Source: an uncultured bacterium (GTDB lineage: Bacteria; Patescibacteriota; Minisyncoccia; Phycocordibacterales; CAWITU01). Taken from it: a stretch of 64,000 nucleotides of DNA. The stretch covers positions 4,643-68,642 of the forward strand of contig CAWITU010000001.1 in NCBI GenBank assembly GCA_963839205.1. The letters are read 5' to 3'. The notes under the pieces are model-generated. The model searched no databases and was not told the origin of the DNA. It saw nothing but the letters and a program-made list of their open reading frames with translations. Made by a program: the position numbers and the translations under genes. Below, piece by piece: positions 1-64,000 of this stretch (the first letter of the stretch is position 1; each line of letters starts with the position of its first letter).

Positions 1-10
1 AAAGTGAATC

Positions 11-469
11 TTGGATGTAGGAGCAGATACGGCAGAGTTTGCAAGATATCTGAGAGAAAGGGGTATTAGTGATAAAGTCTACAGTGTTGAACCATATGGT
101 GAATCTTTTGAGAGAACCAAAACAACCAAGGCTCTTGTCGAAGCTCTTCCCTTCAAAGACCACACTTTTGAATTGGTCATATCCCATGCCTCAATACCCA
201 ATGTTCTTCCCGGTGTTACTAAAGAAGAAAAGAAGGAGAATATACGAAAAGCATTGCTTGAAATGATTCGAGTAACTAAACCTGGTGGGGAAATTCGACT
301 AGGATCTGTAGGAAAAGGAGATGCCTATGAATTTCATATGAGAAGGACCGAAGCTTTTGATGAAATAATCGAGGAACTAAGACAACAACTAGGTTTTGAA
401 TATGAAGAAATATCCAAAGGAGAAACTTATGAGACAGAAGAAGATGGGACACAGAAAATTTTGAGATAA
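11..469 (+). CDS. class I SAM-dependent methyltransferase (fragment; upstream part lost at window edge or behind TGA at 5-7)
   Basis: The ORF opens with LDVGADTAEF, which resembles SAM-binding motif I. FELVISHASI and VTKPGGEIRL follow, typical of Rossmann methyltransferases. Confidence 0.6.
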   Translation: MDVGADTAEFARYLRERGISDKVYSVEPYGESFERTKTTKALVEALPFKDHTFELVISHASIPNVLPGVTKEEKKENIRKALLEMIRVTKPGGEIRLGSVGKGDAYEFHMRRTEAFDEIIEELRQQLGFEYEEISKGETYETEEDGTQKILR

Positions 470-502
470 GATATATCTAGTAAAAATCAAATTACCGAGC
501 AC

Positions 503-531
503 TAGACAGAATAGATAATACATGCTATAAT
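503..531 (+). promoter_or_regulatory. sigma70-type promoter TAGACA-17 nt-TGcTATAAT
   Basis: TAGACA lies at 503-508 and TATAAT at 526-531, with a TGn extended -10. It precedes a ~310-nt stretch leading to the 851 ORF. Confidence 0.55.
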
Positions 532-560
532 ACTCCCTGAACTTAACCAAAGGGGTTACG

Positions 561-758
561 ATGTACACTGTCAATAATTGGAAGGCAGATGTCTCTCGCT
601 CTTGGGCTCCTGCAAAGAAAGGTCTCAAAACCTTTGTGAAGTCTCTCCCGACACTGAGCCCTTGGAAACAATTTAACCCATGTTTTATCATGGTTACAAG
701 TTTCCTCTGGTTTCTGTGTAAGGTCAGCTTCTTTACTTTGCGGTTAGCTCTGAAGTAG
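561..758 (+). CDS. hypothetical small protein with hydrophobic C-terminal segment (uncertain; could instead be untranslated leader/ncRNA)
   Basis: 65-aa ORF with AAAGGGG 6 nt upstream of the ATG. The C-terminus FIMVTSFLWFLCKVSFFTL is hydrophobic. No recognisable family. Confidence 0.3.
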   Translation: MYTVNNWKADVSRSWAPAKKGLKTFVKSLPTLSPWKQFNPCFIMVTSFLWFLCKVSFFTLRLALK

Positions 759-850
759 TGACACTCTGAATAATTCATGCCTGGTGTGGCACATAACACT
801 AATCCAACCGATGATTGATCGGTATCAACTTCTGGAAGGGAGGTGATTGA

Positions 851-1063
851 ATGGAACAATGGATTCGGTACTTCGTGGGTACTCCTCGGCGCACGGTAAT
901 CACTTCGGTGGTTATTGGGCTCGTTGTGGTACTCATCGACCCGAACATCCTGACTCTCGCGGTCAATCGTTTGGTCTGCGCTTTAAGTCCTCTTCTGGGG
1001 CCTGCGCTTACCATCCTGATTGTCTTTGCTGGGATCAAGATGATTCTGGGCGGTAAGAAGTAA
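851..1063 (+). CDS. hypothetical small membrane protein (2 predicted TM helices)
   Basis: Strong RBS GGAAGGGAGGTG precedes the ATG. There are two hydrophobic stretches (VITSVVIGLVVVLI, LLGPALTILIVFAGIKMIL). A terminator follows at 1137-1167. Confidence 0.55.
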   Translation: MEQWIRYFVGTPRRTVITSVVIGLVVVLIDPNILTLAVNRLVCALSPLLGPALTILIVFAGIKMILGGKK

Positions 1064-1092
1064 CCGTTTAACCCTGCTGCGCCGAAAGGTGG

Positions 1093-1125
1093 CAAGCGGA
1101 GCACGTCGACTGCTTGGCAACAGAA
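1093..1125 (+). repeat. left copy of ~41-nt imperfect inverted repeat (core ACTGCTTGGCAACAGAA)
   Basis: 1109-1125 is the reverse complement of 2018-2034 with 1 mismatch in 17. A flanking GCGGAG block is also shared. My hand alignment gives 29/41 identical positions. Confidence 0.7.
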
Positions 1126-1136
1126 TTGTCGAAAAA

Positions 1137-1167
1137 CTCGTACAGCAATGTGCGGGTTTTCTTTTTT
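1137..1167 (+). terminator. rho-independent terminator (8-bp stem, GCAA loop, U-run)
   Basis: CTCGTACA-GCAA-TGTGCGGG is followed by TTTTCTTTTTT. Confidence 0.6.
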
Positions 1168-1204
1168 ATATACTTAAATAAGTTATCCTTTTAAAATACA
1201 CAAT

Positions 1205-1242
1205 CAAAAACCCGCAGTACCATTTTTGTTTGGTACCGTGGG
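1205..1242 (-). terminator. rho-independent terminator (second of two in tandem)
   Basis: On the minus strand, CCCACGGTACCA-loop-TGGTACTGCGGG is followed by TTTTTG. Confidence 0.55.
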
Positions 1243-1295
1243 ATTACAAGTTGATAGAGAGTCTCGGGCGAATAATTTAATACCTGCTGTGATAG

Positions 1296-1328
1296 ATAAA
1301 AAGAAAACCCCAAGCCTTATGCCTGGGG
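1296..1328 (-). terminator. rho-independent terminator downstream of the 1368-1859 ORF
   Basis: On the minus strand, CCCCAGGC-ATAAG-GCTTGGGG is followed by TTTTCTTTTT. Confidence 0.6.
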
Positions 1329-1367
1329 TGGAGAATGGTAACGCTATTCTTCCAAAAGCGATGGGTT

Positions 1368-1859
1368 TTAAGACCCGATAAGGATGACATCCTCGAGTGT
1401 CTCACCCTCAGTCGAATTGTCCACGAGGTCGTGGTTTTCGATCAGATTGCGAAACCGCTGTAAATCGCTCACGTGGAGGATGATAACAGCGCTACCGTCG
1501 GAGCGTTCCTTGATATCGCGCGCCCAGATGAGCATATCCTCACCATTCGCGAAGGTCGGAGAGAATACATCGCCGATCTTACGGAAGAGCGTCATTGCTG
1601 ACGGATTCTTCAGAACGGAGAGATCCTCGAAGGAGGCTTTGACGAAGTCGTTCATCGTGGCAGACCATTCGTGGTCGTCCTTAACTGAACTCATTCGGTT
1701 GACGCAACGTTCAAGGAACTCGATACTCTGCTTGGTCGCTTCCCACGAGGGAGAAACTTCCTTGGCAAGCGTGAGAATTTCCTGAACTGAGCCTTCCTTT
1801 TCGATATCTGACTTAACGTATGACAGAACTGCTGAGTAGAACTTCATTATTGGATTCAT
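1368..1859 (-). CDS. hypothetical acidic protein (163 aa), compositionally foreign
   Basis: Long ORF with GC-rich third codon positions. The first ATG is at 1859; the track start at 1871 is a TTG. It has its own leader and terminators. No family recognised. Confidence 0.6.
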   Translation of the reverse strand: MNPIMKFYSAVLSYVKSDIEKEGSVQEILTLAKEVSPSWEATKQSIEFLERCVNRMSSVKDDHEWSATMNDFVKASFEDLSVLKNPSAMTLFRKIGDVFSPTFANGEDMLIWARDIKERSDGSAVIILHVSDLQRFRNLIENHDLVDNSTEGETLEDVILIGS

Positions 1860-1908
1860 AACAATGTACAATGAGGTGACGTTATCCCCAGACGGAAACT
1901 GTTTTATG
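1860..1908 (-). promoter_or_regulatory. conserved 5' leader, copy 1 (AAACAG..CGTCTGGGGATAACGTCACC..ATTG..ATG)
   Basis: It shares an exact 13-mer GGATAACGTCACC plus flanking blocks with 2302-2349, at the same distance from the start codon. Confidence 0.6.
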
Positions 1909-2017
1909 ACAATTGTTTCAATGTCGTTGTTTTGGTTTCTGTTTCATCCTTTCGGAATCATCAGTCGGAATACTCATTCCGAGACAGACGGGTCAGTTTT
2001 CACTAACCCCCACACAG

Positions 2018-2051
2018 TTCTGTTGCCAAGTAGTGTGGATACTCCGCGTGC
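2018..2051 (-). repeat. right copy of the imperfect inverted repeat
   Basis: TTCTGTTGCCAAGTAGT..ACTCCGCGTGC is the reverse-complement partner of 1093-1125. Confidence 0.7.
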
Positions 2052-2073
2052 TAAAGCAGTAGGTCGGTAGGTC

Positions 2074-2301
2074 CTACATTGCACAGGGGTGAGAATCCTC
2101 CTCCCCACGCTTCACTGCCTCGATGAACGAGAGCAGATCCGGAGAACCAGCGACTTCATTTAAATCGCCAGAGTCTCTCTTGAGCACCCGAAATGTTCCG
2201 GCAAAGCACTCTGTTACGTAGAATTCACTGTCCTCATCGATCACATGATAGATGTTGTCGCCGTGGCCTTCGAAACTTTTAGAGATTTGAATAATGATCA
2301 T
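2074..2301 (-). CDS. hypothetical acidic protein (75 aa)
   Basis: The ATG at 2301 sits directly after the conserved leader, so I prefer it to the track's GTG at 2376. No family recognised. Confidence 0.5.
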   Translation of the reverse strand: MIIIQISKSFEGHGDNIYHVIDEDSEFYVTECFAGTFRVLKRDSGDLNEVAGSPDLLSFIEAVKRGEEDSHPCAM

Positions 2302-2349
2302 AATTGCAATAGCGGTGACGTTATCCGCAGACGTGATCTGTTTAAAACG
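2302..2349 (-). promoter_or_regulatory. conserved 5' leader, copy 2
   Basis: TAAACAGATCACGTCTGCGGATAACGTCACCGCTATTGCAATT-ATG aligns with 1860-1908. Confidence 0.6.
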
Positions 2350-2383
2350 GTTGATCAAACGTTTGCTATCTCTCACCGAAGGT

Positions 2384-2433
2384 AAGCCATAGCCAGAAAA
2401 CTCCGATAATTCAGGGTCTTTTGGCTATGGCTT
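2384..2433 (-). repeat. perfect 12-bp stem hairpin AAGCCATAGCCA / TGGCTATGGCTT with 26-nt loop
   Basis: Read directly from the sequence. The stem core GCCATAGCC/GGCTATGGC resembles the stem at 11172-11219, and both enclose 28 nt between the 9-mer cores. Confidence 0.7.
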
Positions 2434-2506
2434 TCACTACCTTTCTCAAAGAACTTATTACTTTTATATTATATCATAGCTATATTAAATGTCAAATTAT
2501 GATGAT

Positions 2507-2534
2507 TTGACACTTGGCTTCATTTTGTTATGCT
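2507..2534 (+). promoter_or_regulatory. sigma70-type promoter TTGACA-16 nt-TGtTATGCT
   Basis: TTGACA lies at 2507-2512 and an extended -10 at 2526-2534. Confidence 0.5.
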
Positions 2535-2540
2535 TACCAA

Positions 2541-2706
2541 GGGTTTATGGATTGTGGTGTTGGTACTTGTATCTTGAAATTGCATTTTAGTTCTAATAGC
2601 TTTCCAAGCCATTACAACCAAAATACAATCTCAACTACATCTACCTTCACTTCTCTCCTCGCACCTTTTCCACAACATGTCCGCCCTCGGGACATGTTTT
2701 CTTTTT
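2541..2706 (+). ncRNA. candidate small RNA (~165 nt) bounded by promoter and terminator
   Basis: A promoter sits at 2507-2534. A perfect terminator (AACATGTCC-GCCCTCG-GGACATGTT + TTTTCTTTTT) sits at 2674-2706. The only ORFs inside are a low-complexity 67-aa frame and a 14-codon peptide (MDCGVGTCILKLHF). Confidence 0.35.
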
Positions 2707-2743
2707 GTATATTTTAATCTTTAAAACTTAATCAAACTATCAC

Positions 2744-2856
2744 AAAATGAGACACAAGATAAGACAAGTAAAAGTGTCTCATTTGTCTCATTCTCATTAA
2801 ATTAAACATATTCTAAGCCAAAGTCGTTTTTTATACTTTCCCCAAAATGAGACACA
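2744..2856. repeat. three copies of AAATGAGACAC (two direct, exactly 100 bp apart, and one inverted)
   Basis: AAAATGAGACACA occurs at 2744-2756 and at 2844-2856. GTGTCTCATTT occurs at 2774-2784. The first and the inverted copy form a 9-bp IR with an 18-nt spacer. Confidence 0.7.
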
Positions 2857-2895
2857 GGTTTTACCTACTGTTCCATCCCTTTTATAGTGTTCCAA

Positions 2896-2944
2896 GTGTT
2901 CCGTCTAAACGATTATAAGCCATATTTTTGTTAGAACGGAACAC
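2896..2944. repeat. inverted repeat GTGTTCCGT / ACGGAACAC (31-nt spacer), with an extra direct GTGTTCC copy at 2888
   Basis: Read directly from the sequence. It lies in a ~1-kb ORF-poor AT-rich tract. Confidence 0.6.
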
Positions 2945-3202
2945 CTGATTTCTCTAGATTGTAGGCATTTATAGGCATTTGATTGCCTCGATTTCCCAAA
3001 TCCCAAAAGTCAATCTGACTTAGAAGATACAATGCTTATTATGTGGCTTAAATATTGGGTTTTCTCTTGCATCGCCATTTTCTCAGGGTCCAAAATTTTG
3101 GGTTTGTTTGGCTTTTGATCATGTAATTATATGAATGATACAGACTAATAAGACTCCAAAATATGCTCAAAACAGTTTCATTAGTTTCATAAGTGGAAAA
3201 TG

Positions 3203-3296
3203 ACCCCCTATGCGGTGGGGTTAGTGATACTACTTGATAAGGCCTTGAAAAACCCTTACACTGCTTGAAGCCCTCTCGTCCGAGACTCGGTGGGGG
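3203..3296. other. GC-rich ~94-nt element closed by ACCCCC/GGGGGT helix (possible structured RNA, strand unknown)
   Basis: The terminal 6-bp helix encloses internal hairpins CCGAG-A-CTCGG and AGGCCTT../..AAGCCCT. The surroundings are AT-rich. Confidence 0.25.
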
Positions 3297-3416
3297 CATT
3301 AATTTTGACCCTTGTTCTACAATATGTTTTTTAGGTAGTCCAAATAGGAATAGAACTTTCGAAGTATAGATGATAATATTAATCTCTTAATATTATTAAA
3401 CTCAATTCTTAAATTT

Positions 3417-3776
3417 ATGGATGATAATTCTGTGGTAGCCACGAAGGCTCCAAACGAAATACTTTATGTGATTGCGGCAATGTTGGTGCTACCATGTCTT
3501 AATCTCTTTAACTTTTTTAGTCAAAAATTTATTCTCTCACTAGAAAATCTGGGATATTTTGCAGTCTCAGTAATTGCAATTATTTTATCTTATTTCCTAT
3601 ATAAAGGGTCAAAGATTGCACGAAAGATAATTATTATCTATTACTTATATATAATACTACTTGTATTTCTAAGCATCCCTCTTTTTCTTTGGGACTTGCC
3701 TCAGGGTCTAGTAATTCTTCCGGGGTACCTTTTCTTGGTTTGTTCTCCCAATTTTTTCTTGGGTTGGTTGTATTAG
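3417..3776 (+). CDS. hypothetical integral membrane protein (about 4 TM segments)
   Basis: 119-aa hydrophobic ORF with host-like AT-rich composition. Confidence 0.55.
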   Translation: MDDNSVVATKAPNEILYVIAAMLVLPCLNLFNFFSQKFILSLENLGYFAVSVIAIILSYFLYKGSKIARKIIIIYYLYIILLVFLSIPLFLWDLPQGLVILPGYLFLVCSPNFFLGWLY

Positions 3777-4016
3777 TTGTGTTGTTTTCGAAACGGCTAA
3801 ACAATATTTCAAAATTACTTAGTCCTGTAGTCTACAACATCACCTCCCAACTCTTTCATATACAAAAACTTAAGATAGAGTCCATCCATATATTCCTTAT
3901 TCGATAACACATCAAATACAGTTATAGTAACTGCCTGTCCGGGGCACAAATTAAAACACTAGTATTTTTGGGGTCATTCCTGTAGGGTATTGCTTGAGAA
4001 AGTGAGGATTAGATCT

Positions 4017-5269
4017 ATGTCAATTAACGCATCGAATTATGAATTGGAAGTTATTAACCCTGGGGACCGCGCTTCTGCGCTAGCCCATCAAGTTAACATT
4101 GATAGCTATAAAAACTGCCCTGCCGTTCTGATTGTTCCGCACCAACCCGGAAATTTCCGGGGACCTGTTGGATATATTTGGCGGCCAGAAATTCTCCGGG
4201 CCATGTTGGAAAAACTCCAACTTAGTGATAGTGGTGAAGAAGTTGTAAATTGGGGGATGATTGGCGCCGTCGAGAATGATGGAGCTGGTGGAAAAGGACA
4301 ATTTTTAACCTTAAGCAACAAGCTTGAGGCGTGGCGTAATTTTGGTTGGGAAATTATCACGATGACCGCCGATGATTTAGCGCGCAGCGGTCGTTTCCCA
4401 GCAATCATGAGCAACGAGATTAATGTCCGGAATATCAATGAAAATAACTTTGCTATCATGGAAGCGATTTTTCTTGGTTACGGTGAAGCGCTCCGACAAT
4501 CACATCTGGTTAACATAACAGGTGAAACTGCGGTCATGAAAAATAGCGTTACCGCCTTTTGTGATATCAATTCCAAGGAACAACTTGTCGTGACTTGGGG
4601 AGGGACATGTTTGGGGCTGGCTGATAGTAAAGCCCTAATCACCGGAAAACTCTTCGCCCCGGTCTCGCTGTCATCGGCTTTCTGGAACACGGTTATCGGT
4701 GTAATGGTGGAACCTTTTTCACTGACTTGATTATGGGGAAATGGGGGCCAAACATTCGGCAGATTCTGCAAAATCCAGAAGCGATGAAATTTGTCGATCA
4801 GCTCACTAAACCATCTTTGAGTTACTCCGGGATTATTACCAAACTCGTTGGATGGAAGCCTAATGGTCTTCTCGGTGAGCCAATGGTAAAAATTCACGGC
4901 GCTGCGCATATTACTGGTGGAGGTGTTTGGGGGAAACTCGCGGACATACTTCCGCCTGGCGTCGGAGTTGAACTTCCTGAGATGCCAGAACCACCGGCGG
5001 TACTTCTAGAAGCACAGAAACTTTCAGCAAGACTACAAAATCCGCTAAATGATTTCCGTGCATACGGGGACCTTCATGGAGGTTGTGGAATGTTTGTGAT
5101 TTGCAATCCAGAAGATGCCGACACGGTAATTGCAGAAGTTTCTCGACAAGGTAAGGTTGCTAAAAAAGTTGGTGTCACGACCGAGTCAGAAAATTCTGAG
5201 ATTCGAATCAAATCGCGTTTCATGGAGGGGAGATGGCTTTCGTCGTTAGAAAGTTCGTCAGCAAGTTAA
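4017..5269 (+). CDS. PurM/AIR-synthase-like ATP-binding protein, interrupted by one frameshift near 4655-4665
   Basis: It has VENDGAGGKG, TADDLARSG, NITGETAVM and AAHITGGGVWGKL motifs. The two track ORFs (3990-4730, 4727-5269) join as ..KLFAP|GLAVIGFLEHGYRCNGGTFF.. in another frame. Confidence 0.7.
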
Positions 5270-5287
5270 AAATTCTGATAATTGAAA

Positions 5288-5324
5288 GGGCCCGTTTCGC
5301 ATTTGCGAAACGGGCCCTCTTTTT
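5288..5324. terminator. bidirectional terminator, perfect palindrome GGGCCCGTTTCGCA/TGCGAAACGGGCCC
   Basis: It sits between convergent genes, with an A-run upstream and a T-run downstream. Confidence 0.8.
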
Positions 5325-5334
5325 AATATATGTT

Positions 5335-7463
5335 TTACTTTCCGTTGTTTAGATCAGCGCGTGTTGCAGGGCCTAGATTTCCCAAAGCACTTAATCCGTG
5401 GGCGCTTTGATATTGTTTGATTGCTGACACAGTAAGACTTCCGTAGTAACCCGTAATTGGTCCGCTGTAAATTCCAAGGGCAGTTAATCTTTTCTGAAGT
5501 TCGGTTACTTCCGTTCCTTTTGAAGCGAAATCAAGGGGGTTACTGAATATGTATCCATCACCAATGGTTCCAACATTTGATGAATTGGAAGCTACAACTG
5601 GCTCAGCGGCGCTAGAAGTAACTGTCACATAGAATGGGTTACAGACCCCGCTAGTTGAACAAATATTTAATGAAAGAGTCCGGGAGTAACTCCTGTTAGG
5701 GATAAATTACTTCCGTTAACATTTGCTGTGAATGGGGTAGTTGGAGTTGTTGAAAGATAATATGAACCACTTCCGCCGGTTATTGAGAGTACAAGCGTTT
5801 GTCCAACTGAAATAACTGGGTTAAGTGTGAGTGAGGAGGTTGTCGTTGTTGGAGATGTTCCGGTAACCGTTACATAAAGGCTGGCACATTGGCCAGATGT
5901 CTGACAAATAGTGATTGTTGAATTTCCTTGATTGTTGGCGGTTAAATTAACAGTGCTACCATTTATAGTGACCGTTGCTACAGTCGGGCTAGTATTACCT
6001 GAAACATAATATCCGTTGTTACCTGACGAAATAGTTATAGCACCACTTTGCCCAGCATAAAGTGAAATATTATTTTGACTTAAGGTAAGTGGATTATTTG
6101 AGGTTGTGGAATTAACACTTACTGATAAAGAGGTACAACCTCCACCAGCAGAGCAGACTTCAATATTTGTAGACCCGGTATTAATTCCAGTAACAGTCAT
6201 AACATTCCCATTTAAAGTGGATGCTGCGATAGAAGCAGATGATCCTTGAACTATGCTGTACGGTTCAGTCCCACCGGAGATAGTAATGCTAACCGCCTGA
6301 CCTATTAAAAGATTTAAACTAGTTTGGCTTAAGCTTAATGTTCCACCGCTTCCACCCGAGCTAACTGTGACGGTAATTGTTCCACAACTACCAGAGGTTG
6401 AACAAACAGTCAGAGTATCTGTTCCATAATTAGTTCCATATAATGTGAGAACGCTGTTTGAAATATTGGCTTGAACAATATTGGAATTAGGATTTGAAGA
6501 AACGGTATAACTGCCAGTTCCTCCGTAAATAGTAATTGTAGTTATTTGGTTTGAAGGGATTGTAGGGTTTGTCTGGCTAAATGTGATTCCTGTCGAAGAG
6601 TTTGTTCCAATAGTCGCATTAATAATTCCACATGAACTAATGTCAGTTGAACAAATTGTGATAGTGTCAGATCCGCTTGAACTTTCTCCATATAGACTCA
6701 CAATCGAACCACTTATGGTTGATTGAATTACATTTGAATTGGAATTATTAAGAATGGAATATATTCCTGTGCCACCAGAAACTGACACTGTCGTTGTTTG
6801 ACCAACTGCAACCGAAACATTATTTTGATTAAAAACAATCGGTTGTGCATTGTTAGAATTTACCGCTACATAGACACTGCCACATTGTGAAGAATTACCT
6901 TGAGTGCAAACTGTAATAACTGAAGATCCATTATTAGTTGCTGTTATTAGAATTTGATTGCCACTAATGGAGGTATTAATGATAGATGGATTTGAATTGT
7001 TGGAGATATAAAATGACCCGCTAGAATTGGTTAGAGTGACACTAGTAGATTGCCCTACCGGCAAAACAACGCTTGTTTGGCTTAAAGAAAGAGTCCCTGA
7101 TGTTGAAGAAGTAGTGTTGGTATATGGCCACGACATGCTGGTTGACGGTGCCCCATCAACGGTTACGTAAACAGAATTATTCGAATTAATATTGTAAGTC
7201 GCAGTATTGATGGCGGTCCAGAATTGACCACTAGAATTGGTTGTTCCAATATTAACTTCCTGAATGACCCCGTTTGTTGTTGAGTAATAGTAAAAATTGA
7301 TGGCGGCATTTGGGTCGGCATTCGTAACTGAAACAATGACTGAACCAGTTGTCCCCGTGTTATTACTTAATGTAAGTGTTGGGGTACTGGCGGCTTCGAC
7401 GTTAATAAATGGAACAACTAATAAAATAGCCGAAGCTATCAGAGAAAGTTTGATTGTTTTCAT
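5335..7463 (-). CDS. secreted repeat protein: signal peptide, ~7 tandem ~80-aa Ig-like repeats each ending in a C..C pair, C-terminal peptidoglycan-binding domain; one frameshift near 5675-5695
   Basis: The N-terminus MKTIKLSLIASAILLVVPFINVEAA looks like a signal peptide. The repeats have the pattern LSLSQT..VGQ..V...GG.G.Y....N......I.G..L.L.G...G....TVC...G.CG...VTV. The tail LQKRLTALGIYSGPITGYYGSLTVSAIKQYQ is PG_binding_1-like. The last repeat continues across the 5628/5667 ORF gap in another frame. Confidence 0.75.
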
Positions 7464-7577
7464 GTTTTTATTTTAACACGTTACTTTGTACTTAGTTTAG
7501 ACCGATACCTATAGTACTGATTCAGGACAGATTTTGGCTCACTTTTCAAACGGTCTATTTTAAGCAATACTGATGAT

Positions 7578-8294
7578 ATGCGACTACACCGATTCTATTA
7601 TAAAGCGCAAATAGGGGATAAAAAGGAGATTTTTATTGAAAATAATCCATTAATTCACCAATGGAAGAATGTATTTCGTCTAAAACCAGCTGATAAAGTA
7701 ATCCTTTTTGATAATTCTGGTTTTGAATATTTGGCGGAGATTGTTTTGATAAGCAAAGATGAAACTAGAATTAAGATTTTGGAAGTTAAAGATAAGAAAG
7801 TTGAAAGCAGCGAAAAGCCGGATGTTAGGCTTTTCGCTGCTTTAATAAAGAAAGACAACTTTGAATTAATTATTCAAAAGGCAACCGAGCTCGGGGTTTC
7901 AGAAATTACTCCAATCATTTCAGATAGGAGTGAGAAAAAGGATCTAAATATGGAACGAGCTGAAAAGATTATTATTGAGGCGTCTGAGCAGTCGGGGAGA
8001 GTGCTTTTACCAATATTAAATAAGCCCCAAAAACTAGAAGAGGCGCTAGATGAAATAAATATGAATTTTGTTTCATTTAATCCTGAAGGAGAATCGCTAA
8101 AATCTGGGGATAATCTCAAAGCTCTAAAAGAAAAAGGCCCGATCGGGCTATTGATCGGGCCTGAAGGAGGCTGGAGTGATAAGGAGATTGAATTATTTAA
8201 ATCAAAAAATATTCCTATCTATAATCTCGGCTCTCAAATTCTTCGAGCCGAAACCGCCGCCATCGCTATCTCAGGATTATTTCTGCTCTCCTAG
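7578..8294 (+). CDS. rsmE: 16S rRNA (uracil1498-N3)-methyltransferase
   Basis: It has the MRLHRFY start, KATELGV and a LLIGPEGGWS C-terminal motif. Confidence 0.85.
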   Translation: MRLHRFYYKAQIGDKKEIFIENNPLIHQWKNVFRLKPADKVILFDNSGFEYLAEIVLISKDETRIKILEVKDKKVESSEKPDVRLFAALIKKDNFELIIQKATELGVSEITPIISDRSEKKDLNMERAEKIIIEASEQSGRVLLPILNKPQKLEEALDEINMNFVSFNPEGESLKSGDNLKALKEKGPIGLLIGPEGGWSDKEIELFKSKNIPIYNLGSQILRAETAAIAISGLFLLS

Positions 8295-9305
8295 GAATTT
8301 CAAAACTTTCTCGTTAGTTAACATCATCTCAACATAGATTTTAGCTCTTTCTGGGCTTACGTCTTTGTAGTGTTCAAGAAGATGTTCAGCTTCATGCTCT
8401 ATTTCTTTCTGATCAGCTTCCAATTTTTCCTCGATAGCAATTTGGTTGATGATTAGCTGTAATTTTGCTCTCTTTTCGCCTTCTGGTGCCCATTCCTTTC
8501 GGATTTCCTCTTCTGTCTTTTTGAGCTGTTTTAGATAATCAGCCAAAGTAAATTTCATCTGTTTTAAAGTTTCTTCAAATTGAGACTGAAGTTTACTGAT
8601 TTCACTTTGAATTAAAACTTCTGGAACTTCAATCTTAGTTTCTTTAACAATTTCTTCTAGTATTTCCGCGCGCTTCTTTTCTTTAGCGCGGTATTCTTTT
8701 TCTAATGCCAAGTTTTCTTTAAGTTTTTTCTTAAAGTCTTCTACGTTTTCGAATTCACCAAGAGTTTTAACGAATTCATCGGTAATTTCTGGCAATACTT
8801 CTTCTTTACCTTCCTCAATCTTTGGGGCTCGGCTCTTTTGAACTTCTTTGAGTGACTTTTCTATTTCTTCATCGGTTACTAAAAGATCATCATCTTTTGC
8901 GTTTGATTTGGAAGCAATTTTCTTATAGTTAGGTAGCTTAAATTCAGGAACAATAGCAACATTAATTTTAAATCCAAGCGGATTTCCCCTAGCAAGTTTT
9001 GTTAAGGTAATTTTTGGTTGTCCGGCAACTCTTATATTTTCTCCAATAATGATTTCAGGATAAATCTGTTGAAGAGCAAGTTCTGAAGCCTCTTCCAGAA
9101 TAGCCATATCTCCAATTTTGGAAATAAGAACTGATTCTGGAATCTTACCTCTGCGAAAGCCGTCGAGTTTTAGGTGCTCGCCTAAATGCGCTACGGCTTT
9201 CGGCCAGTAACGCTCTATAACTTCATTGCCAATTTCCGCCTCAATCTCAACTTCGCTTTTAGGAAGTTTAGTTGTTTTTAGAATCGTATAGTTTTTAGTT
9301 TCCAA
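8277..9305 (-). CDS. tig: trigger factor, short form apparently lacking the FKBP/PPIase domain
   Basis: The N-terminal ribosome-binding signature GFRRGKIP is present. The protein is 342 aa, and the segment where the PPIase domain normally lies is only ~25 aa. Confidence 0.8.
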   Translation of the reverse strand: METKNYTILKTTKLPKSEVEIEAEIGNEVIERYWPKAVAHLGEHLKLDGFRRGKIPESVLISKIGDMAILEEASELALQQIYPEIIIGENIRVAGQPKITLTKLARGNPLGFKINVAIVPEFKLPNYKKIASKSNAKDDDLLVTDEEIEKSLKEVQKSRAPKIEEGKEEVLPEITDEFVKTLGEFENVEDFKKKLKENLALEKEYRAKEKKRAEILEEIVKETKIEVPEVLIQSEISKLQSQFEETLKQMKFTLADYLKQLKKTEEEIRKEWAPEGEKRAKLQLIINQIAIEEKLEADQKEIEHEAEHLLEHYKDVSPERAKIYVEMMLTNEKVLKFLGEQK

Positions 9306-9831
9306 ATTTTTCTTTATAAAGTTTTAATGATTTCTCGAAAGCCTCTACTGCTTTATTCTTATCTCCAAATCCAAGAACCTTAACTTCTTTATTTTGAAGT
9401 TTTTTATAAGTTGAATAGAAATGTTCTATCTCTTTAAGTGTGTGTTTGTTGATGTCTTTCAAATCTTGAACCTCATTCCATCTTGGATCATCAACTGGAA
9501 CAGTAAGGAGTTTAGCGTCGCTGTCACCGCTATCAATCATGTCCATAATCCCAACAGGGCGAACTTTGACGAGAAGGCCTGGGAAAAAAGGATTGGTTGT
9601 TAGAACAATAACATCCAGTGGGTCACCATCATCCCAAAGAGTTTGTGGTACAAAACCATAATCAACTGGAAAATCCTGGGTAGTATAAGACACTCTATCA
9701 AGAGCAATTAACCCAGTTTCTTTATCAACTTCGTATTTATTTTTTGAGCCTTTGTTAATCTCAATGATGGTATTAATGCTGTCAGCTTTTCCTGGAGCAA
9801 CATCCTTCCATAGATTCAATCCATTAGACAT
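9295..9831 (-). CDS. ppa: inorganic pyrophosphatase (family I)
   Basis: It has YEVDKETG, DRVSYT, DGDPLDV and GDSDAKLL motifs. Confidence 0.9.
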   Translation of the reverse strand: MSNGLNLWKDVAPGKADSINTIIEINKGSKNKYEVDKETGLIALDRVSYTTQDFPVDYGFVPQTLWDDGDPLDVIVLTTNPFFPGLLVKVRPVGIMDMIDSGDSDAKLLTVPVDDPRWNEVQDLKDINKHTLKEIEHFYSTYKKLQNKEVKVLGFGDKNKAVEAFEKSLKLYKEKFGN

Positions 9832-9850
9832 AGTTTGAAATAATTAATTA

Positions 9851-10996
9851 TTAAAGACTTTCGTCAACAACTTCTTCAACAATATTTTCGCCCTTGACCG
9901 AACGAATGTCAATTTTCCAGCCGGTTAGTTTGGCTGCTAGACGAACATTTTGTCCGCCTTTACCGATAGCGAGTGATTGCTGGTCCTCAGCAACTTCAAC
10001 AACAGCTTTGTGTTCTGCTTCATCAAGTGTAACTTTTACAACTTTAGCAGGGGAGAGTGAGTCTTCGATAAATTGTTCTGGTTTTTCTGACCATTCAATA
10101 ATATCAATTTTTTCTCCACCTAATTCACTCATGACTGTTGAAACTCGAACACCTCTTTGTCCTACCATTGAACCAACTGGGTCAATGTGACTATCTGATG
10201 AGGCTACGGCAACTTTTGATCTTGAGCCAGCTTCTCTAGCGATTGATTTGATTTCAACAGTTCCGGCAGAAATTTCAGGAACTTCAACTTCAAATAGTTT
10301 TCCTAGAAACTTTGGATGGGCACGGGATACTCTTAGAAAGATTCCTTTAGCTGATTCTTCAACTCTGGATAGGAAAGCGCGAATACGTTCACCTTGTCTG
10401 TAGTGTTCTCCTGGAATTTGTTCTTCAAAAGGCAAAATAGCGGAAGCGCGTCCCATATCTAGGAATACATTACCTCTTTCGATTCTTTGAACTGTACCGT
10501 TTACAATTTCGCCTTCACGTCGTCCGTATTCTTGTAAGACAGAAACTTTTTCAGCCTCACGAATTTTTTGGATAATAACTTGTTTCGCTGTTTGAGCGGC
10601 AATACGTCCGTAGTCGTTCTTGTTTTCAAGAGGGAAGATCATTTCGTCTCCAAGGGCTACATCCTTTTTAATTTTCTTGGCATTTTCAATCAGGATATGA
10701 TGTTCAGGATTAAATCTTTCTCTTTCGTCATTAACATCAATCTGATCATCAGAAAGATTCTCTTCAGATTCCATAATGACAGTTGAATCATCAACTACTT
10801 TTTTTACTTGGAAAAACTCGGCTTTGCCGGAAGTTAGGTCAAAGGTAGCGCGAATGATTTGTCCGCGTTTACCGTATTCTTTTTTATAGGCTGTAGCTAG
10901 AGCCATTTCAACGGCTTCAAGCACTTTTGCTCTTGGGATTCCTCTCTCTTCTTCAAGCTGTCCTAATACTGAATTTATAACTTTTAGATCAAACAT
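9851..10996 (-). CDS. nusA: transcription termination/antitermination factor NusA
   Basis: The S1 and KH domain sequences are recognisable (IVNGTVQRIERGNVFLDMG, GSRSKVAV, DPVGSMVGQRGVRV, AIGKGGQNVRLAAKLTGW). I place the start at the MFDLKVI ATG (10996). Confidence 0.9.
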   Translation of the reverse strand: MFDLKVINSVLGQLEEERGIPRAKVLEAVEMALATAYKKEYGKRGQIIRATFDLTSGKAEFFQVKKVVDDSTVIMESEENLSDDQIDVNDERERFNPEHHILIENAKKIKKDVALGDEMIFPLENKNDYGRIAAQTAKQVIIQKIREAEKVSVLQEYGRREGEIVNGTVQRIERGNVFLDMGRASAILPFEEQIPGEHYRQGERIRAFLSRVEESAKGIFLRVSRAHPKFLGKLFEVEVPEISAGTVEIKSIAREAGSRSKVAVASSDSHIDPVGSMVGQRGVRVSTVMSELGGEKIDIIEWSEKPEQFIEDSLSPAKVVKVTLDEAEHKAVVEVAEDQQSLAIGKGGQNVRLAAKLTGWKIDIRSVKGENIVEEVVDESL

Positions 10997-11109
10997 ATGT
11001 ATTTTATTAAAAAAATTAGTCCGCCTCTCGGCGAACTTGTTAATGTCTATATGGTACACTTTTTTGTTTTTTTGTCAAATCATATTGTATTATGGCCACA
11101 GATTTGTAG

Positions 11110-11137
11110 TTGACTTTCTGATACATTGTGATATAAT
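11110..11137 (+). promoter_or_regulatory. sigma70-type promoter TTGACT-16 nt-TGaTATAAT
   Basis: TTGACT lies at 11110-11115 and TATAAT at 11132-11137, preceded by TG. Confidence 0.65.
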
Positions 11138-11295
11138 ATCACCAAATATGCTCATTACATTTTGCGAATCTCGCCGTAGCCTAAAGTAGCCAACATCTTG
11201 GCTCCTCCAGGCTATGGCGATAAGGTAGCCCTCTAGCACCAAACTAAAATCGGACATTGTTCAAATGAACACGTCCACTACAGAAAGATAAAACC
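11138..11295 (+). promoter_or_regulatory. ~158-nt structured 5' leader (possible cis-regulatory RNA)
   Basis: A 10-bp stem CGCCGTAGCC/GGCTATGGCG (11172-11219) encloses hairpin AGCCAA-CATC-TTGGCT. A second hairpin is GGAC.TGTTC-AAAT-GAACA.GTCC. GTAGCC occurs three times. Confidence 0.5.
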
Positions 11296-11955
11296 ATGAA
11301 CTCTGAGCTTATGCTCGATGTTGGACAAGCAAACGAATTGAAGTTGGCATTCCGTCGCGAAGGCGACTGGGACAATGAGAGGATTAAGGCACTCAGCGAA
11401 CGCCGTGGCCTCCTCACCCAAGTCCTCGACGTTCTGGAAGGCCGCGCCCAAATCGTTTCCGTGAAAGGCGAAACCCTTTCGTCTACGATTTCCCCCGCGG
11501 GCATCGTGACGATCTCTGTCGATTACTCGCAAACGCTCAAGCAAATGATTGCTGCAGGTCGCTACGACTGGAATAACAGCGATCTCACTGCTAAGCATTT
11601 TCCGATCAAAGGCAAGGGCGTCGTCGAATTCGAAGCCATGCTCGTCGATCCGACTCGGAACATTTCTTCGGAAGACGCGCTCGACCTGATCAACAGGACC
11701 GATACCGGGAATCCGTGGATGCCGGGGCAGACCGAACACCTCTTGGTATATGGGGCCAAATACCCTAATGCTCAGAGGAATAATCCGATCGTCGCTCTCG
11801 GCTCCGTTGGTAAGGTTGTTGGCCGCCGCGTCGTGCCGTGTCTCGTCGAGGTCGGTTCGCGGCGCGGCCTCGGCCTCGGTTGGTGTGTCAGCGTTTGGGA
11901 TTCCAACTCCCGCTTCCTGGCGGTTCGCAAAGTCTCTCGGCCCTCGGCTTCTTGA
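11296..11955 (+). CDS. hypothetical protein (219 aa), compositionally foreign (about 52% GC in first 120 nt)
   Basis: It has GC-rich third codon positions and its own promoter, leader and terminator. The antisense 231-aa ORF is low-complexity and looks artefactual. No family recognised. The C-terminus carries ..RFLAVRK. Confidence 0.65.
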   Translation: MNSELMLDVGQANELKLAFRREGDWDNERIKALSERRGLLTQVLDVLEGRAQIVSVKGETLSSTISPAGIVTISVDYSQTLKQMIAAGRYDWNNSDLTAKHFPIKGKGVVEFEAMLVDPTRNISSEDALDLINRTDTGNPWMPGQTEHLLVYGAKYPNAQRNNPIVALGSVGKVVGRRVVPCLVEVGSRRGLGLGWCVSVWDSNSRFLAVRKVSRPSAS

Positions 11956-11977
11956 TCCATCGGGCTTGTACATGTGC

Positions 11978-12014
11978 CCCCCAATCTGTTTAATTCAGAT
12001 TGGGGGTTATTTTT
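11978..12014 (+). terminator. rho-independent terminator
   Basis: CCCCCAATCTG-TTTAATT-CAGATTGGGGG is followed by TTATTTTT. Confidence 0.8.
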
Positions 12015-12050
12015 ATATTTTTCATGGTAAAATATAAAGACAATTTCTCT

Positions 12051-13805
12051 ATGCCCATTGAAAACGAACAATTAAAAAAATTTATTTTAGACTCAGGCTT
12101 AATTAGCCGTAAAGAATTTGAGGAAGCCGAAGAAGAGGCTCTTAAAAAACAAGAGGTTCTTGCTGATTATCTGGTAAGCCGTGGAAAAATTAGTGAAGAT
12201 GACATGCGTAGAATTCGAGCCTATGTTCTCGGTATTCCTTTTGTTGATTTGAAAGATCAGAAAGTTCCTTTTGAAATTCTATCTCTCATTCCTGAGCCAA
12301 TTGCTCGAAAGAACAATATTATTTCGTATAAAAAGAATGCTGATTCGTTGGAGGTGGCTATGCTTGATATTAATGATCTTTCTGCTATCGATTTCGTTAA
12401 AAAGAAAGTAGGGCTCAAAATCCTACCAAGATTGACCTCGTCAGAATCGATTAAGTCATCACTTCTTCAATATCAAAAAAGCCTTAAGGCTGATTTTGGT
12501 GACATCATCCAGAAGGAGGCAGCTTCAATTCGTTCTATTAATGGAGACCAGCCTGGGGAAATCTCAAGTGAAAAGGATTTAAAGAAAATGGCCGAAGATT
12601 TGCCTGTAGTGCGCATTGTCGACACCCTATTAAAACATGCTATTCTTCAAAATGCTTCTGACATTCATATTGAGCCTCAGGAAAATGAGGTTGTCGTTCG
12701 CTATCGCATCGATGGAATTCTTCACGATGCGATGATTCTGCCAAAAGCGGTGGCCAGTGGAATCACCGCGCGTATTAAAGTTCTTTCAAGTTTGAAGCTG
12801 GATGAAAAAAGATTGCCACAAGACGGCAGATTTAAAATTGAACTTGATAACGAGGGAATTGCTTTTCGTGTATCAATGATGCCGACATATTTTGGAGAGA
12901 AGACAGTTATGCGTTTACTTAAAGAAAATTCCACTGGTTTTACACTTGAGTCACTTGGTTATCATGGCGAAGCGCTTGAAAGAATTCATGAGGCAAGCCG
13001 ACTTACGACCGGAATGCTTTTGGCTAGCGGGCCAACTGGTTCTGGAAAGACGACTACTTTATACAGTCTATTAGATGTTTTGAATACTCCAAATGTAAAT
13101 ATTTCGACAATTGAAGACCCAATTGAATATCAAATGAAGAGAATTAATCAGACTCAGGTTAAGCCAGAGATTGGTTTTAGTTTTTCATCCGGCCTTCGTT
13201 CTTTGGTTCGTCAGGATCCAGACATTATTATGGTTGGTGAAATTAGAGATAATGAAACAGCTTCGCTTGCGGTGAATGCGGCATTAACAGGACATTTGGT
13301 TCTTTCAACTCTTCACACTAATTCTGCAGCCGGTGCGATTCCTCGTCTTATGGATATGAAAGTTGAGCCATTTCTTCTTGTTTCAACATTAAATGTCATT
13401 ATTGGCCAGCGTTTGATTAGACAATTAGCTAAGAATAAGGAAAAGTATTTCTTGAATAAGAGTGAACTTGAACTAATCTCCAAAAAAGTTGATATAGGGA
13501 GAGTTTTAACATTTCTCAAATCAGAAAAAATTGTTGATGAGAAAACAACTTGGAAAGATATTCCATTTTATAAACCAAAAGCTTCAGAAGATTCAGAGGA
13601 TGGTTATAAGGGACGAGTCGGTATTCACGAAGTATTGAAAGTTACTCCAACAATTCGAAATTTGATTATCAAGGGTGCCACATCGGATGAAATTGAACAG
13701 CAGGCCAAAAGTGAGGGGATGCTTACAATGATTGAAGATGGAATTTTCAAAGCCGCACAAGGTATTACAACAATTGAGGAAGTTCTAAGAGTTATTTCAG
13801 AATAA
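12051..13805 (+). CDS. pilB: type IV pilus / type II secretion assembly ATPase (GspE/PilB family)
   Basis: It has Walker A GPTGSGKTTT, the Asp box, Walker B DPDIIMVGEIRD and the His box LTGHLVLSTLHTN. Confidence 0.9.
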   Translation: MPIENEQLKKFILDSGLISRKEFEEAEEEALKKQEVLADYLVSRGKISEDDMRRIRAYVLGIPFVDLKDQKVPFEILSLIPEPIARKNNIISYKKNADSLEVAMLDINDLSAIDFVKKKVGLKILPRLTSSESIKSSLLQYQKSLKADFGDIIQKEAASIRSINGDQPGEISSEKDLKKMAEDLPVVRIVDTLLKHAILQNASDIHIEPQENEVVVRYRIDGILHDAMILPKAVASGITARIKVLSSLKLDEKRLPQDGRFKIELDNEGIAFRVSMMPTYFGEKTVMRLLKENSTGFTLESLGYHGEALERIHEASRLTTGMLLASGPTGSGKTTTLYSLLDVLNTPNVNISTIEDPIEYQMKRINQTQVKPEIGFSFSSGLRSLVRQDPDIIMVGEIRDNETASLAVNAALTGHLVLSTLHTNSAAGAIPRLMDMKVEPFLLVSTLNVIIGQRLIRQLAKNKEKYFLNKSELELISKKVDIGRVLTFLKSEKIVDEKTTWKDIPFYKPKASEDSEDGYKGRVGIHEVLKVTPTIRNLIIKGATSDEIEQQAKSEGMLTMIEDGIFKAAQGITTIEEVLRVISE

Positions 13806-13810
13806 TAAAT

Positions 13811-15016
13811 ATGAAATTTAAAGTTGAAGTTAAAAATGCAGAGGGGCAAGCTATGAATAAAATCATTGATGTATCTGATAGATTTGCTCTTTTCCGCCAA
13901 CTAAAAAAAGACGGTGATACTTTGATTAATTTTCAGGAAGAGAAAAAATCAATCATTGCTAGATTAAACTTTTCATTTGGAGGAATTTCGACTGATGAAA
14001 AAATAAACTTTGCGGCTAATCTGGGAGCGATGTTGGAGTCGGGTCTCACTCTTTCAAGAGCCCTTTCTGTTATTGAGCGACAATCGTCTAATAAAAAATT
14101 TAAGTCGATTGTCGCTTCAATTAACGACGCAATCAGTAAGGGCTCAAATCTTCATGATGCCCTAAAAATTTATCCAGACATCTTTGCTTCTCTGTTTATT
14201 TCGATGGTTCGCGTCGGCGAAGAGTCTGGAAGTTTGGCTAATTCTTTAAAAGCCGTGGCCCTCCAGATGGAAAAAGCTCATACTTTAACTAAGAAAGTTC
14301 GAGGGGCAATGATTTATCCAGGAGTGGTTTTCTCAGTGATGGTCGTTGTCGGTATTCTTCTTTTTACTTTTGTAGTACCAAGTCTTCTTGATACATTTAA
14401 ACAATTAAATGCCCCACTTCCTTTCAGTACCGAAATCATTATCGCTTTAAGTAATTTTTTCCAAAATGATTACGCTATTGGAATTCCGGCAATTCTCATC
14501 GTTATTGGTTTAATTTATTATTTTTCGAGAACGAGGATTGGGAGAAGATTTTTTGATTGGGTGTTTCTCCATTTGCCAACAATTGGGAATTTAGTTAAAG
14601 AAACCAACTCTGCTCGAACTGCGAGGACATTATCATCCCTTCTTACTTCCGGAGTTGATATGGTCTTAGCTGTTTCTATAACTGAAGAAGTTCTACAAAA
14701 TTCTTACTACAAAAATATTTTGAAAGAAGTTGGCAAAAGAGTCGAAAAAGGCGAGCCGATGGCTTCAATTTTTTTAAGTAATGAAAAACTTTATCCAGCT
14801 TTTGTATCAGAAATGATTAGTGTTGGAGAGGAGACGGGTAAACTTTCTGAAATGCTTCTTCGGGTGGCGACATATTATGAAGCTGAAGTGGATGAATCTA
14901 CCAAAGATATCTCTACGATTATTGAACCAGTACTCATGGTTGTAATAGGTTGCTGTGTCGGTTTTTTTGCGGTATCTATGATTACTCCACTTTATACGGT
15001 GATGAATAATATTTAG
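13811..15016 (+). CDS. pilC: type IV pilus / T2SS platform protein (GspF/PilC family)
   Basis: Two GspF-type repeats are present (LSRALSVIERQ.., MISVGEETGKLSEMLLRVATYYE), with polytopic TM segments. Confidence 0.9.
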   Translation: MKFKVEVKNAEGQAMNKIIDVSDRFALFRQLKKDGDTLINFQEEKKSIIARLNFSFGGISTDEKINFAANLGAMLESGLTLSRALSVIERQSSNKKFKSIVASINDAISKGSNLHDALKIYPDIFASLFISMVRVGEESGSLANSLKAVALQMEKAHTLTKKVRGAMIYPGVVFSVMVVVGILLFTFVVPSLLDTFKQLNAPLPFSTEIIIALSNFFQNDYAIGIPAILIVIGLIYYFSRTRIGRRFFDWVFLHLPTIGNLVKETNSARTARTLSSLLTSGVDMVLAVSITEEVLQNSYYKNILKEVGKRVEKGEPMASIFLSNEKLYPAFVSEMISVGEETGKLSEMLLRVATYYEAEVDESTKDISTIIEPVLMVVIGCCVGFFAVSMITPLYTVMNNI

Positions 15017-15019
15017 TGT

Positions 15020-15487
15020 ATGAAGGATCTCTTTGAAAGAAAAGGATTCACCTTGATTGAGACCTTGGCGGTACTTTTTATTCTAGCAATCTTATCTACC
15101 ATAGTTTTTTATTCCTTTTCAAATTTTGAATCCGGTCAGATTTTGGGGAAGGAAACTAATTCGGTTCTCTCTTATCTTGAAAGAGCCAGATCAGAAAGTT
15201 TATCTTCTTTAAATTCTTCACCATACGGGATCTATTTTAATGCGACTTCGACAACCATATTTATGGGAGCTTCATATTCTGCAGGCTCTTCACCCAATGA
15301 AGTTTATACGCTTAATCCATCGGTAACAATATCTTCAATTTCGCTAACTGGTGGTGTTCAACAATTATATTTTAATCAGGTTACTGGAATTCCAAGTGCT
15401 ACTGGCACCATAACACTTTCTCTTTCTGAGGCGACTAGTACTAAAACTGTTACAATATATGAAACCGGGCTTTTCCAATCTAATTAA
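15020..15487 (+). CDS. prepilin-type N-terminal cleavage/methylation domain protein (pseudopilin)
   Basis: N-terminus KGFTLIETLAVLFILAIL. Confidence 0.8.
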   Translation: MKDLFERKGFTLIETLAVLFILAILSTIVFYSFSNFESGQILGKETNSVLSYLERARSESLSSLNSSPYGIYFNATSTTIFMGASYSAGSSPNEVYTLNPSVTISSISLTGGVQQLYFNQVTGIPSATGTITLSLSEATSTKTVTIYETGLFQSN

Positions 15488-15488
15488 T

Positions 15489-15977
15489 ATGAAAAATAAA
15501 GGATTTAGTCTTGTGGAAGTTTTAATTGGGGCGGGGATTATTCTAATGGCTACCACTAGTGTCTTATCTGCCTACAGTCTTTATCTTCGCGCGGCCGTTT
15601 CAAATACTTCTAACATTCAAGCCTCGCTTCTTTCGGAAGAAGGAATTGAAGCTGTCAAATCAATTCGTGATGGTTCATGGACCTCAAATATTGTTCCACT
15701 TTCTTTAAATACAAATTATTATCTTGCTTGGAATTCGTCTTCTTCACTCTGGACTCTCTCAACCACAGCATCATCAATTGATAATACCTTTTTTAGAACG
15801 GTAGTTTTTTCAAACGCTTATAGAGATTCAAGTTCAAATCTGACCGCCTCAACTACATTTGGGGCGACTATTGATAGTGGAACTCGAGAAATTACAGCCA
15901 ATGTTTCTTGGTTGGATAGAGGGGCGACAAGCACTAGGTCAATCTCAACCTATATCAGTAATATCTTCAATAACTAA
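15489..15977 (+). CDS. prepilin-type N-terminal domain protein (pseudopilin)
   Basis: MKNKGFSLVEVLIGAGIILMA. I place the start at 15489 rather than the track's 15459. Confidence 0.75.
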   Translation: MKNKGFSLVEVLIGAGIILMATTSVLSAYSLYLRAAVSNTSNIQASLLSEEGIEAVKSIRDGSWTSNIVPLSLNTNYYLAWNSSSSLWTLSTTASSIDNTFFRTVVFSNAYRDSSSNLTASTTFGATIDSGTREITANVSWLDRGATSTRSISTYISNIFNN

Positions 15978-15979
15978 AG

Positions 15980-16501
15980 ATGAAATTTATTTCTAAAAAA
16001 AATAGAGGAATATCACTAGTTGAAATGATTATGTACATTGCCCTTTTGGCAGTTATTACTGTTGTCGTCATTGATATGATGGTTTCTATTTCTGTCTCTT
16101 ATAGAACTGTAAAAACCACACGGGATATGGAAAATTCGGCCATGACCTCCATGGGTAGAATGGAAACCGAAATACGCGATGCTTCCAGTATTGATATTCC
16201 AAATAGCATTTTCAATACGACATCAAGTGTATTAAGTTTGAATGTTGAAAATGGGACAAGTACAGCAACCAGTACTATTCGATTTTATTTAACTGGAGGA
16301 CAGATTGAAATTGATCAAAATAGTGCTTCTTCTGGCCCTCTAACACTTCCATCGGTCACCGTCTCTTCTTTGATATTTAGAAATATTTCGACCGGTTATT
16401 CATCTGGGGTAAAAATTGAATTAACAATGACAGCTACAACTAGTGCGAATTTGATGACAAAGAAATTCTATGACACCGCTATCATAAGGAATTCATATTA
16501 G
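15980..16501 (+). CDS. prepilin-type N-terminal domain protein (pseudopilin)
   Basis: RGISLVEMIMYIALLAVITVVV N-terminal segment. Confidence 0.7.
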   Translation: MKFISKKNRGISLVEMIMYIALLAVITVVVIDMMVSISVSYRTVKTTRDMENSAMTSMGRMETEIRDASSIDIPNSIFNTTSSVLSLNVENGTSTATSTIRFYLTGGQIEIDQNSASSGPLTLPSVTVSSLIFRNISTGYSSGVKIELTMTATTSANLMTKKFYDTAIIRNSY

Positions 16502-16505
16502 AAGA

Positions 16506-17643
16506 ATGAAAAATAATTTTAAAAACAAAAAAAGAGGACAAGTCATCATGATAGTTGTTGTCTTCTTTTTACTCAGTTCAATCTTGATTGTCATGAGTAT
16601 AATTTCGCCACTTTTAAGACATATTGAGGCAACGCATGAATTTATCAGAGACAAACAAAGTTATTTTACAGCGGAAGCTTTGAATGAAGATGTTTTATAC
16701 CGCTTAAATAATAGTTTACCTGTCCCGAACAGTGTGATTTTGTCTTTAGTTCAAAGCGTGGCAACGGCTACTATATCAAATCTCTCAACCGGGTTAGATC
16801 AAATTAAGACTCTAGGAAGTTTTGATTTATTGTCCAGGAATATTACTAGCGTCAATTCTAAATGGAGCTATTGGAAATTTTAGTTATGGAATTCAAGCAG
16901 GAAGTGGAGGATTTAATATTAGTGGAGGCTCAACTGTAAATGGAGATATTTATTCAGTTGGTGATACTAAGGCAAGTGGAGGAGGCACAATTACGGGCAC
17001 AGCATATTGTAATATGAGTAGTGATAGTAGTGTTTCTTGTAATACCTCAAGAAGTTCTTCTGTGCTCAGCCTTCCTTTTTCAACAAGCAGTATTACTTCT
17101 ATCCAAAATCAAGCAACAGCAGGGACAACTTATACGGGAAACTATAATGTTGGTTACGCTGGAGCAACAATTGGCCCTGAAAAAATTACTGGTAATCTGG
17201 TTGTAAATGGCGGAGGGACGTTAACGTTGTCAGGTGTGGTTTGGGTTCAAGGTTCGCTTTCGGTTAGTAATGGTGGGCAAATTAAGTTGGCTTCTTCTTA
17301 CGGAAGTTCAAGTGGCGTGATTCTAGCTAACGGTCTTGTAAGCTTAAGTGGTGGGAGTTTAAGTGGTTCTAGTCAAAGTGGAAGTTATTTAACGATTATA
17401 ACAACAGCGACCGGAACGAATGCTTTAGGTGTTACTGGTGGAGCTGGAGCGGTAATTCTCGTTGCTCAAAATGGTACAGCAACCCTTTCTGGTGGGGTAA
17501 ATGCTAATCAAGTTACAGCTCAGACAATTTCAATTTCTGGTGGAAGTACGATTACATACTCTAACGGGCTCGCAAATTTAATCGTTTCAGATGGCCCGAC
17601 TAGCTTTTGGAATGTGAACAGTTGGTCGGAGACTTCAAATTAG
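16506..17643 (+). CDS. pilus-associated protein: N-terminal TM anchor plus Gly/Ser-rich beta-helix-like region; probably one gene with a frameshift near 16822-16880
   Basis: The 16506 ORF has the TM segment RGQVIMIVVVFFLLSSILIVMSII. The 16822 ORF lacks any signal and continues with GGSTVNGDIYS.., VVNGGGTLTLSG.. repeats. The frames overlap by 60 nt. Confidence 0.5.
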
Positions 17644-17660
17644 CGTGTTATACTTTTTAT

Positions 17661-18413
17661 ATGAGTAAGATCATCATTGCTAATTGGAAGATGAATCCGG
17701 AGACTCTGCTTCAAGCTAAAAATATTTTCCAATCAATAAAGGGTTATTCAAAAAATACTAAGTCAAAAATAGTTGTTTGTCCTCCATATATTTATATTAA
17801 AGATTTAATTGAACTTTCAAAAAAAACAAAAAAAATAGTTGTTGGAGCTCAAGATGTTTTTTTTGAAGGAGACGGACCCTTTACTGGGGAGGTAAGTGCA
17901 CCAATGCTTAAAAGTGTTGGTGCTAAGTATGTAATTGTGGGGCATTCGGAAAGGCGCGCACTCGGGGAGACGTCGTCCGACGTCTCCCGAAAAGTGCGCG
18001 CCGCCCTCTCCTTCGACATCTCTCCTATTCTTTGTATTGGTGAATCAGCTAGGGATGAAGATGGTGAGTACCTGAAGGATTTAAGAGAAATGCTTAAGTT
18101 GTCTCTTTTAAATATTGGAGAAAAAAATATTTCAAAGCTTATTATTGCTTACGAACCAATTTGGACCATAGGTGACGGACATTTTGCTATGACACCACAT
18201 GACATCCATCAGACAGCCGTCTTTATTAAAAAAGAACTAACAACCATTTTTGGAGAAAAGATTGGAAGAAAAATTCCAATACTGTATGGAGGATCTGTTG
18301 ATCCAAAAAATGCCGAAACAATCGTTAAAGAAAGTCATGTCAATGGTCTTCTTGTTGGTCGAGAAAGTCTCAAGGCCGAAAATTTTGGTCTTATAATAAA
18401 ATCAGTTAAGTAA
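17661..18413 (+). CDS. tpiA: triose-phosphate isomerase
   Basis: It has IIANWKMN, VGHSERR, CIGE, AYEPIWTIG and YGGSV motifs. Confidence 0.95.
   Translation: MSKIIIANWKMNPETLLQAKNIFQSIKGYSKNTKSKIVVCPPYIYIKDLIELSKKTKKIVVGAQDVFFEGDGPFTGEVSAPMLKSVGAKYVIVGHSERRALGETSSDVSRKVRAALSFDISPILCIGESARDEDGEYLKDLREMLKLSLLNIGEKNISKLIIAYEPIWTIGDGHFAMTPHDIHQTAVFIKKELTTIFGEKIGRKIPILYGGSVDPKNAETIVKESHVNGLLVGRESLKAENFGLIIKSVK
17953..18002. repeat. 50-nt GC-rich nested palindrome inside tpiA coding sequence
   Basis: GGCGCGCACT-CGGGGAGACGTCG-TC-CGACGTCTCCCG-AAA-AGTGCGCGCC. The outer 10-bp arms are perfect and the inner 12-bp arms have one bulge. It encodes RRALGETSSDVSRKVRAA. Confidence 0.9.
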
Positions 18414-18417
18414 TTCT

Positions 18418-19572
18418 GTGAAATATAATTTTCAGACAATTGATAAGGCAGAAAATCTCCAAGGGAAAAATGTATTAGTTAGAGTCGATTTTAATGTGCC
18501 GATTGAAAAGGGTAGAGTGTTTGACGATTTCAGAATTAAAAAGGCCTTAAAGACAATTATCTTTCTAAAAAATGCTGGAGCTAAATTATTACTTATAAGT
18601 CACCTTGATGAGCAGAATGGAAAGACACTAGAACCTGTCGCTGAGTATTTAAATAAATTATTTCCAGTTATTTTTGGGAAAAATATTGCGGATCCAAAAG
18701 CAAAAGAATTAATATCAACTCTTAAAGATGGTGATATTATCCTTTTCGAAAATCTCCGTGATAATCCAGGGGAATCTGCTAATGATGATCGCTTTGCTCG
18801 TCTACTTAAATCTTTAGCTGACGTTTACGTAAACGAGGCATTTGCTGTTTCTCACCGAAAACATGCTTCCATTGTTGGGGTGCCAAAATATTTACCTCAT
18901 TTTGCAGGTTTTCTTTTTATAGATGAAATACAAAACTTAGGTAAGGTTTTTAATCCACCGAAACCATTTCTTTTTGTGTTAGGGGGCGCCAAATTCGACA
19001 CCAAACTTCCATTGATTACTAAATTCTTGAAGCATGCAGATCATGTGTTTGTTGGAGGGGCACTTTCAAATAATATTTTCAAGGAAAAGGGATTTAATAT
19101 TGGGAATTCAGCCTTTTCCAAGGGTGATTTTGATATCAAGCACATCATGAGAAATAAAAAGATAATTGTTCCAGAGGATGTAATTACCAGAAGGACAATA
19201 CTAGAGACTGGGAAAACTGTTGTGGAACACAAAAAATCAAATGCAGTATCAAATGGAGACGTAATTGTGGATTCGGGACCAAGAACAGTTTCTGCACTCT
19301 CTCATTTAATTAATTCCGCAGGCTGTGTCCTTTGGAATGGACCACTTGGGCAGTATGAAGATGGTTTTACTGATCAAACGAAAGCATTAGCCCAACTTAT
19401 TGCTTACTCGCCAAATGCAAAATCAGCAGTTGTTGGTGGGGGGGATACCCTTGCCTCAATAGAGGATCTTAATTTATTTGGAAAGATTGGTTTTGTTTCA
19501 ACGGCTGGTGGAGCAATGCTCCAATTCTTACTCGACGAAACCTTGCCTGGCATCCAGGCATTAGAGATTTAG
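18418..19572 (+). CDS. pgk: phosphoglycerate kinase (GTG start)
   Basis: It has VRVDFNVP, LISHL, NLRDNPGE, YVNEAFAVSHR, FVLGGAKF and STAGGA motifs. Confidence 0.95.
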   Translation: MKYNFQTIDKAENLQGKNVLVRVDFNVPIEKGRVFDDFRIKKALKTIIFLKNAGAKLLLISHLDEQNGKTLEPVAEYLNKLFPVIFGKNIADPKAKELISTLKDGDIILFENLRDNPGESANDDRFARLLKSLADVYVNEAFAVSHRKHASIVGVPKYLPHFAGFLFIDEIQNLGKVFNPPKPFLFVLGGAKFDTKLPLITKFLKHADHVFVGGALSNNIFKEKGFNIGNSAFSKGDFDIKHIMRNKKIIVPEDVITRRTILETGKTVVEHKKSNAVSNGDVIVDSGPRTVSALSHLINSAGCVLWNGPLGQYEDGFTDQTKALAQLIAYSPNAKSAVVGGGDTLASIEDLNLFGKIGFVSTAGGAMLQFLLDETLPGIQALEI

Positions 19573-19989
19573 TGATTTCTTTATATTTTTAGCAACTTCT
19601 TCAGCTTCGCCATGTTTGTATTCTTTGTGTTCCCATCCTTTAAAACCATCCGTCTCAAATCTAGGAATTACATGAATATGGATATGGGAAACAAGTTGTC
19701 CGGCCGTCGGTTCGTTGTTCATAATTATGTTGATTCCATCTGCATCCATAGCATCTTTTATGGCTAGGGACACTTTTCTTACTGCAATAATCAAACGGCA
19801 GAGTGTTTCGTCTGGTGTAGTGTAGATATTTTCGAAGTGATCCTTTGGAATGACTAAAGTATGTCCTGGATTATTGGGTTGAATATCCAAAAAAGCCAAA
19901 ATATGATCGTCTTCATAAACTTTGTTAGAAGGAACGATGTCTTCAATTATTTTGCAGAAAATGCAGTCTGAATCTTTATTTGCAATCAT
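19561..19989 (-). CDS. HIT-family (histidine triad) nucleotide hydrolase
   Basis: It has CIFCKI and the histidine triad HIHIHVIP. Confidence 0.9.
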   Translation of the reverse strand: MIANKDSDCIFCKIIEDIVPSNKVYEDDHILAFLDIQPNNPGHTLVIPKDHFENIYTTPDETLCRLIIAVRKVSLAIKDAMDADGINIIMNNEPTAGQLVSHIHIHVIPRFETDGFKGWEHKEYKHGEAEEVAKNIKKSLNL

Positions 19990-20016
19990 AAGTTTATTTT
20001 ATCACAGCATGGTAAA

Positions 20017-21753
20017 ATGTCGGCAATGGCAAAATATTCTGTAAGAAAAGAGGCCTCACCGGACCTTGTAAAACACCTTCTTTTTCATCGTGGGGTTAGT
20101 GAAGAGGGTGAGATACTGAAGTTCCTTTCGCCTGACTATGTTAAGCATACCCATAATCCATTTTTGATGAAAGGAATAGCGGAGGCCGTCCAAAGGACGG
20201 CCTCCGCTATCGTCTCCGGCGAAAAAATTGCCATCTGGAGTGACTATGATGCCGACGGCATTCCAGGAGCGGTAGTTCTACATGATTTTTTTAAAAAAAT
20301 TGGCTATGAACATTTTCAAAATTACATTCCTAATAGGGCCGTGGAAGGGTTTGGCTTAAATATTGATGGCGTGAAAGAACTTTCTCAATCTGGCGTCAAA
20401 TTAATTATTACTATTGATTGTGGGATCTCTGATGTTAAAGAAGTTGAACAGGCAAATACTTTGGGAATTAATGTAATTATTACTGATCACCACTTGCCAG
20501 GTGAAAAATTGCCAAAAGCTTTTGCGATTATAAATCCAAAACAATCTGGTTGTGAGTATCCAGAAAAAATGCTCTGTGGTTCGGGGGTTATTTTTAAATT
20601 CGTTCAAGCACTTTTAAAAGATCCCGAAATTCAAAAGTATATTTCAGGGAAGGGGATTGAAATAAAAGAAGGGTGGGAAAAATGGTTATTAGATATGGTT
20701 GGTATTGCCACACTTTCAGATATGGTGCCCCTTGTCGGTGAGAATCGAATGTTTGCGTACTTCGGTTTAATGGTGCTACGCAAATCTCCGAGGGTTGGTC
20801 TCTCAAAGCTCCTGCGTAAGTTAAAAATTTCTCAAAAGGATGTCACTGAAGATGATATTGGTTTTATGATATCTCCCAGAATCAATGCTGCTTCTCGCAT
20901 GGGCGTTCCGTCCGATGCTTTTAAATTACTTTCAACAAGTGACGAAGGTGAGGCTGGAGCCTTGGCTGACCATTTAGATAAAATAAATAATGAGAGAAAG
21001 GGAACGGTGGCTGCAATGGTCAAAGAGATTAGGAAGAAAATGGAATCACGTCTAATTAGATCAACTATTGTCATGGGTAATCCTTCCTGGAGACCAACAT
21101 TACTAGGTTTGGCGGCTAACACTTTGATGAGGGAACATGCTCGACCAGTATTTCTTTGGGGAAGGGAGGGCGGAGAAATTATTAAAGGTTCTTGTCGGTC
21201 AGATGGTAGTGTAAGTGTTATGGACATTATGCAATCAACTCCGGAGGGAACCTTTTTGGATTTCGGTGGGCACGCTGCTTCTGGAGGGTTTTCTGTTTCA
21301 AATGAAAAAATTCATTTTCTGGAAGAAGCACTTGAATCAGCTTATCAAAAGGTGATTGAAGGGAAACCAAATATCGCAGATACAGAAATTATGATTGATA
21401 AAGAAATTTCTTTGAATGATGTGTCCTGGAATATGTATGGTCAGCTTGAAAAGTTAGCACCATTTGGAGAAGGGAATCCAAAACCGCTTTTTCTTATTTC
21501 AAAGTCCAAAGTTCAATCCGCAAAAATGTTTGGTAAAGAAAATAATCATTTTGAACTAACTCTTGTAAATTCATCAGGGAAAATTATTAAAGGAATTTGT
21601 TTCTTTGTTCAAGATTCTCCCTTTATTTCAAAAATTAACCCAGATAATCTTGCGACTCTTTCTGACACCTCGATTAATATCATTGCTTCTCTTGAGAAAA
21701 GTATGTTTCGAAATTATCCTGAGCTAAGATTGCGAATTGTTGATATTATTTAA
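20017..21753 (+). CDS. recJ: single-stranded-DNA-specific exonuclease RecJ
   Basis: It has DHH motifs SDYDADG, ITIDCG and ITDHH, plus the DHHA1 GGHAASGG. Confidence 0.9.
   Translation: MSAMAKYSVRKEASPDLVKHLLFHRGVSEEGEILKFLSPDYVKHTHNPFLMKGIAEAVQRTASAIVSGEKIAIWSDYDADGIPGAVVLHDFFKKIGYEHFQNYIPNRAVEGFGLNIDGVKELSQSGVKLIITIDCGISDVKEVEQANTLGINVIITDHHLPGEKLPKAFAIINPKQSGCEYPEKMLCGSGVIFKFVQALLKDPEIQKYISGKGIEIKEGWEKWLLDMVGIATLSDMVPLVGENRMFAYFGLMVLRKSPRVGLSKLLRKLKISQKDVTEDDIGFMISPRINAASRMGVPSDAFKLLSTSDEGEAGALADHLDKINNERKGTVAAMVKEIRKKMESRLIRSTIVMGNPSWRPTLLGLAANTLMREHARPVFLWGREGGEIIKGSCRSDGSVSVMDIMQSTPEGTFLDFGGHAASGGFSVSNEKIHFLEEALESAYQKVIEGKPNIADTEIMIDKEISLNDVSWNMYGQLEKLAPFGEGNPKPLFLISKSKVQSAKMFGKENNHFELTLVNSSGKIIKGICFFVQDSPFISKINPDNLATLSDTSINIIASLEKSMFRNYPELRLRIVDII
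20178..20208. repeat. perfect 14-bp-stem GC-rich palindrome inside recJ
   Basis: AGCGGAGGCCGTCC-AAA-GGACGGCCTCCGCT. It encodes AEAVQRTASA. Confidence 0.95.
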
Positions 21754-21757
21754 ATAT

Positions 21758-22279
21758 ATGAAAGATAAAATTATTATTTTTACAGATGGTTCTTCAAAAG
21801 GAAATCCTGGTCCAGGTGGATGGGGGTCAATCATTGTCCATGATGGTGAAGTTGTTGAGCTTGGAGGAGGTGATCCACACACAACTAATAATAAAATGGA
21901 ACTTACTGCGGCTATTGAAGCACTGAAATATTTGAGTGGTTCGACTTCGCTCACCACAAACTTACGTTTGGAAATCCATACTGATTCGGAATATGTTGGT
22001 AAGGGAATGAAAGAATGGATTTTTTCCTGGCAAAGAAATGGATGGAGGACAGCCACTAAGAAACCAGTTTTGAATAAGGAATTATGGCAAGAACTATCAG
22101 AACTTTCTTCCGGAAAAGAGATTACTTGGACCTATGTCGCAGGCCATATTGGCATTCCGGCCAATGAGAGATGTGACGAAATCGCTAATGCTTTTGCTGG
22201 AGGAGAGCCGTCAACTCTTTTTAAAGGACGGCTCTCAAACTATAAAGTAGATATAAAAAATCTTTCAGGGTTTCTTTAG
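21758..22279 (+). CDS. rnhA: ribonuclease HI
   Basis: It has FTDGSSKGNPGPGGWG, TNNKMEL, HTDSEYV and CDEIANA. Confidence 0.9.
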   Translation: MKDKIIIFTDGSSKGNPGPGGWGSIIVHDGEVVELGGGDPHTTNNKMELTAAIEALKYLSGSTSLTTNLRLEIHTDSEYVGKGMKEWIFSWQRNGWRTATKKPVLNKELWQELSELSSGKEITWTYVAGHIGIPANERCDEIANAFAGGEPSTLFKGRLSNYKVDIKNLSGFL

Positions 22280-22308
22280 AATTTTTTGAGTGAAATTTCA
22301 GGTCTCTC

Positions 22309-23940
22309 GTGTTTAATCACGAGATGATCTTTTGTATCGGATTTCTATTTGGTGTTTTTGTTTCATCTCTCTACCCGATATCTATTTTTGTTTCTATTGT
22401 TTTTGTAATCTCTTTAGTTAGCTTATTTGTAGTATTTTCATCTTTAAATTTTAATAAGACTAAATTAATTAGCTTATTTTTTCTGGCATTATTTTTAGGA
22501 TTTTTAAGAATTGGAATTTTTAATTACTATTCGGTGCCTGATAAACCTCTTCAGCAACTTGTTAATCAAAATATTTCTGGAAAAGCATTGATTACAGATG
22601 AGCCGGATAGGAGAGATACCACCATACGACTAACGGCTAAGGTTAAATCGATTAAAGGAGAAGGTGGCCAAATTAATATTAAAAACGGTGGAGTTATCTT
22701 TGTGACCGACTTAAATTCAATAATATCTTATGGTGACGAAGTCTCATTTTCTGGAAAGCTTCTACCGATTGAAGATTTTCAAACTGATTCTGATAGGATT
22801 TTTCATTATCAAAAATTTATGGAAAGGAGTGGTATTTATTATGATTTATACAATCCCAAATTAACTGTTATTTCTAGAGATAATGGTTTTTATCTACGTG
22901 CTTGGCTATTTAATCTAAAAGAGAATTTTCTAAAACAACTTTCTTCTGTGATTCCAAGGCCGGAGGTATTGCTGTTAGGGGGGCTATTGCTTGGCACCAA
23001 ACATTCTTTAGGAAATGATTTGCTGGCTGATTTTCAAAAGACGGGTGTCATTCATATGGTGGTAATTTCTGGGTATAACATTACTGTCGTGGTTGAGGCC
23101 ATGAGTGCAGTCTTTTCTTTCCTGCCCTTCCTTGCCAGAATTTTCTCTTCTTCGGTTGGTGTTATTCTTTTTGTTCTGATGACTGGCTTTTCTTCAGCGT
23201 CACTTCGAGCCGGTATTATGGTTTTAATTGCTCTATTAGGTAAAGCGGTTAGCAGAAAATATGATGTGGTTCGAGCGATCGTAATTTCAGCTTTTATTTT
23301 AACCATTCTTAGCCCGTTGGTTATAGTTTATGATCCGTCATTTCAATTAAGTTTCTTAGCCTCACTAGCTTTAATTTTTGTTTCGCCGATTATCGAGAAT
23401 TATTTTAAATTTGTACCAGAGTTTTTGAAACTCCAAGAGACAGTTATCGCAACGATATCAGTTATGATTTTTGTATTACCACTTTTGATTTATATGAATG
23501 GAGTTGTGTCATTTCTCTCAATTTTTGTGAATATTTTAGTTTTGTTTCCGGTGCCGTATGTGATGTTTCTCGGTTTTATAACTGGAGTAATTTCTTTTGT
23601 ATTTCCATTTCTAGCAATTCCTACTGGATTTATTTCTTATCTCATATTGCACTATATTATTTTTGTAGTTGAAACCGCCGCCCATTTGAAGTGGGCGGCG
23701 GCAACTGTTCCGGCTTTTCCGGCTTGGAATTTACTTGTTGTTTATATTTTCTATGCTTTCATTTTGTGGAAGTTTCACCGTGGCAAAGTCACAATACTTC
23801 CGGAAAAGCCTACTCTTCAAACCTCTTACCAATTAACTCCCAATCTAAATTATCAAAAACAGCCTCAACATATTTCTTCTTGTCAGCTGGAACATAATCA
23901 AAAAGATAAGAATGCTCCCACATATCCAATGCAAAAATAA
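22309..23940 (+). CDS. comEC: ComEC/Rec2 DNA internalisation channel (competence domain only)
   Basis: The protein is polytopic and carries the competence-domain signature GVIHMVVISGYNITVV. The 3' end overlaps the convergent SOD-like gene by 131 nt. Confidence 0.8.
   Translation: MFNHEMIFCIGFLFGVFVSSLYPISIFVSIVFVISLVSLFVVFSSLNFNKTKLISLFFLALFLGFLRIGIFNYYSVPDKPLQQLVNQNISGKALITDEPDRRDTTIRLTAKVKSIKGEGGQINIKNGGVIFVTDLNSIISYGDEVSFSGKLLPIEDFQTDSDRIFHYQKFMERSGIYYDLYNPKLTVISRDNGFYLRAWLFNLKENFLKQLSSVIPRPEVLLLGGLLLGTKHSLGNDLLADFQKTGVIHMVVISGYNITVVVEAMSAVFSFLPFLARIFSSSVGVILFVLMTGFSSASLRAGIMVLIALLGKAVSRKYDVVRAIVISAFILTILSPLVIVYDPSFQLSFLASLALIFVSPIIENYFKFVPEFLKLQETVIATISVMIFVLPLLIYMNGVVSFLSIFVNILVLFPVPYVMFLGFITGVISFVFPFLAIPTGFISYLILHYIIFVVETAAHLKWAAATVPAFPAWNLLVVYIFYAFILWKFHRGKVTILPEKPTLQTSYQLTPNLNYQKQPQHISSCQLEHNQKDKNAPTYPMQK
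23675..23701. repeat. perfect 10-bp-stem GC palindrome inside comEC
   Basis: CCGCCGCCCA-TTTGAAG-TGGGCGGCGG. Confidence 0.85.
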
Positions 23941-24403
23941 CTTTTAGTCCGGTTAAGTGTCCTAAGTGTTGTTCGTCAGACCAATTGTTTAATAGTCTTT
24001 TCTCAACTGGATCATAATAGAGAATGGCCCAGCCAATGCCCCGAGTGAGAGCTAATGCCTTGAATCGTGTTAACCAAGCATCAATTGAACCCCATTCGGC
24101 GACGATGGCTTTGCCTAGAGCTGTTTCCTCCGCTTCCGCCATAGCTTCAGGTGTAGTTGTCCCGAATTGTTCAAAATAGTATTCATGATTTCTCATACCA
24201 TCAAATTCAAAAGAAAAACGTCTTTGCATCTCTGAAATTTCAAGCGCATTTTTTTCAGAATCCTTGGAAAAGTCCTTAATATGGTCAAGAATTAAATTAG
24301 TATTCTTAACATACCCAGCGTAAAGCTTAAGATGTTCATCAATTGTCTTTTGCGAAATTCCTTTTAGGGCCCCGATATTAAATTTTTTTTCAATATAACT
24401 CAT
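23810..24403 (-). CDS. Fe/Mn superoxide dismutase family protein (divergent N-terminal metal motif)
   Basis: The C-terminal DMWEHSYLFDY and central NHEYYF match SOD. Where the HH.KHH motif is expected, the sequence reads EHLKLY. Confidence 0.7.
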   Translation of the reverse strand: MSYIEKKFNIGALKGISQKTIDEHLKLYAGYVKNTNLILDHIKDFSKDSEKNALEISEMQRRFSFEFDGMRNHEYYFEQFGTTTPEAMAEAEETALGKAIVAEWGSIDAWLTRFKALALTRGIGWAILYYDPVEKRLLNNWSDEQHLGHLTGLKVIFALDMWEHSYLFDYVPADKKKYVEAVFDNLDWELIGKRFEE

Positions 24404-24442
24404 GTGTTTTAAATTATTATTTGGTAAGAAAACTTTAAACTA

Positions 24443-25165
24443 TTAACGAAACTCTTCATACTCCTTGTTAATTGAGCGATTAAAAAATACTTGAGAAAAA
24501 AAGTTTACAAAATATTTCGTGCTGGTCGATATCATGCCTTGCTGGTTTAAGCGTCTGGCTGAAGAGTAAACGGTGAAATTGGGATCGAATAATACTTTAC
24601 CATATTTACTTGCTCGCCTAGAAGTGTCTGTGTCATCTCCATAAAAGACGATTGAGGTATCAAAACCTTTCATTTTTTCTAATATTTCTCTTCTTAAAAT
24701 CATATTTCCACACATTGCCATATAGCCGACTATAAAATATGTGGGTACTGCGAGAGTTCTCCAAAAAACTCCAATCATTTTTTGTTTTGTGAGAGATATG
24801 TCATTGAAAATATATGGGCCACTAAGGCAGACCAATTTAGGATCCAGAAAATAATTATCAATTTTTTTAAACCAATCTTCAGGAATTTCATTGTCGGAGT
24901 CCAAAAATGCTAAGAGTGTTCCTTTGGCTTCTCGAAAACCGCGCTGTCTTGCATGCATAACCCCTTTCTTTTCTTCCAAAATAACTTTAACTTGTTTAAA
25001 TTTCCCTGCAATTTCTTTTGTCTGGTCTGTACTGTTATTGTCGATGACTAGTATTTCTAATAAATTAGCAGGCGTGTGTTTTATAACAGAGCTAATACAA
25101 CGTTCTATATACTTCTCTTCATTGAAGGCTGGTATGATGACACTTACGGTATTCATTGTGGACAT
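24443..25165 (-). CDS. family 2 glycosyltransferase
   Basis: It has VSVIIPAFNEE, VIDNNSTD and FLDSDN (DxD). Confidence 0.85.
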   Translation of the reverse strand: MSTMNTVSVIIPAFNEEKYIERCISSVIKHTPANLLEILVIDNNSTDQTKEIAGKFKQVKVILEEKKGVMHARQRGFREAKGTLLAFLDSDNEIPEDWFKKIDNYFLDPKLVCLSGPYIFNDISLTKQKMIGVFWRTLAVPTYFIVGYMAMCGNMILRREILEKMKGFDTSIVFYGDDTDTSRRASKYGKVLFDPNFTVYSSARRLNQQGMISTSTKYFVNFFSQVFFNRSINKEYEEFR

Positions 25166-25275
25166 ATTTTATACCGAATTTTGGAAATTGGCTTGTAATG
25201 CAAAAAATAGTAGTGCGTCAGAACTAAAAGGGTTTGTTTCTATATTATTAATATTTTTAATAATCAATAAATAAT

Positions 25276-27096
25276 ATGTGTGGAATATTTGGATACACTG
25301 GTACCAAAGAGGCAAAAGACGTCCTTCTGGACGGACTAACATCTTTAGAATATCGAGGATATGATTCTGCTGGTATTTTTATTCCTGTTTCTGGGGCAAT
25401 AAAATCTGTCGGGGCCGTTGGGAATCTAAGAAAAAAGATTCCAGAAAGTTTTGGTGGGCAAAGTGGAATCGCTCACCTTCGTTGGGCCACTCATGGCGAG
25501 CCAACCGAAACCAATGCACATCCCCACACCGATTGTTCAAAAGACATTTGGTTAGTTCACAACGGTATTGTTGAAAACTTTAAAGAACTCAAGAATAAAT
25601 TAATAAAAGATGGTCACACTTTTACATCATCAACAGATACTGAAGTCCTATCTCATTTAATTGAGCACTATTTAAAAGAAAAAAATAATTTTGAAGAAGC
25701 AGTTTTTGCCGCCCTTCATGACGTGAGGGGAACATATGGTTTAGCTGTTTCTTATAAGAAAGAACCAAATAAAATTATTGCAGCGCGTATGGGGGCACCA
25801 GTAGTATTAGGTCTCGGAGATAACGAAAATTTTATTGCTTCCGATCCATCTCCAATTTTGCGATATACCAAGAATGTTATTTATCTTCACGATGGAGAAG
25901 TTGCGGTTCTAACTCCTAAAAAACATCAAATTTATAGTTTAGATAAAAATAAAATAAAACGAGGTTACGAAACAATCGATTGGAGTATTGACCAGGCTCA
26001 AAAAAGCGGATATGAGCACTTCATGCTCAAGGAAATTATGGAAGCTCAGGAAGTCATCAACAATACTATTCGTGGAAGATTGTTAGTTGATAAAGGTTTA
26101 GCAAAACTTGGAGGGCTTGAAATGGTCGCAGAAAAACTTAGAAAGATGAAGAGAATTATTATTGTCGGCTGTGGTACAGCTTATTATGCTGGACTTACTG
26201 GTAAGTACATGCTTGAAGAATATGCCGGAATTCCTGTTGAGGTTGAAGCTGGATCAGAATTTAGATACAGAAAACCAATCATAGATGATACAACACTTCT
26301 TTTAGTTATCTCTCAATCAGGGGAAACAGCTGACACCCTTGAGGCGGTTCGAGAGGGAAAGAGAAAAGGGGCCCTAACTATTGGAATTGTTAATACGGTT
26401 GGTTCGACTATCGCGCGCGAAACTGATGCTGGAATTTATAACCATGCAGGACCGGAGATGGGAGTCGCCTCAACCAAAGCTTTTATTTCACAACTTACTA
26501 CTCTCGCCCTCCTAACTATTTTCTTAGGTCGTCAGAGACAAATGTCTGGAACAACCGGCAAAAAGATTGCTGAAGAAATTATCGCACTGCCTGAGAAACT
26601 GAATTCAATTCTCAAACAAAAAGATATTATTGAAAATTTTGCTTTGAAATACAAAGATTATCGAGATTTTCTTTACATTGGCAGAAAATATAATTACTCA
26701 ATTGCATTTGAAGGTGCCCTTAAGCTAAAAGAAGTCTCGTATATTCACGCTGAAGGATATGGAGCTGGCGAGATGAAACATGGACCGCTCGCGATGATTG
26801 ATGAGGATTTTCCAACAATGGCTGTTGTGCCAGATGATAGCGTTTACGAGAAAATGATTTCAAATATTCAGGAAATTAAAGCCCGAAAAGGAAAGGTTAT
26901 TGCCATAACCACCGAAGGCAATGATGACATTAAAACTTTAGTTGAAGATGTAATTTATATTCCCAAAACAATCGAAATGCTTTCGCCAATTCTTTCAATT
27001 GTGCCACTTCAACTATTCGCTTACTACGTTTCGTTGAAAAAAGGATTTAATGTAGACAGGCCTCGCAACTTAGCAAAATCTGTTACGGTTGAGTAG
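25276..27096 (+). CDS. glmS: glutamine--fructose-6-phosphate aminotransferase
   Basis: It has the MCGIFGY N-terminal nucleophile, two SIS domains and the C-terminal NLAKSVTVE. Confidence 0.95.
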   Translation: MCGIFGYTGTKEAKDVLLDGLTSLEYRGYDSAGIFIPVSGAIKSVGAVGNLRKKIPESFGGQSGIAHLRWATHGEPTETNAHPHTDCSKDIWLVHNGIVENFKELKNKLIKDGHTFTSSTDTEVLSHLIEHYLKEKNNFEEAVFAALHDVRGTYGLAVSYKKEPNKIIAARMGAPVVLGLGDNENFIASDPSPILRYTKNVIYLHDGEVAVLTPKKHQIYSLDKNKIKRGYETIDWSIDQAQKSGYEHFMLKEIMEAQEVINNTIRGRLLVDKGLAKLGGLEMVAEKLRKMKRIIIVGCGTAYYAGLTGKYMLEEYAGIPVEVEAGSEFRYRKPIIDDTTLLLVISQSGETADTLEAVREGKRKGALTIGIVNTVGSTIARETDAGIYNHAGPEMGVASTKAFISQLTTLALLTIFLGRQRQMSGTTGKKIAEEIIALPEKLNSILKQKDIIENFALKYKDYRDFLYIGRKYNYSIAFEGALKLKEVSYIHAEGYGAGEMKHGPLAMIDEDFPTMAVVPDDSVYEKMISNIQEIKARKGKVIAITTEGNDDIKTLVEDVIYIPKTIEMLSPILSIVPLQLFAYYVSLKKGFNVDRPRNLAKSVTVE

Positions 27097-27119
27097 AAAA
27101 AATCTGCTATAATTTGGGC

Positions 27120-27443
27120 ATGTCCAAACTATCACTCAAGAAAAACCCAACCCTCAAGGATTATCAGGATTATGTGGCCTTAATGATAAAGGAACGCGGT
27201 TTTGAGAAGGAGACCCTTTCGGAGCTCTTTATGCTCTTTCTTGAAGAAGCTGGAGAGTTAGCCAAATCAGCCAGAAAACACACAGATATTCACATTGATA
27301 AAAATTTAAACAAATTTGAGCTAACACACGAAGCATCTGATACTCTGATGCTCCTCCTCATAATCTGCAACTATCTGAATATTGATCTTGAAAAGGCCTT
27401 TAGAGAAAAGGAGGAAATAAATAAAAAAAGAACCTGGCAATAG
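27120..27443 (+). CDS. MazG-like nucleotide pyrophosphohydrolase domain protein
   Basis: It has the LFLEEAGELAKSARK and HEASDTLMLL helix pattern of the all-alpha NTP-PPase fold. Confidence 0.6.
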   Translation: MSKLSLKKNPTLKDYQDYVALMIKERGFEKETLSELFMLFLEEAGELAKSARKHTDIHIDKNLNKFELTHEASDTLMLLLIICNYLNIDLEKAFREKEEINKKRTWQ

Positions 27444-27471
27444 GTTCTAGGGAATAATATTTTATAAAGTC

Positions 27472-27714
27472 TTAAATTAACTTAGCTTTTTTGAGGGTAG
27501 CGTAAGCACCATTTTTGTTGATGGTCTTGATAGCACGAGTGGAAATAGTGAGAGTGATATATTTTTTGAGTTCAGGAACGTAGATTCTCTTCTTCTGAAG
27601 ATTAGGATATTTTCTGACCATTCCAGTTGGGTTGAATTGGGTAGCACGAGTTCGGTTAGAGTAACCTCCACCCATTCGTGAGCCCTTTTTGGTTATCGGA
27701 CAGATTTTCGCCAT
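27472..27714 (-). CDS. rpmB: 50S ribosomal protein L28
   Basis: MAKICPITKKGSRMGGGYSNRTRATQFNP... Confidence 0.9.
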   Translation of the reverse strand: MAKICPITKKGSRMGGGYSNRTRATQFNPTGMVRKYPNLQKKRIYVPELKKYITLTISTRAIKTINKNGAYATLKKAKLI

Positions 27715-27723
27715 AGTGGAGCT

Positions 27724-28356
27724 ATGCTATCATACGCAGTAATGAGCGTCAATTTCATATTTGAAATAGCCATATTAATCATCTCAGTCATTATTCATGA
27801 GGTTTCTCATGGTGTGGCCGCGGATCTTCAAGGTGACCCAACTGCCAGACTGGAAGGGAGGCTCACTTTAAATCCAATAAAACATATTGATCCACTAGGT
27901 TCAATTGTTATTCCAACGCTCTCATATTTCTTCGGAGGATTTATTGTCGGTTGGGCTAAGCCAGTTCCTTTTAATCCATACAATTTAAGGAACCAAAGAT
28001 GGGGAGAGGCGATTGTGGCTGTTGCGGGCCCTCTTTCTAATGTTTGTATCGCACTAGTATTTGGGTTAGCGATAAGATTTCTTCCCGTCGGTGTTCTGTC
28101 ACCATCACTCATTTCAATCCTGACTTTAATTGTCTTTATCAATTTGATATTAGCTATTTTCAATCTCGTACCAATTGCCCCACTTGATGGCTCAAAAATT
28201 CTTTTTAGTATCTTGCCCTATAGCGCGCGGGGAATTAGAACCTTTATGGAGCAATACTCACTATTTCTGGTCTTAATCTTCATCTTCTTCCTTTGGAAAT
28301 TCATATTGCCAATTGTTTATATCCTCTTCGGTTTGATTACAGGAATGGCATTTTAG
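27724..28356 (+). CDS. site-2 protease family (M50) membrane metalloprotease
   Basis: HEVSHG zinc motif within a polytopic protein, and a later LVPIAPLDGSK motif. Confidence 0.8.
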   Translation: MLSYAVMSVNFIFEIAILIISVIIHEVSHGVAADLQGDPTARLEGRLTLNPIKHIDPLGSIVIPTLSYFFGGFIVGWAKPVPFNPYNLRNQRWGEAIVAVAGPLSNVCIALVFGLAIRFLPVGVLSPSLISILTLIVFINLILAIFNLVPIAPLDGSKILFSILPYSARGIRTFMEQYSLFLVLIFIFFLWKFILPIVYILFGLITGMAF

Positions 28357-28401
28357 GTACCCTTCTTGCAATATAGATTGGCTTATAGTACATTACCTCT
28401 T

Positions 28402-28421
28402 ACGCGAATCTCGCGTTTTTT
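28402..28421 (+). promoter_or_regulatory. 5' leader hairpin plus U-tract upstream of rpsL
   Basis: ACGCGA-ATC-TCGCGT is followed by TTTTT, about 10 nt downstream of a TATAGT -10-like box (28384-28389). Confidence 0.45.
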
Positions 28422-28451
28422 CATTATCTTTCGAATCACTCAAGATAAAAG

Positions 28452-28868
28452 ATGCCCACAATAAACCAATTAGTTAAACACAAAAGAACTAAAACCGCCC
28501 GAAAATCAAAAGCGGTTGCTTTGACTCGTGGTTTTAATGCTTTGAAAAATCGTCCATCTTACTTCATCTCTCCTTTTAAAAGAGGCGTTTGTACTAAAGT
28601 TACTACCAAGACTCCAAAGAAACCAAACTCAGCTATCCGAAAAATCGCTAGAGTCCGTCTTACAAACGGTCTAGAAGTCACAGCTTATATCCCTGGTATT
28701 GGGCACAATCTTCAAGAACATGCTGTGGTGTTGCTAAGAGGTGGTCGTGTTAAAGACGTTGGTCTTAGATACACAATCGTTCGAGGTATGCTCGACGCTG
28801 GTGGTGTTGAAGGTAGAAGACAGTCGCGTTCACAATACGGTGCTAAAAGACCTAAAGATAAGAAATAA
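28452..28868 (+). CDS. rpsL: 30S ribosomal protein S12
   Basis: MPTINQLVK.., [17 protein letters not shown]. Confidence 0.97.
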
Positions 28869-28873
28869 TTAAT

Positions 28874-29344
28874 ATGCGTAGAAAAGTCCGAAATCGAAAT
28901 ATGGTAGAAGCTGATCTCGTTTTTAATTCCGAGAAGGTTTCTAAATTCATCAACTATGTTATGGGAAGTGGTAAGAAAAATACTGCTCGAAAAATCGTCT
29001 ATGGAGCTTTTGATGCTTTGAAGGAAAAAGCTAAGACTGAAAATCCAATTGAACTCTTTGAAACTGCTTTGAAAAACACATCCCCAGCTATGGAAGTTCG
29101 TTCAAGACGAGTTGGAGGTGCTAACTATCAGGTTCCTCGTGAAGTTCGCCCAGAAAGACGAAACTATTTGTCCATGAAATGGATTATTGAAGCCGCTAGA
29201 GCTAAAAAGGGCCAGCCAATGCATCTTAAATTAGCTGATGAAATCATTGCCGCTTCAAAAAATGAAGGCGAGGCAGTTAAGAAGCGTGAAAATGTTCACA
29301 AAATGGCTGAAGCCAACAAGGCTTTTGCTCACTTCGCTTGGTAA
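28874..29344 (+). CDS. rpsG: 30S ribosomal protein S7
   Basis: GKKNTARKIVY.., VRSRRVGGANYQVP, AFAHFAW. Confidence 0.97.
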   Translation: MRRKVRNRNMVEADLVFNSEKVSKFINYVMGSGKKNTARKIVYGAFDALKEKAKTENPIELFETALKNTSPAMEVRSRRVGGANYQVPREVRPERRNYLSMKWIIEAARAKKGQPMHLKLADEIIAASKNEGEAVKKRENVHKMAEANKAFAHFAW

Positions 29345-29409
29345 GCTGAAGGCTTATCCCGAGCTTTGTCGAGGGATTATTTTAAATTAATTAGTAATTA
29401 AAGTTATAC

Positions 29410-31559
29410 ATGAATAGAGACTACCCATTAGATAGAGTAAGAAATTTTGGTATCATTGCTCACATTGACGCTGGAAAGACTACAACTTCCGAGCGTATTT
29501 TGTATTACACTGGTATGAGTCACAAAATCGGTGAAGTGCATGATGGAAATACCGTAACTGACTGGATGGAACAAGAAAGAGAGAGAGGTATCACAATTAC
29601 TTCTGCCGCTATTACTTGTTTTTGGAATCCAACATACATGGGTGCGGATGTTTCAAAAAAACATCGTTTTAATATTATTGATACCCCAGGTCACATGGAC
29701 TTTACTGCTGAAGTAAAAAGATCTCTTCGAGTTCTCGACGGTGCAGTCGTTGTTTTTGACGGTGTTGCCGGTGTAGAACCTCAATCAGAAACAAACTGGA
29801 GATAAGCTGATGATGGAAATGTTCCAAGAATTTGTTTTATAAATAAATTGGACAGAATGGGTGCTAGTTTTGAAAGATCATTCCAATCAATTCTTGATCG
29901 TTTGAATAAAAATGCAGTCAGAATGCAGATTCCAATGGGAGCAGAAGAAAATTTTGAAGGAGTAATTGATCTTCTTAAAATGAAAGCTTATCTATTTTGA
30001 AGGCGAAATGGGTATTAAGATTCGTGAAGAAGAAATTCCTGAAGAATATAAAGCGGAAGCTAAGAAATATCGAGACATGCTTAGTTGAGAAAATTGTTGA
30101 ACATGATGATGTTCTCATGCAGGCTATCTTGAAGGTAGGAGCCAACAATTGATCAGCTTAAAGCAACTCTTCGAAAGGCAACACTCGCAAGTAAAACTTA
30201 TTCCAGTATTTACTGGTTCAGCTCTCAAAAATAAAGGAGTTCAGCTCGTACTTGATGCTGTTGTTGAATATCTTCCAAGTCCACTTAGATATTCCACCAG
30301 TAAACGGAATTGATCCAAATACAGGTGAGGAGATTATTCAGACATGCATCAGATACAGAGCCATTTTCTGCACTTGCTTTCAAACTTCAAACAGATCCAT
30401 TCGTAGGTCAGCTAACATTCTTCAGAGTTTATTCTGGAACAATTGAGTCAGGAACTTATATTTACAATTCAACAACAGGAGACAAAGAAAGATTGGGAAG
30501 AATTGTTCGCCTTCAAGCTGATAAAAGAGAAGAAGTACAAAAAGTATTTGCTGGAGAAATTGCTGCTGCCGTTGGACTTAAAGACCGCAAAAACTTCTCA
30601 TACTTTTTGTGATGAAACAAATCCAATCATTCTTGACCCAATCAAATTCGTAGACCCAGTTATGTCTCTTCGTATTGAACCAAAGACAAAAGCTGATCAG
30701 GAAAAAATGGGTATGGCACTTAAGAAACTTTCTGATGAAGATCCAACATTTAAAATCAGTTCAAACTCTGAAACAGGGGAGACAATTATTTCTGGTATGG
30801 GTGAGCTTCACCTTGAAATTATGGTTGATCGTATGAAGAGAGAATTTTCTGTTGATGCAAATGTCGGAAAGCCACAAGTAGCTTACCGAGAAACAATTAC
30901 TGGTACAGCCGAAGCGGAACACAAATACATCAAGCAATCTGGAGGTAAGGGTCAGTACGGTCACGTTAAAATTACTATCAGTCCAATGAAACCTCTTGTT
31001 GAAGGAGAGAAAATTCCTAAGAATGTTAAGCGTTCTGAATACTTTGAATTTATCGATTCGATTAAAGGAGGTGCTATTCCTCAAGAATTTATTCCAGCCG
31101 TTGAAAAGGGTGTGCGTGAAGCAACAGAAAGAGGAATTGTTGCAGGATTTAAAATGGTTAATGTTTCTTGTGAACTTACTTACGGTTCATATCACGATGT
31201 GGACTCATCAGAAATTGCATACAAGATTGCCGCTTCTCAAGCTTTCCAGGATGCTGCTAAAAGAGCTCGACCAGTTATTCTTGAACCAATCATGAAAGTT
31301 GAAGTTACTGTTCCAGAAAAATTCTTCGGTGATATTACTGGAAATCTTTCATCCAAGAGAGCCACGATTGAAGGATTTGAAGATAAACCAGGCGGAGTTA
31401 AGCTCATTAGAGCTAAAGTGCCTCTTTCTGAAATGTTCGGATATACCACAACTCTTAGATCAATGACTGAAGGTAGAGGAAATGCACCGATGGAATTTTC
31501 ATCATTACGAAATCGTTCCACCAAACGTAGAAAAAACTATTGTTGAAGCCAGAAAATAG
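29410..31559 (+). pseudogene. fusA: elongation factor G, disrupted by one in-frame TAA (29806-29808, at the conserved Gln of ..WRQA..) and at least 9 single-base indels
   Basis: The G domain is intact ([14 protein letters not shown]). Hand translation can then be followed across all three frames: ..KAY|[30 protein letters not shown]|[14 protein letters not shown]|YLEG|[20 protein letters not shown]|[30 protein letters not shown]|[18 protein letters not shown]|[17 protein letters not shown]|[11 protein letters not shown].. A last shift near 31497 restores ..[18 protein letters not shown]. Confidence 0.9.
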
Positions 31560-31621
31560 CAATCTCTATTGTTATTTAGCCTATAAAGCGTAGTCTTATA
31601 TACGAAAGGAGGTGATTCAAA

Positions 31622-32203
31622 ATGGATTCACCTGTTGATATTTCTAATAAGAAAATTCTTTTCATTGGAGAAAAGAAGGAAGAATGTGAGTTGATTGAGA
31701 AGCAATTTGGTCAGGCAGTCTTTGCCGTCAGACATTTTGCTGGTAATGAATTTGTGAAGAGGCCGAGTGATTATCTGATAATTGATGCAAGCCGTAGACT
31801 CCAAATTGTCTACCCAGCCAAAAATGGGAAAAAGAAGGACGAAAGGGTAACTGCATTCAAAAAAACTTTCAGACACCAGGTTCACAACGCTTTGCTTAAT
31901 CGCATGGCGAAAAAAGTTGCTATCATAGTCGAGCACGGGGAATATTGGGCAACTGTCTTGGTTGCAGATCGACGTTTTCCAAAGTTGCGGTCAAAATTAG
32001 TTAGTTGCTGTTCGTATTATTACAAGGGACCGCAAGATGAAAAGGAGGAACACCTTAAGTTCGTAAATTCGTTTGAAAATGGTTGGACGGTTAAGGTCGG
32101 AAACCTTTTCTCTGAAAAGTTACCTCGCAGACTGACAATTAGGGCTGAAATCGATTACGGTCTAATTATCAGTGAAATAGAAAAGGAAAAAACAATGAAA
32201 TAG
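31622..32203 (+). CDS. hypothetical protein (193 aa) inserted between fusA and tuf
   Basis: It has the strong RBS AAGGAGGTGA 7 nt upstream of the ATG and its own terminator. No family recognised. Confidence 0.6.
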   Translation: MDSPVDISNKKILFIGEKKEECELIEKQFGQAVFAVRHFAGNEFVKRPSDYLIIDASRRLQIVYPAKNGKKKDERVTAFKKTFRHQVHNALLNRMAKKVAIIVEHGEYWATVLVADRRFPKLRSKLVSCCSYYYKGPQDEKEEHLKFVNSFENGWTVKVGNLFSEKLPRRLTIRAEIDYGLIISEIEKEKTMK

Positions 32204-32237
32204 CCCCGCGACATAATGAAAATGTCGCGGGGCTTTT
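32202..32237. terminator. bidirectional terminator, 13-bp perfect stem AGCCCCGCGACAT/ATGTCGCGGGGCT
   Basis: It sits between the convergent 31622 ORF and the pheA-like gene. A T-run follows on the plus strand. Confidence 0.8.
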
Positions 32238-32250
32238 AGTTGTGAAATAC

Positions 32251-33099
32251 TTACCCAACTGTTTTTGGGAACGAGCCCAAAACGTGAACTTGGCCTTGGG
32301 TAACAGACATAATGTTGGCGATAATTTTTCTGCCAACGTCGTCGTCTTGATGGCAGTCGAACTCAAGGTAGTTAGCGTAGGTTCCGGACCGACCCAACGA
32401 TACTGACTCGATCGAATAGAGGTTCGATCCGAGATCGGCAATCAGGTTTTAGAATATCCTAAGTGCACCGACTCTATCTGGGCAACCGACACGCAAGGGC
32501 GGTTTAATCTCGCCCAGTAACCTTTGATGGTGATTATTTGAAACAATATGAAAACGAGTTCGGTTATCCATATCGTCGTGAATGTCAGGCAAAACCTCAA
32601 GCGTCTCACCAAAAATGTTCGAGGCCGTTATTGAGGCAATTGCTCCCCAACTCGGATCGTTCTTTTCAATGATTTCTCGTACTGCTTTGGTATTGCTTTG
32701 TGATGCCACTCTGACGCTGATACCTAACTTTGTGAGCGTTTCGGCACATTGCCCAAGTGATTTGGTATGAGATACAACCTTTAACCCTTCGGTTTTAGTA
32801 ACACCTGGCAAGGTAAGGAGGCATTGTCTGATCGGTATTTCAATTTCACCGACCACTGTTAGAAAATCCGTCTTGGTTTTGAGCCAGTATCCCTTAATGA
32901 CCTCAGGGACGTAACCATCAATCGAATTCTCGATAGGCACAACCCCCAAAAAATCACCGTTACCCCTTTCGGCCTTATGTAGAACATCCAAGTTGTCTTC
33001 GCAGGCATCAAAACGTGCATGACCGTCACCATTTTGACAAACCAGCGTTTCAGCTGCTTCGAAGCCAAATGAGCCACGTTCAAGTGATAAATATTTCAT
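32251..33099 (-). pseudogene. prephenate dehydratase-like protein (PDT + ACT domains) with in-frame TAA at 32449-32451
   Basis: PDT-domain motifs are present (VVPIENSIDGYV, TRFHIV). After the stop, the same frame continues for 65 codons as a typical ACT domain (..DRVGALRIF*NLIADLGSNLYSIES..YLEFDCHQDD..VHVLGSFP). Confidence 0.7.
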
Positions 33100-33156
33100 T
33101 TTTAACGTTCTCCCTTCTTTTGAACTGATATTATGCCAAAAGGCAGAATAATCAAG

Positions 33157-33184
33157 TTGACAATATTATTGGTGATGATAGGAT
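33157..33184 (+). promoter_or_regulatory. tuf promoter TTGACA-16 nt-TAGGAT
   Basis: TTGACA lies at 33157-33162 and TAGGAT at 33179-33184. It is followed by hairpin ACGC-GTAAAA-GCGT + CTTTTT at about 33192-33210. Confidence 0.55.
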
Positions 33185-33336
33185 TATGCCCACGCGTAAA
33201 AGCGTCTTTTTCATTTATGGTCACGTCGGCTCTAAGAGGAACCATTATCAAATCGGCAATAAGTTACTTCTTCTAAGGCAATCTCGCGCCTTTAGAAGAG
33301 GAGAATTATAAGCCACAATTAATAAACTATAAGCAT

Positions 33337-34524
33337 ATGGCAGACTTTGATAGATCAAAGCCACACGTAAACGTTGGTACCATTGGCCACGTCGACCATG
33401 GGAAGACTACGCTTACGGCGGCTATTTTGAACGTTCTCCACAGAGCTGGTATGGACGTCAAACTTAGAGGAGTAGATCAAATTGACTCCGCTCCAGAAGA
33501 AAAGGCAAGAGGTATTACTATCGCCCTTTCACACAACGAGTATTCAACAGCTAAGCGTCACTACGCTCACATTGATGCTCCAGGACACGCCGACTACATT
33601 AAGAACATGATTACTGGTGCCGCTCAAATGGACGGTGCTATTCTTGTCGTTGCCGCAACTGATGGTGTTATGCCTCAGACTCGTGAGCACGTTCTTCTTG
33701 CAAAACAAGTTGGAGTACCAAAGATTATCGTTTTCCTTAACAAGTGCGATATGGTTCCTGATAAAGAACTTATTGACCTTGTTGAAGAGGAAGTTAGAGA
33801 GCTTCTAGAAAAGCAAGGTTTTGATAAGGACTGTCCTGTTATTAGAGGATCAGCTCTCAAGGCCCTTGAAGCTAAAACCAATGATGATGAATGGTCAAAG
33901 AAAGTTCTTGAACTTACTGACGCTCTCGATAATTACATCCCAGTTCCAATTCGTGAGACAGACAAACCATTCCTTATGCCAGTTGAAGACATCTTCTCAA
34001 TTGAAGGACGAGGTACTGTTGTAACAGGCCGTATTGAAAGAGGAACTGTTAAGGTTGGTGAAGAAATTGAAGTTATCGGTCTTAAAGACACAGCTAAGAC
34101 AGTTGTAACCGGTATTGAAATGTTCAATAAGTCTCTTCAGGAGGGTATTGCTGGAGACAACGCTGGTATTCTTCTTAGAGGTCTTAAGAAAGAAGATATT
34201 CACCGAGGACAGGTTTTGGCTAAACCAGGATCTGTAACACCTCATACTGAATTTGAGGCTGAAGTATATATCTTGAAGAAAGAGGAAGGTGGACGTCACA
34301 CTCCATTCTTCACTGGATACAAACCACAGTTCTACATCAGAACTACAGACGTTACTGGAGAAGTAACTTTGAAGCCAGGAGTAGAAATGGTTATGCCAGG
34401 TGATACTGTAACTTTCATGGTAAAGCTCGTTGCCCCAGTCGCCCTTGAAGAAAAGCAAAGAATGGCTATTCGAGAAGGTGGTAAGACTGTCGGTGCCGGT
34501 GTTGTTACTAAAATCGTCAAATAA
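33337..34524 (+). CDS. tuf: elongation factor Tu
   Basis: [29 protein letters not shown]. Confidence 0.98.
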
Positions 34525-34555
34525 ATTAAATCGTCCGCCTAGGTGGACATAACTC

Positions 34556-34939
34556 ATGAAGACTGAAACAGCAAAGATAAAAAAGACGACGCCGAAGGCC
34601 AAAGCGAAAGCACCGGCTTTGAAACCAGAAGGTATTTCCAAACTGCGTATTCGCGTTAGGGCATATGAATCCAAAATCCTTGACGCGTCTGTAAAGCAGA
34701 TCATGGACACGGCTTTACGGTTTGATGCTACTGTTTTGGGACCAGTTCCACTTCCAACTGAAATCAAGAAGTACACTGTTAACCGATCTTCTTTCATCTA
34801 CAAAAATGCGCGAGAACAATTTGAGATGAGAACACACAAAAGATTGATTGATATTGTTAACCCTTCAGCTAAAGTAATCGAATCACTTACGAACCTAAGT
34901 CTTCCATCAGGTGTTGATATTGATGTGAAGATGATGTAA
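34556..34939 (+). CDS. rpsJ: 30S ribosomal protein S10 with ~25-aa Lys/Ala-rich N-terminal extension
   Basis: The core reads KLRIRVRAYESKILD..THKRLIDI. No internal Met would allow a shorter form. Confidence 0.93.
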   Translation: MKTETAKIKKTTPKAKAKAPALKPEGISKLRIRVRAYESKILDASVKQIMDTALRFDATVLGPVPLPTEIKKYTVNRSSFIYKNAREQFEMRTHKRLIDIVNPSAKVIESLTNLSLPSGVDIDVKMM

Positions 34940-34949
34940 AACATCTACC

Positions 34950-35567
34950 ATGAAATTTATCCTTGGAACAAAACAGAATATGACACAAGTCTTTAATGAT
35001 AAAGGCGAAGTTTTGCCTGCAACAATTGTGTCAATCAGCCCTACGATTGTGACCCAGATAAAGTCCAAGGAAGTTGATGGTTATAGCGCTGTTCAAGTGG
35101 GATATGGAAAGAAGAGTCCTAAGAAAATTTCTAAATCAGTCAAAGGTCACACTAAAGAGCTTGGCAATTTCATGAACATTAAAGAATTTAGACTCGAAGG
35201 AGAAAATTCTTTTAAAGTTGGTGATACTGTCGGCATTGAGACATTCAAAGAGGGAGATGTGGTGACCGTATCAGCAATCTCAAAAGGAAAAGGCTTTCAG
35301 GGTGTGGTTAAACGCCATATGTTTGAAGGTGGTCCAAGAAGTCACGGTCAGAAACACTCAGAAAGAGAACCAGGTTCTATCGGAGGAGGTGGACGTGACG
35401 GTGGTCGTGTAGCGAAAGGTAAGCGCATGGCCGGCAGAATGGGAAGCGATCGAATTACTGTAAAGAATTTGAAAGTTATTCAAATTGATGCAGAAAACAA
35501 AGCTCTACTTGTTAGCGGAGCAATTCCAGGTCGCCGAGGTACTCTTGTTGAAATCAAATCTAATTAA
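34950..35567 (+). CDS. rplC: 50S ribosomal protein L3
   Basis: GTKQNMTQVF.., KGKGFQGVVKRH, GSIGGGG. Confidence 0.97.
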   Translation: MKFILGTKQNMTQVFNDKGEVLPATIVSISPTIVTQIKSKEVDGYSAVQVGYGKKSPKKISKSVKGHTKELGNFMNIKEFRLEGENSFKVGDTVGIETFKEGDVVTVSAISKGKGFQGVVKRHMFEGGPRSHGQKHSEREPGSIGGGGRDGGRVAKGKRMAGRMGSDRITVKNLKVIQIDAENKALLVSGAIPGRRGTLVEIKSN

Positions 35568-35571
35568 TTCC

Positions 35572-36246
35572 ATGGAAACAAAAATCTACAACCAAGAAGG
35601 AAAGAATGCTGGAGAAATAACCTTACCAACTGAAATTTTTGGTTTGCCTTGGAATGCTGACCTTGTTCACCAAGTTGTTCACTCAATGCTTTCTTCACGC
35701 AGAACTCCTGTCGCTCACACGAAAACTCGTGGTGAGGTAAGAGGAGGAGGAAAGAAGCCATGGCAACAGAAGGGAACTGGACGTGCTCGTCACGGTTCAA
35801 CTAGATCTCCGATTTGGGTAGGTGGAGGTGTTACACATGGTCCAAGAAATGATAAGAATTACGATCGTAAGGTTAACAGAAAGATGAAAGCAAAAGCTTT
35901 GTTTGTTCTTCTTTCTAAAAAACTTCGTGATGGTGAAATCCTTTTCATGGATAAAATCGCTTTTAAGGAACCAAAGGCAAAACAAGGGCTTGAAGTCATG
36001 AAGAACATGAGCTCAATCGCTGGTTTTGAGAAGATGGTCTCAAAAAGAAAGAACAGTGCTTACATCGCATTAGCTGAAAAGGAAGCAAAGGTTGTTAAAA
36101 GCTTCCAGAACTTCGGTAATGTTGAAGTAGCTTCAGTTAAAGATATTAATCCTGCTGACATTTTGAATTACAAATATTTAGTTATCACTAATCCAAAAGA
36201 TTCCGTAGCTTTCCTATTGAATAAGATGGTAAATAAGAGCGCATAA
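35572..36246 (+). CDS. rplD: 50S ribosomal protein L4
   Basis: TRGEVRGGGKKPWQQKGTGRARHGS. I place the start at METKIY (35572). Confidence 0.95.
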   Translation: METKIYNQEGKNAGEITLPTEIFGLPWNADLVHQVVHSMLSSRRTPVAHTKTRGEVRGGGKKPWQQKGTGRARHGSTRSPIWVGGGVTHGPRNDKNYDRKVNRKMKAKALFVLLSKKLRDGEILFMDKIAFKEPKAKQGLEVMKNMSSIAGFEKMVSKRKNSAYIALAEKEAKVVKSFQNFGNVEVASVKDINPADILNYKYLVITNPKDSVAFLLNKMVNKSA

Positions 36247-36255
36247 TAAATTTCC

Positions 36256-36564
36256 ATGGCTACCAAAACCAAAACAACCGAAACAGTTAAAAAAGAAGTA
36301 ATGCTTATAAAGCCTTACATTACTGAAAAGAGTAATGCATTAGTGGAAACTACAAATGTTTATACTTTTGAAGTTCTTACTGGTGCCAATAAGAAAAATA
36401 TTGGTTTTGCAGTTCAGAAAATGTATAAAGTTACACCAACTAAAATTTCAATCGCTAAAAACCCAGCTAAGAAAGTTTTTGCGAGAGGAAAAGTTGGATC
36501 AAAGCCAGGAGTTACCAAGGCGTATGTGTATCTTAAGAAAGGGGATAAGATTGAATTCGTTTAA
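36256..36564 (+). CDS. rplW: 50S ribosomal protein L23
   Basis: Position in the operon, plus ..YTFEV...ANKKNI..AV.KMYKV. Confidence 0.93.
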   Translation: MATKTKTTETVKKEVMLIKPYITEKSNALVETTNVYTFEVLTGANKKNIGFAVQKMYKVTPTKISIAKNPAKKVFARGKVGSKPGVTKAYVYLKKGDKIEFV

Positions 36565-36578
36565 TTTTTAATACTGAT

Positions 36579-37422
36579 ATGAAAAGCTATAAACCAACAT
36601 CAAAATCACGCCGATCAATGACCACGATTTCATTCCGTGGAATTGTTACAGCCGATAAGCCACATAAATCTCTAACAGGAGGATTCAAAAGATCTGTTGG
36701 TAGAAACCATCACGGCAGAATTACTGTTCGACACAAAGGAGGTGGTCACAAGAGACTTTACCGAGATGTCGATTTTGTTTATGACAAAAAAGATATTCCA
36801 GCCAAGATTTTGACAGTTGAATATGACCCAAACAGATCTGGTTTTATTTCACTAGTTGCATATAAAGATGGAGAGAAGAGATACGTTCTTCTTCCAAAGA
36901 CAGTTAAGGTTGGAGATAGCTTCCTTAGTTTCTGAAAAAGCAGAAGTTAAAGTTGGAAACAGACTTCCACTTAGAAATATTCCAGTTGGTGCTTTTGTAT
37001 ACAATGTTGAAATCAAACCAGGTGCTGGTGCTAGAATGGCGCGCGCCGCAGGTAACTTCGCTGAAATTGTTGCTCAAGACGGAGGCTATACTCAAATCAA
37101 GATGCCTTCAACAGAAATCAGAAAAATTATTGATACCTCTTGGGCATCCATCGGTGAAGTTTCAAAAGATGAAAACCGACTTCAGAATTACGGTAAGGCT
37201 GGAAAGAGTCGTTGGAAAGGTATTAGACCTACAGTTAGAGGTACTGCGATGAACCCAGTAGACCACCCACACGGAGGAGGAGAAGGACGACAGGGACGAG
37301 GACGAAGACGAGCCGTATCTATGTGGGGTAAGCCTACAGGAAAGGGTCAGAAGTCACGCCGATCAAAGAAATACTCAAATAAATTCATTATCTCAAGGCG
37401 AAAAGTGGGGAAGAATAAATAA
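36579..37422 (+). CDS. rplB: 50S ribosomal protein L2, one frameshift near 36915-36935
   Basis: The 36579 ORF ends ..VKVGDSFLSF*. The L2 sequence continues in another frame as VSEKAEVKVGNRLPLRNIPVG..GTAMNPVDHPHGGGEG. Confidence 0.93.
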
Positions 37423-37435
37423 TCTAAACGAAAAA

Positions 37436-37463
37436 CAGCTGGCGTTGCGCCAGCTGTTTTTTT
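37436..37463 (+). terminator. rho-independent terminator directly after rplB
   Basis: CAGCTGGCG-TTG-CGCCAGCTG is followed by TTTTTTT. Confidence 0.8.
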
Positions 37464-37473
37464 GTGATATAAT
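37445..37473 (+). promoter_or_regulatory. promoter TTGCGC-17 nt-TGaTATAAT overlapping the rplB terminator
   Basis: TTGCGC lies at 37445-37450 and TATAAT at 37468-37473, preceded by TG. Confidence 0.55.
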
Positions 37474-37498
37474 ACTGAAAAACAGAAAGGACTACATT

Positions 37499-37996
37499 AT
37501 GGCAAATAATTTGCCCAAACATCCGAGTCGGGAACAAGCCGCCGCAGATTATGCCGCAGATCTTTGGAATAAAAGAAAGAAAACTCTTATCAACGTGCCA
37601 CAAGAAGTGCACGACAATGCCTTCAAGGCCTGTGTTCGTACAGCCACTGAACATTGGGGCGAAAATCGATTTGACGATGGTCGTGGTTTGAAATTCTATC
37701 GCACCGTCTACCGGTTGCTATCAAAGCGGTCGAACGATAAGCAGGCGAGGCTTAGGGAATCAACCTATCTTCCTCCTTCGCCGACGGCTGTCGTCAAAGA
37801 AGTTACTGCTTCAGTTTCGAAGGTTTCTCAACCGAAGACAGGCCAGCAGGTCATCCCTGCGGTCTTGTCCCAGGTTCGGAAATCTAAGGTCGAAAAGCCT
37901 CAAAAACGTTATCGGGAAGCGATTAATAAACCCGATATGGTTCAGGAGTTTCTTTCTCTATTTCCCGAAGTCCCTCGTTTGCATTGGGATTTTTAA
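37499..37996 (+). CDS. hypothetical protein (165 aa) inserted between rplB and rpsS, higher GC than flanks
   Basis: MANNLPKHPSREQAAADYAADLW.. It has the RBS AGAAAGGA, its own promoter and its own terminator. No family recognised. Confidence 0.6.
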   Translation: MANNLPKHPSREQAAADYAADLWNKRKKTLINVPQEVHDNAFKACVRTATEHWGENRFDDGRGLKFYRTVYRLLSKRSNDKQARLRESTYLPPSPTAVVKEVTASVSKVSQPKTGQQVIPAVLSQVRKSKVEKPQKRYREAINKPDMVQEFLSLFPEVPRLHWDF

Positions 37997-38006
37997 AGGG
38001 AGAAAT

Positions 38007-38046
38007 CAATTATTGCCCCGCGGTCCGTCCTTTGGACGCCGCGGGG
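38007..38046 (+). terminator. rho-independent terminator GCCCCGCGG..CCGCGGGGC
   Basis: A long GC stem with a TTT loop is followed by TTTGTTT. Confidence 0.8.
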
Positions 38047-38072
38047 CCTTTGTTTATATAGTTTCTCTATTA

Positions 38073-38128
38073 AGGCCGATTTGACACGTCTCTATACATT
38101 CTGTTAGTATCTACCAAAGCTCGAAAGA
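38073..38128 (+). promoter_or_regulatory. rpsS promoter (TTGACA-18 nt-TAGTAT) plus 5'-terminal hairpin AAGCTC-GAAA-GAGCTT + U-tract
   Basis: TTGACA lies at 38073-38078, TAGTAT at 38097-38102 and the hairpin at 38109-38124, followed by TTTT. The ATG is at 38144. Confidence 0.55.
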
Positions 38129-38143
38129 GCTTTTTATTTACTT

Positions 38144-38500
38144 ATGTCACGATCACTAAAGAAAGGTCCATATGTCGAAGAAAGACTCCTCAAAAAAATT
38201 GAGGGGAAAAAGCCCTTGGAAACTGGGGTCATTAAGACATGGGCAAGACGAAGTCAGATTTCACCAGAAATGGTTGGTTTCACTTTTGGTGTTCACAACG
38301 GTAAAAATCATATTGAGGTTTTAGTTTCAGAAGATATGGTTGGACACAGACTAGGTGAATTTTCACCTTCAAAGAAATTCTTAAGACACGGAGGAAAAAT
38401 GCAGAAGGAATTGGAAGCTGCTAAGAAGGAATCTGAAATTAATGCTGCTAAGGCCGCTAAAGCTACAACTGAAGCTTCCTCTACAGCCCCTAAGAAATAA
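38144..38500 (+). CDS. rpsS: 30S ribosomal protein S19 with ~25-aa Lys/Ala/Glu-rich C-terminal extension
   Basis: [11 protein letters not shown].., VHNGK..., GHRLGEF. Confidence 0.95.
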
Positions 38501-38508
38501 TAAATATC

Positions 38509-38859
38509 ATGAAAGCCTCTCTTAACACACACCGACAGTCACCAAGAAAAGTTCGCATCGTTGCTGATCTTATTAGAGGCAAAAGCGTTGATAATGCAAT
38601 TGCAGCTCTTAAATTTGCAGATAAGCGCGCTGCCCCTATTATTGAGAAACTTTTGAAATCAGCAGCTGACAATGCTAGAAATAATGATAATGTTGAATCT
38701 TCAGATTTGATTGTTAAGGCAGTTACTGTAAACAAAGGACCAACATTCAAAAGAATGATGCCAAGAGCACGAGGCTCAGGTTTTAGAATTAATAAAAGAA
38801 CCAGCCATATTGATATTACTTTAGAAGCTAAGGCTCCAAAGGCGAAGGCTAAAAAATAA
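38509..38859 (+). CDS. rplV: 50S ribosomal protein L22
   Basis: SPRKVRIVADLIRGK.., MPRARGSGFRINKRTSHI. Confidence 0.95.
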   Translation: MKASLNTHRQSPRKVRIVADLIRGKSVDNAIAALKFADKRAAPIIEKLLKSAADNARNNDNVESSDLIVKAVTVNKGPTFKRMMPRARGSGFRINKRTSHIDITLEAKAPKAKAKK

Positions 38860-38862
38860 ACC

Positions 38863-39520
38863 ATGTCACACACCGTACATCCATATTCACATAGATTGGG
38901 AATCATCCGCGACTGGAAAAGCCGTTGGTTTGGTGTTAACCAGAAATATCGAGATAATTTAAAGGGTGATATTCTCATTAGACAATTTTTGGAGAAAAAA
39001 CTTCGTGGTCAATACATTAGTTCTATTGAATTTGAAAGAAGTCAGAAGACTTTTAGAATAATTATCAAAACTTCGACGACCTGGCGTTATTATCGGCAGA
39101 AGTGGAGAAGGTGCCGTAAAACTTCGAAATGAAATTTTGAAAGAAATTCATCGCTTAGGACTAAACCAAAGAGAAGAACTCAAAGTAGATGTTGAGGAAG
39201 TTAGATCACCAGAAGCCAATGCCGCTATTGTTGCTCAAATGGTTGCTGAAGGACTTGAAAAGCGTTTGCCATTCCGAAGAGTTATGAAGCAGACGGTTGA
39301 TAAGGTTATGGCTAATAGGGAAGTTAAGGGAGTTAGAATTTTCCTTGGAGGACGACTCGGTGGTGCTGAAATGGCCCGCAGTGAAGACCTTAAGAAAGGA
39401 CGAGTTCCACTTCAGACTTTCCGTGCCGACATTGATTTTGCCAAATACGAAGCTAATATGACCTACGGTAATATTGGTATTAAGATTTGGATTTATAAGG
39501 GAGAGATTTTTGATAAATAA
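38863..39520 (+). CDS. rpsC: 30S ribosomal protein S3, one frameshift near 39072-39080
   Basis: HPYSHRLGIIRDWKSRWF.. then ..IIIKTS|RPGVIIGRSGEGAVKLRNEILKEI.. continues in the frame of the 39137 ORF (GGRLGGAEMAR). Confidence 0.93.
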
Positions 39521-39525
39521 TTACC

Positions 39526-39948
39526 ATGCTTCTTCCTAAAAAAGTTAAATTTCGAAAATGGCAGACTGGCAGACGAAACCCAAAGAGGGTAGGTCAATCT
39601 GATCGTGGATCTACGCTTGCCTTCGGTTCTTATGGTCTTAAAGCTACTTCGTCTCATCGCATCAAATCAAATCAGTTAGAGGCTGCTAGAAAGGCAATGG
39701 CGAGACTTGTAAGTAAGACTGGTAAGATGTGGATTAGAATTTTCCCGGATAGACCTTTCACTGCAAAGCCACCAGAAGTTAAGCTTGGTAAAGGAAAAGG
39801 AGATCCACAGGGTTATTGCATTGAAGTCTGGCCAGGACGCATCATTTTTGAAGTTGATGGTATTGAAAGAGCTGTTGCGCTCGAAGCTTTGAGAAAGGCT
39901 GGAACCAAACTTCCAATTAAGACAAAGATTATCACTCGTACTCATTAA
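39526..39948 (+). CDS. rplP: 50S ribosomal protein L16
   Basis: MLLPKKVKFRK.., RIFPDRPFTAKP, KGKGDP. Confidence 0.97.
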   Translation: MLLPKKVKFRKWQTGRRNPKRVGQSDRGSTLAFGSYGLKATSSHRIKSNQLEAARKAMARLVSKTGKMWIRIFPDRPFTAKPPEVKLGKGKGDPQGYCIEVWPGRIIFEVDGIERAVALEALRKAGTKLPIKTKIITRTH

Positions 39949-39953
39949 TTATC

Positions 39954-40220
39954 ATGGCTAAAACTACAGAAAAAAAACAAATAGCAGAAATAAAGAAAGC
40001 TAGAACTCTCAAGGGAGTTGTGGTGTCTGACAAGATGAAAGACACAGCTGTTGTTTTGGTACAAAACTACGTTAAGCATCCAAAGTACGAAAAATTCATG
40101 AAGAAGAGCAAGAAATACAAAGCTCATAATCCAGGAAATACAGTAAAAATTGGAGACCTAGTTGTTATTGCTGAATGCCGACCAATTTCAAAAGATAAAC
40201 ATTTCGTAATCGTTAAATAA
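39954..40220 (+). CDS. rpsQ: 30S ribosomal protein S17
   Basis: LKGVVVSDKMKDTAVVLV..HPKYEKF..YKAHN. It lies only 5 nt after rplP, so there is no room for rpmC. Confidence 0.95.
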   Translation: MAKTTEKKQIAEIKKARTLKGVVVSDKMKDTAVVLVQNYVKHPKYEKFMKKSKKYKAHNPGNTVKIGDLVVIAECRPISKDKHFVIVK

Positions 40221-40221
40221 T

Positions 40222-40593
40222 ATGATACAGCCAAGATCAATCGTGAATATAACTGATAATTCCGGCGCAAAGATTGGAAGAATTTTCAAAGTGCTCGGTG
40301 CTTCCAAGAAACGTTATGCTTCAATCGGTGAAGTCGTAGTACTTTCAGTACAAAAAGCTGAACCTCGAAAGGCAGTTAAGAAGAAAGACGTTCTCCATGC
40401 CGTTGTCGTTCGCCAGAAACAACCATTCCGAAGAAAAGATGGATCTTACATTCGTTTTGATGAGAACGCAGTTGTTATTATTGAAAAAGGAAAGTTGGAA
40501 CCAATTGCAGGACGTATTTTCGGTCCAATTCCAAGAGAATTAGCTGAGCTCGGTTATCAGACAATCGCTTCAAAAGCACCTGAGGTTGTTTAA
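40222..40593 (+). CDS. rplN: 50S ribosomal protein L14
   Basis: MIQPRSIVNITDNSGAK.., IRFDENAVV. Confidence 0.97.
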   Translation: MIQPRSIVNITDNSGAKIGRIFKVLGASKKRYASIGEVVVLSVQKAEPRKAVKKKDVLHAVVVRQKQPFRRKDGSYIRFDENAVVIIEKGKLEPIAGRIFGPIPRELAELGYQTIASKAPEVV

Positions 40594-40608
40594 ATTCGAA
40601 ATACCAAC

Positions 40609-40917
40609 ATGAAAATCAAAAAAGGCGACAACATAATAGTGATTTCTGGAAAAGATAAAGGCAAGCAAGGAAAAGTTTCCGAAGCTTATCCTGCTGAGAA
40701 TCGGATTCTTGTTCCAAATATAAATGTTCACAAGAAACACCAGAGGGCAACCAAAGGTGGTGAGAAAGGCAAGATTATTGATAAAGCTTTTCCAATTCAT
40801 GTATCAAATGCGATGGTTCTTGATAGCGGTGGAAACAGAACACGAGTTGGATTTAAGAAAGTAGGGGATAAGAAAATAAGAGTTGCTAAAACTACTGGTG
40901 GAGAAATTAAACAATAA
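40609..40917 (+). CDS. rplX: 50S ribosomal protein L24
   Basis: MKIKKGDNIIVISGKDKGKQGKV (KOW motif). Confidence 0.95.
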   Translation: MKIKKGDNIIVISGKDKGKQGKVSEAYPAENRILVPNINVHKKHQRATKGGEKGKIIDKAFPIHVSNAMVLDSGGNRTRVGFKKVGDKKIRVAKTTGGEIKQ

Positions 40918-40936
40918 ATAGTTTGTAATTAATACG

Positions 40937-41486
40937 ATGAAAAAGACAATTTCAATCAAAGAAAAAATAAAAGATTCATACGGAGCCCTTAAGGCAGAAT
41001 TTGGTTGGAAAAATATCATGCAAGCTCCAAAGGTTCTTAAGGTTGTCGTAAATTCCGGTACTGGATCAGTTAAAGATAAAAACAAAAAAATCTTAATTGG
41101 AGACAGACTTACAAAAATCACTGGCCAGAAGGCCGCAGAAAGAGGTGCTAAGCAATCAATTGCTAACTTCAAGGTTAGACAAGGTGATGTTGTTGGTTAT
41201 CAGGTGACTCTAAGAGGGGACAGAATGCTTTCTTTCCTAGATAAGGTGGTTAACATCGCTCTTCCTAGAACTAAAGACTTTAGAGGTCTAAAGGCCAGTG
41301 CTATTGATGAAATGGGTAACTACACTCTTGGTATTAAGGAGCACACAGTATTTCCTGAAACTTCAGACGAAGATTTGAAAGATGTTTTTGGATTGAGCAT
41401 GACTGTTGTAACTTCTTCAAAAAACGCTAAAGAAACTAAAGGCATTTTTGACCCATCTCGGTTTTCCTTTTAAGGTTGAGAAATAA
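40937..41486 (+). CDS. rplE: 50S ribosomal protein L5, one frameshift near 41438-41443
   Basis: The track ORF ends ..AKETKGIFDPSRFSF*. Shifting one base gives the expected ..AKETK-AFLTHLGFPFKVEK* ending at 41486. Confidence 0.92.
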
Positions 41487-41499
41487 TCAATAATGAAAA

Positions 41500-41528
41500 G
41501 GGCCTCCGCCTTAGGCGGAGGCCCTTTT
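41500..41528 (+). terminator. rho-independent terminator GGGCCTCCGCC-TTA-GGCGGAGGCCC
   Basis: A perfect 11-bp stem is followed by TTTT. Confidence 0.85.
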
Positions 41529-41549
41529 CATATTTGCTATAATAGTGCC

Positions 41550-42074
41550 ATGAGAAAATTTGAAGCAATTGTAACCATCGTTTTAATAGTTATTGTCTTA
41601 GTTGCGGCCCTATTTTGGGAACACCGCAGTGTAAATGCCCCAGTTATGCCAATTGTTAAAGGTTTAACTTTGTCTGATATTCAAAATACCTCTTATGAGG
41701 GAACCGAACTTATAAATGGTAGTTCAACCCAAGATTTCTTTCATTATGATTTAAGTAGTTATGCTTTAGGAGACTTGAATAGAGATGGTCTTCAGGATGC
41801 AGCTGTAGTTGTTACTGTAACCGGCGCCGATTCATCCGATTTCCTATACGTAGTAATGGATTTGAATGGTATTGCTTCATCCACTCCTGTTTCTATCCCC
41901 ATGAGACAAGGAGAGTCCTATGCTAGAAATATAAAAGTAGATTCAATCAGTAACGGTATTATTACTCTAGACCTTGATATTGCTTCACCTACCGATCCTC
42001 ATTGTTGCCCTTCAATCCAAGCAACAAGGGAATACGCATTTGTCGGAAATACCCTCAGGGAAGTAATCCAATAG
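41550..42074 (+). CDS. membrane-anchored hypothetical protein inserted between rplE and rpsN (leaderless start)
   Basis: TGcTATAAT (41535-41543) lies 6 nt before the ATG. It has the N-terminal TM segment AIVTIVLIVIVLVAALF, a DLNRDGLQD Ca-binding/FG-GAP-like motif and host-like GC. Confidence 0.6.
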   Translation: MRKFEAIVTIVLIVIVLVAALFWEHRSVNAPVMPIVKGLTLSDIQNTSYEGTELINGSSTQDFFHYDLSSYALGDLNRDGLQDAAVVVTVTGADSSDFLYVVMDLNGIASSTPVSIPMRQGESYARNIKVDSISNGIITLDLDIASPTDPHCCPSIQATREYAFVGNTLREVIQ

Positions 42075-42114
42075 GACAATAATTTCCCCTAATAATCTGT
42101 ATGATTATGGCGAT

Positions 42115-42175
42115 TTGACTTTGAAAAGCCTGCCTGATAGGATGAAGGCCACGCTTTTTGAGAAAGCGTTTTCAT
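42115..42175 (+). promoter_or_regulatory. rpsN promoter (TTGACT-17 nt-TAGGAT) plus 5'-terminal hairpin ACGCTTT-TTGAG-AAAGCGT + U-tract
   Basis: TTGACT lies at 42115-42120, TAGGAT at 42138-42143 and the hairpin at 42151-42169. The ATG is at 42179. Confidence 0.55.
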
Positions 42176-42178
42176 TTT

Positions 42179-42364
42179 ATGGCCAAGACATCAGTAAGAG
42201 CTAGAGCTCTAAAAAAGCCAAAATTTGCCTCCCGCGTCGTCCGACGTTGTTTTAGATGCGCTAGAAAGCGTGGATATATGAGGGATTTTGATATGTGTCG
42301 TATTTGTTTTAGAGAAGCTGCTAACGAAGGCCGAATTCCAGGCATCAAAAAATCATCATGGTAA
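42179..42364 (+). CDS. rpsN: 30S ribosomal protein S14, zinc-ribbon (type Z) form
   Basis: 61 aa with CFRC..CRIC. Confidence 0.93.
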   Translation: MAKTSVRARALKKPKFASRVVRRCFRCARKRGYMRDFDMCRICFREAANEGRIPGIKKSSW

Positions 42365-42750
42365 AAGATTCAATCGCCAACCTAATAAGTAATCTTAAGA
42401 ATGCTAACAAAGCTGGACATGAAACAGCTACTTTTCCATATTCCGCTATGAACCTTTCAATTCTAGAAATTCTTGCTAAAAACGGAATGGTTGGAGCAGT
42501 AGCAAGAAAAGGAAAGATGGGACCCCACTTGATCGAAGCGGGGCTTGTTTATGAAGGAAAACTTCCAAAGATTCAGGATGTTAAGAGAATCTCAACTTTT
42601 TCAAAGAGAATTTATAAAGGAGCCAAAGAATTAAAGCCAGTTAAAAGCGGTTTTGGTTTGTCAGTTGTATCAACCTCAAAAGGAATTATGACTGATAGCG
42701 AAGCTAGAAAGGCTAAGCTTGGAGGCGAAGTTTTATTTTCAATTTGGTAA
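42358..42750 (+). CDS. rpsH: 30S ribosomal protein S8
   Basis: DSIANLISNLKNA.., position in the operon, ..GGEVLFSIW. Confidence 0.95.
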   Translation: MVKDSIANLISNLKNANKAGHETATFPYSAMNLSILEILAKNGMVGAVARKGKMGPHLIEAGLVYEGKLPKIQDVKRISTFSKRIYKGAKELKPVKSGFGLSVVSTSKGIMTDSEARKAKLGGEVLFSIW

Positions 42751-42759
42751 TTAAAAAAT

Positions 42760-43296
42760 ATGTCACGAATCGGCCGAAAACAAATTAAAATTCCTGAAAA
42801 GACTGAAATTACAATTTCAGCTGATGGCGTCGTTTCTGTGAAGGGACCAAAAGGAGAAATTTCAAAAAACTTTAAACCAGAAATTGAAATTAAGGTTGAA
42901 GGAGATATCGTTTCTCTTTTACCAAAGGCAGCAAGTCTTGAGAGTAGTGCTCTTTGGGGAACATATTCATCTCACATTCAAAATATGATTGCTGGGGTCA
43001 ATAATCCTTTTGTGAAGAAGCTTATTCTTGAAGGTATTGGTTACAAAGGGGAAGTTGCCGGAGAAAATCTTAATTTGAGCCTTGGTTTGTCACATCCAGT
43101 AAAGATAAAAATTCCAAAGGGTATTACAGTCTTGATTGAAAAAGGAGTTTTCACTTTTACTGGATTTGATAAAGAAGTATTAACCAGCTTTGCTGCTGAA
43201 ATCCGTTCACTCAAAAAGCCTGAACCATATAAAGGAAAGGGTTTTAGATATGATGGTGAAATCATCAAGAGAAAGCAGGGTAAGAAATCTGTTTAA
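42760..43296 (+). CDS. rplF: 50S ribosomal protein L6
   Basis: MSRIGRKQIKIP.., EPYKGKGFRY. Confidence 0.96.
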   Translation: MSRIGRKQIKIPEKTEITISADGVVSVKGPKGEISKNFKPEIEIKVEGDIVSLLPKAASLESSALWGTYSSHIQNMIAGVNNPFVKKLILEGIGYKGEVAGENLNLSLGLSHPVKIKIPKGITVLIEKGVFTFTGFDKEVLTSFAAEIRSLKKPEPYKGKGFRYDGEIIKRKQGKKSV

Positions 43297-43310
43297 TCTA
43301 TATTATTTTC

Positions 43311-43664
43311 ATGAAAACAAACCTCAAAACAATCAAAAGAGAAATAAGACAGAAAAGAATCAGATCAAAAGTTTCTGGTACTGCAGAACGACCACGTCTT
43401 TCTGTTTTCAAATCGAATCGATATATTTCAGCTCAGCTCATTGATGATGATAAAGGTGTAACTATCGCTTCCTTTTCTTCAATCACACTTAAAGGAAAGA
43501 AAGATGGAAAGATAAGTCCTGCTTCAGCTGTTGGAACTGAGATCGCAAAAGCTGGTAAGGCTAAGGGCGTGAAGAAAGTTACATTTGATAGAGGTGGTTA
43601 TATTTACACCGGTCAGATTAAGGAAGTAGCCGATTCTGCAAGATCTGGAGGATTAGATTTTTAA
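43311..43664 (+). CDS. rplR: 50S ribosomal protein L18
   Basis: RPRLSVFKSNRYISAQLIDD.., FDRGGYIYTGQIKEVADSAR. Confidence 0.95.
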   Translation: MKTNLKTIKREIRQKRIRSKVSGTAERPRLSVFKSNRYISAQLIDDDKGVTIASFSSITLKGKKDGKISPASAVGTEIAKAGKAKGVKKVTFDRGGYIYTGQIKEVADSARSGGLDF

Positions 43665-43671
43665 TATTATT

Positions 43672-44325
43672 ATGCAAGACGGTACAACAATACAACCAAA
43701 TACAGAGCCTGAAAAAGTAGTTGAAGCTCCAGCTACTCCTTCAATTAATCCAGCCTCACCCTTCGTCCCTATTCCTCCAGAAAGAAGACAACTTTCAAAG
43801 GAAAAAGGTTTTGCTGGACGCGACCGAAGGAATGATAGAAAGCCAAGACGAGAGCCTCGTGCAAAACCAGAGTTCGACCAAAAGATTATCGACATTCGCC
43901 GTGTGGCGAGAGTGGTTTCTGGAGGACGAAGATTTAGTTTTGCTGTTTCTCTAGTTGCTGGGAATAGAAAGGGAATGGTTGGAGTTGGAATCGGTAAGGC
44001 GGGAGACACATCACTCGCAATTGAAAAAGCCTTCCGAAATGCTAAGAAGAAAATGATTAAAATCAATCTCAAAGAAAACATGGGTATTCCTCATGAGGTT
44101 GAAGCTAAGTATTCAAGTGCTGTGGTTATGATGATGCCAGCAAGAGGAAAGGGGATTGTTGCCGGTTCTTCTGTTAAGGATGTATTAGAACTTGCTGGAG
44201 TCCACGACGTTGTTGCCAAACTTAGATCTGGTAGTAAGAATCGTTTGAATAATGCCAAGGTTGCTGTTAAGGCTCTGTCGCTTCTTAGAAGCAAAGCAAA
44301 ACCTGTAGTTCAGGCTCAAGTTTAA
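43672..44325 (+). CDS. rpsE: 30S ribosomal protein S5 with ~65-aa N-terminal extension
   Basis: The core reads IDIRRVARVVSGGRRFSF..VGVGIGKA... rplO follows after 4 nt, so there is no L30 gene. Confidence 0.94.
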   Translation: MQDGTTIQPNTEPEKVVEAPATPSINPASPFVPIPPERRQLSKEKGFAGRDRRNDRKPRREPRAKPEFDQKIIDIRRVARVVSGGRRFSFAVSLVAGNRKGMVGVGIGKAGDTSLAIEKAFRNAKKKMIKINLKENMGIPHEVEAKYSSAVVMMMPARGKGIVAGSSVKDVLELAGVHDVVAKLRSGSKNRLNNAKVAVKALSLLRSKAKPVVQAQV

Positions 44326-44329
44326 TACC

Positions 44330-44770
44330 ATGCAAACACACACACTAAAAAGAGTTCATAAGAACAAAACTAGCCAGCAAGTCGGACGAGGTGGTACTCG
44401 TGGTAAAACTTCTGGACGTGGTACCAAAGGACAGAATGCTCGATCTGGTCGCAAGAAAAGACCAGAACTTAGAGACATCATCAAGAAACTTCCAAAACTT
44501 AGAGGACGTGGAAAAAACAGTAATGTTGGTATTCAAACAAAACCAATTGCTTTGAACATTGGAGCTATTTCAAAAGCCTTCTCTGCTAATGACACTGTTA
44601 CTACAAAGACTCTTCTCGAACGAGGTCTCATTACTTCTTATAAAGGCCGAGTACCTCAAGTGAAGATTTTGTCGAATGGAGAAGTAGACAAGGTTCTCAT
44701 AATTTCTGGTTGCACAATCTCAAAGGTAGCTTTGGCTAAACTTGAGAAAGCTGGCGGCCAAGTTAAGTAA
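44330..44770 (+). CDS. rplO: 50S ribosomal protein L15
   Basis: VGRGGTRGKTSGRGTKGQNARSG. Confidence 0.95.
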   Translation: MQTHTLKRVHKNKTSQQVGRGGTRGKTSGRGTKGQNARSGRKKRPELRDIIKKLPKLRGRGKNSNVGIQTKPIALNIGAISKAFSANDTVTTKTLLERGLITSYKGRVPQVKILSNGEVDKVLIISGCTISKVALAKLEKAGGQVK

Positions 44771-44771
44771 C

Positions 44772-46043
44772 ATGCAACGTTTTTTCGATAAATGTAAAGC
44801 AATTTTTGAAGACAAATCTCTTCGCAGGAGAATTCTTTTCATGCTCGCAATTCTCGTTGTTTTTAGACTCTTAGCGGCTATTCCAATTCCTAACATTGAT
44901 GCCGAAAAACTTCGTGCTTTTATTTCAAATAACCAATTCATCGGGCTTCTAAACGTTTTCTCTGGCGGCGGTCTCTCAACCCTTTCTCTTGTAATGCTCG
45001 GCGTTGGACCTTTCATTACTGCAACTATCATCATGCAGCTTTTGACTTTGATGTCACCACAGCTTAAGAATTTGTATCAGCATGAAGGTGAAGCAGGGAG
45101 AAAGAAAGTTACACAATATTCAAGACTTCTAACAGTTCCATTGGCTATGGTTCAAGCTTTCGGTTTTATTATTCTTCTGGAGCGACAAAGCATTCTTCCA
45201 GCACTTACATTTTTCCCACTCATAACAGACATTATCGTTATCTGTGGTGGCTCAGTTCTCATGATGTGGCTCGGAGAACTTATTACTGAATTCGGTATTG
45301 GGAACGGTATCTCAGTTATCATCTTTGCTGGTATCGTGGCCAGACTCCCACAAAGCATTTCACAAACCCTCTTCACTTTTGATACTTCCCAAATTCCAAT
45401 TTATCTAGGCTTCTTAGTTGCCGCCGCTTTAATCGTTTACGCTGTTGTTCTTGTCACTGAAGCTGAACGTCCTGTTTCCATAACCTATGCTAAGCAGGTG
45501 AGAGGAAATAGAATTTACGGAGGCGTTTCAACCTATCTTCCACTTAGATTAAACCAAGCTGGGGTTATTCCAATCATTTTTGCTCTCTCTATTCTTCTTT
45601 TCCCTCAACTTATCTTTAGTTTCTTGGAAAATGTTAGAAATGGTGTGGTAAGTAATGTTTCTAGATACATTGTTAATTTGATGGCCAATCAGCTATTTTA
45701 TGGAGCTTGTTATTTCATTTTGGTTTTCTTGTTTACCTACTTCTATACAGCCGTTACTTTCGATCCTGAATCCATTTCAGAAAATCTTCAGAAAAATGGT
45801 GCGTTTATTCCAGGGGTTCGTCCAGGACAATCTACAGCGCTTCATTTGAGTAAAATTCTTCTTAGAATTACTTTTGTTGGAGCATTGTTTCTCGGTGTCA
45901 TCGCTGTCATTCCGCTTATCTTACGCGCAGTAACCGGTATCACTTCACTGGCTATTGGCGGTACAGCACTTCTAATCGTCGTCTCTGTTGCACTTGATCT
46001 CATCAAACGTATTGATGCCCAGCTATCTGCTCGAGAATATTAG
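44772..46043 (+). CDS. secY: preprotein translocase subunit SecY
   Basis: Ten-TM protein with ..LGVGPFITATIIMQLL.., GISVIIFAGI. I place the start at MQRFF (44772). Confidence 0.95.
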   Translation: MQRFFDKCKAIFEDKSLRRRILFMLAILVVFRLLAAIPIPNIDAEKLRAFISNNQFIGLLNVFSGGGLSTLSLVMLGVGPFITATIIMQLLTLMSPQLKNLYQHEGEAGRKKVTQYSRLLTVPLAMVQAFGFIILLERQSILPALTFFPLITDIIVICGGSVLMMWLGELITEFGIGNGISVIIFAGIVARLPQSISQTLFTFDTSQIPIYLGFLVAAALIVYAVVLVTEAERPVSITYAKQVRGNRIYGGVSTYLPLRLNQAGVIPIIFALSILLFPQLIFSFLENVRNGVVSNVSRYIVNLMANQLFYGACYFILVFLFTYFYTAVTFDPESISENLQKNGAFIPGVRPGQSTALHLSKILLRITFVGALFLGVIAVIPLILRAVTGITSLAIGGTALLIVVSVALDLIKRIDAQLSAREY

Positions 46044-46047
46044 AAAT

Positions 46048-46653
46048 ATGAAAGAACAACCTTTAAGTTTTATTTTTATTGGTCCTTCTGGATCGGGTAA
46101 GGGGACTCAGGTAGGACTACTCAGAACATATCTAGAGAAAAAGGATACTTACCCAACTTTATATGTTGAGACGGGGGCACAATTTCGAGAGTTTATAAAA
46201 GGAGACTCCTTTTCAAGTAAGCTTTCAAACGAAGTATATAAAACCGGAGCTCGCCAGCCGGACTTTCTTGCTGTCTGGATCTGGGCAAGTTTTATTGTTG
46301 ATAAAATCAAAAATGATGACCACATTATTTTTGATGGGACTCCAAGATCTATGCCGGAGGCCATAATACTTGATACGGCGGTCCGTTTTTACAATATCAA
46401 ACCTTTTGTCGTCTATCTTAAATTATCCCGTCAGAGTTCGGAAAAGCGCCTATTAGCTAGGGGCAGGATGGACGATAGAACTGAAGCGGAAATCATTAAA
46501 AGACTAGATTGGTTTCAGACAGATGTCATGCCGGCTGTGGAACATTTCAGGACAAGTGACCTGTATCACTTTGTCGAATTAGATGGAGAAAAGACCATTG
46601 AAGAGATTCATAAAGACCTGGTTTCTCGAATTGAATCGGAGTATTCTAAATAG
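46048..46653 (+). CDS. adk: adenylate kinase
   Basis: FIGPSGSGKGTQ P-loop, DGTPRS, and position after secY. Confidence 0.9.
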   Translation: MKEQPLSFIFIGPSGSGKGTQVGLLRTYLEKKDTYPTLYVETGAQFREFIKGDSFSSKLSNEVYKTGARQPDFLAVWIWASFIVDKIKNDDHIIFDGTPRSMPEAIILDTAVRFYNIKPFVVYLKLSRQSSEKRLLARGRMDDRTEAEIIKRLDWFQTDVMPAVEHFRTSDLYHFVELDGEKTIEEIHKDLVSRIESEYSK

Positions 46654-47421
46654 ATGATTAGTATTAAAACTAAAGAAGAAATAGCGACTCTAAAAGAAGG
46701 CGGGGCAATTCTCGCTGATATTCTGGATGTTTTAAAAAATGAAGTTAGAGTTGGTGTTCCGTCCCTTCAGATAGAGGACTCAGTCAGAAAGATTTGTGGT
46801 GAAAAAAAAGTAATACCTTCCTTTTTGAATTATGCCTCAGTTGGTGAAAAACCATATCCTGCCGCTATTTGTATTTCGATCAACGATGAAATTGTTCATG
46901 GCTTTGCCAAGAAAGATAAAATTTTTAAAGAAGGAGATGTCGTTAAGCTAGACATGGGAATTATTTATAAAAAAATGTTTCTTGATAGTGCTATAACTTT
47001 CGGGGTAGGGAAAATCGACGATAAGGCTGAAAATCTTATAAGGGTTACTGAAGAAGTAATGTACAAAGCAATTGATGCTGTTAAGCCCGGAGTAAGAACG
47101 GGAGATATTGGTCAGGTTATCGAAGATTATGTTAAGCCAAAAGGGTTTTCCTTGTTAGTGGAACTAGGTGGACATGGCGTTGGATATGCCGTACACGAAG
47201 AACCATTTATTCCAAACTTCGGCAAAGCCGGTGAAGGTCCAATTCTAAAAGAAGGTATGGTTATCTGTATTGAGCCTATGGTAAATGAAGGTAGGGCAGA
47301 TATTTTTGTTGATAAGAAGGACGGTCTAACTTTCAAAACAAAAGACGGCAAAAGAGCCGCTCACTTTGAACATACTATTGCTGTGACTGATTCTGGGTCT
47401 GAGATATTGACGAGGCGCTAG
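46654..47421 (+). CDS. map: type I methionine aminopeptidase
   Basis: ..VVKLDMG.., GHGVGYAVHEEP, ICIEPM, HFEHT. Confidence 0.95.
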   Translation: MISIKTKEEIATLKEGGAILADILDVLKNEVRVGVPSLQIEDSVRKICGEKKVIPSFLNYASVGEKPYPAAICISINDEIVHGFAKKDKIFKEGDVVKLDMGIIYKKMFLDSAITFGVGKIDDKAENLIRVTEEVMYKAIDAVKPGVRTGDIGQVIEDYVKPKGFSLLVELGGHGVGYAVHEEPFIPNFGKAGEGPILKEGMVICIEPMVNEGRADIFVDKKDGLTFKTKDGKRAAHFEHTIAVTDSGSEILTRR

Positions 47422-48016
47422 TTTTAGATGTCTCAGAGACGCTGACTACTCTTTCAATACTCATTCGGTGAATTAGTTCATTTCTGATTTCACTTGCTAG
47501 AGTGCTATCGATGATTGGTAGGGCACCTTCTGATGAGTCATTACTGTCGTCTGATCCAGAATCCTCATGTCCAGCAGTTAGAATAGCAATTCTTGAAACA
47601 CCATACATTCTGTCAGTTAAGGTTTGTTCAATGTTAACATCTTGAATATGGTGATACGGGATTGAAACCTCCTTTGTGCTCAAGAATCCTTGTTTGATTG
47701 AGATAGCGTCATCACCGAGCATGAATTGATACGGGTAGTATTTTGCTCCGGCGGCAAGGAGAGCAATTATAAAAGCGATTATCCAAAGGAAAAAAAGTAC
47801 AACTGTTACTATAATTAATCCATCCTGAGTCGTTTTCAATACCTGTGCATTTTGGGCGAGAAAAGTAATTGAATTTAAAGTATTGTTTAAAACTAATCCA
47901 ACAGCAACAGCCCAGATTAAAAATATAATAATTCCAAAGGTACTATTTCGAATTGCCAAAACCCAAAATGTTTTTGTACCGAGCCTCTGATATTGGTTGA
48001 GTATTAACATATGCAT
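47375..48016 (-). CDS. membrane protein with bacterial PH (YdbS/YdbT-like) domain
   Basis: N-terminal TM hairpin followed by ..FMLGDDAISIKQGFLSTKEVSIPYHHIQDVNIEQTLTDRMYGVSRIAI.. Confidence 0.6.
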   Translation of the reverse strand: MHMLILNQYQRLGTKTFWVLAIRNSTFGIIIFLIWAVAVGLVLNNTLNSITFLAQNAQVLKTTQDGLIIVTVVLFFLWIIAFIIALLAAGAKYYPYQFMLGDDAISIKQGFLSTKEVSIPYHHIQDVNIEQTLTDRMYGVSRIAILTAGHEDSGSDDSNDSSEGALPIIDSTLASEIRNELIHRMSIERVVSVSETSKTSASSISQTQNQSQQ

Positions 48017-48059
48017 ATTATACCACGTGTAATCTTAAATTTAAGGTATAATTGATCTA

Positions 48060-50837
48060 ATGGAAGCGGTCCCATCACAATTTAATTCTCCTGAACAAGA
48101 GCTGGCGTACCTACGCGAGCAGGTGGCAAGTAAGGAACTTGAACTTAAGAAGAATAAAGAAGAGGCTTATCGACCGAATGTTGTTAATGAAACGATTCAG
48201 GAATACAAGAAACAGATTCCGGAAGAAGTTTTGAGCAAAGATCTCCGTTTGAGTCACATGCATAAGGAAGCAATAGTCTTAGATCTAAAACCTGAACCAC
48301 ATGATAGACAGATTGAAGAGCTAATCGGTCTGCTTCAAGAAAAAGGGGTTTTAAATACAATTGCTATTATCGAAAGAATGAACAATCCTCATCTAGAGGA
48401 CGATTTTCATCGTTTCTTGGTTCAATACATTAAACAAGGCTTACCAGCCCCAGGTCTTAAAGAGGGAGGTACTGAAGCAAAAGCTCTTGCTTATACACTT
48501 TACGAAGTTTCTTTGCCTGATATTAAAAAAGAGGAAGAAGAAAAGGAATTAAAACTTTTGGTTTCTTCAATGGAACAATTTTATTCTGGAATGCTTTCTG
48601 TAGAAATTGATTCAAAGAGAAGAAGTTACATGTCGATTGAACTTGCTGTTTCTGCTCATGATGAGGAGACGGTTTTTTATGCAGCGGTGCCAGATGATAA
48701 GAAGAATCTTTTTGAGAAACAAGTCTTGTCCATTTTTCCTCACGCCAAACTGATTGAGAAGAAAGATGATTACAATATTTTCAACGAAGATGGCGTTTCG
48801 GTCGGGTCATACCTGACCCAATCCCGAAACGCCATCTATCCAATCAAGACCTACGACCAATTTGATTATGATCCTTTGAATGTTGTTCTAAATACTTTTT
48901 CTAAACTCGATAGAGAGCACGAGGGGGCCTCAATTCAGCTTATATTCAGCCCTGCCGGCGATTATTATGTTAGCCGATACAAACACGCACTTAAGGAAAT
49001 TACGAGTGGCGTGAAGCTAAAAAAAGCTATAGATATTCGCCATACTGTCTTCGGGGAGTTTATGAAGACGGGTAAAGAAATCATGTCAGAAACTGTTAAA
49101 GATATGTTTAAACCTTCCGGTAAGAAAGGTGAAGTTGAAAAAGAAAAACAACAGCCGATTGACGAATCAGCGGTTGAAAACATCAAGAAAAAAGTTGAGA
49201 GTCCAATTGTTGATGCCAATATTAGAATTGTGGTATCAGCCCAAAATCAAATTAGGGCCAATCAAGTTCTTTCCGATCTTGAATCAGCTTTCAATCAATT
49301 TGATAACCCACTTGGTAACGCTATTAAATTTGAAAGACAAACAAAAGGAAATCTTTCCAAATTATTTAAAGATTATTCGTATAGACTATTTTCAGATGAA
49401 CATAAATTGCCACTAAGTATTAAGGAGGTGACAACGATGATTCATTTTCCTGGAGAAGCGATTAAATCATCACCCAATCTTAAGAGATCTAAAGCTGGTA
49501 CCTCGGCGGCGCCACTCAATCTTTCTCATGATGGAATTTTGCTTGGTTACAATAAAGACCGAAATATTGAGACTAAGATTTTCATGGGCAAGGAAGACCG
49601 TTTGCGCCATTTTTATACAATCGGTCAAACTGGAACTGGTAAGACAAACTTCCTGAAAAATATGATTATTCAGGACATTCAAAATGGGGACGGTGTTTGT
49701 ATGATTGACCCACACGGCTCTGATATTCAAGATGTTTTGGCTAACATTCCAAAAGAACGTTACGAAGATGTTATTTATTTTGACCCAAGCTACACCGGAC
49801 GTCCGATGGCGCTTAACATGCTTGAGTATGATCCAGCTTTTCCAGAGCAAAAGACCTTCGTTGTTAACGAATTATTTAATATTTTCCAAAAATTGTACGG
49901 TGGAAACCCTGAATCAATGGGTCCAATGTTTGAACAGTATTTTAGAAATTCCACCATGCTTGTTATTGAGGACCCAGAAACAGGGAATACTCTGCTTGAT
50001 GTCTCACGTGTAATGTCTAACAAATCTTTTAGAGATTTGAAACTTTCAAGATGTAAAAATCCAATTGTTGTTCAGTTCTGGAAAGAGATTGCTGAGAAGG
50101 CTGGGGGAGAAAGTTCACTTGCCAACATTGTTCCATATATCACTAGCAAATTTGATATATTCTTGGCTAACGACATCATGCGTCCGATTGTCGCTCAAGA
50201 ACATTCGTCCTTTAATTTCCGAGACATTATGGATAATAAGAAAATTCTTTTGGTCAATTTGGCCAAAGGTAGGCTTGGCGATATTAACGCCAATCTTCTC
50301 GGTCTAATTTTGGTTGGTAAAATTCTAATGGCAGCTCTTTCAAGAGTTGACTCATTCGGTAAAGATTTACCGCCTTTCTATTTGTACATCGATGAATTCC
50401 AAAATATTACGACTAATTCGATTTCCACGATTCTGTCTGAGGCTCGAAAGTATAAATTAAGTTTGACCATTGCCCACCAATTCATTGCCCAGCTTGAAGA
50501 CGATATTAGAGATTCAGTTTTTGGAAACGTCGGTTCAATTGCTTCATTCCGCGTCGGCGCCGAAGACGCGGAATATTTAGAGAAACAATTTGATCCAGTT
50601 TTTACTCGTTCAGATATTATGAATTTGGATAATTACAACGCTTACATAAAAATGCTCTCTGGCGGTGCTCCGGTTCGTCCATTCAACATTGTCACTCTCG
50701 TAGCTCCAAGAGGTAATCCAGACATCATTGCTAATCTAAAAGAACTTTCTTATCTAAAGTTTGGTAAAGACAAGGACGAAGTCCAAGAAACTATTATGGA
50801 GAAGTACAAAAAAGCCCCAGTTTCTGATAGAATCTAG
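48060..50837 (+). CDS. large P-loop ATPase of the VirD4/TraD/HerA-FtsK-like type (coupling-protein-like) with ~480-aa unknown N-terminal half
   Basis: Walker A GQTGTGKTNF, Walker B-like FYLYIDEFQN, later TIAHQF. Confidence 0.65.
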   Translation: MEAVPSQFNSPEQELAYLREQVASKELELKKNKEEAYRPNVVNETIQEYKKQIPEEVLSKDLRLSHMHKEAIVLDLKPEPHDRQIEELIGLLQEKGVLNTIAIIERMNNPHLEDDFHRFLVQYIKQGLPAPGLKEGGTEAKALAYTLYEVSLPDIKKEEEEKELKLLVSSMEQFYSGMLSVEIDSKRRSYMSIELAVSAHDEETVFYAAVPDDKKNLFEKQVLSIFPHAKLIEKKDDYNIFNEDGVSVGSYLTQSRNAIYPIKTYDQFDYDPLNVVLNTFSKLDREHEGASIQLIFSPAGDYYVSRYKHALKEITSGVKLKKAIDIRHTVFGEFMKTGKEIMSETVKDMFKPSGKKGEVEKEKQQPIDESAVENIKKKVESPIVDANIRIVVSAQNQIRANQVLSDLESAFNQFDNPLGNAIKFERQTKGNLSKLFKDYSYRLFSDEHKLPLSIKEVTTMIHFPGEAIKSSPNLKRSKAGTSAAPLNLSHDGILLGYNKDRNIETKIFMGKEDRLRHFYTIGQTGTGKTNFLKNMIIQDIQNGDGVCMIDPHGSDIQDVLANIPKERYEDVIYFDPSYTGRPMALNMLEYDPAFPEQKTFVVNELFNIFQKLYGGNPESMGPMFEQYFRNSTMLVIEDPETGNTLLDVSRVMSNKSFRDLKLSRCKNPIVVQFWKEIAEKAGGESSLANIVPYITSKFDIFLANDIMRPIVAQEHSSFNFRDIMDNKKILLVNLAKGRLGDINANLLGLILVGKILMAALSRVDSFGKDLPPFYLYIDEFQNITTNSISTILSEARKYKLSLTIAHQFIAQLEDDIRDSVFGNVGSIASFRVGAEDAEYLEKQFDPVFTRSDIMNLDNYNAYIKMLSGGAPVRPFNIVTLVAPRGNPDIIANLKELSYLKFGKDKDEVQETIMEKYKKAPVSDRI
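48789..48836. repeat. 48-nt nested GC-rich palindrome inside the ATPase gene
   Basis: GATGGCGTTTCGG (13 bp, perfect) .. GGGTCA-TACC-TGACCC .. CCGAAACGCCATC. Confidence 0.95.
50546..50574. repeat. perfect 10-bp-stem palindrome inside the ATPase gene
   Basis: ATTCCGCGTC-GGCGCCGAA-GACGCGGAAT. Confidence 0.85.
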
Positions 50838-50870
50838 AGACTTTTTATTATTAATATCTAAATATAGAAA

Positions 50871-51482
50871 ATGGCAGAACAAAAACATCAGGATGAAAGA
50901 ACGTTGATTATTATCAAGCCAGACGGCGTTCAGAGAAGTTTGATTGGAGAGATAATTCAGCGATATGAAAGAGTTGGTCTAAAACTTCTCGGAGTTAAGA
51001 TGGTGGTGCCGACAGTTGATCATATTGAGAAACATTACACCCTTGATCCAAATTGGCGGAGAGTAACAGGTGAAAAAACAATCAAAGGGTATCAGGATAA
51101 GGGGATGACGCCTCCATCAATGGACCCATTAGAGATCACGGGCCGAATTTTGGAAGGTCTTAAGAAATATATTTCGAGTGGTCCTGTCATTGCTATGGTT
51201 TGGCAGGGAGCTCATGCTGTAAAGATTGTTAGAAAGATTACTGGAGGTACTGAACCCCTCACGTCTGACGTTGGATCTATTCGAGGAGACTTCGTTTTGG
51301 ACTCATACCAACTTTCTGACACCGATGGAAGAGCAGTTAGAAACTTAGTGCACGCATCTGGTTCACCGGACGAAGCAAATATGGAAATCAATCACTGGTT
51401 TAAAGCAGATGAGCTAATTGATTACAGATTAATTCAAGACCAGATTCTCTATGACGTCAATTTGGATGGAATTCTTGAATAA
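50871..51482 (+). CDS. ndk: nucleoside-diphosphate kinase (long form with internal insertion)
   Basis: ERTLIIIKPDGVQR.., ..NLVHASGS.. active-site region. It is 203 aa versus the usual ~140. Confidence 0.8.
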   Translation: MAEQKHQDERTLIIIKPDGVQRSLIGEIIQRYERVGLKLLGVKMVVPTVDHIEKHYTLDPNWRRVTGEKTIKGYQDKGMTPPSMDPLEITGRILEGLKKYISSGPVIAMVWQGAHAVKIVRKITGGTEPLTSDVGSIRGDFVLDSYQLSDTDGRAVRNLVHASGSPDEANMEINHWFKADELIDYRLIQDQILYDVNLDGILE

Positions 51483-51559
51483 ATTTTTCCTGAAGAAGTA
51501 ATGAAGTTTCGTTAAAAGGTCAAGACTTGCTTTTCTAATGGGAGGTATATAATTGGCAA

Positions 51560-51732
51560 AGGTTACTCGGGATATAATCTAGATTAATTTTATAGTCAGG
51601 GATCTCAAGTCATTCTAGACCTTGGTCCAGATTGCAGAGAACCCACCTAGCCTAAAGCTGGGTCTATATCTTCGAGTAATCGAATCAGTGCGCCCCCGCG
51701 AAGCTCCGAAGGAGCGAAGTGGGGGCGCTTTG
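51560..51732 (+). ncRNA. candidate structured small RNA (~170 nt)
   Basis: A TATAAT at 51548-51553 precedes it. A 16/17-bp closing helix GGTTACTCGGGATATA (51561-51576) / TATATCTTCGAGTAATC (51665-51681) includes G-U pairs. A terminal stem-loop GCGCCCCC..GCTCC-GAA-GGAGC..GGGGGCGC lies at 51690-51728. No ORF is present. Confidence 0.35.
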
Positions 51733-51745
51733 ATATAATAACCAT

Positions 51746-52162
51746 ATGAAAAGCGCACCTTTATTTAAATTACTCTTCAGTCTCTTGGTGGTTATTGCCT
51801 CTTTACATATTTTGTCTAGTTTCTTGTATTTATATTGGTCAATTCAATGGATTCATTTAATTATTCATTTCTTAAGCGGAATATTAGTTAGTCTTTCGGC
51901 TTTGTGTTTAATTTATGTTTCTGAATATGATTTTTTAAGAAAGAGGATTTCTGAAGCGCCGATAGCGACGTTCTTTGTCGCTATCGGCGCTTCACTTGTT
52001 GCAGGTATTCTCTGGGAGGTCTTTGAGCTAACTTTTGGTATAACTTTTCTTTCTGATCAGAACTACTTATCCCAAAATGGCTCCGAAGTAATTGCTGCTC
52101 TGTCTGGGGGACTCATTGGTTGGGCTTATTTTTCTTACAAACACCTCAATCATCGTGTATAA
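51746..52162 (+). CDS. hypothetical integral membrane protein (leaderless start)
   Basis: TGaTATAAT (51731-51739) lies 6 nt before the ATG. The protein has four hydrophobic segments. Confidence 0.6.
   Translation: MKSAPLFKLLFSLLVVIASLHILSSFLYLYWSIQWIHLIIHFLSGILVSLSALCLIYVSEYDFLRKRISEAPIATFFVAIGASLVAGILWEVFELTFGITFLSDQNYLSQNGSEVIAALSGGLIGWAYFSYKHLNHRV
51953..51993. repeat. perfect 17-bp-stem GC-rich palindrome inside the membrane-protein gene
   Basis: GAAGCGCCGATAGCGAC-GTTCTTT-GTCGCTATCGGCGCTTC. It encodes EAPIATFFVAIGAS. Confidence 0.95.
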
Positions 52163-52169
52163 TTAATCG

Positions 52170-53540
52170 ATGAGTGAACAATCTAAAGTTAAACTGACAT
52201 TTTGTGGAGGGGCTGGATCTGTAACTGGTGCAAATTTTCTATTGGAGGATGAATCAAAAAAAATATTGGTTGATTGTGGAATGGAACAGGGTACTAAGTA
52301 TTGTATGGAAAAGAATGCAGATCCGTTTATTTACGACCCAGCCTCAATTGATATTCTTTTTATTACTCATGCTCATATTGATCACACCGGTCGTATTCCA
52401 AAATTAGTTAGAGATGGTTTTAAGGGAGTGATATATTCAACACCTGAAACAAAGAGCCTAGCACTTCCAATGCTCGAGGATAGTATGAAACTATTGGAAA
52501 AGGAAGCCGAGTATCATAAAGAAAAACCACTTTATACAAGTGATGATGTTCAAAAATCTTTTACCTTGTGGCAAACAATTCCATATCATGTATCGAAAGA
52601 TATTGGAGATGGGTGGTCAGTTTACCTAAAAGATGCAGGCCACGTTCTAGGTTCATCAATGATTGAACTTTCAAAAAATGGAAAGAAGATTGTCTTTACA
52701 GGGGATTTGGGAAATACTCCAACTCCACTTTTGCGTGATACAGAACCTGTTACAGACGCTGATTACCTAGTTATGGAGAGCGTTTACGGAGATAGGAATC
52801 ACGAGTCTCATGATGAAAGAATCGACAAGTTGGAGGATTATATTGAAGATACTGTCAAAAGAGGGGGGGTACTTATGATACCTGCTTTTTCACTTGAGAA
52901 GACACAAGTAATTCTTTACGAAATGAATAAATTGGTTGAAGAAAATAGAATACCATCAGTACCAGTCTATTTAGATTCACCACTAGCAATTAAAATTACG
53001 GAAATCTATCGAGAGATGTCTAAAGACTTTAATCCGGAAGCAAAGAAACTAGCCACAACTGATGATTTATTTGATTTCCCAAATTTACACGTAACAGTCA
53101 CATCAGGTGAATCAAAAGCTATTCTTGAAGCCCCAAATCCAAAAGTCATTATGGCTGGGTCGGGAATGTCGAATGGCGGAAGAATTCTTCATCACGAGAT
53201 TAATTATCTTGGTGACAGGAAAAACACCCTCCTTTTAATTGGTTACCAATCTGTGGGAACATTGGGCAGACAAATTGATGACGGAGCAAAACACGTTAAG
53301 ATAATGGGCCAAGATATTGTAGTTGCGGCAACGGTTGTAAAGATTGATGGTTATTCTTCTCATAAAGATTCAGATCATCTATTTCAGTTTGTTGAGCAAA
53401 TGGAAGCTAAAGTCAAAAAAATATTTGTGGTAATGGGTGAACCAAAATCGTCACTATTTTTGGTACAGCGTTTGCGTGATTATTTGGGTTTGAATGCGTA
53501 TCATCCAAATGAAGGTGAAAGTGTTACTTTAGATTTTTAA
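52170..53540 (+). CDS. MBL-fold beta-CASP family hydrolase (RNA-metabolising type)
   Basis: HAHIDHTG motif, then DAGH, TGDLG and ESVYG, with a C-terminal ..GYSSHKD.. (beta-CASP motifs). Confidence 0.8.
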   Translation: MSEQSKVKLTFCGGAGSVTGANFLLEDESKKILVDCGMEQGTKYCMEKNADPFIYDPASIDILFITHAHIDHTGRIPKLVRDGFKGVIYSTPETKSLALPMLEDSMKLLEKEAEYHKEKPLYTSDDVQKSFTLWQTIPYHVSKDIGDGWSVYLKDAGHVLGSSMIELSKNGKKIVFTGDLGNTPTPLLRDTEPVTDADYLVMESVYGDRNHESHDERIDKLEDYIEDTVKRGGVLMIPAFSLEKTQVILYEMNKLVEENRIPSVPVYLDSPLAIKITEIYREMSKDFNPEAKKLATTDDLFDFPNLHVTVTSGESKAILEAPNPKVIMAGSGMSNGGRILHHEINYLGDRKNTLLLIGYQSVGTLGRQIDDGAKHVKIMGQDIVVAATVVKIDGYSSHKDSDHLFQFVEQMEAKVKKIFVVMGEPKSSLFLVQRLRDYLGLNAYHPNEGESVTLDF

Positions 53541-53558
53541 TATATAATATAAATACCA

Positions 53559-54182
53559 ATGAGCGACGATAATGATAAAAAAATAAAGATCTGTGTTTCT
53601 GGTTCAGCTGAAATGGGTTTTCTAGCTCCAAATGATTATGAAATTGCCAAGGAGTTAGGAAGAGAAGTAATAAAACAGGGAGGCATTATTCTTACAGGGG
53701 CAACAACTGGATTTCCTCTTTGGTCCGCGATGGGGGCGAAGGAAGCTGGGGGAATTTCGCTAGGACTTTCACCAGCTTCAACCGAAGCTGAACACGTTAA
53801 TGTATATCGCCTGCCAACAAAGTATTTAGATTTAATTATTTATACTGGATTCGGATATTCGGGTAGAAACCTGCTACTAACGCGTTCATCTGACGCTGTT
53901 ATAGTTGGGCCTGGACGTATTGGTACGATTAATGAATTTACTATTGCCTATGAAGATTCTAAACCAATAGGAATTTTAAGAGGAGACTGGGATACTGATG
54001 AGGTCATAAAGGAAATTATGGACAAAAGTCACCGAACGAATGACCTAGTTGTTTTTGGAGACACACCCAAAGAAGTCGTCTCAAAAGTTATTGAATTATT
54101 TAAGAAACAAAAAAAGGAACATGAGTATGTCTACAAAAATGACGATCATATTGGGGGAACTAAGGGAGAGAGACTGCTTTAA
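53559..54182 (+). CDS. LOG/TIGR00725-like (SLOG) Rossmann-fold protein
   Basis: KICVSGSAE.., ILTGATTG, GRNLLLTRSSDAVIVGPGRIGTINEF. Confidence 0.6.
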   Translation: MSDDNDKKIKICVSGSAEMGFLAPNDYEIAKELGREVIKQGGIILTGATTGFPLWSAMGAKEAGGISLGLSPASTEAEHVNVYRLPTKYLDLIIYTGFGYSGRNLLLTRSSDAVIVGPGRIGTINEFTIAYEDSKPIGILRGDWDTDEVIKEIMDKSHRTNDLVVFGDTPKEVVSKVIELFKKQKKEHEYVYKNDDHIGGTKGERLL

Positions 54183-54205
54183 TACAAAAAGTTAACATAG
54201 AAAAA

Positions 54206-54234
54206 GGGCCCCAGCCTAAGGCTGGGGCCCTTTT
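54206..54234. terminator. bidirectional terminator GGGCCCCAGCC-TAA-GGCTGGGGCCC
   Basis: Perfect 11-bp stem flanked by an A-run and a T-run, between convergent genes. Confidence 0.85.
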
Positions 54235-54245
54235 AAGTTGTCTAC

Positions 54246-54590
54246 CTATGCAACCACTTTCAGTAATCTGGAGAAAGTTTCCGGATTATTCTCAGCAAGA
54301 TGAGCCAAAATTTTTCGGTCAATTACAACATTTTTCTTTTTCAATACCCCGATGAATTTACTGTATGAAAGGCCCGCTTCTTTTAGTGGAGCGCTCAATT
54401 TAACATTCCAGAGCTTTCTCATATCGTTCTTTTTGTCTTTTCGGTGGGCAAAAGCATAAACACCAGCGTGCATGAGAGCTTCATAAGCTGATTTCTCTTT
54501 TTTACTTCGTCCAAAACGATATCCTTTTGCTGCCTTTAGGATATTTCTTCTTGTTTTTAATGCATTAACTCCTTTTTTTACTCGTGACAT
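54246..54590 (-). CDS. rplT: 50S ribosomal protein L20
   Basis: MSRVKKGVNALKTRRNILKAAKGYRFGRS.. Confidence 0.95.
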   Translation of the reverse strand: MSRVKKGVNALKTRRNILKAAKGYRFGRSKKEKSAYEALMHAGVYAFAHRKDKKNDMRKLWNVKLSAPLKEAGLSYSKFIGVLKKKNVVIDRKILAHLAENNPETFSRLLKVVA

Positions 54591-54600
54591 ATTATTTAAA

Positions 54601-54786
54601 TTAGATATTTATCAAGAAACGGCTCTTGGATTTGTTGCTAATAGTGAAAGTGGTCGCTCTTTTCTTGTTTGTTTGGTTTCTTCGGCTTTCCTTGGCATTA
54701 AAATGATTCTGTCCTGGCTTTCGGGCAGTAATTTTACCGTTCTTACTTATCTTCAATCTTTTTGAATATGATTTGTTTGTTTTCAT
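54601..54786 (-). CDS. rpmI: 50S ribosomal protein L35
   Basis: MKTNKSYSKRLKISKNGKITARKPGQNH. Confidence 0.9.
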   Translation of the reverse strand: MKTNKSYSKRLKISKNGKITARKPGQNHFNAKESRRNQTNKKRATTFTISNKSKSRFLINI

Positions 54787-54796
54787 CTTAGAAGTT

Positions 54797-55309
54797 TTAT
54801 TTTTTCTCAATTACTACAGTAAGACCTTTTAGACTTTTGGTTGGTGATTGTGCAATCGCGTATTCTTCAGTTATGAGCTTTAGAATTCTATCCATTCTCT
54901 CTTTCAAGAAATCCAAATTCATATACTTTGATCGGCCTGGGAGGAATAGGTCAATTTTGATTCGATGTCCTTCCTTAAGCCATGCTGAAGCTTTTTTGGC
55001 TTTGAGCTCCAAATCATGCTCACCAGTTGCAATCTTTACCTGAAGGGTTTTGACTTCAATAATATGAGTCTTAGCCTTGGCAGTCTTTTGTTTTTTGTTT
55101 TCTTCGTACTTGAATTTTCCGTAATCGGCGATCTTTGCTATCGGTGGAGTCGCTTTTGGCGATATCTCGATAAGATCAAGTTCAAATTCAGCCGCCTTTT
55201 TCAGGGCGTCCGTAAGGGCTAAAATTCCAAAATTTTCTCCCTTTGGACCGATCACCCTGAGTTCGGGTGATCTTATAGCATGGTTGATTCTGATTGATTC
55301 GCTTGCCAA
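54797..55309 (-). CDS. infC: translation initiation factor IF-3 (non-ATG start)
   Basis: IRINHAIRSPELRVIGPKGENFG.., ..PPIAKIADYGKFKYE... The frame opens with TTG immediately after a TAA. Confidence 0.92.
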   Translation of the reverse strand: MASESIRINHAIRSPELRVIGPKGENFGILALTDALKKAAEFELDLIEISPKATPPIAKIADYGKFKYEENKKQKTAKAKTHIIEVKTLQVKIATGEHDLELKAKKASAWLKEGHRIKIDLFLPGRSKYMNLDFLKERMDRILKLITEEYAIAQSPTKSLKGLTVVIEKK

Positions 55310-55369
55310 TTAGGTTTGTATTAAGAAATACCCGAGAACTATAGCATATATTCCGATTCCCGCAAGCTT

Positions 55370-56431
55370 CTATAGAAGCTTGCGGAATGGCCAGATTAAG
55401 GCTTCTAATAGCTTCTTTTTTAACGGTCTTTTGAGCCATTCATCTAATGTGAGTTCGATAGAGTGATTCATGTCTTCAAGAAAGCCTTTTTTAAGTAAGC
55501 TAACTAATTCCTGATTATCTCCGCAGATATTACCTTCAAAGTTGTACCAGAGACTTATCATATCTAAGTTCATACTGCCAACTGTTGCCCAGCCATCAAT
55601 CACCGCTGTTTTACTATGAATAAACTTACCGTGACGATAAATTTTAATTCCAACTTTTAAACATTCTTCAAAATAAGTATGGCTTCCTCGATCGACTAAG
55701 TAGTGATTGGTTTCAAGCGGAATGATTAGCCGAACATCCACCCCGCGTCTGACCGCTGCCCGAAGACTTTTTATCAGACGGTTATCAGGGATAAAGTAGG
55801 GAGTAGTTAAGTAAGCAAAGTGATCGGCTCTTTGGATTGCCTTTATTAATTCTTTGTAAAGAAAATGTCGGCTAGGAATTGGAGAATTAGTAATAAAATT
55901 CAGACCATCCGAACCAATAGGAATTTTCTTTGATCTTCTTCGAATATCTTTTCTGGCTAATTGCCAATCGGCGTTAAAAACTCTGACCATTCTTGAAATG
56001 GTGATTGGATTATCAATTTCTATTTCAGTCTCAATCCAGTCTTTCATTTCTTCACCAACGCAAATACTTCCTGTAAAAGCAATTTTATAATCAATGATTA
56101 TATTGCGACGGTGATTTCGGAAATACCAAAAACTTCTATGATTGCTACTTGGGGCGAAGGGGGATAACCAGTTGAAAAATTCAAGTTTTACTCCAGATTC
56201 GGTAAGTCTAGTTGCAAGTGGTGAATTAGCTAGGAAAAAACTTCCGACAGCATCAAATAGGCATCTAACTTCAACGCCGGACTTAGCCTTTTGAGTTAAG
56301 ACATTTACAAAACGCTCTGATATTGAGTCGTTCTCCATCAAATATTGTTCAAATAGGATGGTCTTCTCAGCTTTTTCAAAAGCACTTAAGAGGACACCCC
56401 ATATTTCCTCAGTTTCTCGATATAGTTTCAT
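55370..56431 (-). CDS. cls: phospholipase D / cardiolipin synthase family protein (two HKD motifs)
   Basis: HRRNIIIDYKIAFTGSICVG and HSKTAVIDGWATVGSMNLD. I place the start at MKLYRETEE. Confidence 0.7.
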   Translation of the reverse strand: MKLYRETEEIWGVLLSAFEKAEKTILFEQYLMENDSISERFVNVLTQKAKSGVEVRCLFDAVGSFFLANSPLATRLTESGVKLEFFNWLSPFAPSSNHRSFWYFRNHRRNIIIDYKIAFTGSICVGEEMKDWIETEIEIDNPITISRMVRVFNADWQLARKDIRRRSKKIPIGSDGLNFITNSPIPSRHFLYKELIKAIQRADHFAYLTTPYFIPDNRLIKSLRAAVRRGVDVRLIIPLETNHYLVDRGSHTYFEECLKVGIKIYRHGKFIHSKTAVIDGWATVGSMNLDMISLWYNFEGNICGDNQELVSLLKKGFLEDMNHSIELTLDEWLKRPLKKKLLEALIWPFRKLL

Positions 56432-56498
56432 TAGGCTTATTTTATCAGAAATTGGCAACTTGCCAGCATTTGAAGGAGTATAATTTATAACTATAAAC

Positions 56499-57503
56499 AT
56501 GAGGTATTTTCTGAAGGGCTGTATTTGCATAATCATACTTGTCGTTGTTTTTTGCGCTGGAATTTACATCGGTAATTTAATATCTGCAAAAAAATATTCA
56601 GCTTTTTTGGACTCCATCCATCTGACTAGGGATAATAACCCTTCCTATCCGCTTGTTCACCCGATCACTAATCTTCAAATCCCTGACGCCTTATCTATTG
56701 GAGAATTTAAGCCACTCGCAAATAAAGTCCAAAGCATTTTTTCTAATAACAGCACCGTTCTTAAAAAGTATTCTGTCTATTTTAGAGATCTGAATACTGG
56801 TTTTTGGTTTGGCATAAATGAAACAGATCAGTATGACCCAGCAAGCATGCTCAAGGTTGCACTGGCAATGGGGGCTTATAAGGAAGCCGAAGACAATCCA
56901 AGTTTTCTAAATCAATCTGAGATATACACACAAACTTTGGCAGCACTGGATGCAACAAGTTCGTATGATCAACCATCTGAGCTCGTGGTGGGTGAGAGTT
57001 ACACTGTATACGATTTAATCAAAAAGATGATTGTTGATTCTGATAATGGAGCAAAAGATATACTGGGTAATGTTGTTGACCCTGGAATTATGAATGATTT
57101 ATATTCTGAACTCGGCATTACACCTCCAAATGATAGTACAGAGTTTACAGTTTCTGCTAGAAAATATTCGCAGTTCTTTAGGACTTTATATAATGGTACT
57201 TATTTGGATCAAGCTGATTCGAACCAGCTTTTGACTTTGCTTACTCAGACTACTTATTCCAAAGCATTGTCAGCGGGGGTACCAAATGGAGTCATGGTGG
57301 CTCATAAATATGGAGAACATGTTGTTTCGGATGACAATACCGTTGGATCTTTGGAGCTCCATGATTGCGGAATAGTATACGACACGAAAGATCCATACAC
57401 TTTGTGTATTATGACGCAGGGTAAAGACGAAGTTGATTTAGATCAAGTTATCTCTTCCGTATCTCAAGCCGTATATCAAGAAGTCACCAGCGGTTATAAA
57501 TAA
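56499..57503 (+). CDS. class A beta-lactamase-related serine hydrolase (membrane-anchored)
   Basis: N-terminal TM segment, then S-x-x-K (ASMLK), DSDN (SDN) and HKYGE (KTG-like). Confidence 0.65.
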   Translation: MRYFLKGCICIIILVVVFCAGIYIGNLISAKKYSAFLDSIHLTRDNNPSYPLVHPITNLQIPDALSIGEFKPLANKVQSIFSNNSTVLKKYSVYFRDLNTGFWFGINETDQYDPASMLKVALAMGAYKEAEDNPSFLNQSEIYTQTLAALDATSSYDQPSELVVGESYTVYDLIKKMIVDSDNGAKDILGNVVDPGIMNDLYSELGITPPNDSTEFTVSARKYSQFFRTLYNGTYLDQADSNQLLTLLTQTTYSKALSAGVPNGVMVAHKYGEHVVSDDNTVGSLELHDCGIVYDTKDPYTLCIMTQGKDEVDLDQVISSVSQAVYQEVTSGYK

Positions 57504-57507
57504 TTTC

Positions 57508-58413
57508 TTAATTTTCAGAAATTATCTGATCTGGATCGCTTAAAATCATTTCAGTCTGACCTTTGTAGTTTTCTAGCGTGCCCGTCAGTTTAATTCGATT
57601 ATTTTTTAATCCAGATAAGTCCCCAAACTTTTGAATGTCTGAATTAAAAATTATTGCACTGAATGGGCAATTTTTAGTATTAGAGCAGAATTCTATGAAG
57701 GTAGCTCCTTTTTTTGATGCGTATGTTTTAAGTACATTTCCAGTGATTGTTACTTTTTCGCCAACGTGCTCGGGGGCTTGAGTGTAGTCATATATTTTAG
57801 TCTTGTCGGCGGTTTGGTTTGAAGTGACAACGTCGCTAATATTTTTAGTACTTGTAGATTGATTTATTTCCAAGACTTTTTTAATAATATTAAAATATTG
57901 ATCGTGGAGATATTTATTGCTTCCGATTTCTAGTATTTCATCATTATTGACTGTTGCAGATTCAGTCCAGTTATAGCTACCAATGGCATATTCGGTATCG
58001 GTTACAATACCTTTTATATGCATGATGCCGTCAGTATGCTTTTGAGTTTCAACATTAATGCCAGCAGTTCTGAGTTTGTCTAAAATTATTGCTTCAGACG
58101 AGCTAGTACTTTGTACTAAATCGGTAATGCCCCAAACATCAACTCCACGTTTCTTGGCTTGAACTAGGGCATCAGCAATGTTACTTTTGGTAAAAGTGTA
58201 GATTGCAAAATAGATGTAGTGATTTGAATTATCAATAACATCTATAATCGCTTGATCATTTTGTCTTTTGTCTAAGCTGTAAAGAATAGTAAATTGGTGG
58301 TCAAAATAATATATAGTTAAGAAATAAGTACAAAAGATAATAGCAATAGCAATTGCCGAGTAAATAATTTTTCTTTTTGCAATTTCGCCACAAACTTCAT
58401 GAATAAATTTCAT
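57508..58413 (-). CDS. membrane-anchored PLD-family (Nuc-like) nuclease/phosphodiesterase with C-terminal OB-fold-like domain
   Basis: N-terminal TM segment, a single HKD motif (HIKGIVTDTEYAIGSYNWTESA), and the C-terminal segment VTITGNVLKTYASKKGATFIEF.. Confidence 0.6.
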   Translation of the reverse strand: MKFIHEVCGEIAKRKIIYSAIAIAIIFCTYFLTIYYFDHQFTILYSLDKRQNDQAIIDVIDNSNHYIYFAIYTFTKSNIADALVQAKKRGVDVWGITDLVQSTSSSEAIILDKLRTAGINVETQKHTDGIMHIKGIVTDTEYAIGSYNWTESATVNNDEILEIGSNKYLHDQYFNIIKKVLEINQSTSTKNISDVVTSNQTADKTKIYDYTQAPEHVGEKVTITGNVLKTYASKKGATFIEFCSNTKNCPFSAIIFNSDIQKFGDLSGLKNNRIKLTGTLENYKGQTEMILSDPDQIISEN

Positions 58414-58461
58414 GAAGATAATTATAGAGAGAGGAGATGAAGAAAAGATGAAGATATTTAA

Positions 58462-59578
58462 CTACCGAATGGTTGTGTATCCTCCTTTAACTCCTTTTTT
58501 CGAAAGAACAATCTGCCAAAGCTGATTTATTCTTGATCTGAAACCGCCAGCACATGAAAGTAAGATAGAATTTCCACATCCTGTAGAATTCCTCGCTGTA
58601 CTGACTTTTAATTTCAGGCCAATGCTTATCGAAATTTTCAAACCAAACCATCAGGGTCTTATCATAATCAGCGCTGAAGTTGTGCCAGTCTTCCATCACA
58701 AACAATCTTTCCATTGATTTACCAATTTGGGCTATTGAAGGTAGCATACTGTTCGGGAAAATATATTTCTCTATCCATGGGTCAGTAAATTTTAGTGATA
58801 TGTTACAACCAATAGTGTGAAGGAGGAAAAATCCATCATCTTTGAGGCACCGTCTGGCGACTTCCATATATGTTCTATAATTTTTTTCGCCTACGTGTTC
58901 AAACATGCCGAGCGATACAATGTGATCGAATTGTCCTTTGGTGTCACGATAATCTTGGAGAAGTATTTCAACTGGTAATCCAAGACACAATTCTTTTGCC
59001 AGTTTAACTTGTTCTGCCGATACTGTAATTCCGATTACATGGGCACCATATTTTTCGGCAGCAAATTTAGCAAAACTGCCCCAACCACAGCCGATATCTA
59101 AAATGTGGTCTCCTTTTTTAAGTCCGATTTTTTTACAAACAAGATCAAGTTTAGCTTCTTGGGCCTCATCTAGATTTGAAGCCTCTTTCCAATAACCGCA
59201 TGTATATACTAGGCGTTTGTCTAACATTCTTTCGAATAAGTCATTGCCGATATTGTAATGTTTTTCGGCTATTTCAAATGCTTTTGATTTTGAGCCCAAA
59301 TTTCCGAAGTAGGCTCTGACAAAAAGTAGTAGATGAGATGGTGTAATTTTTAAAGAATCTAAAATATTGGAACTAAAAATCCTGGATATCATCTCATCAA
59401 TGGCTTGGCAATCCCAAAGACCGGCCATGTAAGTTTCACCGAACGCTAGGCTTCCTCCTGAGAGAACTGCATCATAAACATCCTCATTGTGAATTTGGAT
59501 GTCCCATGGCCGGTCTCCATTAATCTTAATATCTGCTGGCTCTAGTAGATCTTGAATCGTTTGTTTACTGGTTTTCAT
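58462..59578 (-). CDS. cfa: cyclopropane-fatty-acyl-phospholipid synthase, one frameshift near 58546-58562
   Basis: ILDIGCGWG SAM motif. The track ORF ends ..FMCWRFQIKNKSALADCSFEKRS*. Shifting frame gives ..CAGGFRSRINQLWQIVLSKKGVKGGYTTIR*, with the stop at 58462. Confidence 0.85.
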
Positions 59579-59710
59579 AACTAAAATTTAGCACAGATTA
59601 AATGAATATATCAATGGAGTTATAACCTGTAATGTAAATTATTAATCCGCGTCGTAAAGATTAAAGTCGAGATAAAGTGACTTTTTTTATTAATTTAATA
59701 ATAAAATATT

Positions 59711-59893
59711 ATGCAATTATCGTGCAAAGATATTAATCCTAATACCGAATGTAGTTTTGAAGCCCATGGAAATACCGAGACTGACGTTGCTAGAAAAATG
59801 GTGACCCATGTAAAATCTAATCATGCGGGTGATGTTAAGGGAATGAGTGATGATGAAATGTTAAAAATGTTTGAAGCAAAGGTTCACGAATAA
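59711..59893 (+). CDS. DUF1059-like small metal-binding protein
   Basis: MQLSCKDINPNTECSFEAHGNTETDV...H.KSNH pattern. Confidence 0.6.
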   Translation: MQLSCKDINPNTECSFEAHGNTETDVARKMVTHVKSNHAGDVKGMSDDEMLKMFEAKVHE

Positions 59894-59947
59894 AAATTTA
59901 TGCGGAAAAGAGCCCTCCGAAGTTTTTGTTTCAGAGGGCCTTTTGCT

Positions 59948-60169
59948 TTAATTAACATTAAAACTTAGAAAACGACAATGTCTGTTCCAGCCAAGACCGC
60001 AAGTTTGTAGATTGATTCTCCTCTGAAGAAAGTCATCATCAAGATAAGGGACAAGCCTGCGGTTGCCCATTTTGAGACATGAGCCGAGGGCAACGGTGAT
60101 GTGCGAAGTGTGCAGATCTTCTACAAGATATGCTTCGTCTTCCCTTAAACCTAAGAGTGCTTCTAGCAT
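59948..60169 (-). CDS. hypothetical protein (73 aa), higher-GC island
   Basis: The ATG at 60169 is preceded by AGGAGG with a 4-nt spacing. No family recognised. Confidence 0.5.
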   Translation of the reverse strand: MLEALLGLREDEAYLVEDLHTSHITVALGSCLKMGNRRLVPYLDDDFLQRRINLQTCGLGWNRHCRFLSFNVN

Positions 60170-60284
60170 GGCCCCTCCTATTTTGTTATTTTGAAATTGC
60201 AGTGTTTGGTTGATGTACAAATAAGCCTGATTTTGAGACGAATAGTTTCTTCTTGTATTACAAATAAATATTTAGTTTCTGTAT

Positions 60285-60322
60285 AAAAAATCAGCCCCGC
60301 GCATATAGAAATGCGCGGGGCT
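60285..60322 (-). terminator. rho-independent terminator AGCCCCGCGCAT/ATGCGCGGGGCT
   Basis: Perfect 12-bp stem, followed on the minus strand by GATTTTTT. Confidence 0.85.
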
Positions 60323-60334
60323 TGAGTGAGGAGA

Positions 60335-61027
60335 CTACAGATGACCAATTTCGTAAGGCCGAATGTCCTTCCAGTTGCTTTGTCCAAACTGCTTGGTTTG
60401 GAGTTGAAGCACTGTGGAGAAGGTTGAATTTCTCACAGTGAGAGCGGTCCTTTCATCGGAATACCTCCAGAGGTTTCGAACTTCCTCAGGATTATTCCCC
60501 TCCCAGACCGGTTTGACGGGCCCCTTGTCCTTCGCAAGCTGGCCGTTAACATAGACCAGATTGACCAGGCGGTAGCGAGGGGCCTCGGCAATCATTTTCT
60601 TCACATCGGCGAGTTGGCCTTCCAGTGCAAACTTGAAGATCGCCGGTCCCTTTTCGCCGTTACCCTTGTCGATGACAATGAGTCTGGTCCCGACTTTCGG
60701 CGGTGGCATGTGGGGATTAGCTTCTTCAATTTTGCCGCCGCAATTCGCAACGAGTTCCAGTTTGTTCTTCGGATTAGTTTTGGGGCTGAAACTGGTAGCA
60801 AGAGCCGGCTGTGAAAAAAGTGGCTAAGTATCAACTCCGTCGATGCGCGCGAATCCATAACCTTCGCCAGGCAAATACTTTCTGCCGTGAGTTGTTTCCG
60901 GTCCAGTTGGACCCTTGAAACTGGTCACAATCGCGTAGATGAGGCCGGGCTTTTCGGTAATCGGCTTGGGGTGGTATGCAGTCCTCTCTGGCGTAGTTTT
61001 AACTTCGGGAATTGCAATGGTATTCAT
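60335..61027 (-). CDS. hypothetical protein, one 230-codon frame interrupted by in-frame TAG at 60824-60826 (track ORFs 60824-61060 and 60335-60709)
   Basis: The start MNTIAIPEV is preceded by AGGAG. The 38 codons between the TAG and the downstream ATG are open and in frame, and the downstream ATG has no RBS. GC is high. Confidence 0.5.
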
Positions 61028-61137
61028 CTGATTATCTCCTGTTGATTTTAAAGAACTCATTTAACAACAAACCGCGTTGCGGAGTGTCTAAATAAGTGAA
61101 GCAATAAGGGGGACATACCCTCTATCACTTTTGTCGT

Positions 61138-61167
61138 ATTATAACATAGTAGTATGCATATTGTCAA
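61138..61167 (-). promoter_or_regulatory. promoter TTGACA-17/18 nt-TATAAT for the 61027 ORF
   Basis: On the minus strand: TTGACA (61162-61167) and TATAAT (61138-61143). Confidence 0.6.
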
Positions 61168-61224
61168 TTAAGTTAATTTTATCAATATTATGGGCGTATT
61201 GTATGTTGTGTTATATTTTGTCAC

Positions 61225-62565
61225 ATGAATTCATATCATTTTTGGCATAACTGCGTTTTATGTGGAAAGGACTTTCCGCCAGATAGATTTCTCTATACTT
61301 GTCCTTCGTGCGGTGGGCTCTTATTAGTCGTCAGGGATGAAAAATATATAAAAGAAACTATAGGTACTGGGGAAAAAATAAAGAATCATTTTGATGATCT
61401 TCGTTTTGGTAAGCAAAGGAGAGAGTATCCAAATAATTCAGGAGTCTGGCTTTGGAGAGAATTTATTTTGCCAGGATTTTCCGAGTCGGCAATAATCTCG
61501 CTACAAGAAGGACAGACAGATTTGTTTGAAATTCCAGATTGGTTGAAAGAGGAAATTGGTTTGAACAATCTTTATATAAAACTTGAAGGTCAATCTCCCT
61601 CAGAAAGTTTTAAGGACAGAGGAATGCCGGTCGCTATCTCCGATGCTCTTCGTTTGCAACAAGAATATCCAAAACTCGGGATTGTTGGTGTCTCGTGTGC
61701 CTCAACAGGGGATACTTCTGCTGCGGCGGCAATCTATTCGGCATACAGACGCGATAAACTAACTTGTTTGGTACTTTTACCGTTTGAAAAAATTTCTGAT
61801 CCACAACTTTTCCAGGCAATGGCTCACGGAGCTGAAGTGAGAGCCATCAAACACCCAGATGGTTTTGATGGTTGTATGAAATTAATTCAAGAGTTTACTC
61901 TGAAACATCCAGAATTAGTTTTGGTGAATAGTAAAAATGATATGCGTATAGTCGGGCAGGAAACGATTGGTCTTGAAATACTTCAAGACCTTTCTTGGAA
62001 GGCTCCAGATTGGATTTCAATTCCAGCAGGGAATGGGGGAAACCTTACAGCGCTTCTTAATAGTCTTGTTAGAGCTAAGGAATTTGGAATGATTGACCGT
62101 TTACCTAAAATTATTGTCGGACAAACTGCTGCTGCTGATACTTTAGTCAGGTGGCAGGAAAGTGAATACGAAAAGTATGAGCCAAAAGAATATAAAGAGA
62201 CAATTGCGAGTGCGATGAATATAAATGATCCTGTAAGTTTCCCTAGAATTAAAAAATTGTTTACCCAATTTGATATTCATTTTTATAGAGTTTCGGAAAA
62301 TGACATTCAAAGAACTTGGGCTGAATTTACTCGAGCTGGTGCAAACATTTGTCCTCAATCCGCTGTTGTCTTAAATGCCGTATTGCAAGCGAAAGAAGCT
62401 GGTCTTGTTAAAAAAGAAGATGTTGTTGTCTCAATTTCGACCGCATCATCAATAAAATTCGCTGAAGCGGGTATTGTTCATCATAAGAATGGCAAGAAGG
62501 AAGATTTTGTAAACCCATATCTAGTTATCGAAGGAAACGTGGAAGCCTTAGAAAAAAGTTTATGA
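61225..62565 (+). CDS. thrC: threonine synthase (with N-terminal Cys4 zinc-ribbon)
   Basis: CVLCGK..CPSCGG, the PLP lysine motif SESFKDRGM and GNGGN. It ends in TGA, overlapping the next ATG (ATGA). Confidence 0.85.
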   Translation: MNSYHFWHNCVLCGKDFPPDRFLYTCPSCGGLLLVVRDEKYIKETIGTGEKIKNHFDDLRFGKQRREYPNNSGVWLWREFILPGFSESAIISLQEGQTDLFEIPDWLKEEIGLNNLYIKLEGQSPSESFKDRGMPVAISDALRLQQEYPKLGIVGVSCASTGDTSAAAAIYSAYRRDKLTCLVLLPFEKISDPQLFQAMAHGAEVRAIKHPDGFDGCMKLIQEFTLKHPELVLVNSKNDMRIVGQETIGLEILQDLSWKAPDWISIPAGNGGNLTALLNSLVRAKEFGMIDRLPKIIVGQTAAADTLVRWQESEYEKYEPKEYKETIASAMNINDPVSFPRIKKLFTQFDIHFYRVSENDIQRTWAEFTRAGANICPQSAVVLNAVLQAKEAGLVKKEDVVVSISTASSIKFAEAGIVHHKNGKKEDFVNPYLVIEGNVEALEKSL

Positions 62566-62990
62566 AAAAAGGAGAGGATTATACCGGCGTAACCATTGTT
62601 TATCTTTGTCATGACGGCAAAGGTAATGTGCTTCTAAATAAGAGAAGTATTAATTGTCGTGATGAGCACGGTGCTTGGGATTGCGGTGGTGGGGGACTGG
62701 AATTTGGAGATACAGTTGAAGACACACTTAAGAAAGAAATTGCTGAGGAATTTTGTACTGATGTATTGAGTTATGAATTTTTAGGATACAGAGATGTTCA
62801 CCGAGAACTTAATGGAAAGAAAACACATTGGATAGCCCTCGATTTTAAAGTGTTGGTTGATAGAGAAAAAGCTAAAAATGGGGAACCTCACAAATTTGAT
62901 GCAGTTCAGTGGTTTTCACTAAAAAATATTCCAACACCTCTTCATTCACAAGTTCCAAAATTTTTCGATTTATATAAGGCTAGACTCTAA
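62562..62990 (+). CDS. NUDIX hydrolase
   Basis: Nudix box GGGGLEFGDTVEDTLKKEIAEEF. Confidence 0.85.
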   Translation: MKKGEDYTGVTIVYLCHDGKGNVLLNKRSINCRDEHGAWDCGGGGLEFGDTVEDTLKKEIAEEFCTDVLSYEFLGYRDVHRELNGKKTHWIALDFKVLVDREKAKNGEPHKFDAVQWFSLKNIPTPLHSQVPKFFDLYKARL

Positions 62991-63112
62991 TTAAAGGGTC
63001 CTAGAAAGGTTCTTTTATTGTGGGGTCTTTAGGTTTAGAACTAAATGGTAACAACATCCCGTAAGTTACGTCTATTTTAGTGTAGCTTCTTAATAATTAA
63101 ATAATAACTAAC

Positions 63113-63469
63113 ATGATTTTTCTGATTCTAGTACTGGGTTTACTTTTAGGAGTAGCGTCAATTGTTTTTGCTTTACAAAATGTTGCTGTAATTACTGTTA
63201 CTTTTTTCACTTGGCAAATACAAGGATCGTTATCCTTTATACTCCTATCAGCGATTGCTGCGGGAGTGATTATTTGTCTTCTCATTAGTATTCCCGAAGT
63301 AATTAATAGCTATGTAGAATTTTCTGTACTAAAGAAAATTAATAAAAAGCTTGAAGATGAGAATGCAAGTTATAAAAGAATTGTTGGGGATTTTTCAAAA
63401 ATATCAACAACAAAAATTGTTGAGTCCTCAAACCCGACAATTACAAGTTCTACGACTACTCTATCTTAA
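63113..63469 (+). CDS. LapA/DUF1049-like small membrane protein
   Basis: Two TM helices (LLLGVASIVFALQN.., LSFILLSAIAAGVIICLLI) followed by a coiled tail. Confidence 0.6.
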   Translation: MIFLILVLGLLLGVASIVFALQNVAVITVTFFTWQIQGSLSFILLSAIAAGVIICLLISIPEVINSYVEFSVLKKINKKLEDENASYKRIVGDFSKISTTKIVESSNPTITSSTTTLS

Positions 63470-63539
63470 TTTTTAAAAGTAGGCGGAATCGGTCACGAGT
63501 TACTAAATTAAGTGCTTGTTTCTGAAAGCGAAGCCAGAA

Positions 63540-63743
63540 CTAGATTTTAATATATTTTTCAAAATCCAATGCTTTTGCTTTATCTATAAACGCACAATAC
63601 CAAATCATAATATATGGTTGCTTAGTTTTTGAATAACGTGAAGTCCCACAGTTATGTTCAGCCAACCTCTTTTTAACATTTTCCGTAACTCCAACATACA
63701 TACTACTGTCTTTTTGACTTCTCAGTATGTAGACGAAAAACAT
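63540..63743 (-). CDS. GIY-YIG nuclease domain protein (67 aa, leaderless start)
   Basis: MFFVYILRSQKDSSMYVGVTENVKKRLAEHN (GIY..YVG..R..EHN). A TATAAT lies 6 nt upstream of the ATG. Confidence 0.8.
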   Translation of the reverse strand: MFFVYILRSQKDSSMYVGVTENVKKRLAEHNCGTSRYSKTKQPYIMIWYCAFIDKAKALDFEKYIKI

Positions 63744-63784
63744 CTTTAAATTATACTGCGGCCCTGCTCCGCCAAGGCTACGCA

Positions 63785-63894
63785 GGACCACTGCTTCGCT
63801 TTTCATAAAGATTTCATATAAACAAAAAACACCCCTTAAGGTGTCCTTTGTGCTTGCACTGCGTAGCTTGAACGTAGTGAAAGCGAAGCAGTGG
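63785..63894. repeat. two interleaved exact inverted-repeat pairs upstream of the GIY-YIG gene
   Basis: 63796-63810 (CCACTGCTTCGCTTT) is the exact reverse complement of 63880-63894. 63785-63793 (GCTACGCAG) is the exact reverse complement of 63859-63867. A third partial copy, GAAAGCGAAGC, lies at 63524-63534. Confidence 0.8.
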
Positions 63895-64000
63895 AGAGCC
63901 TTTTGAGGAGTTAGAACTAAGAATATAAAAAGAAAACCGCCCCAACAAGACTGCCATTGAGGCGATAATCTTGTGAGGCGGTAGGTCAGACGGTGACCGT

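Follow-up and report, generated by a model that had tools for sequence, protein, structure and literature searches.

The window analyzed here, a stretch of 64,000 nucleotides from the metagenome-assembled genome of an uncultured member of the Patescibacteriota, carries in its tpiA gene a 50-nt nested palindrome that is translated in frame (Table 1). Its layout is GGCGCGCACT-CG-GGGAGACGTCG-tc-CGACGTCTCCC-GAAA-AGTGCGCGCC, with an outer stem of 10 bp and an inner stem of 11 bp, both perfectly Watson-Crick paired and separated by a 2x4 internal loop. The sequence thus agrees with the initial annotation, which had described a nested hairpin of about 22 bp at this position. Computed folding energies are -43.4 kcal/mol as RNA and -25.2 kcal/mol as DNA (z = -5.5). 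In a 170-nt fold around the hairpin, the z-score comes from the palindrome itself, and a long-range 8-bp pairing is at chance level. The peptide encoded in frame is RRALGETSSDVSRKVRAA.

The palindrome had been proposed to replace coding sequence rather than to add to it, and an orthologue alignment supports this: TpiA is gap-free at this site against 12 relatives, i.e., of equal length, and the invariant residues R97, R98, G101, E102, and K110 are retained. The closest TpiA orthologue (L001, 70% amino acid identity) lacks a palindrome at the corresponding site. Around the element, a GC3 island (17937-18029) reaches values of up to 0.92 compared to the tpiA mean of 0.29 and extends 27 nt past the palindrome. 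The 25-nt core of the tpiA element had no match among 241 million metagenome records.

About 11 perfect GC-rich palindromes able to form hairpins are found in the coding sequence of the window, comprising the short-loop sites and three elements with longer spacers. On average, every 5 kb of coding sequence has about one such palindrome, 10 to 22 bp long. The host genes are all real, encoding RsmE, TpiA, RecJ, ComEC, a VirD4-like ATPase, a DUF2238 protein, trigger factor, and RNase H; the DUF2238-like gene has 647 homologues and an orthologue in locus L085. A class of intragenic perfect hairpins had been postulated correctly, and its six further sites in recJ, comEC, the VirD4-like gene (two), the DUF2238-like gene, and rsmE (8135-8162) were recovered, with limits slightly shifted. 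Absent from that earlier list were the second rsmE element (7804-7843) and the three longer-spacer repeats. Rfam covariance models gave zero matches at gathering score in the whole window, and a tRNA scan returned nothing at the elements.

Table 1. Coding palindromes of the window and their host genes (positions in the 64,000-nt window; a dot in the strand column marks elements given without orientation)
Feature	Position	Strand	Host gene	Structure and coding content
tpiA, triose-phosphate isomerase (PF00121)	17664-18413	+		host gene of the nested palindrome
Nested perfect palindrome	17953-18002	.	tpiA	outer arms 17953-17962 / 17993-18002; inner arms 17965-17975 / 17978-17988; loop TC
Perfect palindrome	7804-7843	.	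rsmE (7578-8294)	16 bp
Perfect palindrome	8135-8162	-	rsmE	10 bp; right arm encodes IGP of the GPEGG motif
Nested coding inverted repeat	9154-9202	.	tig	10-bp perfect outer arms
Perfect coding inverted repeat	14076-14116	.	ORF 13811-15016	11 bp; 19-nt spacer
Perfect palindrome	20176-20210	.	recJ (20017-21753)	16 bp; loop AAA; codons 54-65 (IAEAVQRTASAI)
Perfect coding inverted repeat	22203-22236	.	RNase H gene (21737-22279)	10 bp; 14-nt spacer
Perfect palindrome	23675-23701	.	comEC (22309-23940)	10 bp; 90% GC
Nested palindrome	48789-48836	.	VirD4/TraG-like DUF8128 gene (48060-50837)	13-bp outer and 6-bp inner perfect stems
Perfect palindrome	50546-50574	.	VirD4-like gene (48060-50837)	10 bp
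Perfect palindrome	51952-51994	.	DUF2238-like membrane protein gene (51746-52162)	18 bp

A gene should seldom contain an inverted repeat, given that the peptides encoded by both arms have to be acceptable. The initial annotation had estimated that perfect stems of 13 to 17 bp with short loops should be far rarer than one per 64 kb, and codon-shuffled controls bear this out. In a scan for stems of at least 10 bp with loops of at most 10 nt, 9 coding hairpins were observed vs 0.7 in synonymous-codon shuffles; the corresponding numbers were 8 vs 0.135 for GC-rich hairpins and 4 vs 0.015 for stems of at least 13 bp. Perfect GC-rich coding hairpins number 7 to 9 in the window, compared to about 0.2 in the shuffles, and 27 coding windows of 50 nt fold below -25 kcal/mol, vs 0 in shuffled sequence. 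For 10-bp GC-rich arms of coding sequence, the excess concerns perfect stems (9 vs 0.2 expected), whereas stems with one mismatch (0 vs 1.8) or two mismatches (27 vs 23) show none. Direct repeats (0 vs 0.4) and, within the window, AT-rich arms likewise showed no excess. On the sense strand, stems with G-U pairs were not overrepresented in their own right, and neither G-U pairs nor sense/antisense asymmetry gave an independent signal of RNA-level selection. We detected no positional pattern of the hairpins within genes and no stable-tetraloop pattern common to their loops. The palindromes are real, far above chance, and perfect or nothing.

Comparison of the eight short-loop sites with orthologues (53 to 76% amino acid identity) revealed no insertion at seven of them, namely, those in TpiA, RecJ, RsmE (two), ComEC, and the VirD4-like protein (two). 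The exception is the DUF2238 site, which is 3 amino acids longer than in the L085 orthologue. Apart from this site, the orthologous positions are of equal length, and they are imperfect quasi-palindromes dictated by the peptide. The recJ site is free of indels against seven RecJ relatives, and its palindrome is missing from the 70% relative. At 48789-48836, the amino acids are nearly unchanged in the orthologues of L085 and L086, and this palindrome is therefore mostly a product of synonymous codons. At 50546-50574, the peptide FRVGAEDAE is the same in two orthologues and the codon differences are synonymous only, implying that this palindrome was built from synonymous codon choices alone (TTC CGC GTC ... 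GAC GCG GAA). In RsmE, the two arms of 7804-7843 differ in what they encode, a conserved motif (LFAAL) on the right and a variable linker on the left.

The VirD4-like genes of L085 and L086 possess their own, different coding palindromes elsewhere. The nearest relatives are 70 to 76% identical in protein, with saturated synonymous sites, and changes are seen in both arms. At a closer distance, two loci that are 85% identical (L125 and L124) differ in a coding inverted repeat by a compensatory A-T to G-C pair and one corrected mismatch. Here, we show that, as judged by these alignments, the palindromes are substitutions rather than insertions and are lineage-specific. We also show that Patescibacteria in general are enriched for coding palindromes. 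Other Parcubacteria (690 kb) have 20 vs 3.2 GC-rich arms and 19 vs 6 AT-rich arms, other CPR have 11 vs 0.75, and the non-CPR controls gave 17 vs 7.5 and 6 vs 6.25. Loci from a TpiA-alignment pattern search of genome contigs derived from 80 mostly unrelated bacteria and served as controls only.

The stems show a marked base preference. At free pairs, in which two synonymous third codon positions face each other and A·T would be equally synonymous, G·C was found in 16 of 21 cases, against a genome GC3 of 0.32 (p = 4e-5). In addition, a candidate CGTC...GACG motif recurs at the apex: 5 of 17 perfect GC-rich inverted repeats have it vs 4 of 97 in other CPR loci; this motif was found post hoc, and its uncorrected p of 5e-4 is borderline once corrected for 256 tetramers. 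The earlier statement that the elements share no sequence is valid at the level of repeats, since we show that the palindromes share no sequence family and found no second or related copy within the window, but it does not extend to the short CGTC...GACG recurring at the apex.

Some of the palindromes are associated with convergent genes. On the minus strand, 8135-8162 is a canonical intrinsic terminator, consisting of a GC stem followed by UUUUUCUUUUAG, and it is situated 115 nt past the stop of convergent tig (8277-9305), which overlaps rsmE by 18 nt. A convergent Fe/Mn-SOD gene (23810-24403, minus strand) overlaps comEC, and the comEC palindrome, about 110 nt past the SOD stop, is possibly an embedded terminator with a weak U tract. 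The 7804-7843 element is terminator-like on the minus strand, with weak intrinsic-terminator features. Of 56 perfect inverted repeats in the coding sequence of CPR loci, 14 are located at most 400 nt downstream of a convergent stop, compared to 8.8% of coding positions (p = 3e-4). The coding palindromes resemble intrinsic (Rho-independent) terminators in their GC-rich perfect stem and short loop, and U tracts are present at the intergenic hairpins of the window (5287, 32202, 41493, 54202, and 60293) as well as at coding 8135-8162 (minus strand). However, most coding palindromes, including the one in tpiA, are situated mid-gene without a U tract on either strand. Only 2 to 3 T occur in the 8 nt past the tpiA stem on either strand, and this element does not have the makeup of an intrinsic terminator.

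Embedded terminators were rejected as an account of the whole class because the hairpins in tpiA, recJ, the VirD4-like gene, and the DUF2238-like gene have a U tract on neither strand and lie outside any convergent zone. We retain this interpretation for 8135-8162; it is kept for 23675-23701 and 7804-7843 as well, though less firmly. Selection for hairpins is likely in such a subset, acting on antisense-strand terminators of convergent genes and not on host-mRNA signals. Thus, the earlier suggestion that intragenic RNA hairpins are selected probably holds for some elements, exemplified by 8135-8162, as antisense terminators rather than as signals in the host mRNA. A minority of palindromes may have been put to use, or kept, as terminators where convergent genes have no intergenic space.

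More generally, the hairpins might be selected functional structures in coding sequence, acting in termination or pausing (above all antisense or convergent), in mRNA protection or processing, or in factor binding. We regard this as possible, albeit rather unlikely, for the class. The textbook terminator behind tig, the same geometry of the comEC hairpin relative to the SOD gene, the frequency of repeats near convergent stops, and the apex motif speak for it, and the G·C preference at free pairs together with the use of rare GC-ending codons suggests that stem stability matters. Against it stand the elements without U tract outside convergent zones, the lack of positional and tetraloop patterns, and poor conservation, as the nearest relatives do not have these hairpins but have others elsewhere. 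Moreover, RNA-structure selection under coding constraint would be expected to produce G-U pairs and an excess of near-perfect stems, both of which are absent.

Other origins appear far less probable. Short recombination patches that a more GC-rich relative donated through natural transformation or gene conversion, and that happen to be palindromic by coincidence, would be compatible with a tpiA GC3 island exceeding the palindrome, with the drop of local nucleotide identity to the sister lineage to about 53%, and with ComEC being encoded in the window. Nevertheless, import would leave palindromy, perfection, and the all-or-nothing excess unaccounted for, GC3 islands are no commoner than in shuffles (36 vs 33.4), the differences at 50546 are limited to the arms and all synonymous, and the tpiA core was missing from the metagenome records; we consider it highly improbable. 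An artefact of assembly, library preparation, or polishing, also raised in the initial annotation, is very unlikely and carries hardly any weight in our assessment. The window is part of a metagenome-assembled genome, one Logan contig breaks within another hairpin, and the tpiA palindrome itself is covered by none of the independent contigs retrieved, since the Logan contigs end at 16618 and resume at 18304 (gap 16619-18303). An exact-protein search with TpiA likewise gave no match. Yet six coding palindromes are reproduced in Logan contigs of run ERR10755936, of which L084 (7804-7843 and 8135-8162), L147 (51952-51994), and L148 (20176-20210 and 22203-22236) are identical to the window and L149 (14076-14116) is 99.9% identical, with both of its mismatches outside palindromes. 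In addition, every palindrome is in frame, both arms encode family-typical residues including conserved ones, and like elements occur in many unrelated metagenome-assembled genomes from other projects.

The suggestion of in-frame palindromic mobile elements, comparable to Rickettsia RPEs, mitochondrial GC clusters, or REPs, is refuted by our data, and we assign it next to no probability. GC-rich palindromes in an AT-rich genome invite this comparison, as does the recurrent CGTC, a tetranucleotide that tags one REP superfamily (PMC3733652). RPEs and yeast mitochondrial GC clusters or byp elements are likewise palindromes inside ORFs of AT-rich genomes, but they are inserted members of related repeats that either add residues or are bypassed, whereas the window elements are neither inserted nor repeated: added length is absent at all compared sites but one, the arms code for motifs conserved in the host proteins, no element has a second copy in the window, and the tpiA core is unmatched in metagenomes. 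REP/BIME sequences, GTAG- or CGTC-tagged (PMC3733652), are similar as GC-rich palindromes of 20 to 40 bp, and CGTC is found in several window elements. However, REPs are extragenic, occur in high copy number, and have the tag at the stem foot, in contrast to the window elements, which are intragenic and unique and bear CGTC at the loop end of the arm.

The best reading, which we favor with moderate confidence, is the perfection of quasi-palindromes by short-range template switching or arm conversion. Template-switch quasi-palindrome correction was among the four explanations offered initially, and it fits best, given the perfect-only excess and the near absence of insertions. We infer both the mechanism and its dependence on stem stability. 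The mechanism is favored because the excess is confined to perfect Watson-Crick inverted repeats and does not include direct repeats; because substitution rather than insertion, imperfect orthologous sites, and turnover between relatives are seen; because in RsmE one arm falls into a conserved motif and the other into a variable linker; and because the enrichment is clade-wide and the L125/L124 pair displays a compensatory change. Template switching has been invoked to explain why perfect short inverted repeats are overrepresented in bacteria (Lavi et al. 2018, PMC5941160), and perfect hairpins arise in one step by this process (Monttinen & Loytynoja 2022, PMC8794818). An identical all-or-nothing signature led to the inference of arm conversion in coding palindromes of Nematomorpha (2019, PMC6649704).

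According to this template-switch or conversion model, codons of ordinary conserved genes would be rewritten to perfect Watson-Crick inverted repeats with length and frame unchanged. The process would act on DNA and work best on stable GC-rich stems, which would be created and then held perfect, whereas AT-rich stems would decay. Purifying selection on the protein would leave only synonymous or conservative outcomes. The palindromes would then largely be by-products of DNA replication and repair in Patescibacteria, lineage-specific and turning over. Certain observations do not fit the simplest form of this model. Unbiased template switching does not predict a GC bias, and the strong bias found here counts against it. 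The palindrome at 50546 required changes in each of its arms (CGN to CGC, GCN to GCG), which is beyond one unidirectional copying event with the peptide kept. Recurrence of the CGTC...GACG apex and the enrichment downstream of convergent genes point to function or sequence-specific recognition for some members.

In common with quasi-palindrome correction as described previously (Ripley model; PMC5941160; PMC8794818), the window displays perfect short inverted repeats above the null, imperfect orthologous sites, differences of several nucleotides confined to the repeat, constant length, and no sequence common to the sites. It differs in that the repeats are 10 to 22 bp long, strongly GC-biased, and located in conserved housekeeping genes of an AT-rich genome, in that one site or more requires both arms to change, and in that the mechanism is proposed on the basis of sequence. 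The coding palindromes of Nematomorpha (PMC6649704) offer a close parallel. In both, the two arms are translated in conserved genes, gene length is constant, the elements are scattered and gained or lost between species, and degenerate codon positions make the pairs with all-or-nothing identity; the distribution in the window is likewise lineage-specific. In contrast to the Nematomorpha palindromes, with arms of up to 284 bp, those of the window reside on a bacterial chromosome, have arms of 10 to 22 bp that are GC-rich relative to the genome, and in some cases occupy terminator positions of convergent genes.

A streamlined, AT-rich CPR genome thus tolerates or actively generates palindromes, even in TpiA, RecJ, and RsmE. 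Among all phyla, inverted-repeat density peaks in Campbellbacteria and Kaiserbacteria, both of them CPR (PMC13155455), and the window provides the gene-level picture behind this record, as well as a bacterial parallel to the coding palindromes known from hairworm mitochondria. All-or-nothing stem identity, G·C preference at free pairs, and embedded terminators at convergent overlaps are handles on the cause. On the practical side, coding palindromes break de Bruijn-graph assemblies and may mislead selection tests based on codon usage. It is tempting to speculate, although we think it doubtful, that these CPR bacteria have an active hairpin-homogenizing drive dependent on stem stability or G·C, or that stable hairpins are deliberately written into conserved genes, possibly recognized via the CGTC...GACG apex. 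If either were true, genome organization across the lineage would include a layer of perfect GC-rich stem-loops within coding sequence, amounting to more than mutational debris; they might terminate transcription where convergent genes overlap, block antisense transcription, or bind a factor. A mutational cause would suggest that CPR replicate or repair DNA in an unusual way, and a functional cause would indicate an unrecognized route to regulatory structure within genes.

The GC-rich palindrome at 17953-18002 in tpiA (17664-18413), whose sequence as given in the initial annotation matches the window exactly, is read in frame and encodes the peptide RRALGETSSDVSRKVRAA. Its outer stem comprises 10 perfect base pairs (GGCGCGCACT/AGTGCGCGCC) and its inner stem 11 (GGGAGACGTCG/CGACGTCTCCC, loop TC), with a 2x4 internal loop between them. 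Calculated folding energies are -43.4 kcal/mol for RNA and -25.2 kcal/mol for DNA (z = -5.5), and no shuffled sequence was equally stable. In this AT-rich window (38.7% GC), the palindrome stretch forms an island of GC-rich third codon positions (GC3 0.92 versus a gene mean of 0.29). The alignment with 12 TpiA relatives is gap-free at the palindrome, and the invariant residues R97, R98, G101, E102, and K110 are all kept. Top matches of the TpiA, RsmE, and VirD4-like proteins of the window were Patescibacteria (CPR), mainly Parcubacteria/Paceibacteria MAGs.

A scan of the whole window, set to perfect stems of 10 bp or more and loops no longer than 10 nt, identified 17 hairpins, 7 or 8 of which are intergenic, flanked by A/T tracts, and thus terminator-like. 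Element coordinates in the initial annotation were accurate to within 1-2 nt; one of the rsmE hairpins (7804-7843) and the three elements with longer spacers were absent from its list.

Perfect hairpins and inverted repeats located in the window
Class	Position	Host gene
Coding hairpin	7804-7843	rsmE
Coding hairpin	8135-8162	rsmE
Coding hairpin	17953-18002	tpiA
Coding hairpin	20176-20210	recJ
Coding hairpin	23675-23701	comEC
Coding hairpin	48789-48836	VirD4/TraG-like DUF8128 gene
Coding hairpin	50546-50574	VirD4/TraG-like DUF8128 gene
Coding hairpin	51952-51994	DUF2238-like membrane protein
Coding inverted repeat, longer spacer	9154-9202	tig
Coding inverted repeat, longer spacer	14076-14116	
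Coding inverted repeat, longer spacer	22203-22236	RNase H
Intergenic terminator-like perfect hairpin (12-19 bp)	5287-5318	
Intergenic terminator-like perfect hairpin (12-19 bp)	32202-32234	
Intergenic terminator-like perfect hairpin (12-19 bp)	37431-37461	
Intergenic terminator-like perfect hairpin (12-19 bp)	41493-41531	
Intergenic terminator-like perfect hairpin (12-19 bp)	54202-54234	
Intergenic terminator-like perfect hairpin (12-19 bp)	60293-60322	

The suspicion that such stems exceed chance expectation held when synonymous codons were shuffled within each gene, preserving protein and codon usage. Nine coding hairpins (stem of at least 10 bp, loop of at most 10 nt) were observed versus 0.7 in shuffles (maximum 3). 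The corresponding values were 8 versus 0.135 for GC-rich coding hairpins, 4 versus 0.015 for coding stems of at least 13 bp, and 27 versus 0 for 50-nt coding windows folding below -25 kcal/mol. With a stricter ORF-end margin, 7 were observed versus 0.2 expected (Poisson p ~2e-9).

Orthologue comparison bore out the earlier proposal that the palindromes replace coding sequence rather than add to it. The tpiA gene of the closest TpiA relative (70% amino acid identity; loci L001-L003) is of equal length and lacks a palindrome at the site, and so does the start of recJ on the same contig, which is identical in length; around the recJ site, nucleotide identity to this relative drops locally from ~80% to ~53%, the window copy being richer in GC there. 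Alignments with six further RecJ and five ComEC relatives contain no indels over the hairpins. Among 11 RsmE relatives, both hairpins fall at gap-free or ordinary linker positions, with right arms encoding conserved motifs (LFAAL in one, the IGP of GPEGG in the other) and left arms variable residues. Two syntenic orthologues of the VirD4-like gene (L085 and L086; 74-76% amino acid identity) show no indel at 48789 or 50546. At 50546-50574, the peptide FRVGAEDAE is the same in all three, and the palindrome is due solely to the window's codons TTC-CGC-GTC ... GAC-GCG-GAA; at 48789-48836, the peptide is near-identical and the outer stem is likewise built on synonymous choices. The sole length difference was at the DUF2238 site (+3 amino acids versus one relative). 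The elements thus overwrite coding sequence and are not insertions. In agreement with the statement that they share no sequence, each palindrome matched itself alone in a self-comparison of the window, apart from two similar terminators, and the longest sequences common to arms of different palindromes were 9-mers. A search of 241 million metagenome records for the 25-nt tpiA core gave no exact match.

Run ERR10755936 was assembled independently as Logan contigs, which reproduce window positions 5683-8348 (L084), 18304-25375 (L148), and 51712-53198 (L147) at 100% identity and 14057-16618 (L149) at 99.9%, with two mismatches, both outside palindromes; together these contigs cover six coding palindromes. 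The tpiA palindrome lies in the contig gap 16619-18303 and is present in no Logan contig; its support consists of the submitted assembly and its sensible coding content. Upstream of the DUF2238 gene, L147 ends within a strong imperfect hairpin (51684-51734; -34.8 kcal/mol), which suggests that de Bruijn-graph assembly of this organism is interrupted by palindromes. The L149 mismatches are single-nucleotide differences at 14177 and 16571, and the same organism also occurs in a second run (ERR11571142; L150); thus, strain-level variation exists and is minable for palindrome polymorphism.

Counts of GC-rich 10-bp arms in the coding DNA of the window gave 9 perfect pairs versus 0.2 expected, 0 versus 1.8 with one mismatch, 27 versus 23 with two, and 85 versus 91 with three; AT-rich arms showed no excess in the perfect or any mismatch class. 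G-U pairs are absent from the long GC-rich stems, and the excess of sense-strand stems including G-U was limited to extensions of perfect stems. Direct repeats of equal size were not in excess (0 observed versus 0.4 expected). L085 and L086 have perfect coding palindromes of their own in adk and elsewhere in the VirD4-like gene, at codons where the window is non-palindromic. GC-rich and AT-rich arms numbered 20 versus 3.2 expected and 19 versus 6 in 62 Parcubacteria loci (690 kb coding), 11 versus 0.75 and 3 versus 0.25 in 11 other CPR loci (126 kb), and 17 versus 7.5 and 6 versus 6.25 in 68 non-CPR loci (962 kb). The window had the highest palindrome rate of these sets, above the Parcubacteria average (p ~1e-3). 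An AT-rich coding inverted repeat, perfect in L125 (10527-10555) and with one mismatch in L124 (762-861), is an example of arms evolving in concert: these loci are 85% identical, and one of the changes between their repeats is a compensatory A-T to G-C pair.

Of the 17 perfect inverted repeats in the window that are GC-rich, 5 (tpiA, recJ, 22203, 50546, and 14076) have CGTC where the left arm meets the loop, as does the tig element; the rate is 4/97 in other CPR loci and 0/80 in controls. This recurrence was found post hoc and is borderline after multiple-testing correction. CGTC...GACG apices occur at 17971, 20187, 22209, 50552, 14084, 38026, and 42235. The apex CGTCC-N3-GGACG of the recJ palindrome is found again in an intergenic hairpin (38013-38050), and the tpiA-apex 12-mer CGTCGTCCGACG recurs at 42235. 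CGTC overall is not over-represented in the window (128 versus 132 expected), and its recurrence at apices is unexplained.

Several intergenic hairpins lie between an A run and a T run and would thus be bidirectional; those at 41496-41528 and 54202-54234 are 88% alike. The start of a 193-amino-acid lipoprotein-like ORF (41493-42074) would fall within a hairpin, so that the true start is probably further downstream. At the corresponding place of the ribosomal-protein/secY-adk-map operon, L085 (2585-2809, 8054-8443) and L086 (2140-2403) carry insertions of toxin-antitoxin-like genes (HicB-like, PemK) and small ORFs. Despite a large ribosomal-protein operon, the 64-kb window yielded no tRNA gene, nor any Rfam match at gathering score. 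Three GC-rich islands (801-2250, 11251-12050, and 60351-61000; GC 0.54-0.62), with long ORFs on both strands and GC3 of ~0.6, matched no Pfam or Rfam family and could represent structured RNAs that lack annotation, or foreign DNA. At an island edge, 1936-1990 (minus strand) resembles a type III hammerhead ribozyme (RF00008; 35.9 bits versus a gathering score of 48.5; E-value 1.9e-5 in a 2.5-kb search).

Selection for structure is likely for a terminator subset. A consensus scan flagged 8135-8162 (minus strand) as an intrinsic terminator, with a 10-bp GC-rich stem followed by UUUUUCUUUUAG, 115 nt past the stop codon of tig (trigger factor; 8277-9305, minus strand). Since tig converges on rsmE (7578-8294, plus strand) with an 18-nt overlap, there is no intergenic room for a terminator, and the sole terminator-like signal for tig is embedded in the coding region of rsmE, where one of its arms specifies part of the GPEGG motif. 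The hairpin in comEC is arranged likewise, 110 nt past the stop of an Fe/Mn-SOD gene that converges on comEC and overlaps it, but its U tract is weak. Of 56 perfect inverted repeats in coding sequence of the CPR loci, 14 fall no more than 400 nt past the stop of a convergent gene, as do only 8.8% of coding positions (p = 3e-4), and thus about one-quarter of the class plausibly serves as terminators inside a neighbor's coding sequence. As an account of the palindromes in general, selection is possible but rather doubtful, considering that those in tpiA, recJ, the VirD4-like gene, and the DUF2238 gene have neither a U tract nor a convergent neighbor, and no function is indicated for them. Mobile elements are scarcely credible, given no insertion relative to orthologues (DUF2238 apart) and no repeat family in the window, and an assembly artefact is very improbable in view of the independent contigs.

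The palindromes are perfect or missing, Watson-Crick paired, inverted, length-neutral, lineage-specific, and without common sequence, and we therefore lean toward template-switch quasi-palindrome correction as their most likely origin. Quasi-palindromes dictated by the peptide sequence, e.g., F-R-V...D-A-E or D-G-V-S...S-R-N-A-I, would have had their arms homogenized by a process acting on DNA, with the outcomes filtered by purifying selection at the protein level. Perfect hairpins can be created by template switching in a single event (PMC8794818). Lavi et al. read the overabundance of short perfect inverted repeats in bacteria as a signature of short-range template switching (PMC5941160), and Mikhailov et al. 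used that of coding palindromes in Nematomorpha mitochondria to argue for active arm conversion (PMC6649704). At free third-position/third-position stem pairs, where A·T would be equally synonymous and complementary, G·C was found in 16 of 21 (genome GC3 0.32; p = 4e-5). Together with the tpiA GC3 island and the unenriched AT-rich arms of the window, this indicates that stem stability matters: either conversion is limited to stable stems or favors G·C, or else selection favors stability. Because changes were needed in both arms at 50546, that palindrome requires at least two events, or events running in opposite directions. Template switching leaves this two-arm change and the G·C preference unexplained.

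Our analysis confirms and extends the initial observation. Perfect-inverted-repeat excess and coding palindromes are a known kind of phenomenon, and the CPR phyla Campbellbacteria and Kaiserbacteria have the highest inverted-repeat density of all phyla (PMC13155455). In the literature searched, we found no gene-level description of the variant seen here: palindromes 10-22 bp long, GC-rich and all-or-nothing, that lie within conserved housekeeping genes of a CPR bacterium, prefer G·C where synonymous pairs are free, and are used in part as terminators.

Follow-up and report, generated by a model that had tools for sequence, protein, structure and literature searches.

A perfect 16-bp hairpin within the recJ coding sequence of an uncultured Patescibacteriota bacterium: a probable footprint of template switching

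Introduction

The presence of a long, GC-rich and perfectly paired hairpin inside conserved codons of recJ, a DNA-repair gene, raises the question of how such a structure arises in protein-coding DNA and whether it serves a purpose there. The gene belongs to an uncultured bacterium of the Patescibacteriota (assembly GCA_963839205.1) and was analysed within 64,000 nucleotides of contig CAWITU010000001.1, hereafter the window, to which all positions refer. In a 2026 survey, the highest densities of perfect inverted repeats of any phyla were reported for Ca. Campbellbacteria and Ca. Kaiserbacteria, both of Parcubacteria type (PMC13155455).

The recJ hairpin and its host gene

The recJ coding sequence (20017-21753, + strand) is intact and encodes a protein of 578 aa with the Pfam domains DHH, DHHA1 and RecJ_OB, which is 55-62% identical to Parcubacteria RecJ proteins and matches the RecJ structures 8Y30 and 5F54 in the PDB. 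Within it, a left (5') arm, ATAGCGGAGGCCGTCC (20176-20191), and a right (3') arm, GGACGGCCTCCGCTAT (20195-20210), enclose the loop AAA (20192-20194) and form a stem of 16 bp with no mismatch. An earlier note on this DNA had described a mismatch-free 14-bp stem, AGCGGAGGCCGTCC-AAA-GGACGGCCTCCGCT (20178-20208); this is the core of the hairpin, and two further pairs lie beyond it on either side. All 16 pairs are directly seen to be Watson-Crick, and there are no G-T/G-U pairs. The contrast in composition described in the note, a GC-rich hairpin in a gene below 40% GC, is also confirmed: the 14-nt arms are 79% GC (69% for the 16-bp stem and 63% for the whole 35 nt) in an open reading frame of 38.6% GC. 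The hairpin has a predicted folding energy of -41.4 kcal/mol as RNA (z -6.95) and -22.1 kcal/mol as DNA (z -8.27), with none of 200 shuffles equalling either value, and these controls exclude a chance origin. Moreover, the joint synonymous-codon probability of the 12 hairpin codons is 2e-9, and the left arm too uses rare G/C-ending codons.

Because the source is a metagenome-assembled genome and chimeric reads can yield perfect inverted repeats, the palindrome might have been created during assembly or amplification, for instance as a fold-back chimera. Such an artefact is, however, extremely improbable: every base of the hairpin recurs in a Logan contig of run ERR10755936, which was assembled separately, the frame and gene length are exactly kept, and conserved residues are retained. 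In addition, the window holds seven in-frame hairpins of this kind in different genes, and similar intragenic hairpins are present in relatives from many other studies.

Both arms are translated. The left arm, the putative template, comprises the codons of I54, A55, E56, A57 and V58 and the first base of Q59; the loop completes the Q59 codon with two bases and opens that of R60 with one; and the right arm, the putative copy, finishes the R60 codon, encodes T61, A62, S63 and A64, and ends two bases into the codon of I65. The product is I-AEAVQRTASA-I (residues 54-65), and this peptide ends ten residues ahead of DHH motif I (SDYDADG; 20239-20259, + strand), close upstream of which the earlier note had placed it. 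In an AlphaFold model of RecJ (mean pLDDT 90), residues 54-67 form a single alpha-helix, with pLDDT of about 98 over residues 51-70, and the strand that trails it (residues 70-75) leads straight into motif I (residues 75-81). The hairpin-encoded region also aligns with the equivalent stretch of the solved structures 8Y30 and 5F54. The suggestion that the hairpin might sit at a domain boundary is therefore not borne out by the model, whereas the observation of no obvious extra length is: the hairpin adds 0 residues, with no gap in alignments to 119 protein homologues and to the genes of about 72 relatives, an unchanged length that is seen directly.

This unchanged length bears on a possible origin by in-frame insertion of a small palindromic element, mobile or selfish, of the RPE, REP or MITE type. 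In-frame palindromic insertions are known in Rickettsia, and in some relatives the recJ loop that precedes GWEKW, away from this site, has in-frame insertions that form hairpins. RPEs are multi-copy families of conserved sequence that add 30-50 residues. REPs are likewise multi-copy and conserved in sequence, and are extragenic (PMC3733652). The recJ hairpin is like both, and like MITE-type repeats, in being palindromic DNA able to sit in an open reading frame without destroying it. Unlike them, it adds no residues when compared with any homologue, is built from codons of recJ itself (its left arm fits the ancestral ones) and is single-copy in the 64-kb window, with no second copy within 3 mismatches. 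Among public metagenomes, five unrelated contigs of 68-75% GC are the only ones with the same arms, and no viral contig matches them. Insertion of a mobile element is thus close to refuted.

Comparison with the recJ genes of relatives

None of the recJ genes of about 72 relatives has a hairpin at this site, an absence that was observed directly, and a conserved recJ regulatory structure was rejected since no relative folds there. The segment spanning the hairpin folds at -35.7 kcal/mol, compared with -2 to -20 kcal/mol in relatives. The nearest RecJ is about 62% identical and the protein database holds no strain-level variants of this genome, so the ancestral allele is reconstructed rather than observed. 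Relatives of about 60% identity, the closest available, have only partial complementarity (ATnGC...GCGAT together with TCC/GGA-type pairs; about -21 kcal/mol over 99 nt).

The two arms differ in how they depart from the family. The left-arm codons resemble those of the closest relatives, which read ATG GCG AAG GCG GTG (L087) and ATA GAG AGC GCG GTC (L088). In the right arm, 8 of the 9 bases of codons 61-63 differ from ATT TTG AAA (L087) and ATT TTG GAA (L088), and the differences all run toward complementarity with the left arm. A clustered multi-base change, mainly in the core of the right arm, is thus directly apparent: at 20198-20205 (+ strand), where relatives carry TT TTG AA or TT TTT AA, stands CGGCCTCC, which matches the reverse complement of GGAGGCCG (20181-20188) exactly. 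These are eight consecutive mismatches to the consensus of 72 relatives, and each base is common to only 0-21% of 71 relatives. With a mean share of 0.08 among those 71, CGGCCTCC is the most lineage-unique 8-mer of recJ, ranking first of 1,639.

The change is visible in the protein. Through the right-arm core a conserved hydrophobic Ile-Leu pair has become Thr-Ala: T61 stands where 115 of 119 homologues have I, V or L, and A62 where 112 of 119 have L, I, V, F or M. A57 and V58, encoded by the left arm, are the family consensus, and E56 (GAG) is without precedent among the 119 homologues.

A probable template-switch origin

The recJ hairpin is probably the footprint of a template-switch (quasipalindrome-correction) mutation, tolerated as a "coding palindrome". 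As expected of such an event, the clustered right-arm change is the reverse complement of the other arm; only at two outer pairs, 20180/20206 and 20191/20195, is the polarity opposite, the left base being the unusual one. Template switching is known to turn imperfect inverted repeats into perfect ones in bacteria (PMC5941160), and single events can create or maintain perfect stems without G-U intermediates (PMC8794818). During replication of recJ, the growing strand would have paired back onto the just-made left arm, or onto the opposite strand, copied some 8-12 nt from the left arm, and then returned to its proper template. The ancestral ...ATT TTG RAA GCG... would have been overwritten by ...ACG GCC TCC GCT..., as expected from copying the left arm in reverse complement, and in one or a few steps a weak inverted repeat would have become a perfect 16-bp palindrome.

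The frame would have been kept by chance and the most conserved residues retained (A57, V58, R60, A64 and I65), with the changes falling on a surface-to-core helix: I61T, L62A and, unless E was the ancestral residue, K/R56E. With the frame and the most conserved residues kept, it is proposed that RecJ was still usable, so that the allele survived. The hairpin would have no dedicated function, and further arm-to-arm correction may keep its stem perfect. We infer the event itself, its direction and its neutrality from this pattern of change. Across the window, most 2-kb bins have a positive GC skew and the cumulative skew climbs, which fits the + strand being the leading strand; an intrastrand switch in a nascent leading strand would then be predicted to copy from the 5' arm to the 3' arm, as is proposed here. 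Judged from the sequences of relatives, the pre-existing complementarity appears to have been weak, which counts against template switching. In addition, the incomplete asymmetry between the arms and the unprecedented E56 mean that more than one event, or some selection, is needed.

Hairpins in relatives show comparable patterns. In L005 and L026, the conserved GWEKWL/GQEKWL codons reappear in inverted form as the left arm of a perfect hairpin, and residues have been added; in L060 one arm is consensus and the other deviant. The only close pair among 80 loci (L049 and L040, 92.5%) has two synonymous differences that perfect a 10-bp stem, and is uninformative for polarising hairpins.

A rival reading places the source of the copied bases outside recJ. 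Through ectopic templating or gene conversion, another hairpin of the genome might have provided the apical part, the hairpins then being a loose family of related modules. The candidate source is a terminator-like hairpin at 38015-38047, the reverse complement of which has a 14-nt string, CGTCCAAAGGACGG, in common with the recJ hairpin; among 231 hairpin pairs the next-longest common strings are of 9 nt, and one such string (GCGGAGGCC) is common to the recJ hairpin and the terminator at 41493-41531. However, since the 14-mer consists of a 5-bp stem, the loop and one further base, only about nine of its bases are independent; a pattern search allowing up to 2 mismatches gives 0.41 chance matches per window, and GC-rich stems here use a narrow sequence space. 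Moreover, the common part takes in the codons of A57 and V58, whose ancestral status is indicated by the relatives, and the apical motif CGTCCAAAGGACG is absent from the loci of 80 relatives. Ectopic copying is therefore considered very unlikely.

Other hairpins in the window and in relatives

The 64-kb window contains 17 perfect hairpins with a stem of at least 10 bp, where block-wise dinucleotide shuffles lead one to expect 0.68; for GC-rich perfect hairpins the same shuffles give 0.017 against 13 observed. Seven perfect hairpins are intragenic, about 19-fold more than the 0.375 expected from synonymous-codon shuffles. The comparison with shuffled controls proposed in the earlier note thus came out in its favour, as neither kind of shuffle reproduces the hairpins at an equivalent frequency. 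The note had further assigned the recJ hairpin to the same class as a hairpin of unrelated sequence in tpiA (17953-18002, + strand), and this holds, both being in frame, length-neutral, GC-rich and paired by Watson-Crick pairs only. The tpiA hairpin is two-tiered with 20 Watson-Crick pairs and no extra length; its left arm encodes the conserved RRALGETS and its right arm lies in a variable helix.

Further members of the class, all on the + strand, are a 10-bp perfect hairpin of 90% GC in comEC (23675-23701), which encodes TAAHLKWAAA compared with FFSxLPFASx in the family; a 16-bp perfect hairpin in rsmE (7804-7843), where a second lies at 8135-8162; a two-tier hairpin with 19 Watson-Crick pairs in a VirD4/TraG-like gene (48789-48836), with another at 50546-50574; and an 18-bp perfect hairpin (51952-51994) in an open reading frame (51746-52162) that has a weak homologue in the relative L027. 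The six strongest intragenic hairpins have 107 Watson-Crick and 2 G-U pairs, whereas weaker background folds are far richer in G-U (0-6 each, against 11-18 Watson-Crick pairs).

An alternative reading is that the recJ hairpin is a selected structural signal, one of a lineage-specific set in several genes. At the RNA level it might be a ribosome or RNA-polymerase pause, or an element for processing or stability of recJ mRNA; as DNA, it might be recognised in the form of a cruciform or single-strand hairpin during replication, DNA uptake or repair. Such a role would agree with the 19-fold intragenic excess, with the GC-rich stems and rare codons in both arms, and with the tight loops (of 49 intragenic hairpins in relatives, 38 have loops of 3-4 nt), and the protein cost of I61T and L62A could mean that the structure matters. 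In addition, an in-frame recJ hairpin of four relatives (L011, L028, L043 and L044) covaries, with pairing maintained at 96% and 9 of 19 pairs changed on both sides. Such structures can evidently persist for long, and selection would give the same result; however, covariation with no one-sided intermediates can also be obtained by template switching (PMC8794818).

Against selection, the hairpin at this site is missing from about 72 relatives and 119 protein homologues, and hence does not belong to the conserved features of recJ. It contains no G-U pairs even at positions where RNA structure would tolerate them and conserved residues would be spared: the G of the V58 codon GTC pairs with the C of ACG, and a G-U pair there would allow isoleucine (AUx). 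That this option is unused indicates a constraint of Watson-Crick complementarity at the DNA level rather than of RNA folding. The hairpins have no common sequence motif for recognition by a protein, their positions within genes are scattered, and the codon phase of pairing is unbiased (19:17:13 among relatives' intragenic hairpins), with no sign of phase optimisation; random phases and positions are as expected of a mutational process. Signatures of known signals are lacking as well, with no U-tract, no Rfam family and no upstream slippery heptamer. On balance a selected signal is considered unlikely, although less so than the copying, insertion or artefact explanations. The preferred template-switch reading has its own difficulty here: the intragenic hairpins of this window are 50-90% GC, well above the genome, while those of relatives are only +0.03 over locus GC, and a neutral process accounts for the GC-rich hairpins of the window only by assuming that stable stems are favoured.

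Comparison with known systems

Intrinsic terminators resemble the recJ hairpin in their GC-rich stem and loop of 3-4 nt. Unlike them, it lies 160 nt into an intact conserved open reading frame and has no T/U tract on either strand; a terminator or attenuator was rejected, as the sequence downstream is CGTCTCCGGCG and that on the minus strand TCCTTTCATC, with no T-run, and a terminator scan made no call. The real terminators of the window (for example 41493-41531 and 54202-54234) look similar to the recJ hairpin and even have short strings in common with it. A known structured RNA was rejected, since the window gave no matches at Rfam 15 gathering thresholds and, at E<=1, only chance-level ones (18 bits against a threshold of 208). 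A stimulator of -1 frameshifting was likewise rejected: the upstream sequence, CCA TTT TTG ATG AAA GGA, has no in-frame slippery heptamer (X XXY YYZ, expected 5-9 nt ahead of the stem), and the full-length zero-frame RecJ product is conserved. Thermophily does not explain the GC-rich stems: an IVYWREL-based estimate puts the bacterium at about 35 C, no different from its relatives.

The closest likeness is to quasipalindrome template-switch mutations, as described by the Ripley model and in E. coli reporters (PMC5941160, PMC7202029). In these too, one arm acquires a cluster of changes complementary to the other, only Watson-Crick pairs are formed, the loops are tight, and perfect repeats exceed chance expectation by a margin that rises with arm length. 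The recJ event differs from the reporters in lying inside a conserved protein-coding helix, where conserved residues were lost. In addition, a stem of 16 bp and 69% GC is long for a 38% GC genome, and the ancestral quasipalindrome of recJ is reconstructed from the sequences of relatives of about 60% identity. Template-switch hairpins in RNA genes (PMC8794818) are similar in that a single event yields a perfect stem and compensatory changes arise without G-U intermediates, as in the covarying insertion of the four relatives; those cases concern functional stems in rRNA and other non-coding RNA genes, whereas the recJ stem lies in the coding region of an mRNA.

The coding palindromes of Nematomorpha offer a second parallel. 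Like them, the recJ hairpin is a perfect in-frame repeat in an intact, conserved coding sequence of unchanged length with both arms translated, and in both settings the repeats are perfect or absent, scattered, and gained or lost between relatives; the authors of that work suggested conversion or template switching, not function, as the cause. The nematomorph repeats, however, occur in animal mitochondria and reach 284 bp, whereas the recJ stem belongs to a free-living or episymbiotic CPR bacterium, and arms of tens to hundreds of bp were not found at the recJ hairpin, where the arm is 16 bp. A preferred pairing phase was reported for Nematomorpha and is not seen here.

Implications

A wider and rather doubtful idea is that this Parcubacteria lineage carries GC-rich perfect coding palindromes genome-wide, either actively kept perfect by lineage-specific conversion or even used as structural signals in DNA or RNA. 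If true, these would be the first bacterial counterpart of the mitochondrial coding palindromes of Nematomorpha, with the recJ hairpin as one member, and would provide a mechanistic explanation for the record inverted-repeat densities of Parcubacteria-type phyla. If the hairpins are actively maintained or functional, bacterial coding sequences would be subject to a constraint of a new kind.

Hairpins of this kind also have practical consequences: they can mislead predictors of terminators and small RNAs and stall polymerases in sequencing or cloning, and lineage-specific substitutions that they create in alignments should not be read as adaptive. On the best reading, recJ provides a natural example of a replication template switch that overwrote conserved codons of a conserved DNA-repair gene and yet became fixed. 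Template switching may help to explain why Parcubacteria-type phyla top the rankings of perfect inverted repeats, and the recJ hairpin fits the idea that, in the reduced genomes of CPR bacteria, mutation at DNA secondary structure leaves its mark on proteins.

The hairpin within recJ

The recJ gene (20017-21753, + strand) is an intact ORF encoding a RecJ protein with DHH, DHHA1 and RecJ_OB domains. RecJ homologues assign the window to the Parcubacteria/Paceibacterota of the CPR radiation, and the nearest RecJ protein, setting aside an identical database entry, is approximately 62% identical. The perfect hairpin that an earlier note had placed at 20178-20208 has exactly the sequence claimed, and its complementarity runs two pairs further on each side, giving a full extent of 20176-20210 (ATAGCGGAGGCCGTCC/AAA/GGACGGCCTCCGCTAT) with a 16-bp stem that is perfect throughout. 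It encodes residues 54-65 (IAEAVQRTASAI), which lie, as had been noted, just ahead of the first DHH motif (SDYDADG; 20239-20259, + strand), at a distance of ten residues, and the description of a GC-rich hairpin in a gene of below 40% GC also holds (63% in the 35-nt element vs 38.6% in recJ). The predicted folding energy is -41.4 kcal/mol as RNA (z = -6.95) and -22.1 kcal/mol as DNA (z = -8.27), in both cases equalled by none of 200 shuffles. The recJ hairpin is real and non-random. An assembly artefact is unlikely, because a second assembly agrees (the sequence recurs base for base in a Logan contig of run ERR10755936 that was assembled separately), the reading frame is exactly preserved and the same phenomenon recurs in genomes from many studies.

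Several recognised classes of element were considered. There is no T-run at the hairpin and a terminator scan makes no call, which argues against a terminator; a frameshift signal was rejected since there is no slippery heptamer upstream, and a mobile element since the hairpin is single-copy in the window and adds no length. No second copy of the arm was found within three mismatches in the 64-kb window. In public metagenomes the same arms turned up in just five contigs, all unrelated and of 68-75% GC; searches of viral contigs gave no match to them. Thermophily does not account for the GC-rich stems. At gathering thresholds no Rfam family is matched anywhere in the window (1-64000), and locally only chance-level matches were obtained; ARAGORN likewise finds no tRNA gene in the 64 kb, although the window includes a ribosomal-protein/EF-Tu region.

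Conservation at the hairpin site

The comparison set comprised 80 recJ loci of related genomes (1.35 Mb in total), to which were added L087 (for protein P0008) and L088 (for P0051), the genes of two homologues that are among the closest in the hairpin region. Alignment with 119 proteins and about 72 genes bears out the absence of extra length, with zero residues added. No comparable structure was found at this site among the about 72 relatives' genes, and the predicted fold of the 63-nt segment is stronger in the window (-35.7 kcal/mol) than in relatives (-2 to -20 kcal/mol). The family pattern across the stretch is M-[DE]-[KR]-A-V-x-R-[IV]-[LI]-x-A-I, of which the window protein retains A57, V58, R60, A64 and I65. 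Three positions depart from it, namely E56, which is without precedent (K or R in 113 of the 119 homologues), T61 (I, V or L in 115) and A62 (L, I, V, F or M in 112). The suggestion that the hairpin might lie at a domain boundary is not borne out by the AlphaFold model (mean pLDDT 90), in which one confidently predicted helix spans residues 54-67 and is followed by a strand (70-75) that leads straight into motif I (75-81). Solved RecJ structures have an equivalent segment, with which the region aligns.

Mutational footprint of the right arm

The left arm of the hairpin (ATA GCG GAG GCC GTC) is close to the codons of the nearest relatives, L087 (ATG GCG AAG GCG GTG) and L088 (ATA GAG AGC GCG GTC). 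The right arm reads ACG GCC TCC GCT ATC, vs ATT TTG AAA GCG ATT in L087 and ATT TTG GAA GCG ATT in L088, and across codons 61-63 eight of nine bases differ from these relatives, all toward complementarity with the left arm. Positions 20198-20205 present eight mismatches in a row against the consensus of 72 relatives, and in a comparison with 71 relatives each base is common to just 0-21% of sequences. This string, CGGCCTCC, is the most lineage-unique 8-mer of recJ (rank 1 of 1,639 windows), and when reverse-complemented it matches GGAGGCCG (20181-20188) exactly. The G of V58 (GTC) pairs with the C of T61 (ACG); a G-U pair would have kept isoleucine (AUx), yet G-C is present, which indicates a constraint on DNA complementarity rather than on RNA folding.

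A clustered multi-base change that is limited to one arm and makes it the complement of the other, with Watson-Crick pairs only and no change of length, is the expected signature of quasipalindrome template switching. The right (3') arm would have been overwritten by a reverse-complement copy of the left (5') arm. The polarity is not uniform, in that at pairs 20180/20206 and 20191/20195 it is the left base that is unusual relative to the broad consensus; Ala55 (GCG) is common to the window and L087. Mixed polarity at these two pairs, together with the unprecedented E56, makes it likely that the arm was perfected in more than one correction step or that some selection acted. The 12 hairpin codons are for the most part rare, their joint synonymous probability being 2e-9. 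Most 2-kb bins have positive GC skew and cumulative skew climbs across the window, consistent with a leading + strand. An intrastrand switch on nascent leading-strand DNA would predict copying from the 5' to the 3' arm. Such switching has been documented in E. coli and invoked for the bacterial excess of perfect inverted repeats (PMC5941160), and perfect stems can be created in single events (PMC8794818). A selected structural role for the hairpin appears improbable, and it is probably best explained as a template-switch product tolerated in the RecJ helix.

Perfect hairpins across the window

Perfect inverted repeats are in excess across the lineage, and the recJ hairpin is one of them. With a stem of at least 10 bp and a loop of 3-9 nt, the window contains 17 perfect hairpins, 13 of them GC-rich, vs 0.68 and 0.017, respectively, in block-wise dinucleotide shuffles. 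Several are ordinary intergenic terminators, and seven lie well within ORFs, vs 0.375 expected from shuffles preserving each protein and its codon usage; the frequency is thus far above that of shuffled controls. The seven are in rsmE (7804-7843 and 8135-8162), tpiA (17953-18002), recJ, comEC (23675-23701), a VirD4/TraG-like gene (50546-50574) and the unannotated ORF 51746-52162 (51952-51994), and a sliding fold scan contributes one more, at 48789-48836 in the VirD4/TraG-like gene. All are Watson-Crick-perfect, those in tpiA and at 48789-48836 being two-tier with 19-20 pairs, and the seven other than recJ are mostly GC-rich. The recJ and tpiA elements are therefore of the same class, as the earlier note proposed, and of unrelated sequence, like the window hairpins generally. 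The six strongest intragenic structures in the fold scan have 107 Watson-Crick vs 2 G-U pairs, whereas weaker background folds are richer in G-U (0-6 each against 11-18 Watson-Crick pairs).

Where there were homologues to compare, no length has been added (tpiA, comEC and, against a single homologue, the first rsmE hairpin). The left arm in tpiA encodes the conserved RRALGETS and the right arm, in a variable helix, is shaped as its complement; in comEC both arms deviate (TAAHLKWAAA vs the family FFSxLPFASx).

A 14-nt apical string, CGTCCAAAGGACGG, is common to the recJ hairpin and, in reverse complement, a terminator-like hairpin 18 kb distant (38015-38047), and 9 nt (GCGGAGGCC) are shared with the terminator at 41493-41531; the remaining hairpin pairs in the window have at most 9 nt in common. 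Copying between hairpins is a possible source of the 14-mer, but the string holds just approximately nine independent bases and a pattern search suggests that chance is a plausible origin. The motif was not found in relatives. Among intergenic terminator-like hairpins, 32202-32234, 60293-60322 and 38015-38047 share AGCCCCGCG or GCCCCGCG, and 41493-41531 and 54202-54234 share AAAAGGGCC.C.GCCT, which suggests a narrow sequence space or terminator duplication. A very stable intergenic hairpin (51685-51733; -36 kcal/mol; GTGCGCCCCCGCGAAGCTCCGAAGGAGCGAAGTGGGGGCGC), between the gene at 50871-51482, next after the VirD4/TraG-like gene, and the start of the ORF at 51746, may act as a terminator or belong to a conjugative module as an oriT-like site.

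Hairpins in related genomes

The relatives' 1.35 Mb contains 49 intragenic perfect hairpins, several-fold over shuffle expectation and at about one third of the window's density. Loops are of 3-4 nt in 38 of the 49, and the codon phase of pairing is unbiased (19:17:13). Intragenic stems in the window are far above genome GC, whereas those of relatives are not, which would make sense if a stem has to be stable to set off switching or to come through it.

Two distant relatives, L005 (2063-2105; 20-bp perfect stem) and L026 (10657-10689; 15 bp), independently carry hairpins at a recJ site common to the two. In each, the left arm repeats the conserved GWEKWL or GQEKWL codons in inverted orientation, with extra residues in the variable loop just upstream. 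This loop is a hotspot of hairpin-forming insertions, and L027, L037, L048 and L080 also fold strongly there. In the recJ of L060 one arm is consensus and the other deviant. Four loci (approximately 70% identical in recJ) share an in-frame insertion of approximately 70 nt that forms a long hairpin (L011 10565-10657, L028 592-681, L043 10565-10654 and L044 10592-10663), present once per locus, with a conserved apical CTTAACGCAGACTAATCG and 96% pairing. In nine of its 19 pairs both bases have changed, and in no pair has just one; coding hairpins can therefore persist and co-evolve in this clade, either via selection or via repeated arm-to-arm correction. Elsewhere, the rsmE homologue of L056 has a 20-bp perfect hairpin (967-1010; GGAGCGGAAAATTTTTCAAA/GGTT/...) near the aligned position of the window's 8135-8162, and an ORF-like region of L071 (6464-7210) has three perfect hairpins packed into 200 nt (14-15 bp each, one with 100% GC) and may be non-coding or a hairpin array.

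Relation to known systems

The closest mechanism to the recJ hairpin is quasipalindrome-associated template switching, and the closest phenomenon is that of the coding palindromes of Nematomorpha mitochondria. These perfect inverted repeats lie in frame, are scattered and dynamic, and are ascribed by the authors to conversion rather than function (PMC6649704). Unlike the recJ hairpin, these are far longer, mitochondrial and have a phase preference. A 2026 survey applied the definition used here, under which a repeat is perfect, its arms are 10 bp or longer and its spacer does not exceed 8. In that survey Ca. Campbellbacteria and Ca. Kaiserbacteria ranked above all other phyla in inverted-repeat density, with about 10-12 per kb where the bacterial mean was near 3 per kb (PMC13155455). 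The 17 window hairpins, at roughly 30 nt each in 64 kb, amount to about 8 bp per kb, which matches if the survey figures are base pairs per kb, the unit the paper states for the bacterial mean. Enrichment at the level of the lineage has therefore already been published, and the recJ hairpin adds a clear example from a coding region, with a mutational footprint that can be read.

Follow-up and report, generated by a model that had tools for sequence, protein, structure and literature searches.

The window (the whole stretch of DNA that was analysed, 64 kb in length) derives from an uncultured member of the Paceibacteria (Parcubacteria, CPR) and has a GC content of 38%. Its genes include rpmB, a gene for an M50 protease, rpsL, rpsG, fusA, tuf and the S10/spc ribosomal protein operons. 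The fusA gene, which encodes EF-G, is the str-operon copy and begins at 29410, after rpsL (28452-28868) and rpsG (28874-29344). In Pfam scans of about 55 ORFs, the domains were covered over their full length in roughly 45 genes (rpsL, rpsG and tuf among them), which shows that the contig is mostly well corrected. The terminators of the 49 intact genes of the window were TAA in 35 cases, TAG in 13 and TGA in only one (61225-62565).

The following feature gives the extent of the gene under study:

29410-31559, + strand: fusA (EF-G), in which ten single-base corrections are needed to give a 714-aa protein

The EF-G frame starts at 29410, can be traced across all three reading frames and ends with the TAG codon at 31557-31559. 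It is not a single uninterrupted frame, as the deposited sequence contains ten interruptions. After repair, the 714-aa product covers 100% of the 714-aa Paceibacteria homologues with 86-88% identity, and those homologues possess all five EF-G Pfam domains (PF00009, PF03144/PF22042, PF14492, PF03764 and PF00679). The 64 kb of the window contain no EF-G paralogue.

The interval between fusA and tuf is occupied by a 193-aa ORF of unknown function (31622-32203) and a pheA-like gene in opposite orientation, composed of PDT (prephenate dehydratase) and ACT; in many relatives, tuf lies 150-600 nt after fusA. Two other extra ORFs were noted, namely a 183-aa ORF of unknown function between rplB and rpsS (37445-37996) and a 193-aa ORF with a weak LppP/LprE match between rplE and rpsN (41493-42074), and all three sit within otherwise conserved operons. 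The rpmC gene (L29) is absent between rplP and rpsQ (39948-39954, a gap of 5 nt), and rpmD (L30) is absent between rpsE and rplO (44325-44330). Loss of L30 is known for CPR.

An intact type IV pilus-like cluster is located at 12000-16900, with a PilB-like ATPase (T2SSE + MshEN), a PilC-like T2SSF protein and at least three prepilin-type N-methylation proteins. The region 11278-11994 has a GC content of 50% against the 38% background and holds overlapping long ORFs of 231 aa (- strand) and 219 aa (+ strand), the former without a Pfam match. Only short ORFs are present in 2.5 kb at about 860-3400, where the GC content is locally higher (0.46 at 1-2 kb). A search for a second error-dense patch in this low-coding region (800-3450), by Pfam scans in six frames, gave no match, and neither Rfam families nor tRNA were found there; likewise, no tRNA genes and no Rfam families at the gathering threshold were detected in the whole 64 kb.

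Positions and spectrum of the lesions

The lesions were placed by frameshift-aware dynamic programming of window positions 29380-31600 against five intact 714-aa EF-G homologues. The same ten lesions were obtained from all five alignments: one in-frame TAA, seven 1-nt insertions and two 1-nt deletions. Thus, all nine indels are 1 nt long, with an insertion to deletion ratio of seven to two. The features are as follows:

29803-30588, + strand: lesion-dense patch, with the TAA, six +1 insertions and two -1 deletions
29803-29805, + strand: in-frame TAA, where 120 of 120 homologues have tyrosine (WRYAD)
About 29992, 30075-30087, 30187-30197, 30284-30289, 30336-30343 and 30577-30588, + strand: +1 insertions in the patch, alignment placement
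About 29992, 30075, 30188, 30283-30287, 30334-30336 and 30576-30583, + strand: the same +1 insertions, profile-guided placement
About 30120-30124 and 30137-30138, + strand: -1 deletions in the patch
31496-31502, + strand: a lone +1 insertion towards the 3' end of fusA, after which a stretch of 13 residues resumes in the next frame

A sequence-only reading of this DNA had described most of this picture. Its count of about ten inactivating lesions in an EF-G that can be followed through all three frames was reproduced, its coordinates agree with the alignments to about 12 nt, and the nine lesions that it set within about 800 bp fall within 776 nt (29803-30580). It had also attributed the stop codon to a CAA-to-TAA change at the glutamine of a conserved WRQA motif, and in this point it has to be corrected. 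The WRQA motif is known from E. coli and Thermus, whereas the lineage studied here has tyrosine at that position, so the stop arose from TAT or TAC (TAY to TAA) and not from CAA.

The insertion sites are ambiguous by a few bases. Profile-guided placement puts several of them slightly upstream of the visible frame change (e.g., C29992, A30075 and C30188), and deletion of these three bases brings back the family consensus (AYYFEGE, RA.LVEK and TLEVKLIP, respectively). The best placement of at least three insertions, the same ones, is outside homopolymer runs. Two of the +1 sites stand directly before an in-frame TGA (TTT TGA and AGT TGA), loosely like the +1 site of prfB, and the other five have no common motif. 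The density of homopolymer runs in the patch is not elevated, with no A or T run of six or more, its GC content is normal, and no second copy of it occurs elsewhere in the window. As the patch is unrepeated and ordinary in GC and homopolymers, sequence composition does not explain the clustering.

The clustering itself is pronounced. The presence of nine of the ten lesions within 776 nt has a probability of about 0.01 under uniform placement in the gene, and the lesion-free run of 920 nt in fusA one of about 0.04 under the same assumption. The indel density in the patch is about 1.0 per 100 nt.

Lesions were also found in four other genes of the window:

36921-36924, + strand: +1 frameshift in rplB (36579-37422), with the N-terminal and C-terminal domains of L2 in different frames
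39074-39078 (about 39076), + strand: +1 frameshift in rpsC (38863-39520), with the KH domain split between frames (2-34 and 35-77)
32449-32451, - strand: in-frame TAA in the pheA-like gene (about 32250-33099), with the ACT domain match spanning the stop
4655-4665 (about 4660), + strand: -1 frameshift in the AIR-synthase-like gene (3963-5269), with AIRS and AIRS_C in different frames

The last of these genes is related to AIR synthase and is PurM/ThiL/HypE-like. For rpsC, the comparison with the relatives L085 and L086, which show 82% DNA identity and encode an intact 218-aa S3, revealed that the window is exactly one base longer; the extra base lies in a non-homopolymer context (cttcGAcgacc in the window, cttc-Tcgacc in L085/L086). 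As L2 and S3 are indispensable and single-copy, no living cell could have genuine frameshifts in both of them, as this one contig would imply.

The claim that damage is far denser in fusA than elsewhere thus stands as regards density, with ten lesions in 2.15 kb against about four in about 62 kb, and the neighbouring rpsL, rpsG and tuf are clean, as had been stated. It does not stand in so far as it implied a lesion-free remainder, as rplB, rpsC, the pheA-like gene and the AIR-synthase-like gene carry one lesion each. The location of 10 of the 14 lesions of the 64-kb window in a single 2.15-kb gene has a binomial P of about 1e-12. Within the window, fusA stands out by the density of its lesions and not by their kind.

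Constraint on the repaired EF-G and comparison with relatives

The repaired EF-G was compared with the family at conserved positions. It departs from the family once at columns that do not vary among the other 120 sequences (family mean 0.3, maximum 4), and three times at columns that are at least 97% conserved (family mean 1.45, maximum 9). The ratio of identity in the patch (aa 125-395) to identity in the rest of the protein is 0.959, compared with 0.952 +/- 0.017 among the homologues. Four residues in the patch are absent from all homologues, and three of these are at lesion sites; at residues 195 and 261, at least, the consensus residue returns if another base is removed. As the novel residues lie mostly at lesion sites and the identity of the patch is normal, the eight indels are not accompanied by an excess of missense change. 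Judged by these alignments, the repaired EF-G shows no sign of gene decay.

In mutation accumulation experiments with E. coli and Bacillus, base substitutions are about ten times as frequent as indels. With such a ratio, eight neutral indels in 776 nt should bring tens of substitutions, mostly non-synonymous, and fewer than about nine extra replacements are compatible with the data. Moreover, a deletion bias and longer deletions in bacterial pseudogenes were reportedly described by Mira, Ochman and Moran in 2001; the indel spectrum of fusA, insertion-biased and with all indels of 1 nt, points in the opposite direction.

A single open fusA frame was present in all 77 of the related genomes checked. 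An intron or intein in the fusA of relatives was considered for 19 loci, in which matches extended over 2.6-3.2 kb and contained in-frame stops, and it was rejected, as tblastn revealed at these loci a normal full-length fusA that had been joined to the G domain of the downstream tuf in one match.

Two public Paceibacteria assemblies of relatives contain pervasive single-base frameshifts, which fragment most, if not all, of their str/S10 genes, and appear to be unpolished long-read consensus. In L083 (ENA ERZ1714337, contig_2555, 643 kb), fusA has 27 single-base indels, and every neighbouring gene is broken (S12, S7, EF-Tu and L4). In L084 (JGI 3300059803), fusA has 7 indels, and the surrounding genes are damaged in a similar way. 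The indel density of the fusA of L083, 1.3 per 100 nt, is comparable to that of the patch, which is confined to 0.8 kb.

Public data for the strain itself were also searched. The window belongs to an 84,831-bp contig, and its proteins deposited there (NCBI/ENA) include a truncated 131-aa EF-G fragment and an 89-aa S3 fragment. A Logan contig found via RpsL (L082, run ERR10755936) is 100% identical to window positions 27698-29146 and stops at 29146, and this identity means that reads of the strain are public in ERR10755936. An exact 40-mer of fusA had no match in genome_contigs or metagenome_contigs. No independent contig was retrieved via the exact RpsG, Tuf or 193-aa ORF sequences or via the truncated EF-G, L2, S3 and PheA products, and the 89-aa and 288-aa pieces of the patch, used as queries, gave no fragment near 100% identity. 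The cluster mates of the 131-aa EF-G fragment were not close relatives.

Origin of the lesions

The best explanation of these results is that the fusA lesions are not a biological feature. On the sequence evidence, they very probably represent an uncorrected consensus-error patch in an error-prone, otherwise polished assembly. The ten lesions would then be errors in the deposited sequence and not mutations of the organism, and the actual gene would be an ordinary, intact and functional EF-G. The consensus of the contig would be good nearly throughout, with a low background of single-base errors, and about 0.8 kb within fusA would have as many errors per length as a consensus of noisy reads that was never polished. 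Most likely, consensus building or polishing failed locally, as might happen where coverage drops, strains are mixed or reads map ambiguously.

Three observations agree with such an origin: the lesions include single-base indels, whose repair yields a normally conserved protein; lesions of the same kind affect rplB and rpsC, indispensable single-copy genes of the same contig; and the error density of the patch is comparable to that of an apparently uncorrected assembly. Spurious pseudogenes are known to arise from the platform, the assembler and the coverage (PMC11017572), and gene-fragmenting indels have been described in long-read assemblies (PMC12007338). The sequencing platform and the reason why this stretch escaped correction are points that we infer. 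With its ordinary homopolymer content and several insertions outside runs, the patch resembles the errors of recent nanopore or HiFi data less closely, and sequencing errors could hardly account for eight indels in 776 nt if the source assembly was built from short reads alone.

The sequence-only reading had left a choice between a trouble spot of the assembly and a fusA that is truly a pseudogene, with a second EF-G copy in its place. Every indirect test that was made favours the former. The latter, according to which the str-operon fusA is a genuine recent pseudogene and translation depends on a second EF-G elsewhere in the genome, is improbable, even if it is the best of the alternatives. 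Ten disabling lesions in one gene are the classic look of a pseudogene, EF-G paralogues occur in some bacterial phyla (PMC3150367), and our view of the genome is limited to 64 kb, so that a second copy is possible. However, no excess of amino-acid change was found anywhere in the gene, patch included, where tens of substitutions would be expected beside the indels, and the 1-nt, insertion-biased indels show neither the deletion bias nor the varied lengths of pseudogene decay. Moreover, the lesions are clustered instead of being spread over the gene, the frameshifted rplB and rpsC cannot be dispensable, the window holds no EF-G paralogue, and this copy is intact in every relative checked.

It is slightly less probable still that the patch is a chimeric or mis-merged consensus of at least two co-occurring strains, or a contig join, instead of a simple low-coverage region. 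The damage is sharply bounded in an otherwise clean contig, and EF-G is 85-90% identical in many related Paceibacteria, which makes cross-mapping in a metagenome conceivable. On the other hand, tuf and rpsL are more conserved and yet clean, and the window holds no second copy of the patch. A mixture of strains is in any case a sub-type of the artefact explanation and inseparable from it without reads.

A little lower again we place the chance that the lesions are real and that an indel-specific burst, e.g., error-prone repair synthesis over about 0.8 kb, killed fusA very recently. Another EF-G would then have to sustain the cell, unless the DNA belonged to a subpopulation that was non-viable or a relic. 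That fusA is nevertheless expressed, be it by programmed ribosomal frameshifting, transcriptional slippage or stop-codon reassignment, has a negligible probability, since, in spite of the two prfB-like sites and the rarity of TGA as a terminator, it would require both +1 and -1 shifts within tens of bases, at sites mostly lacking a common motif or long A or T runs and across a TAA that is the normal terminator in the window, in a gene without a shift in any of the 77 relatives checked.

With a consensus-error patch as the preferred explanation, the main value of the locus is that of a quality flag, as the deposited record annotates fragments of EF-G and S3 that are truncated. These would distort the counting of pseudogenes, estimates of completeness, phylogenies of EF-G or ribosomal proteins and any claim that CPR bacteria have lost genes. 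Genuine lesions would mean that an episymbiont with a minimal genome has lost its canonical EF-G, which would be remarkable, and the evidence does not support it.

Comparison with known systems

In gene order, the locus resembles the canonical str operon rpsL-rpsG-fusA-tuf: rpsL, rpsG and fusA follow one another, and EF-G is full length after repair. It differs in that the frame is interrupted ten times and tuf is split off from fusA by the 193-aa ORF and the pheA-like gene.

With decaying pseudogenes such as those of Mycobacterium leprae, Rickettsia and Sodalis, fusA shares the combination of several frameshifts with a premature stop in a single gene. Unlike in them, constraint is not relaxed in fusA, and its indels are neither biased towards deletions nor longer than one base; its lesions are concentrated in one third of the gene, and essential ribosomal neighbours are damaged too.

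The spurious pseudogenes of long-read or low-coverage assemblies are similar in several respects: conserved genes are split by single-base indels and occasional false stops, repair yields a perfectly conserved gene, essential genes are affected, and the density of errors is that of L083 and L084. Two differences are worth noting. The errors are uneven here, with nine in one 0.8-kb stretch and most of the 64 kb clean, and several insertions lie outside homopolymers, whereas the literature stresses homopolymer-linked errors.
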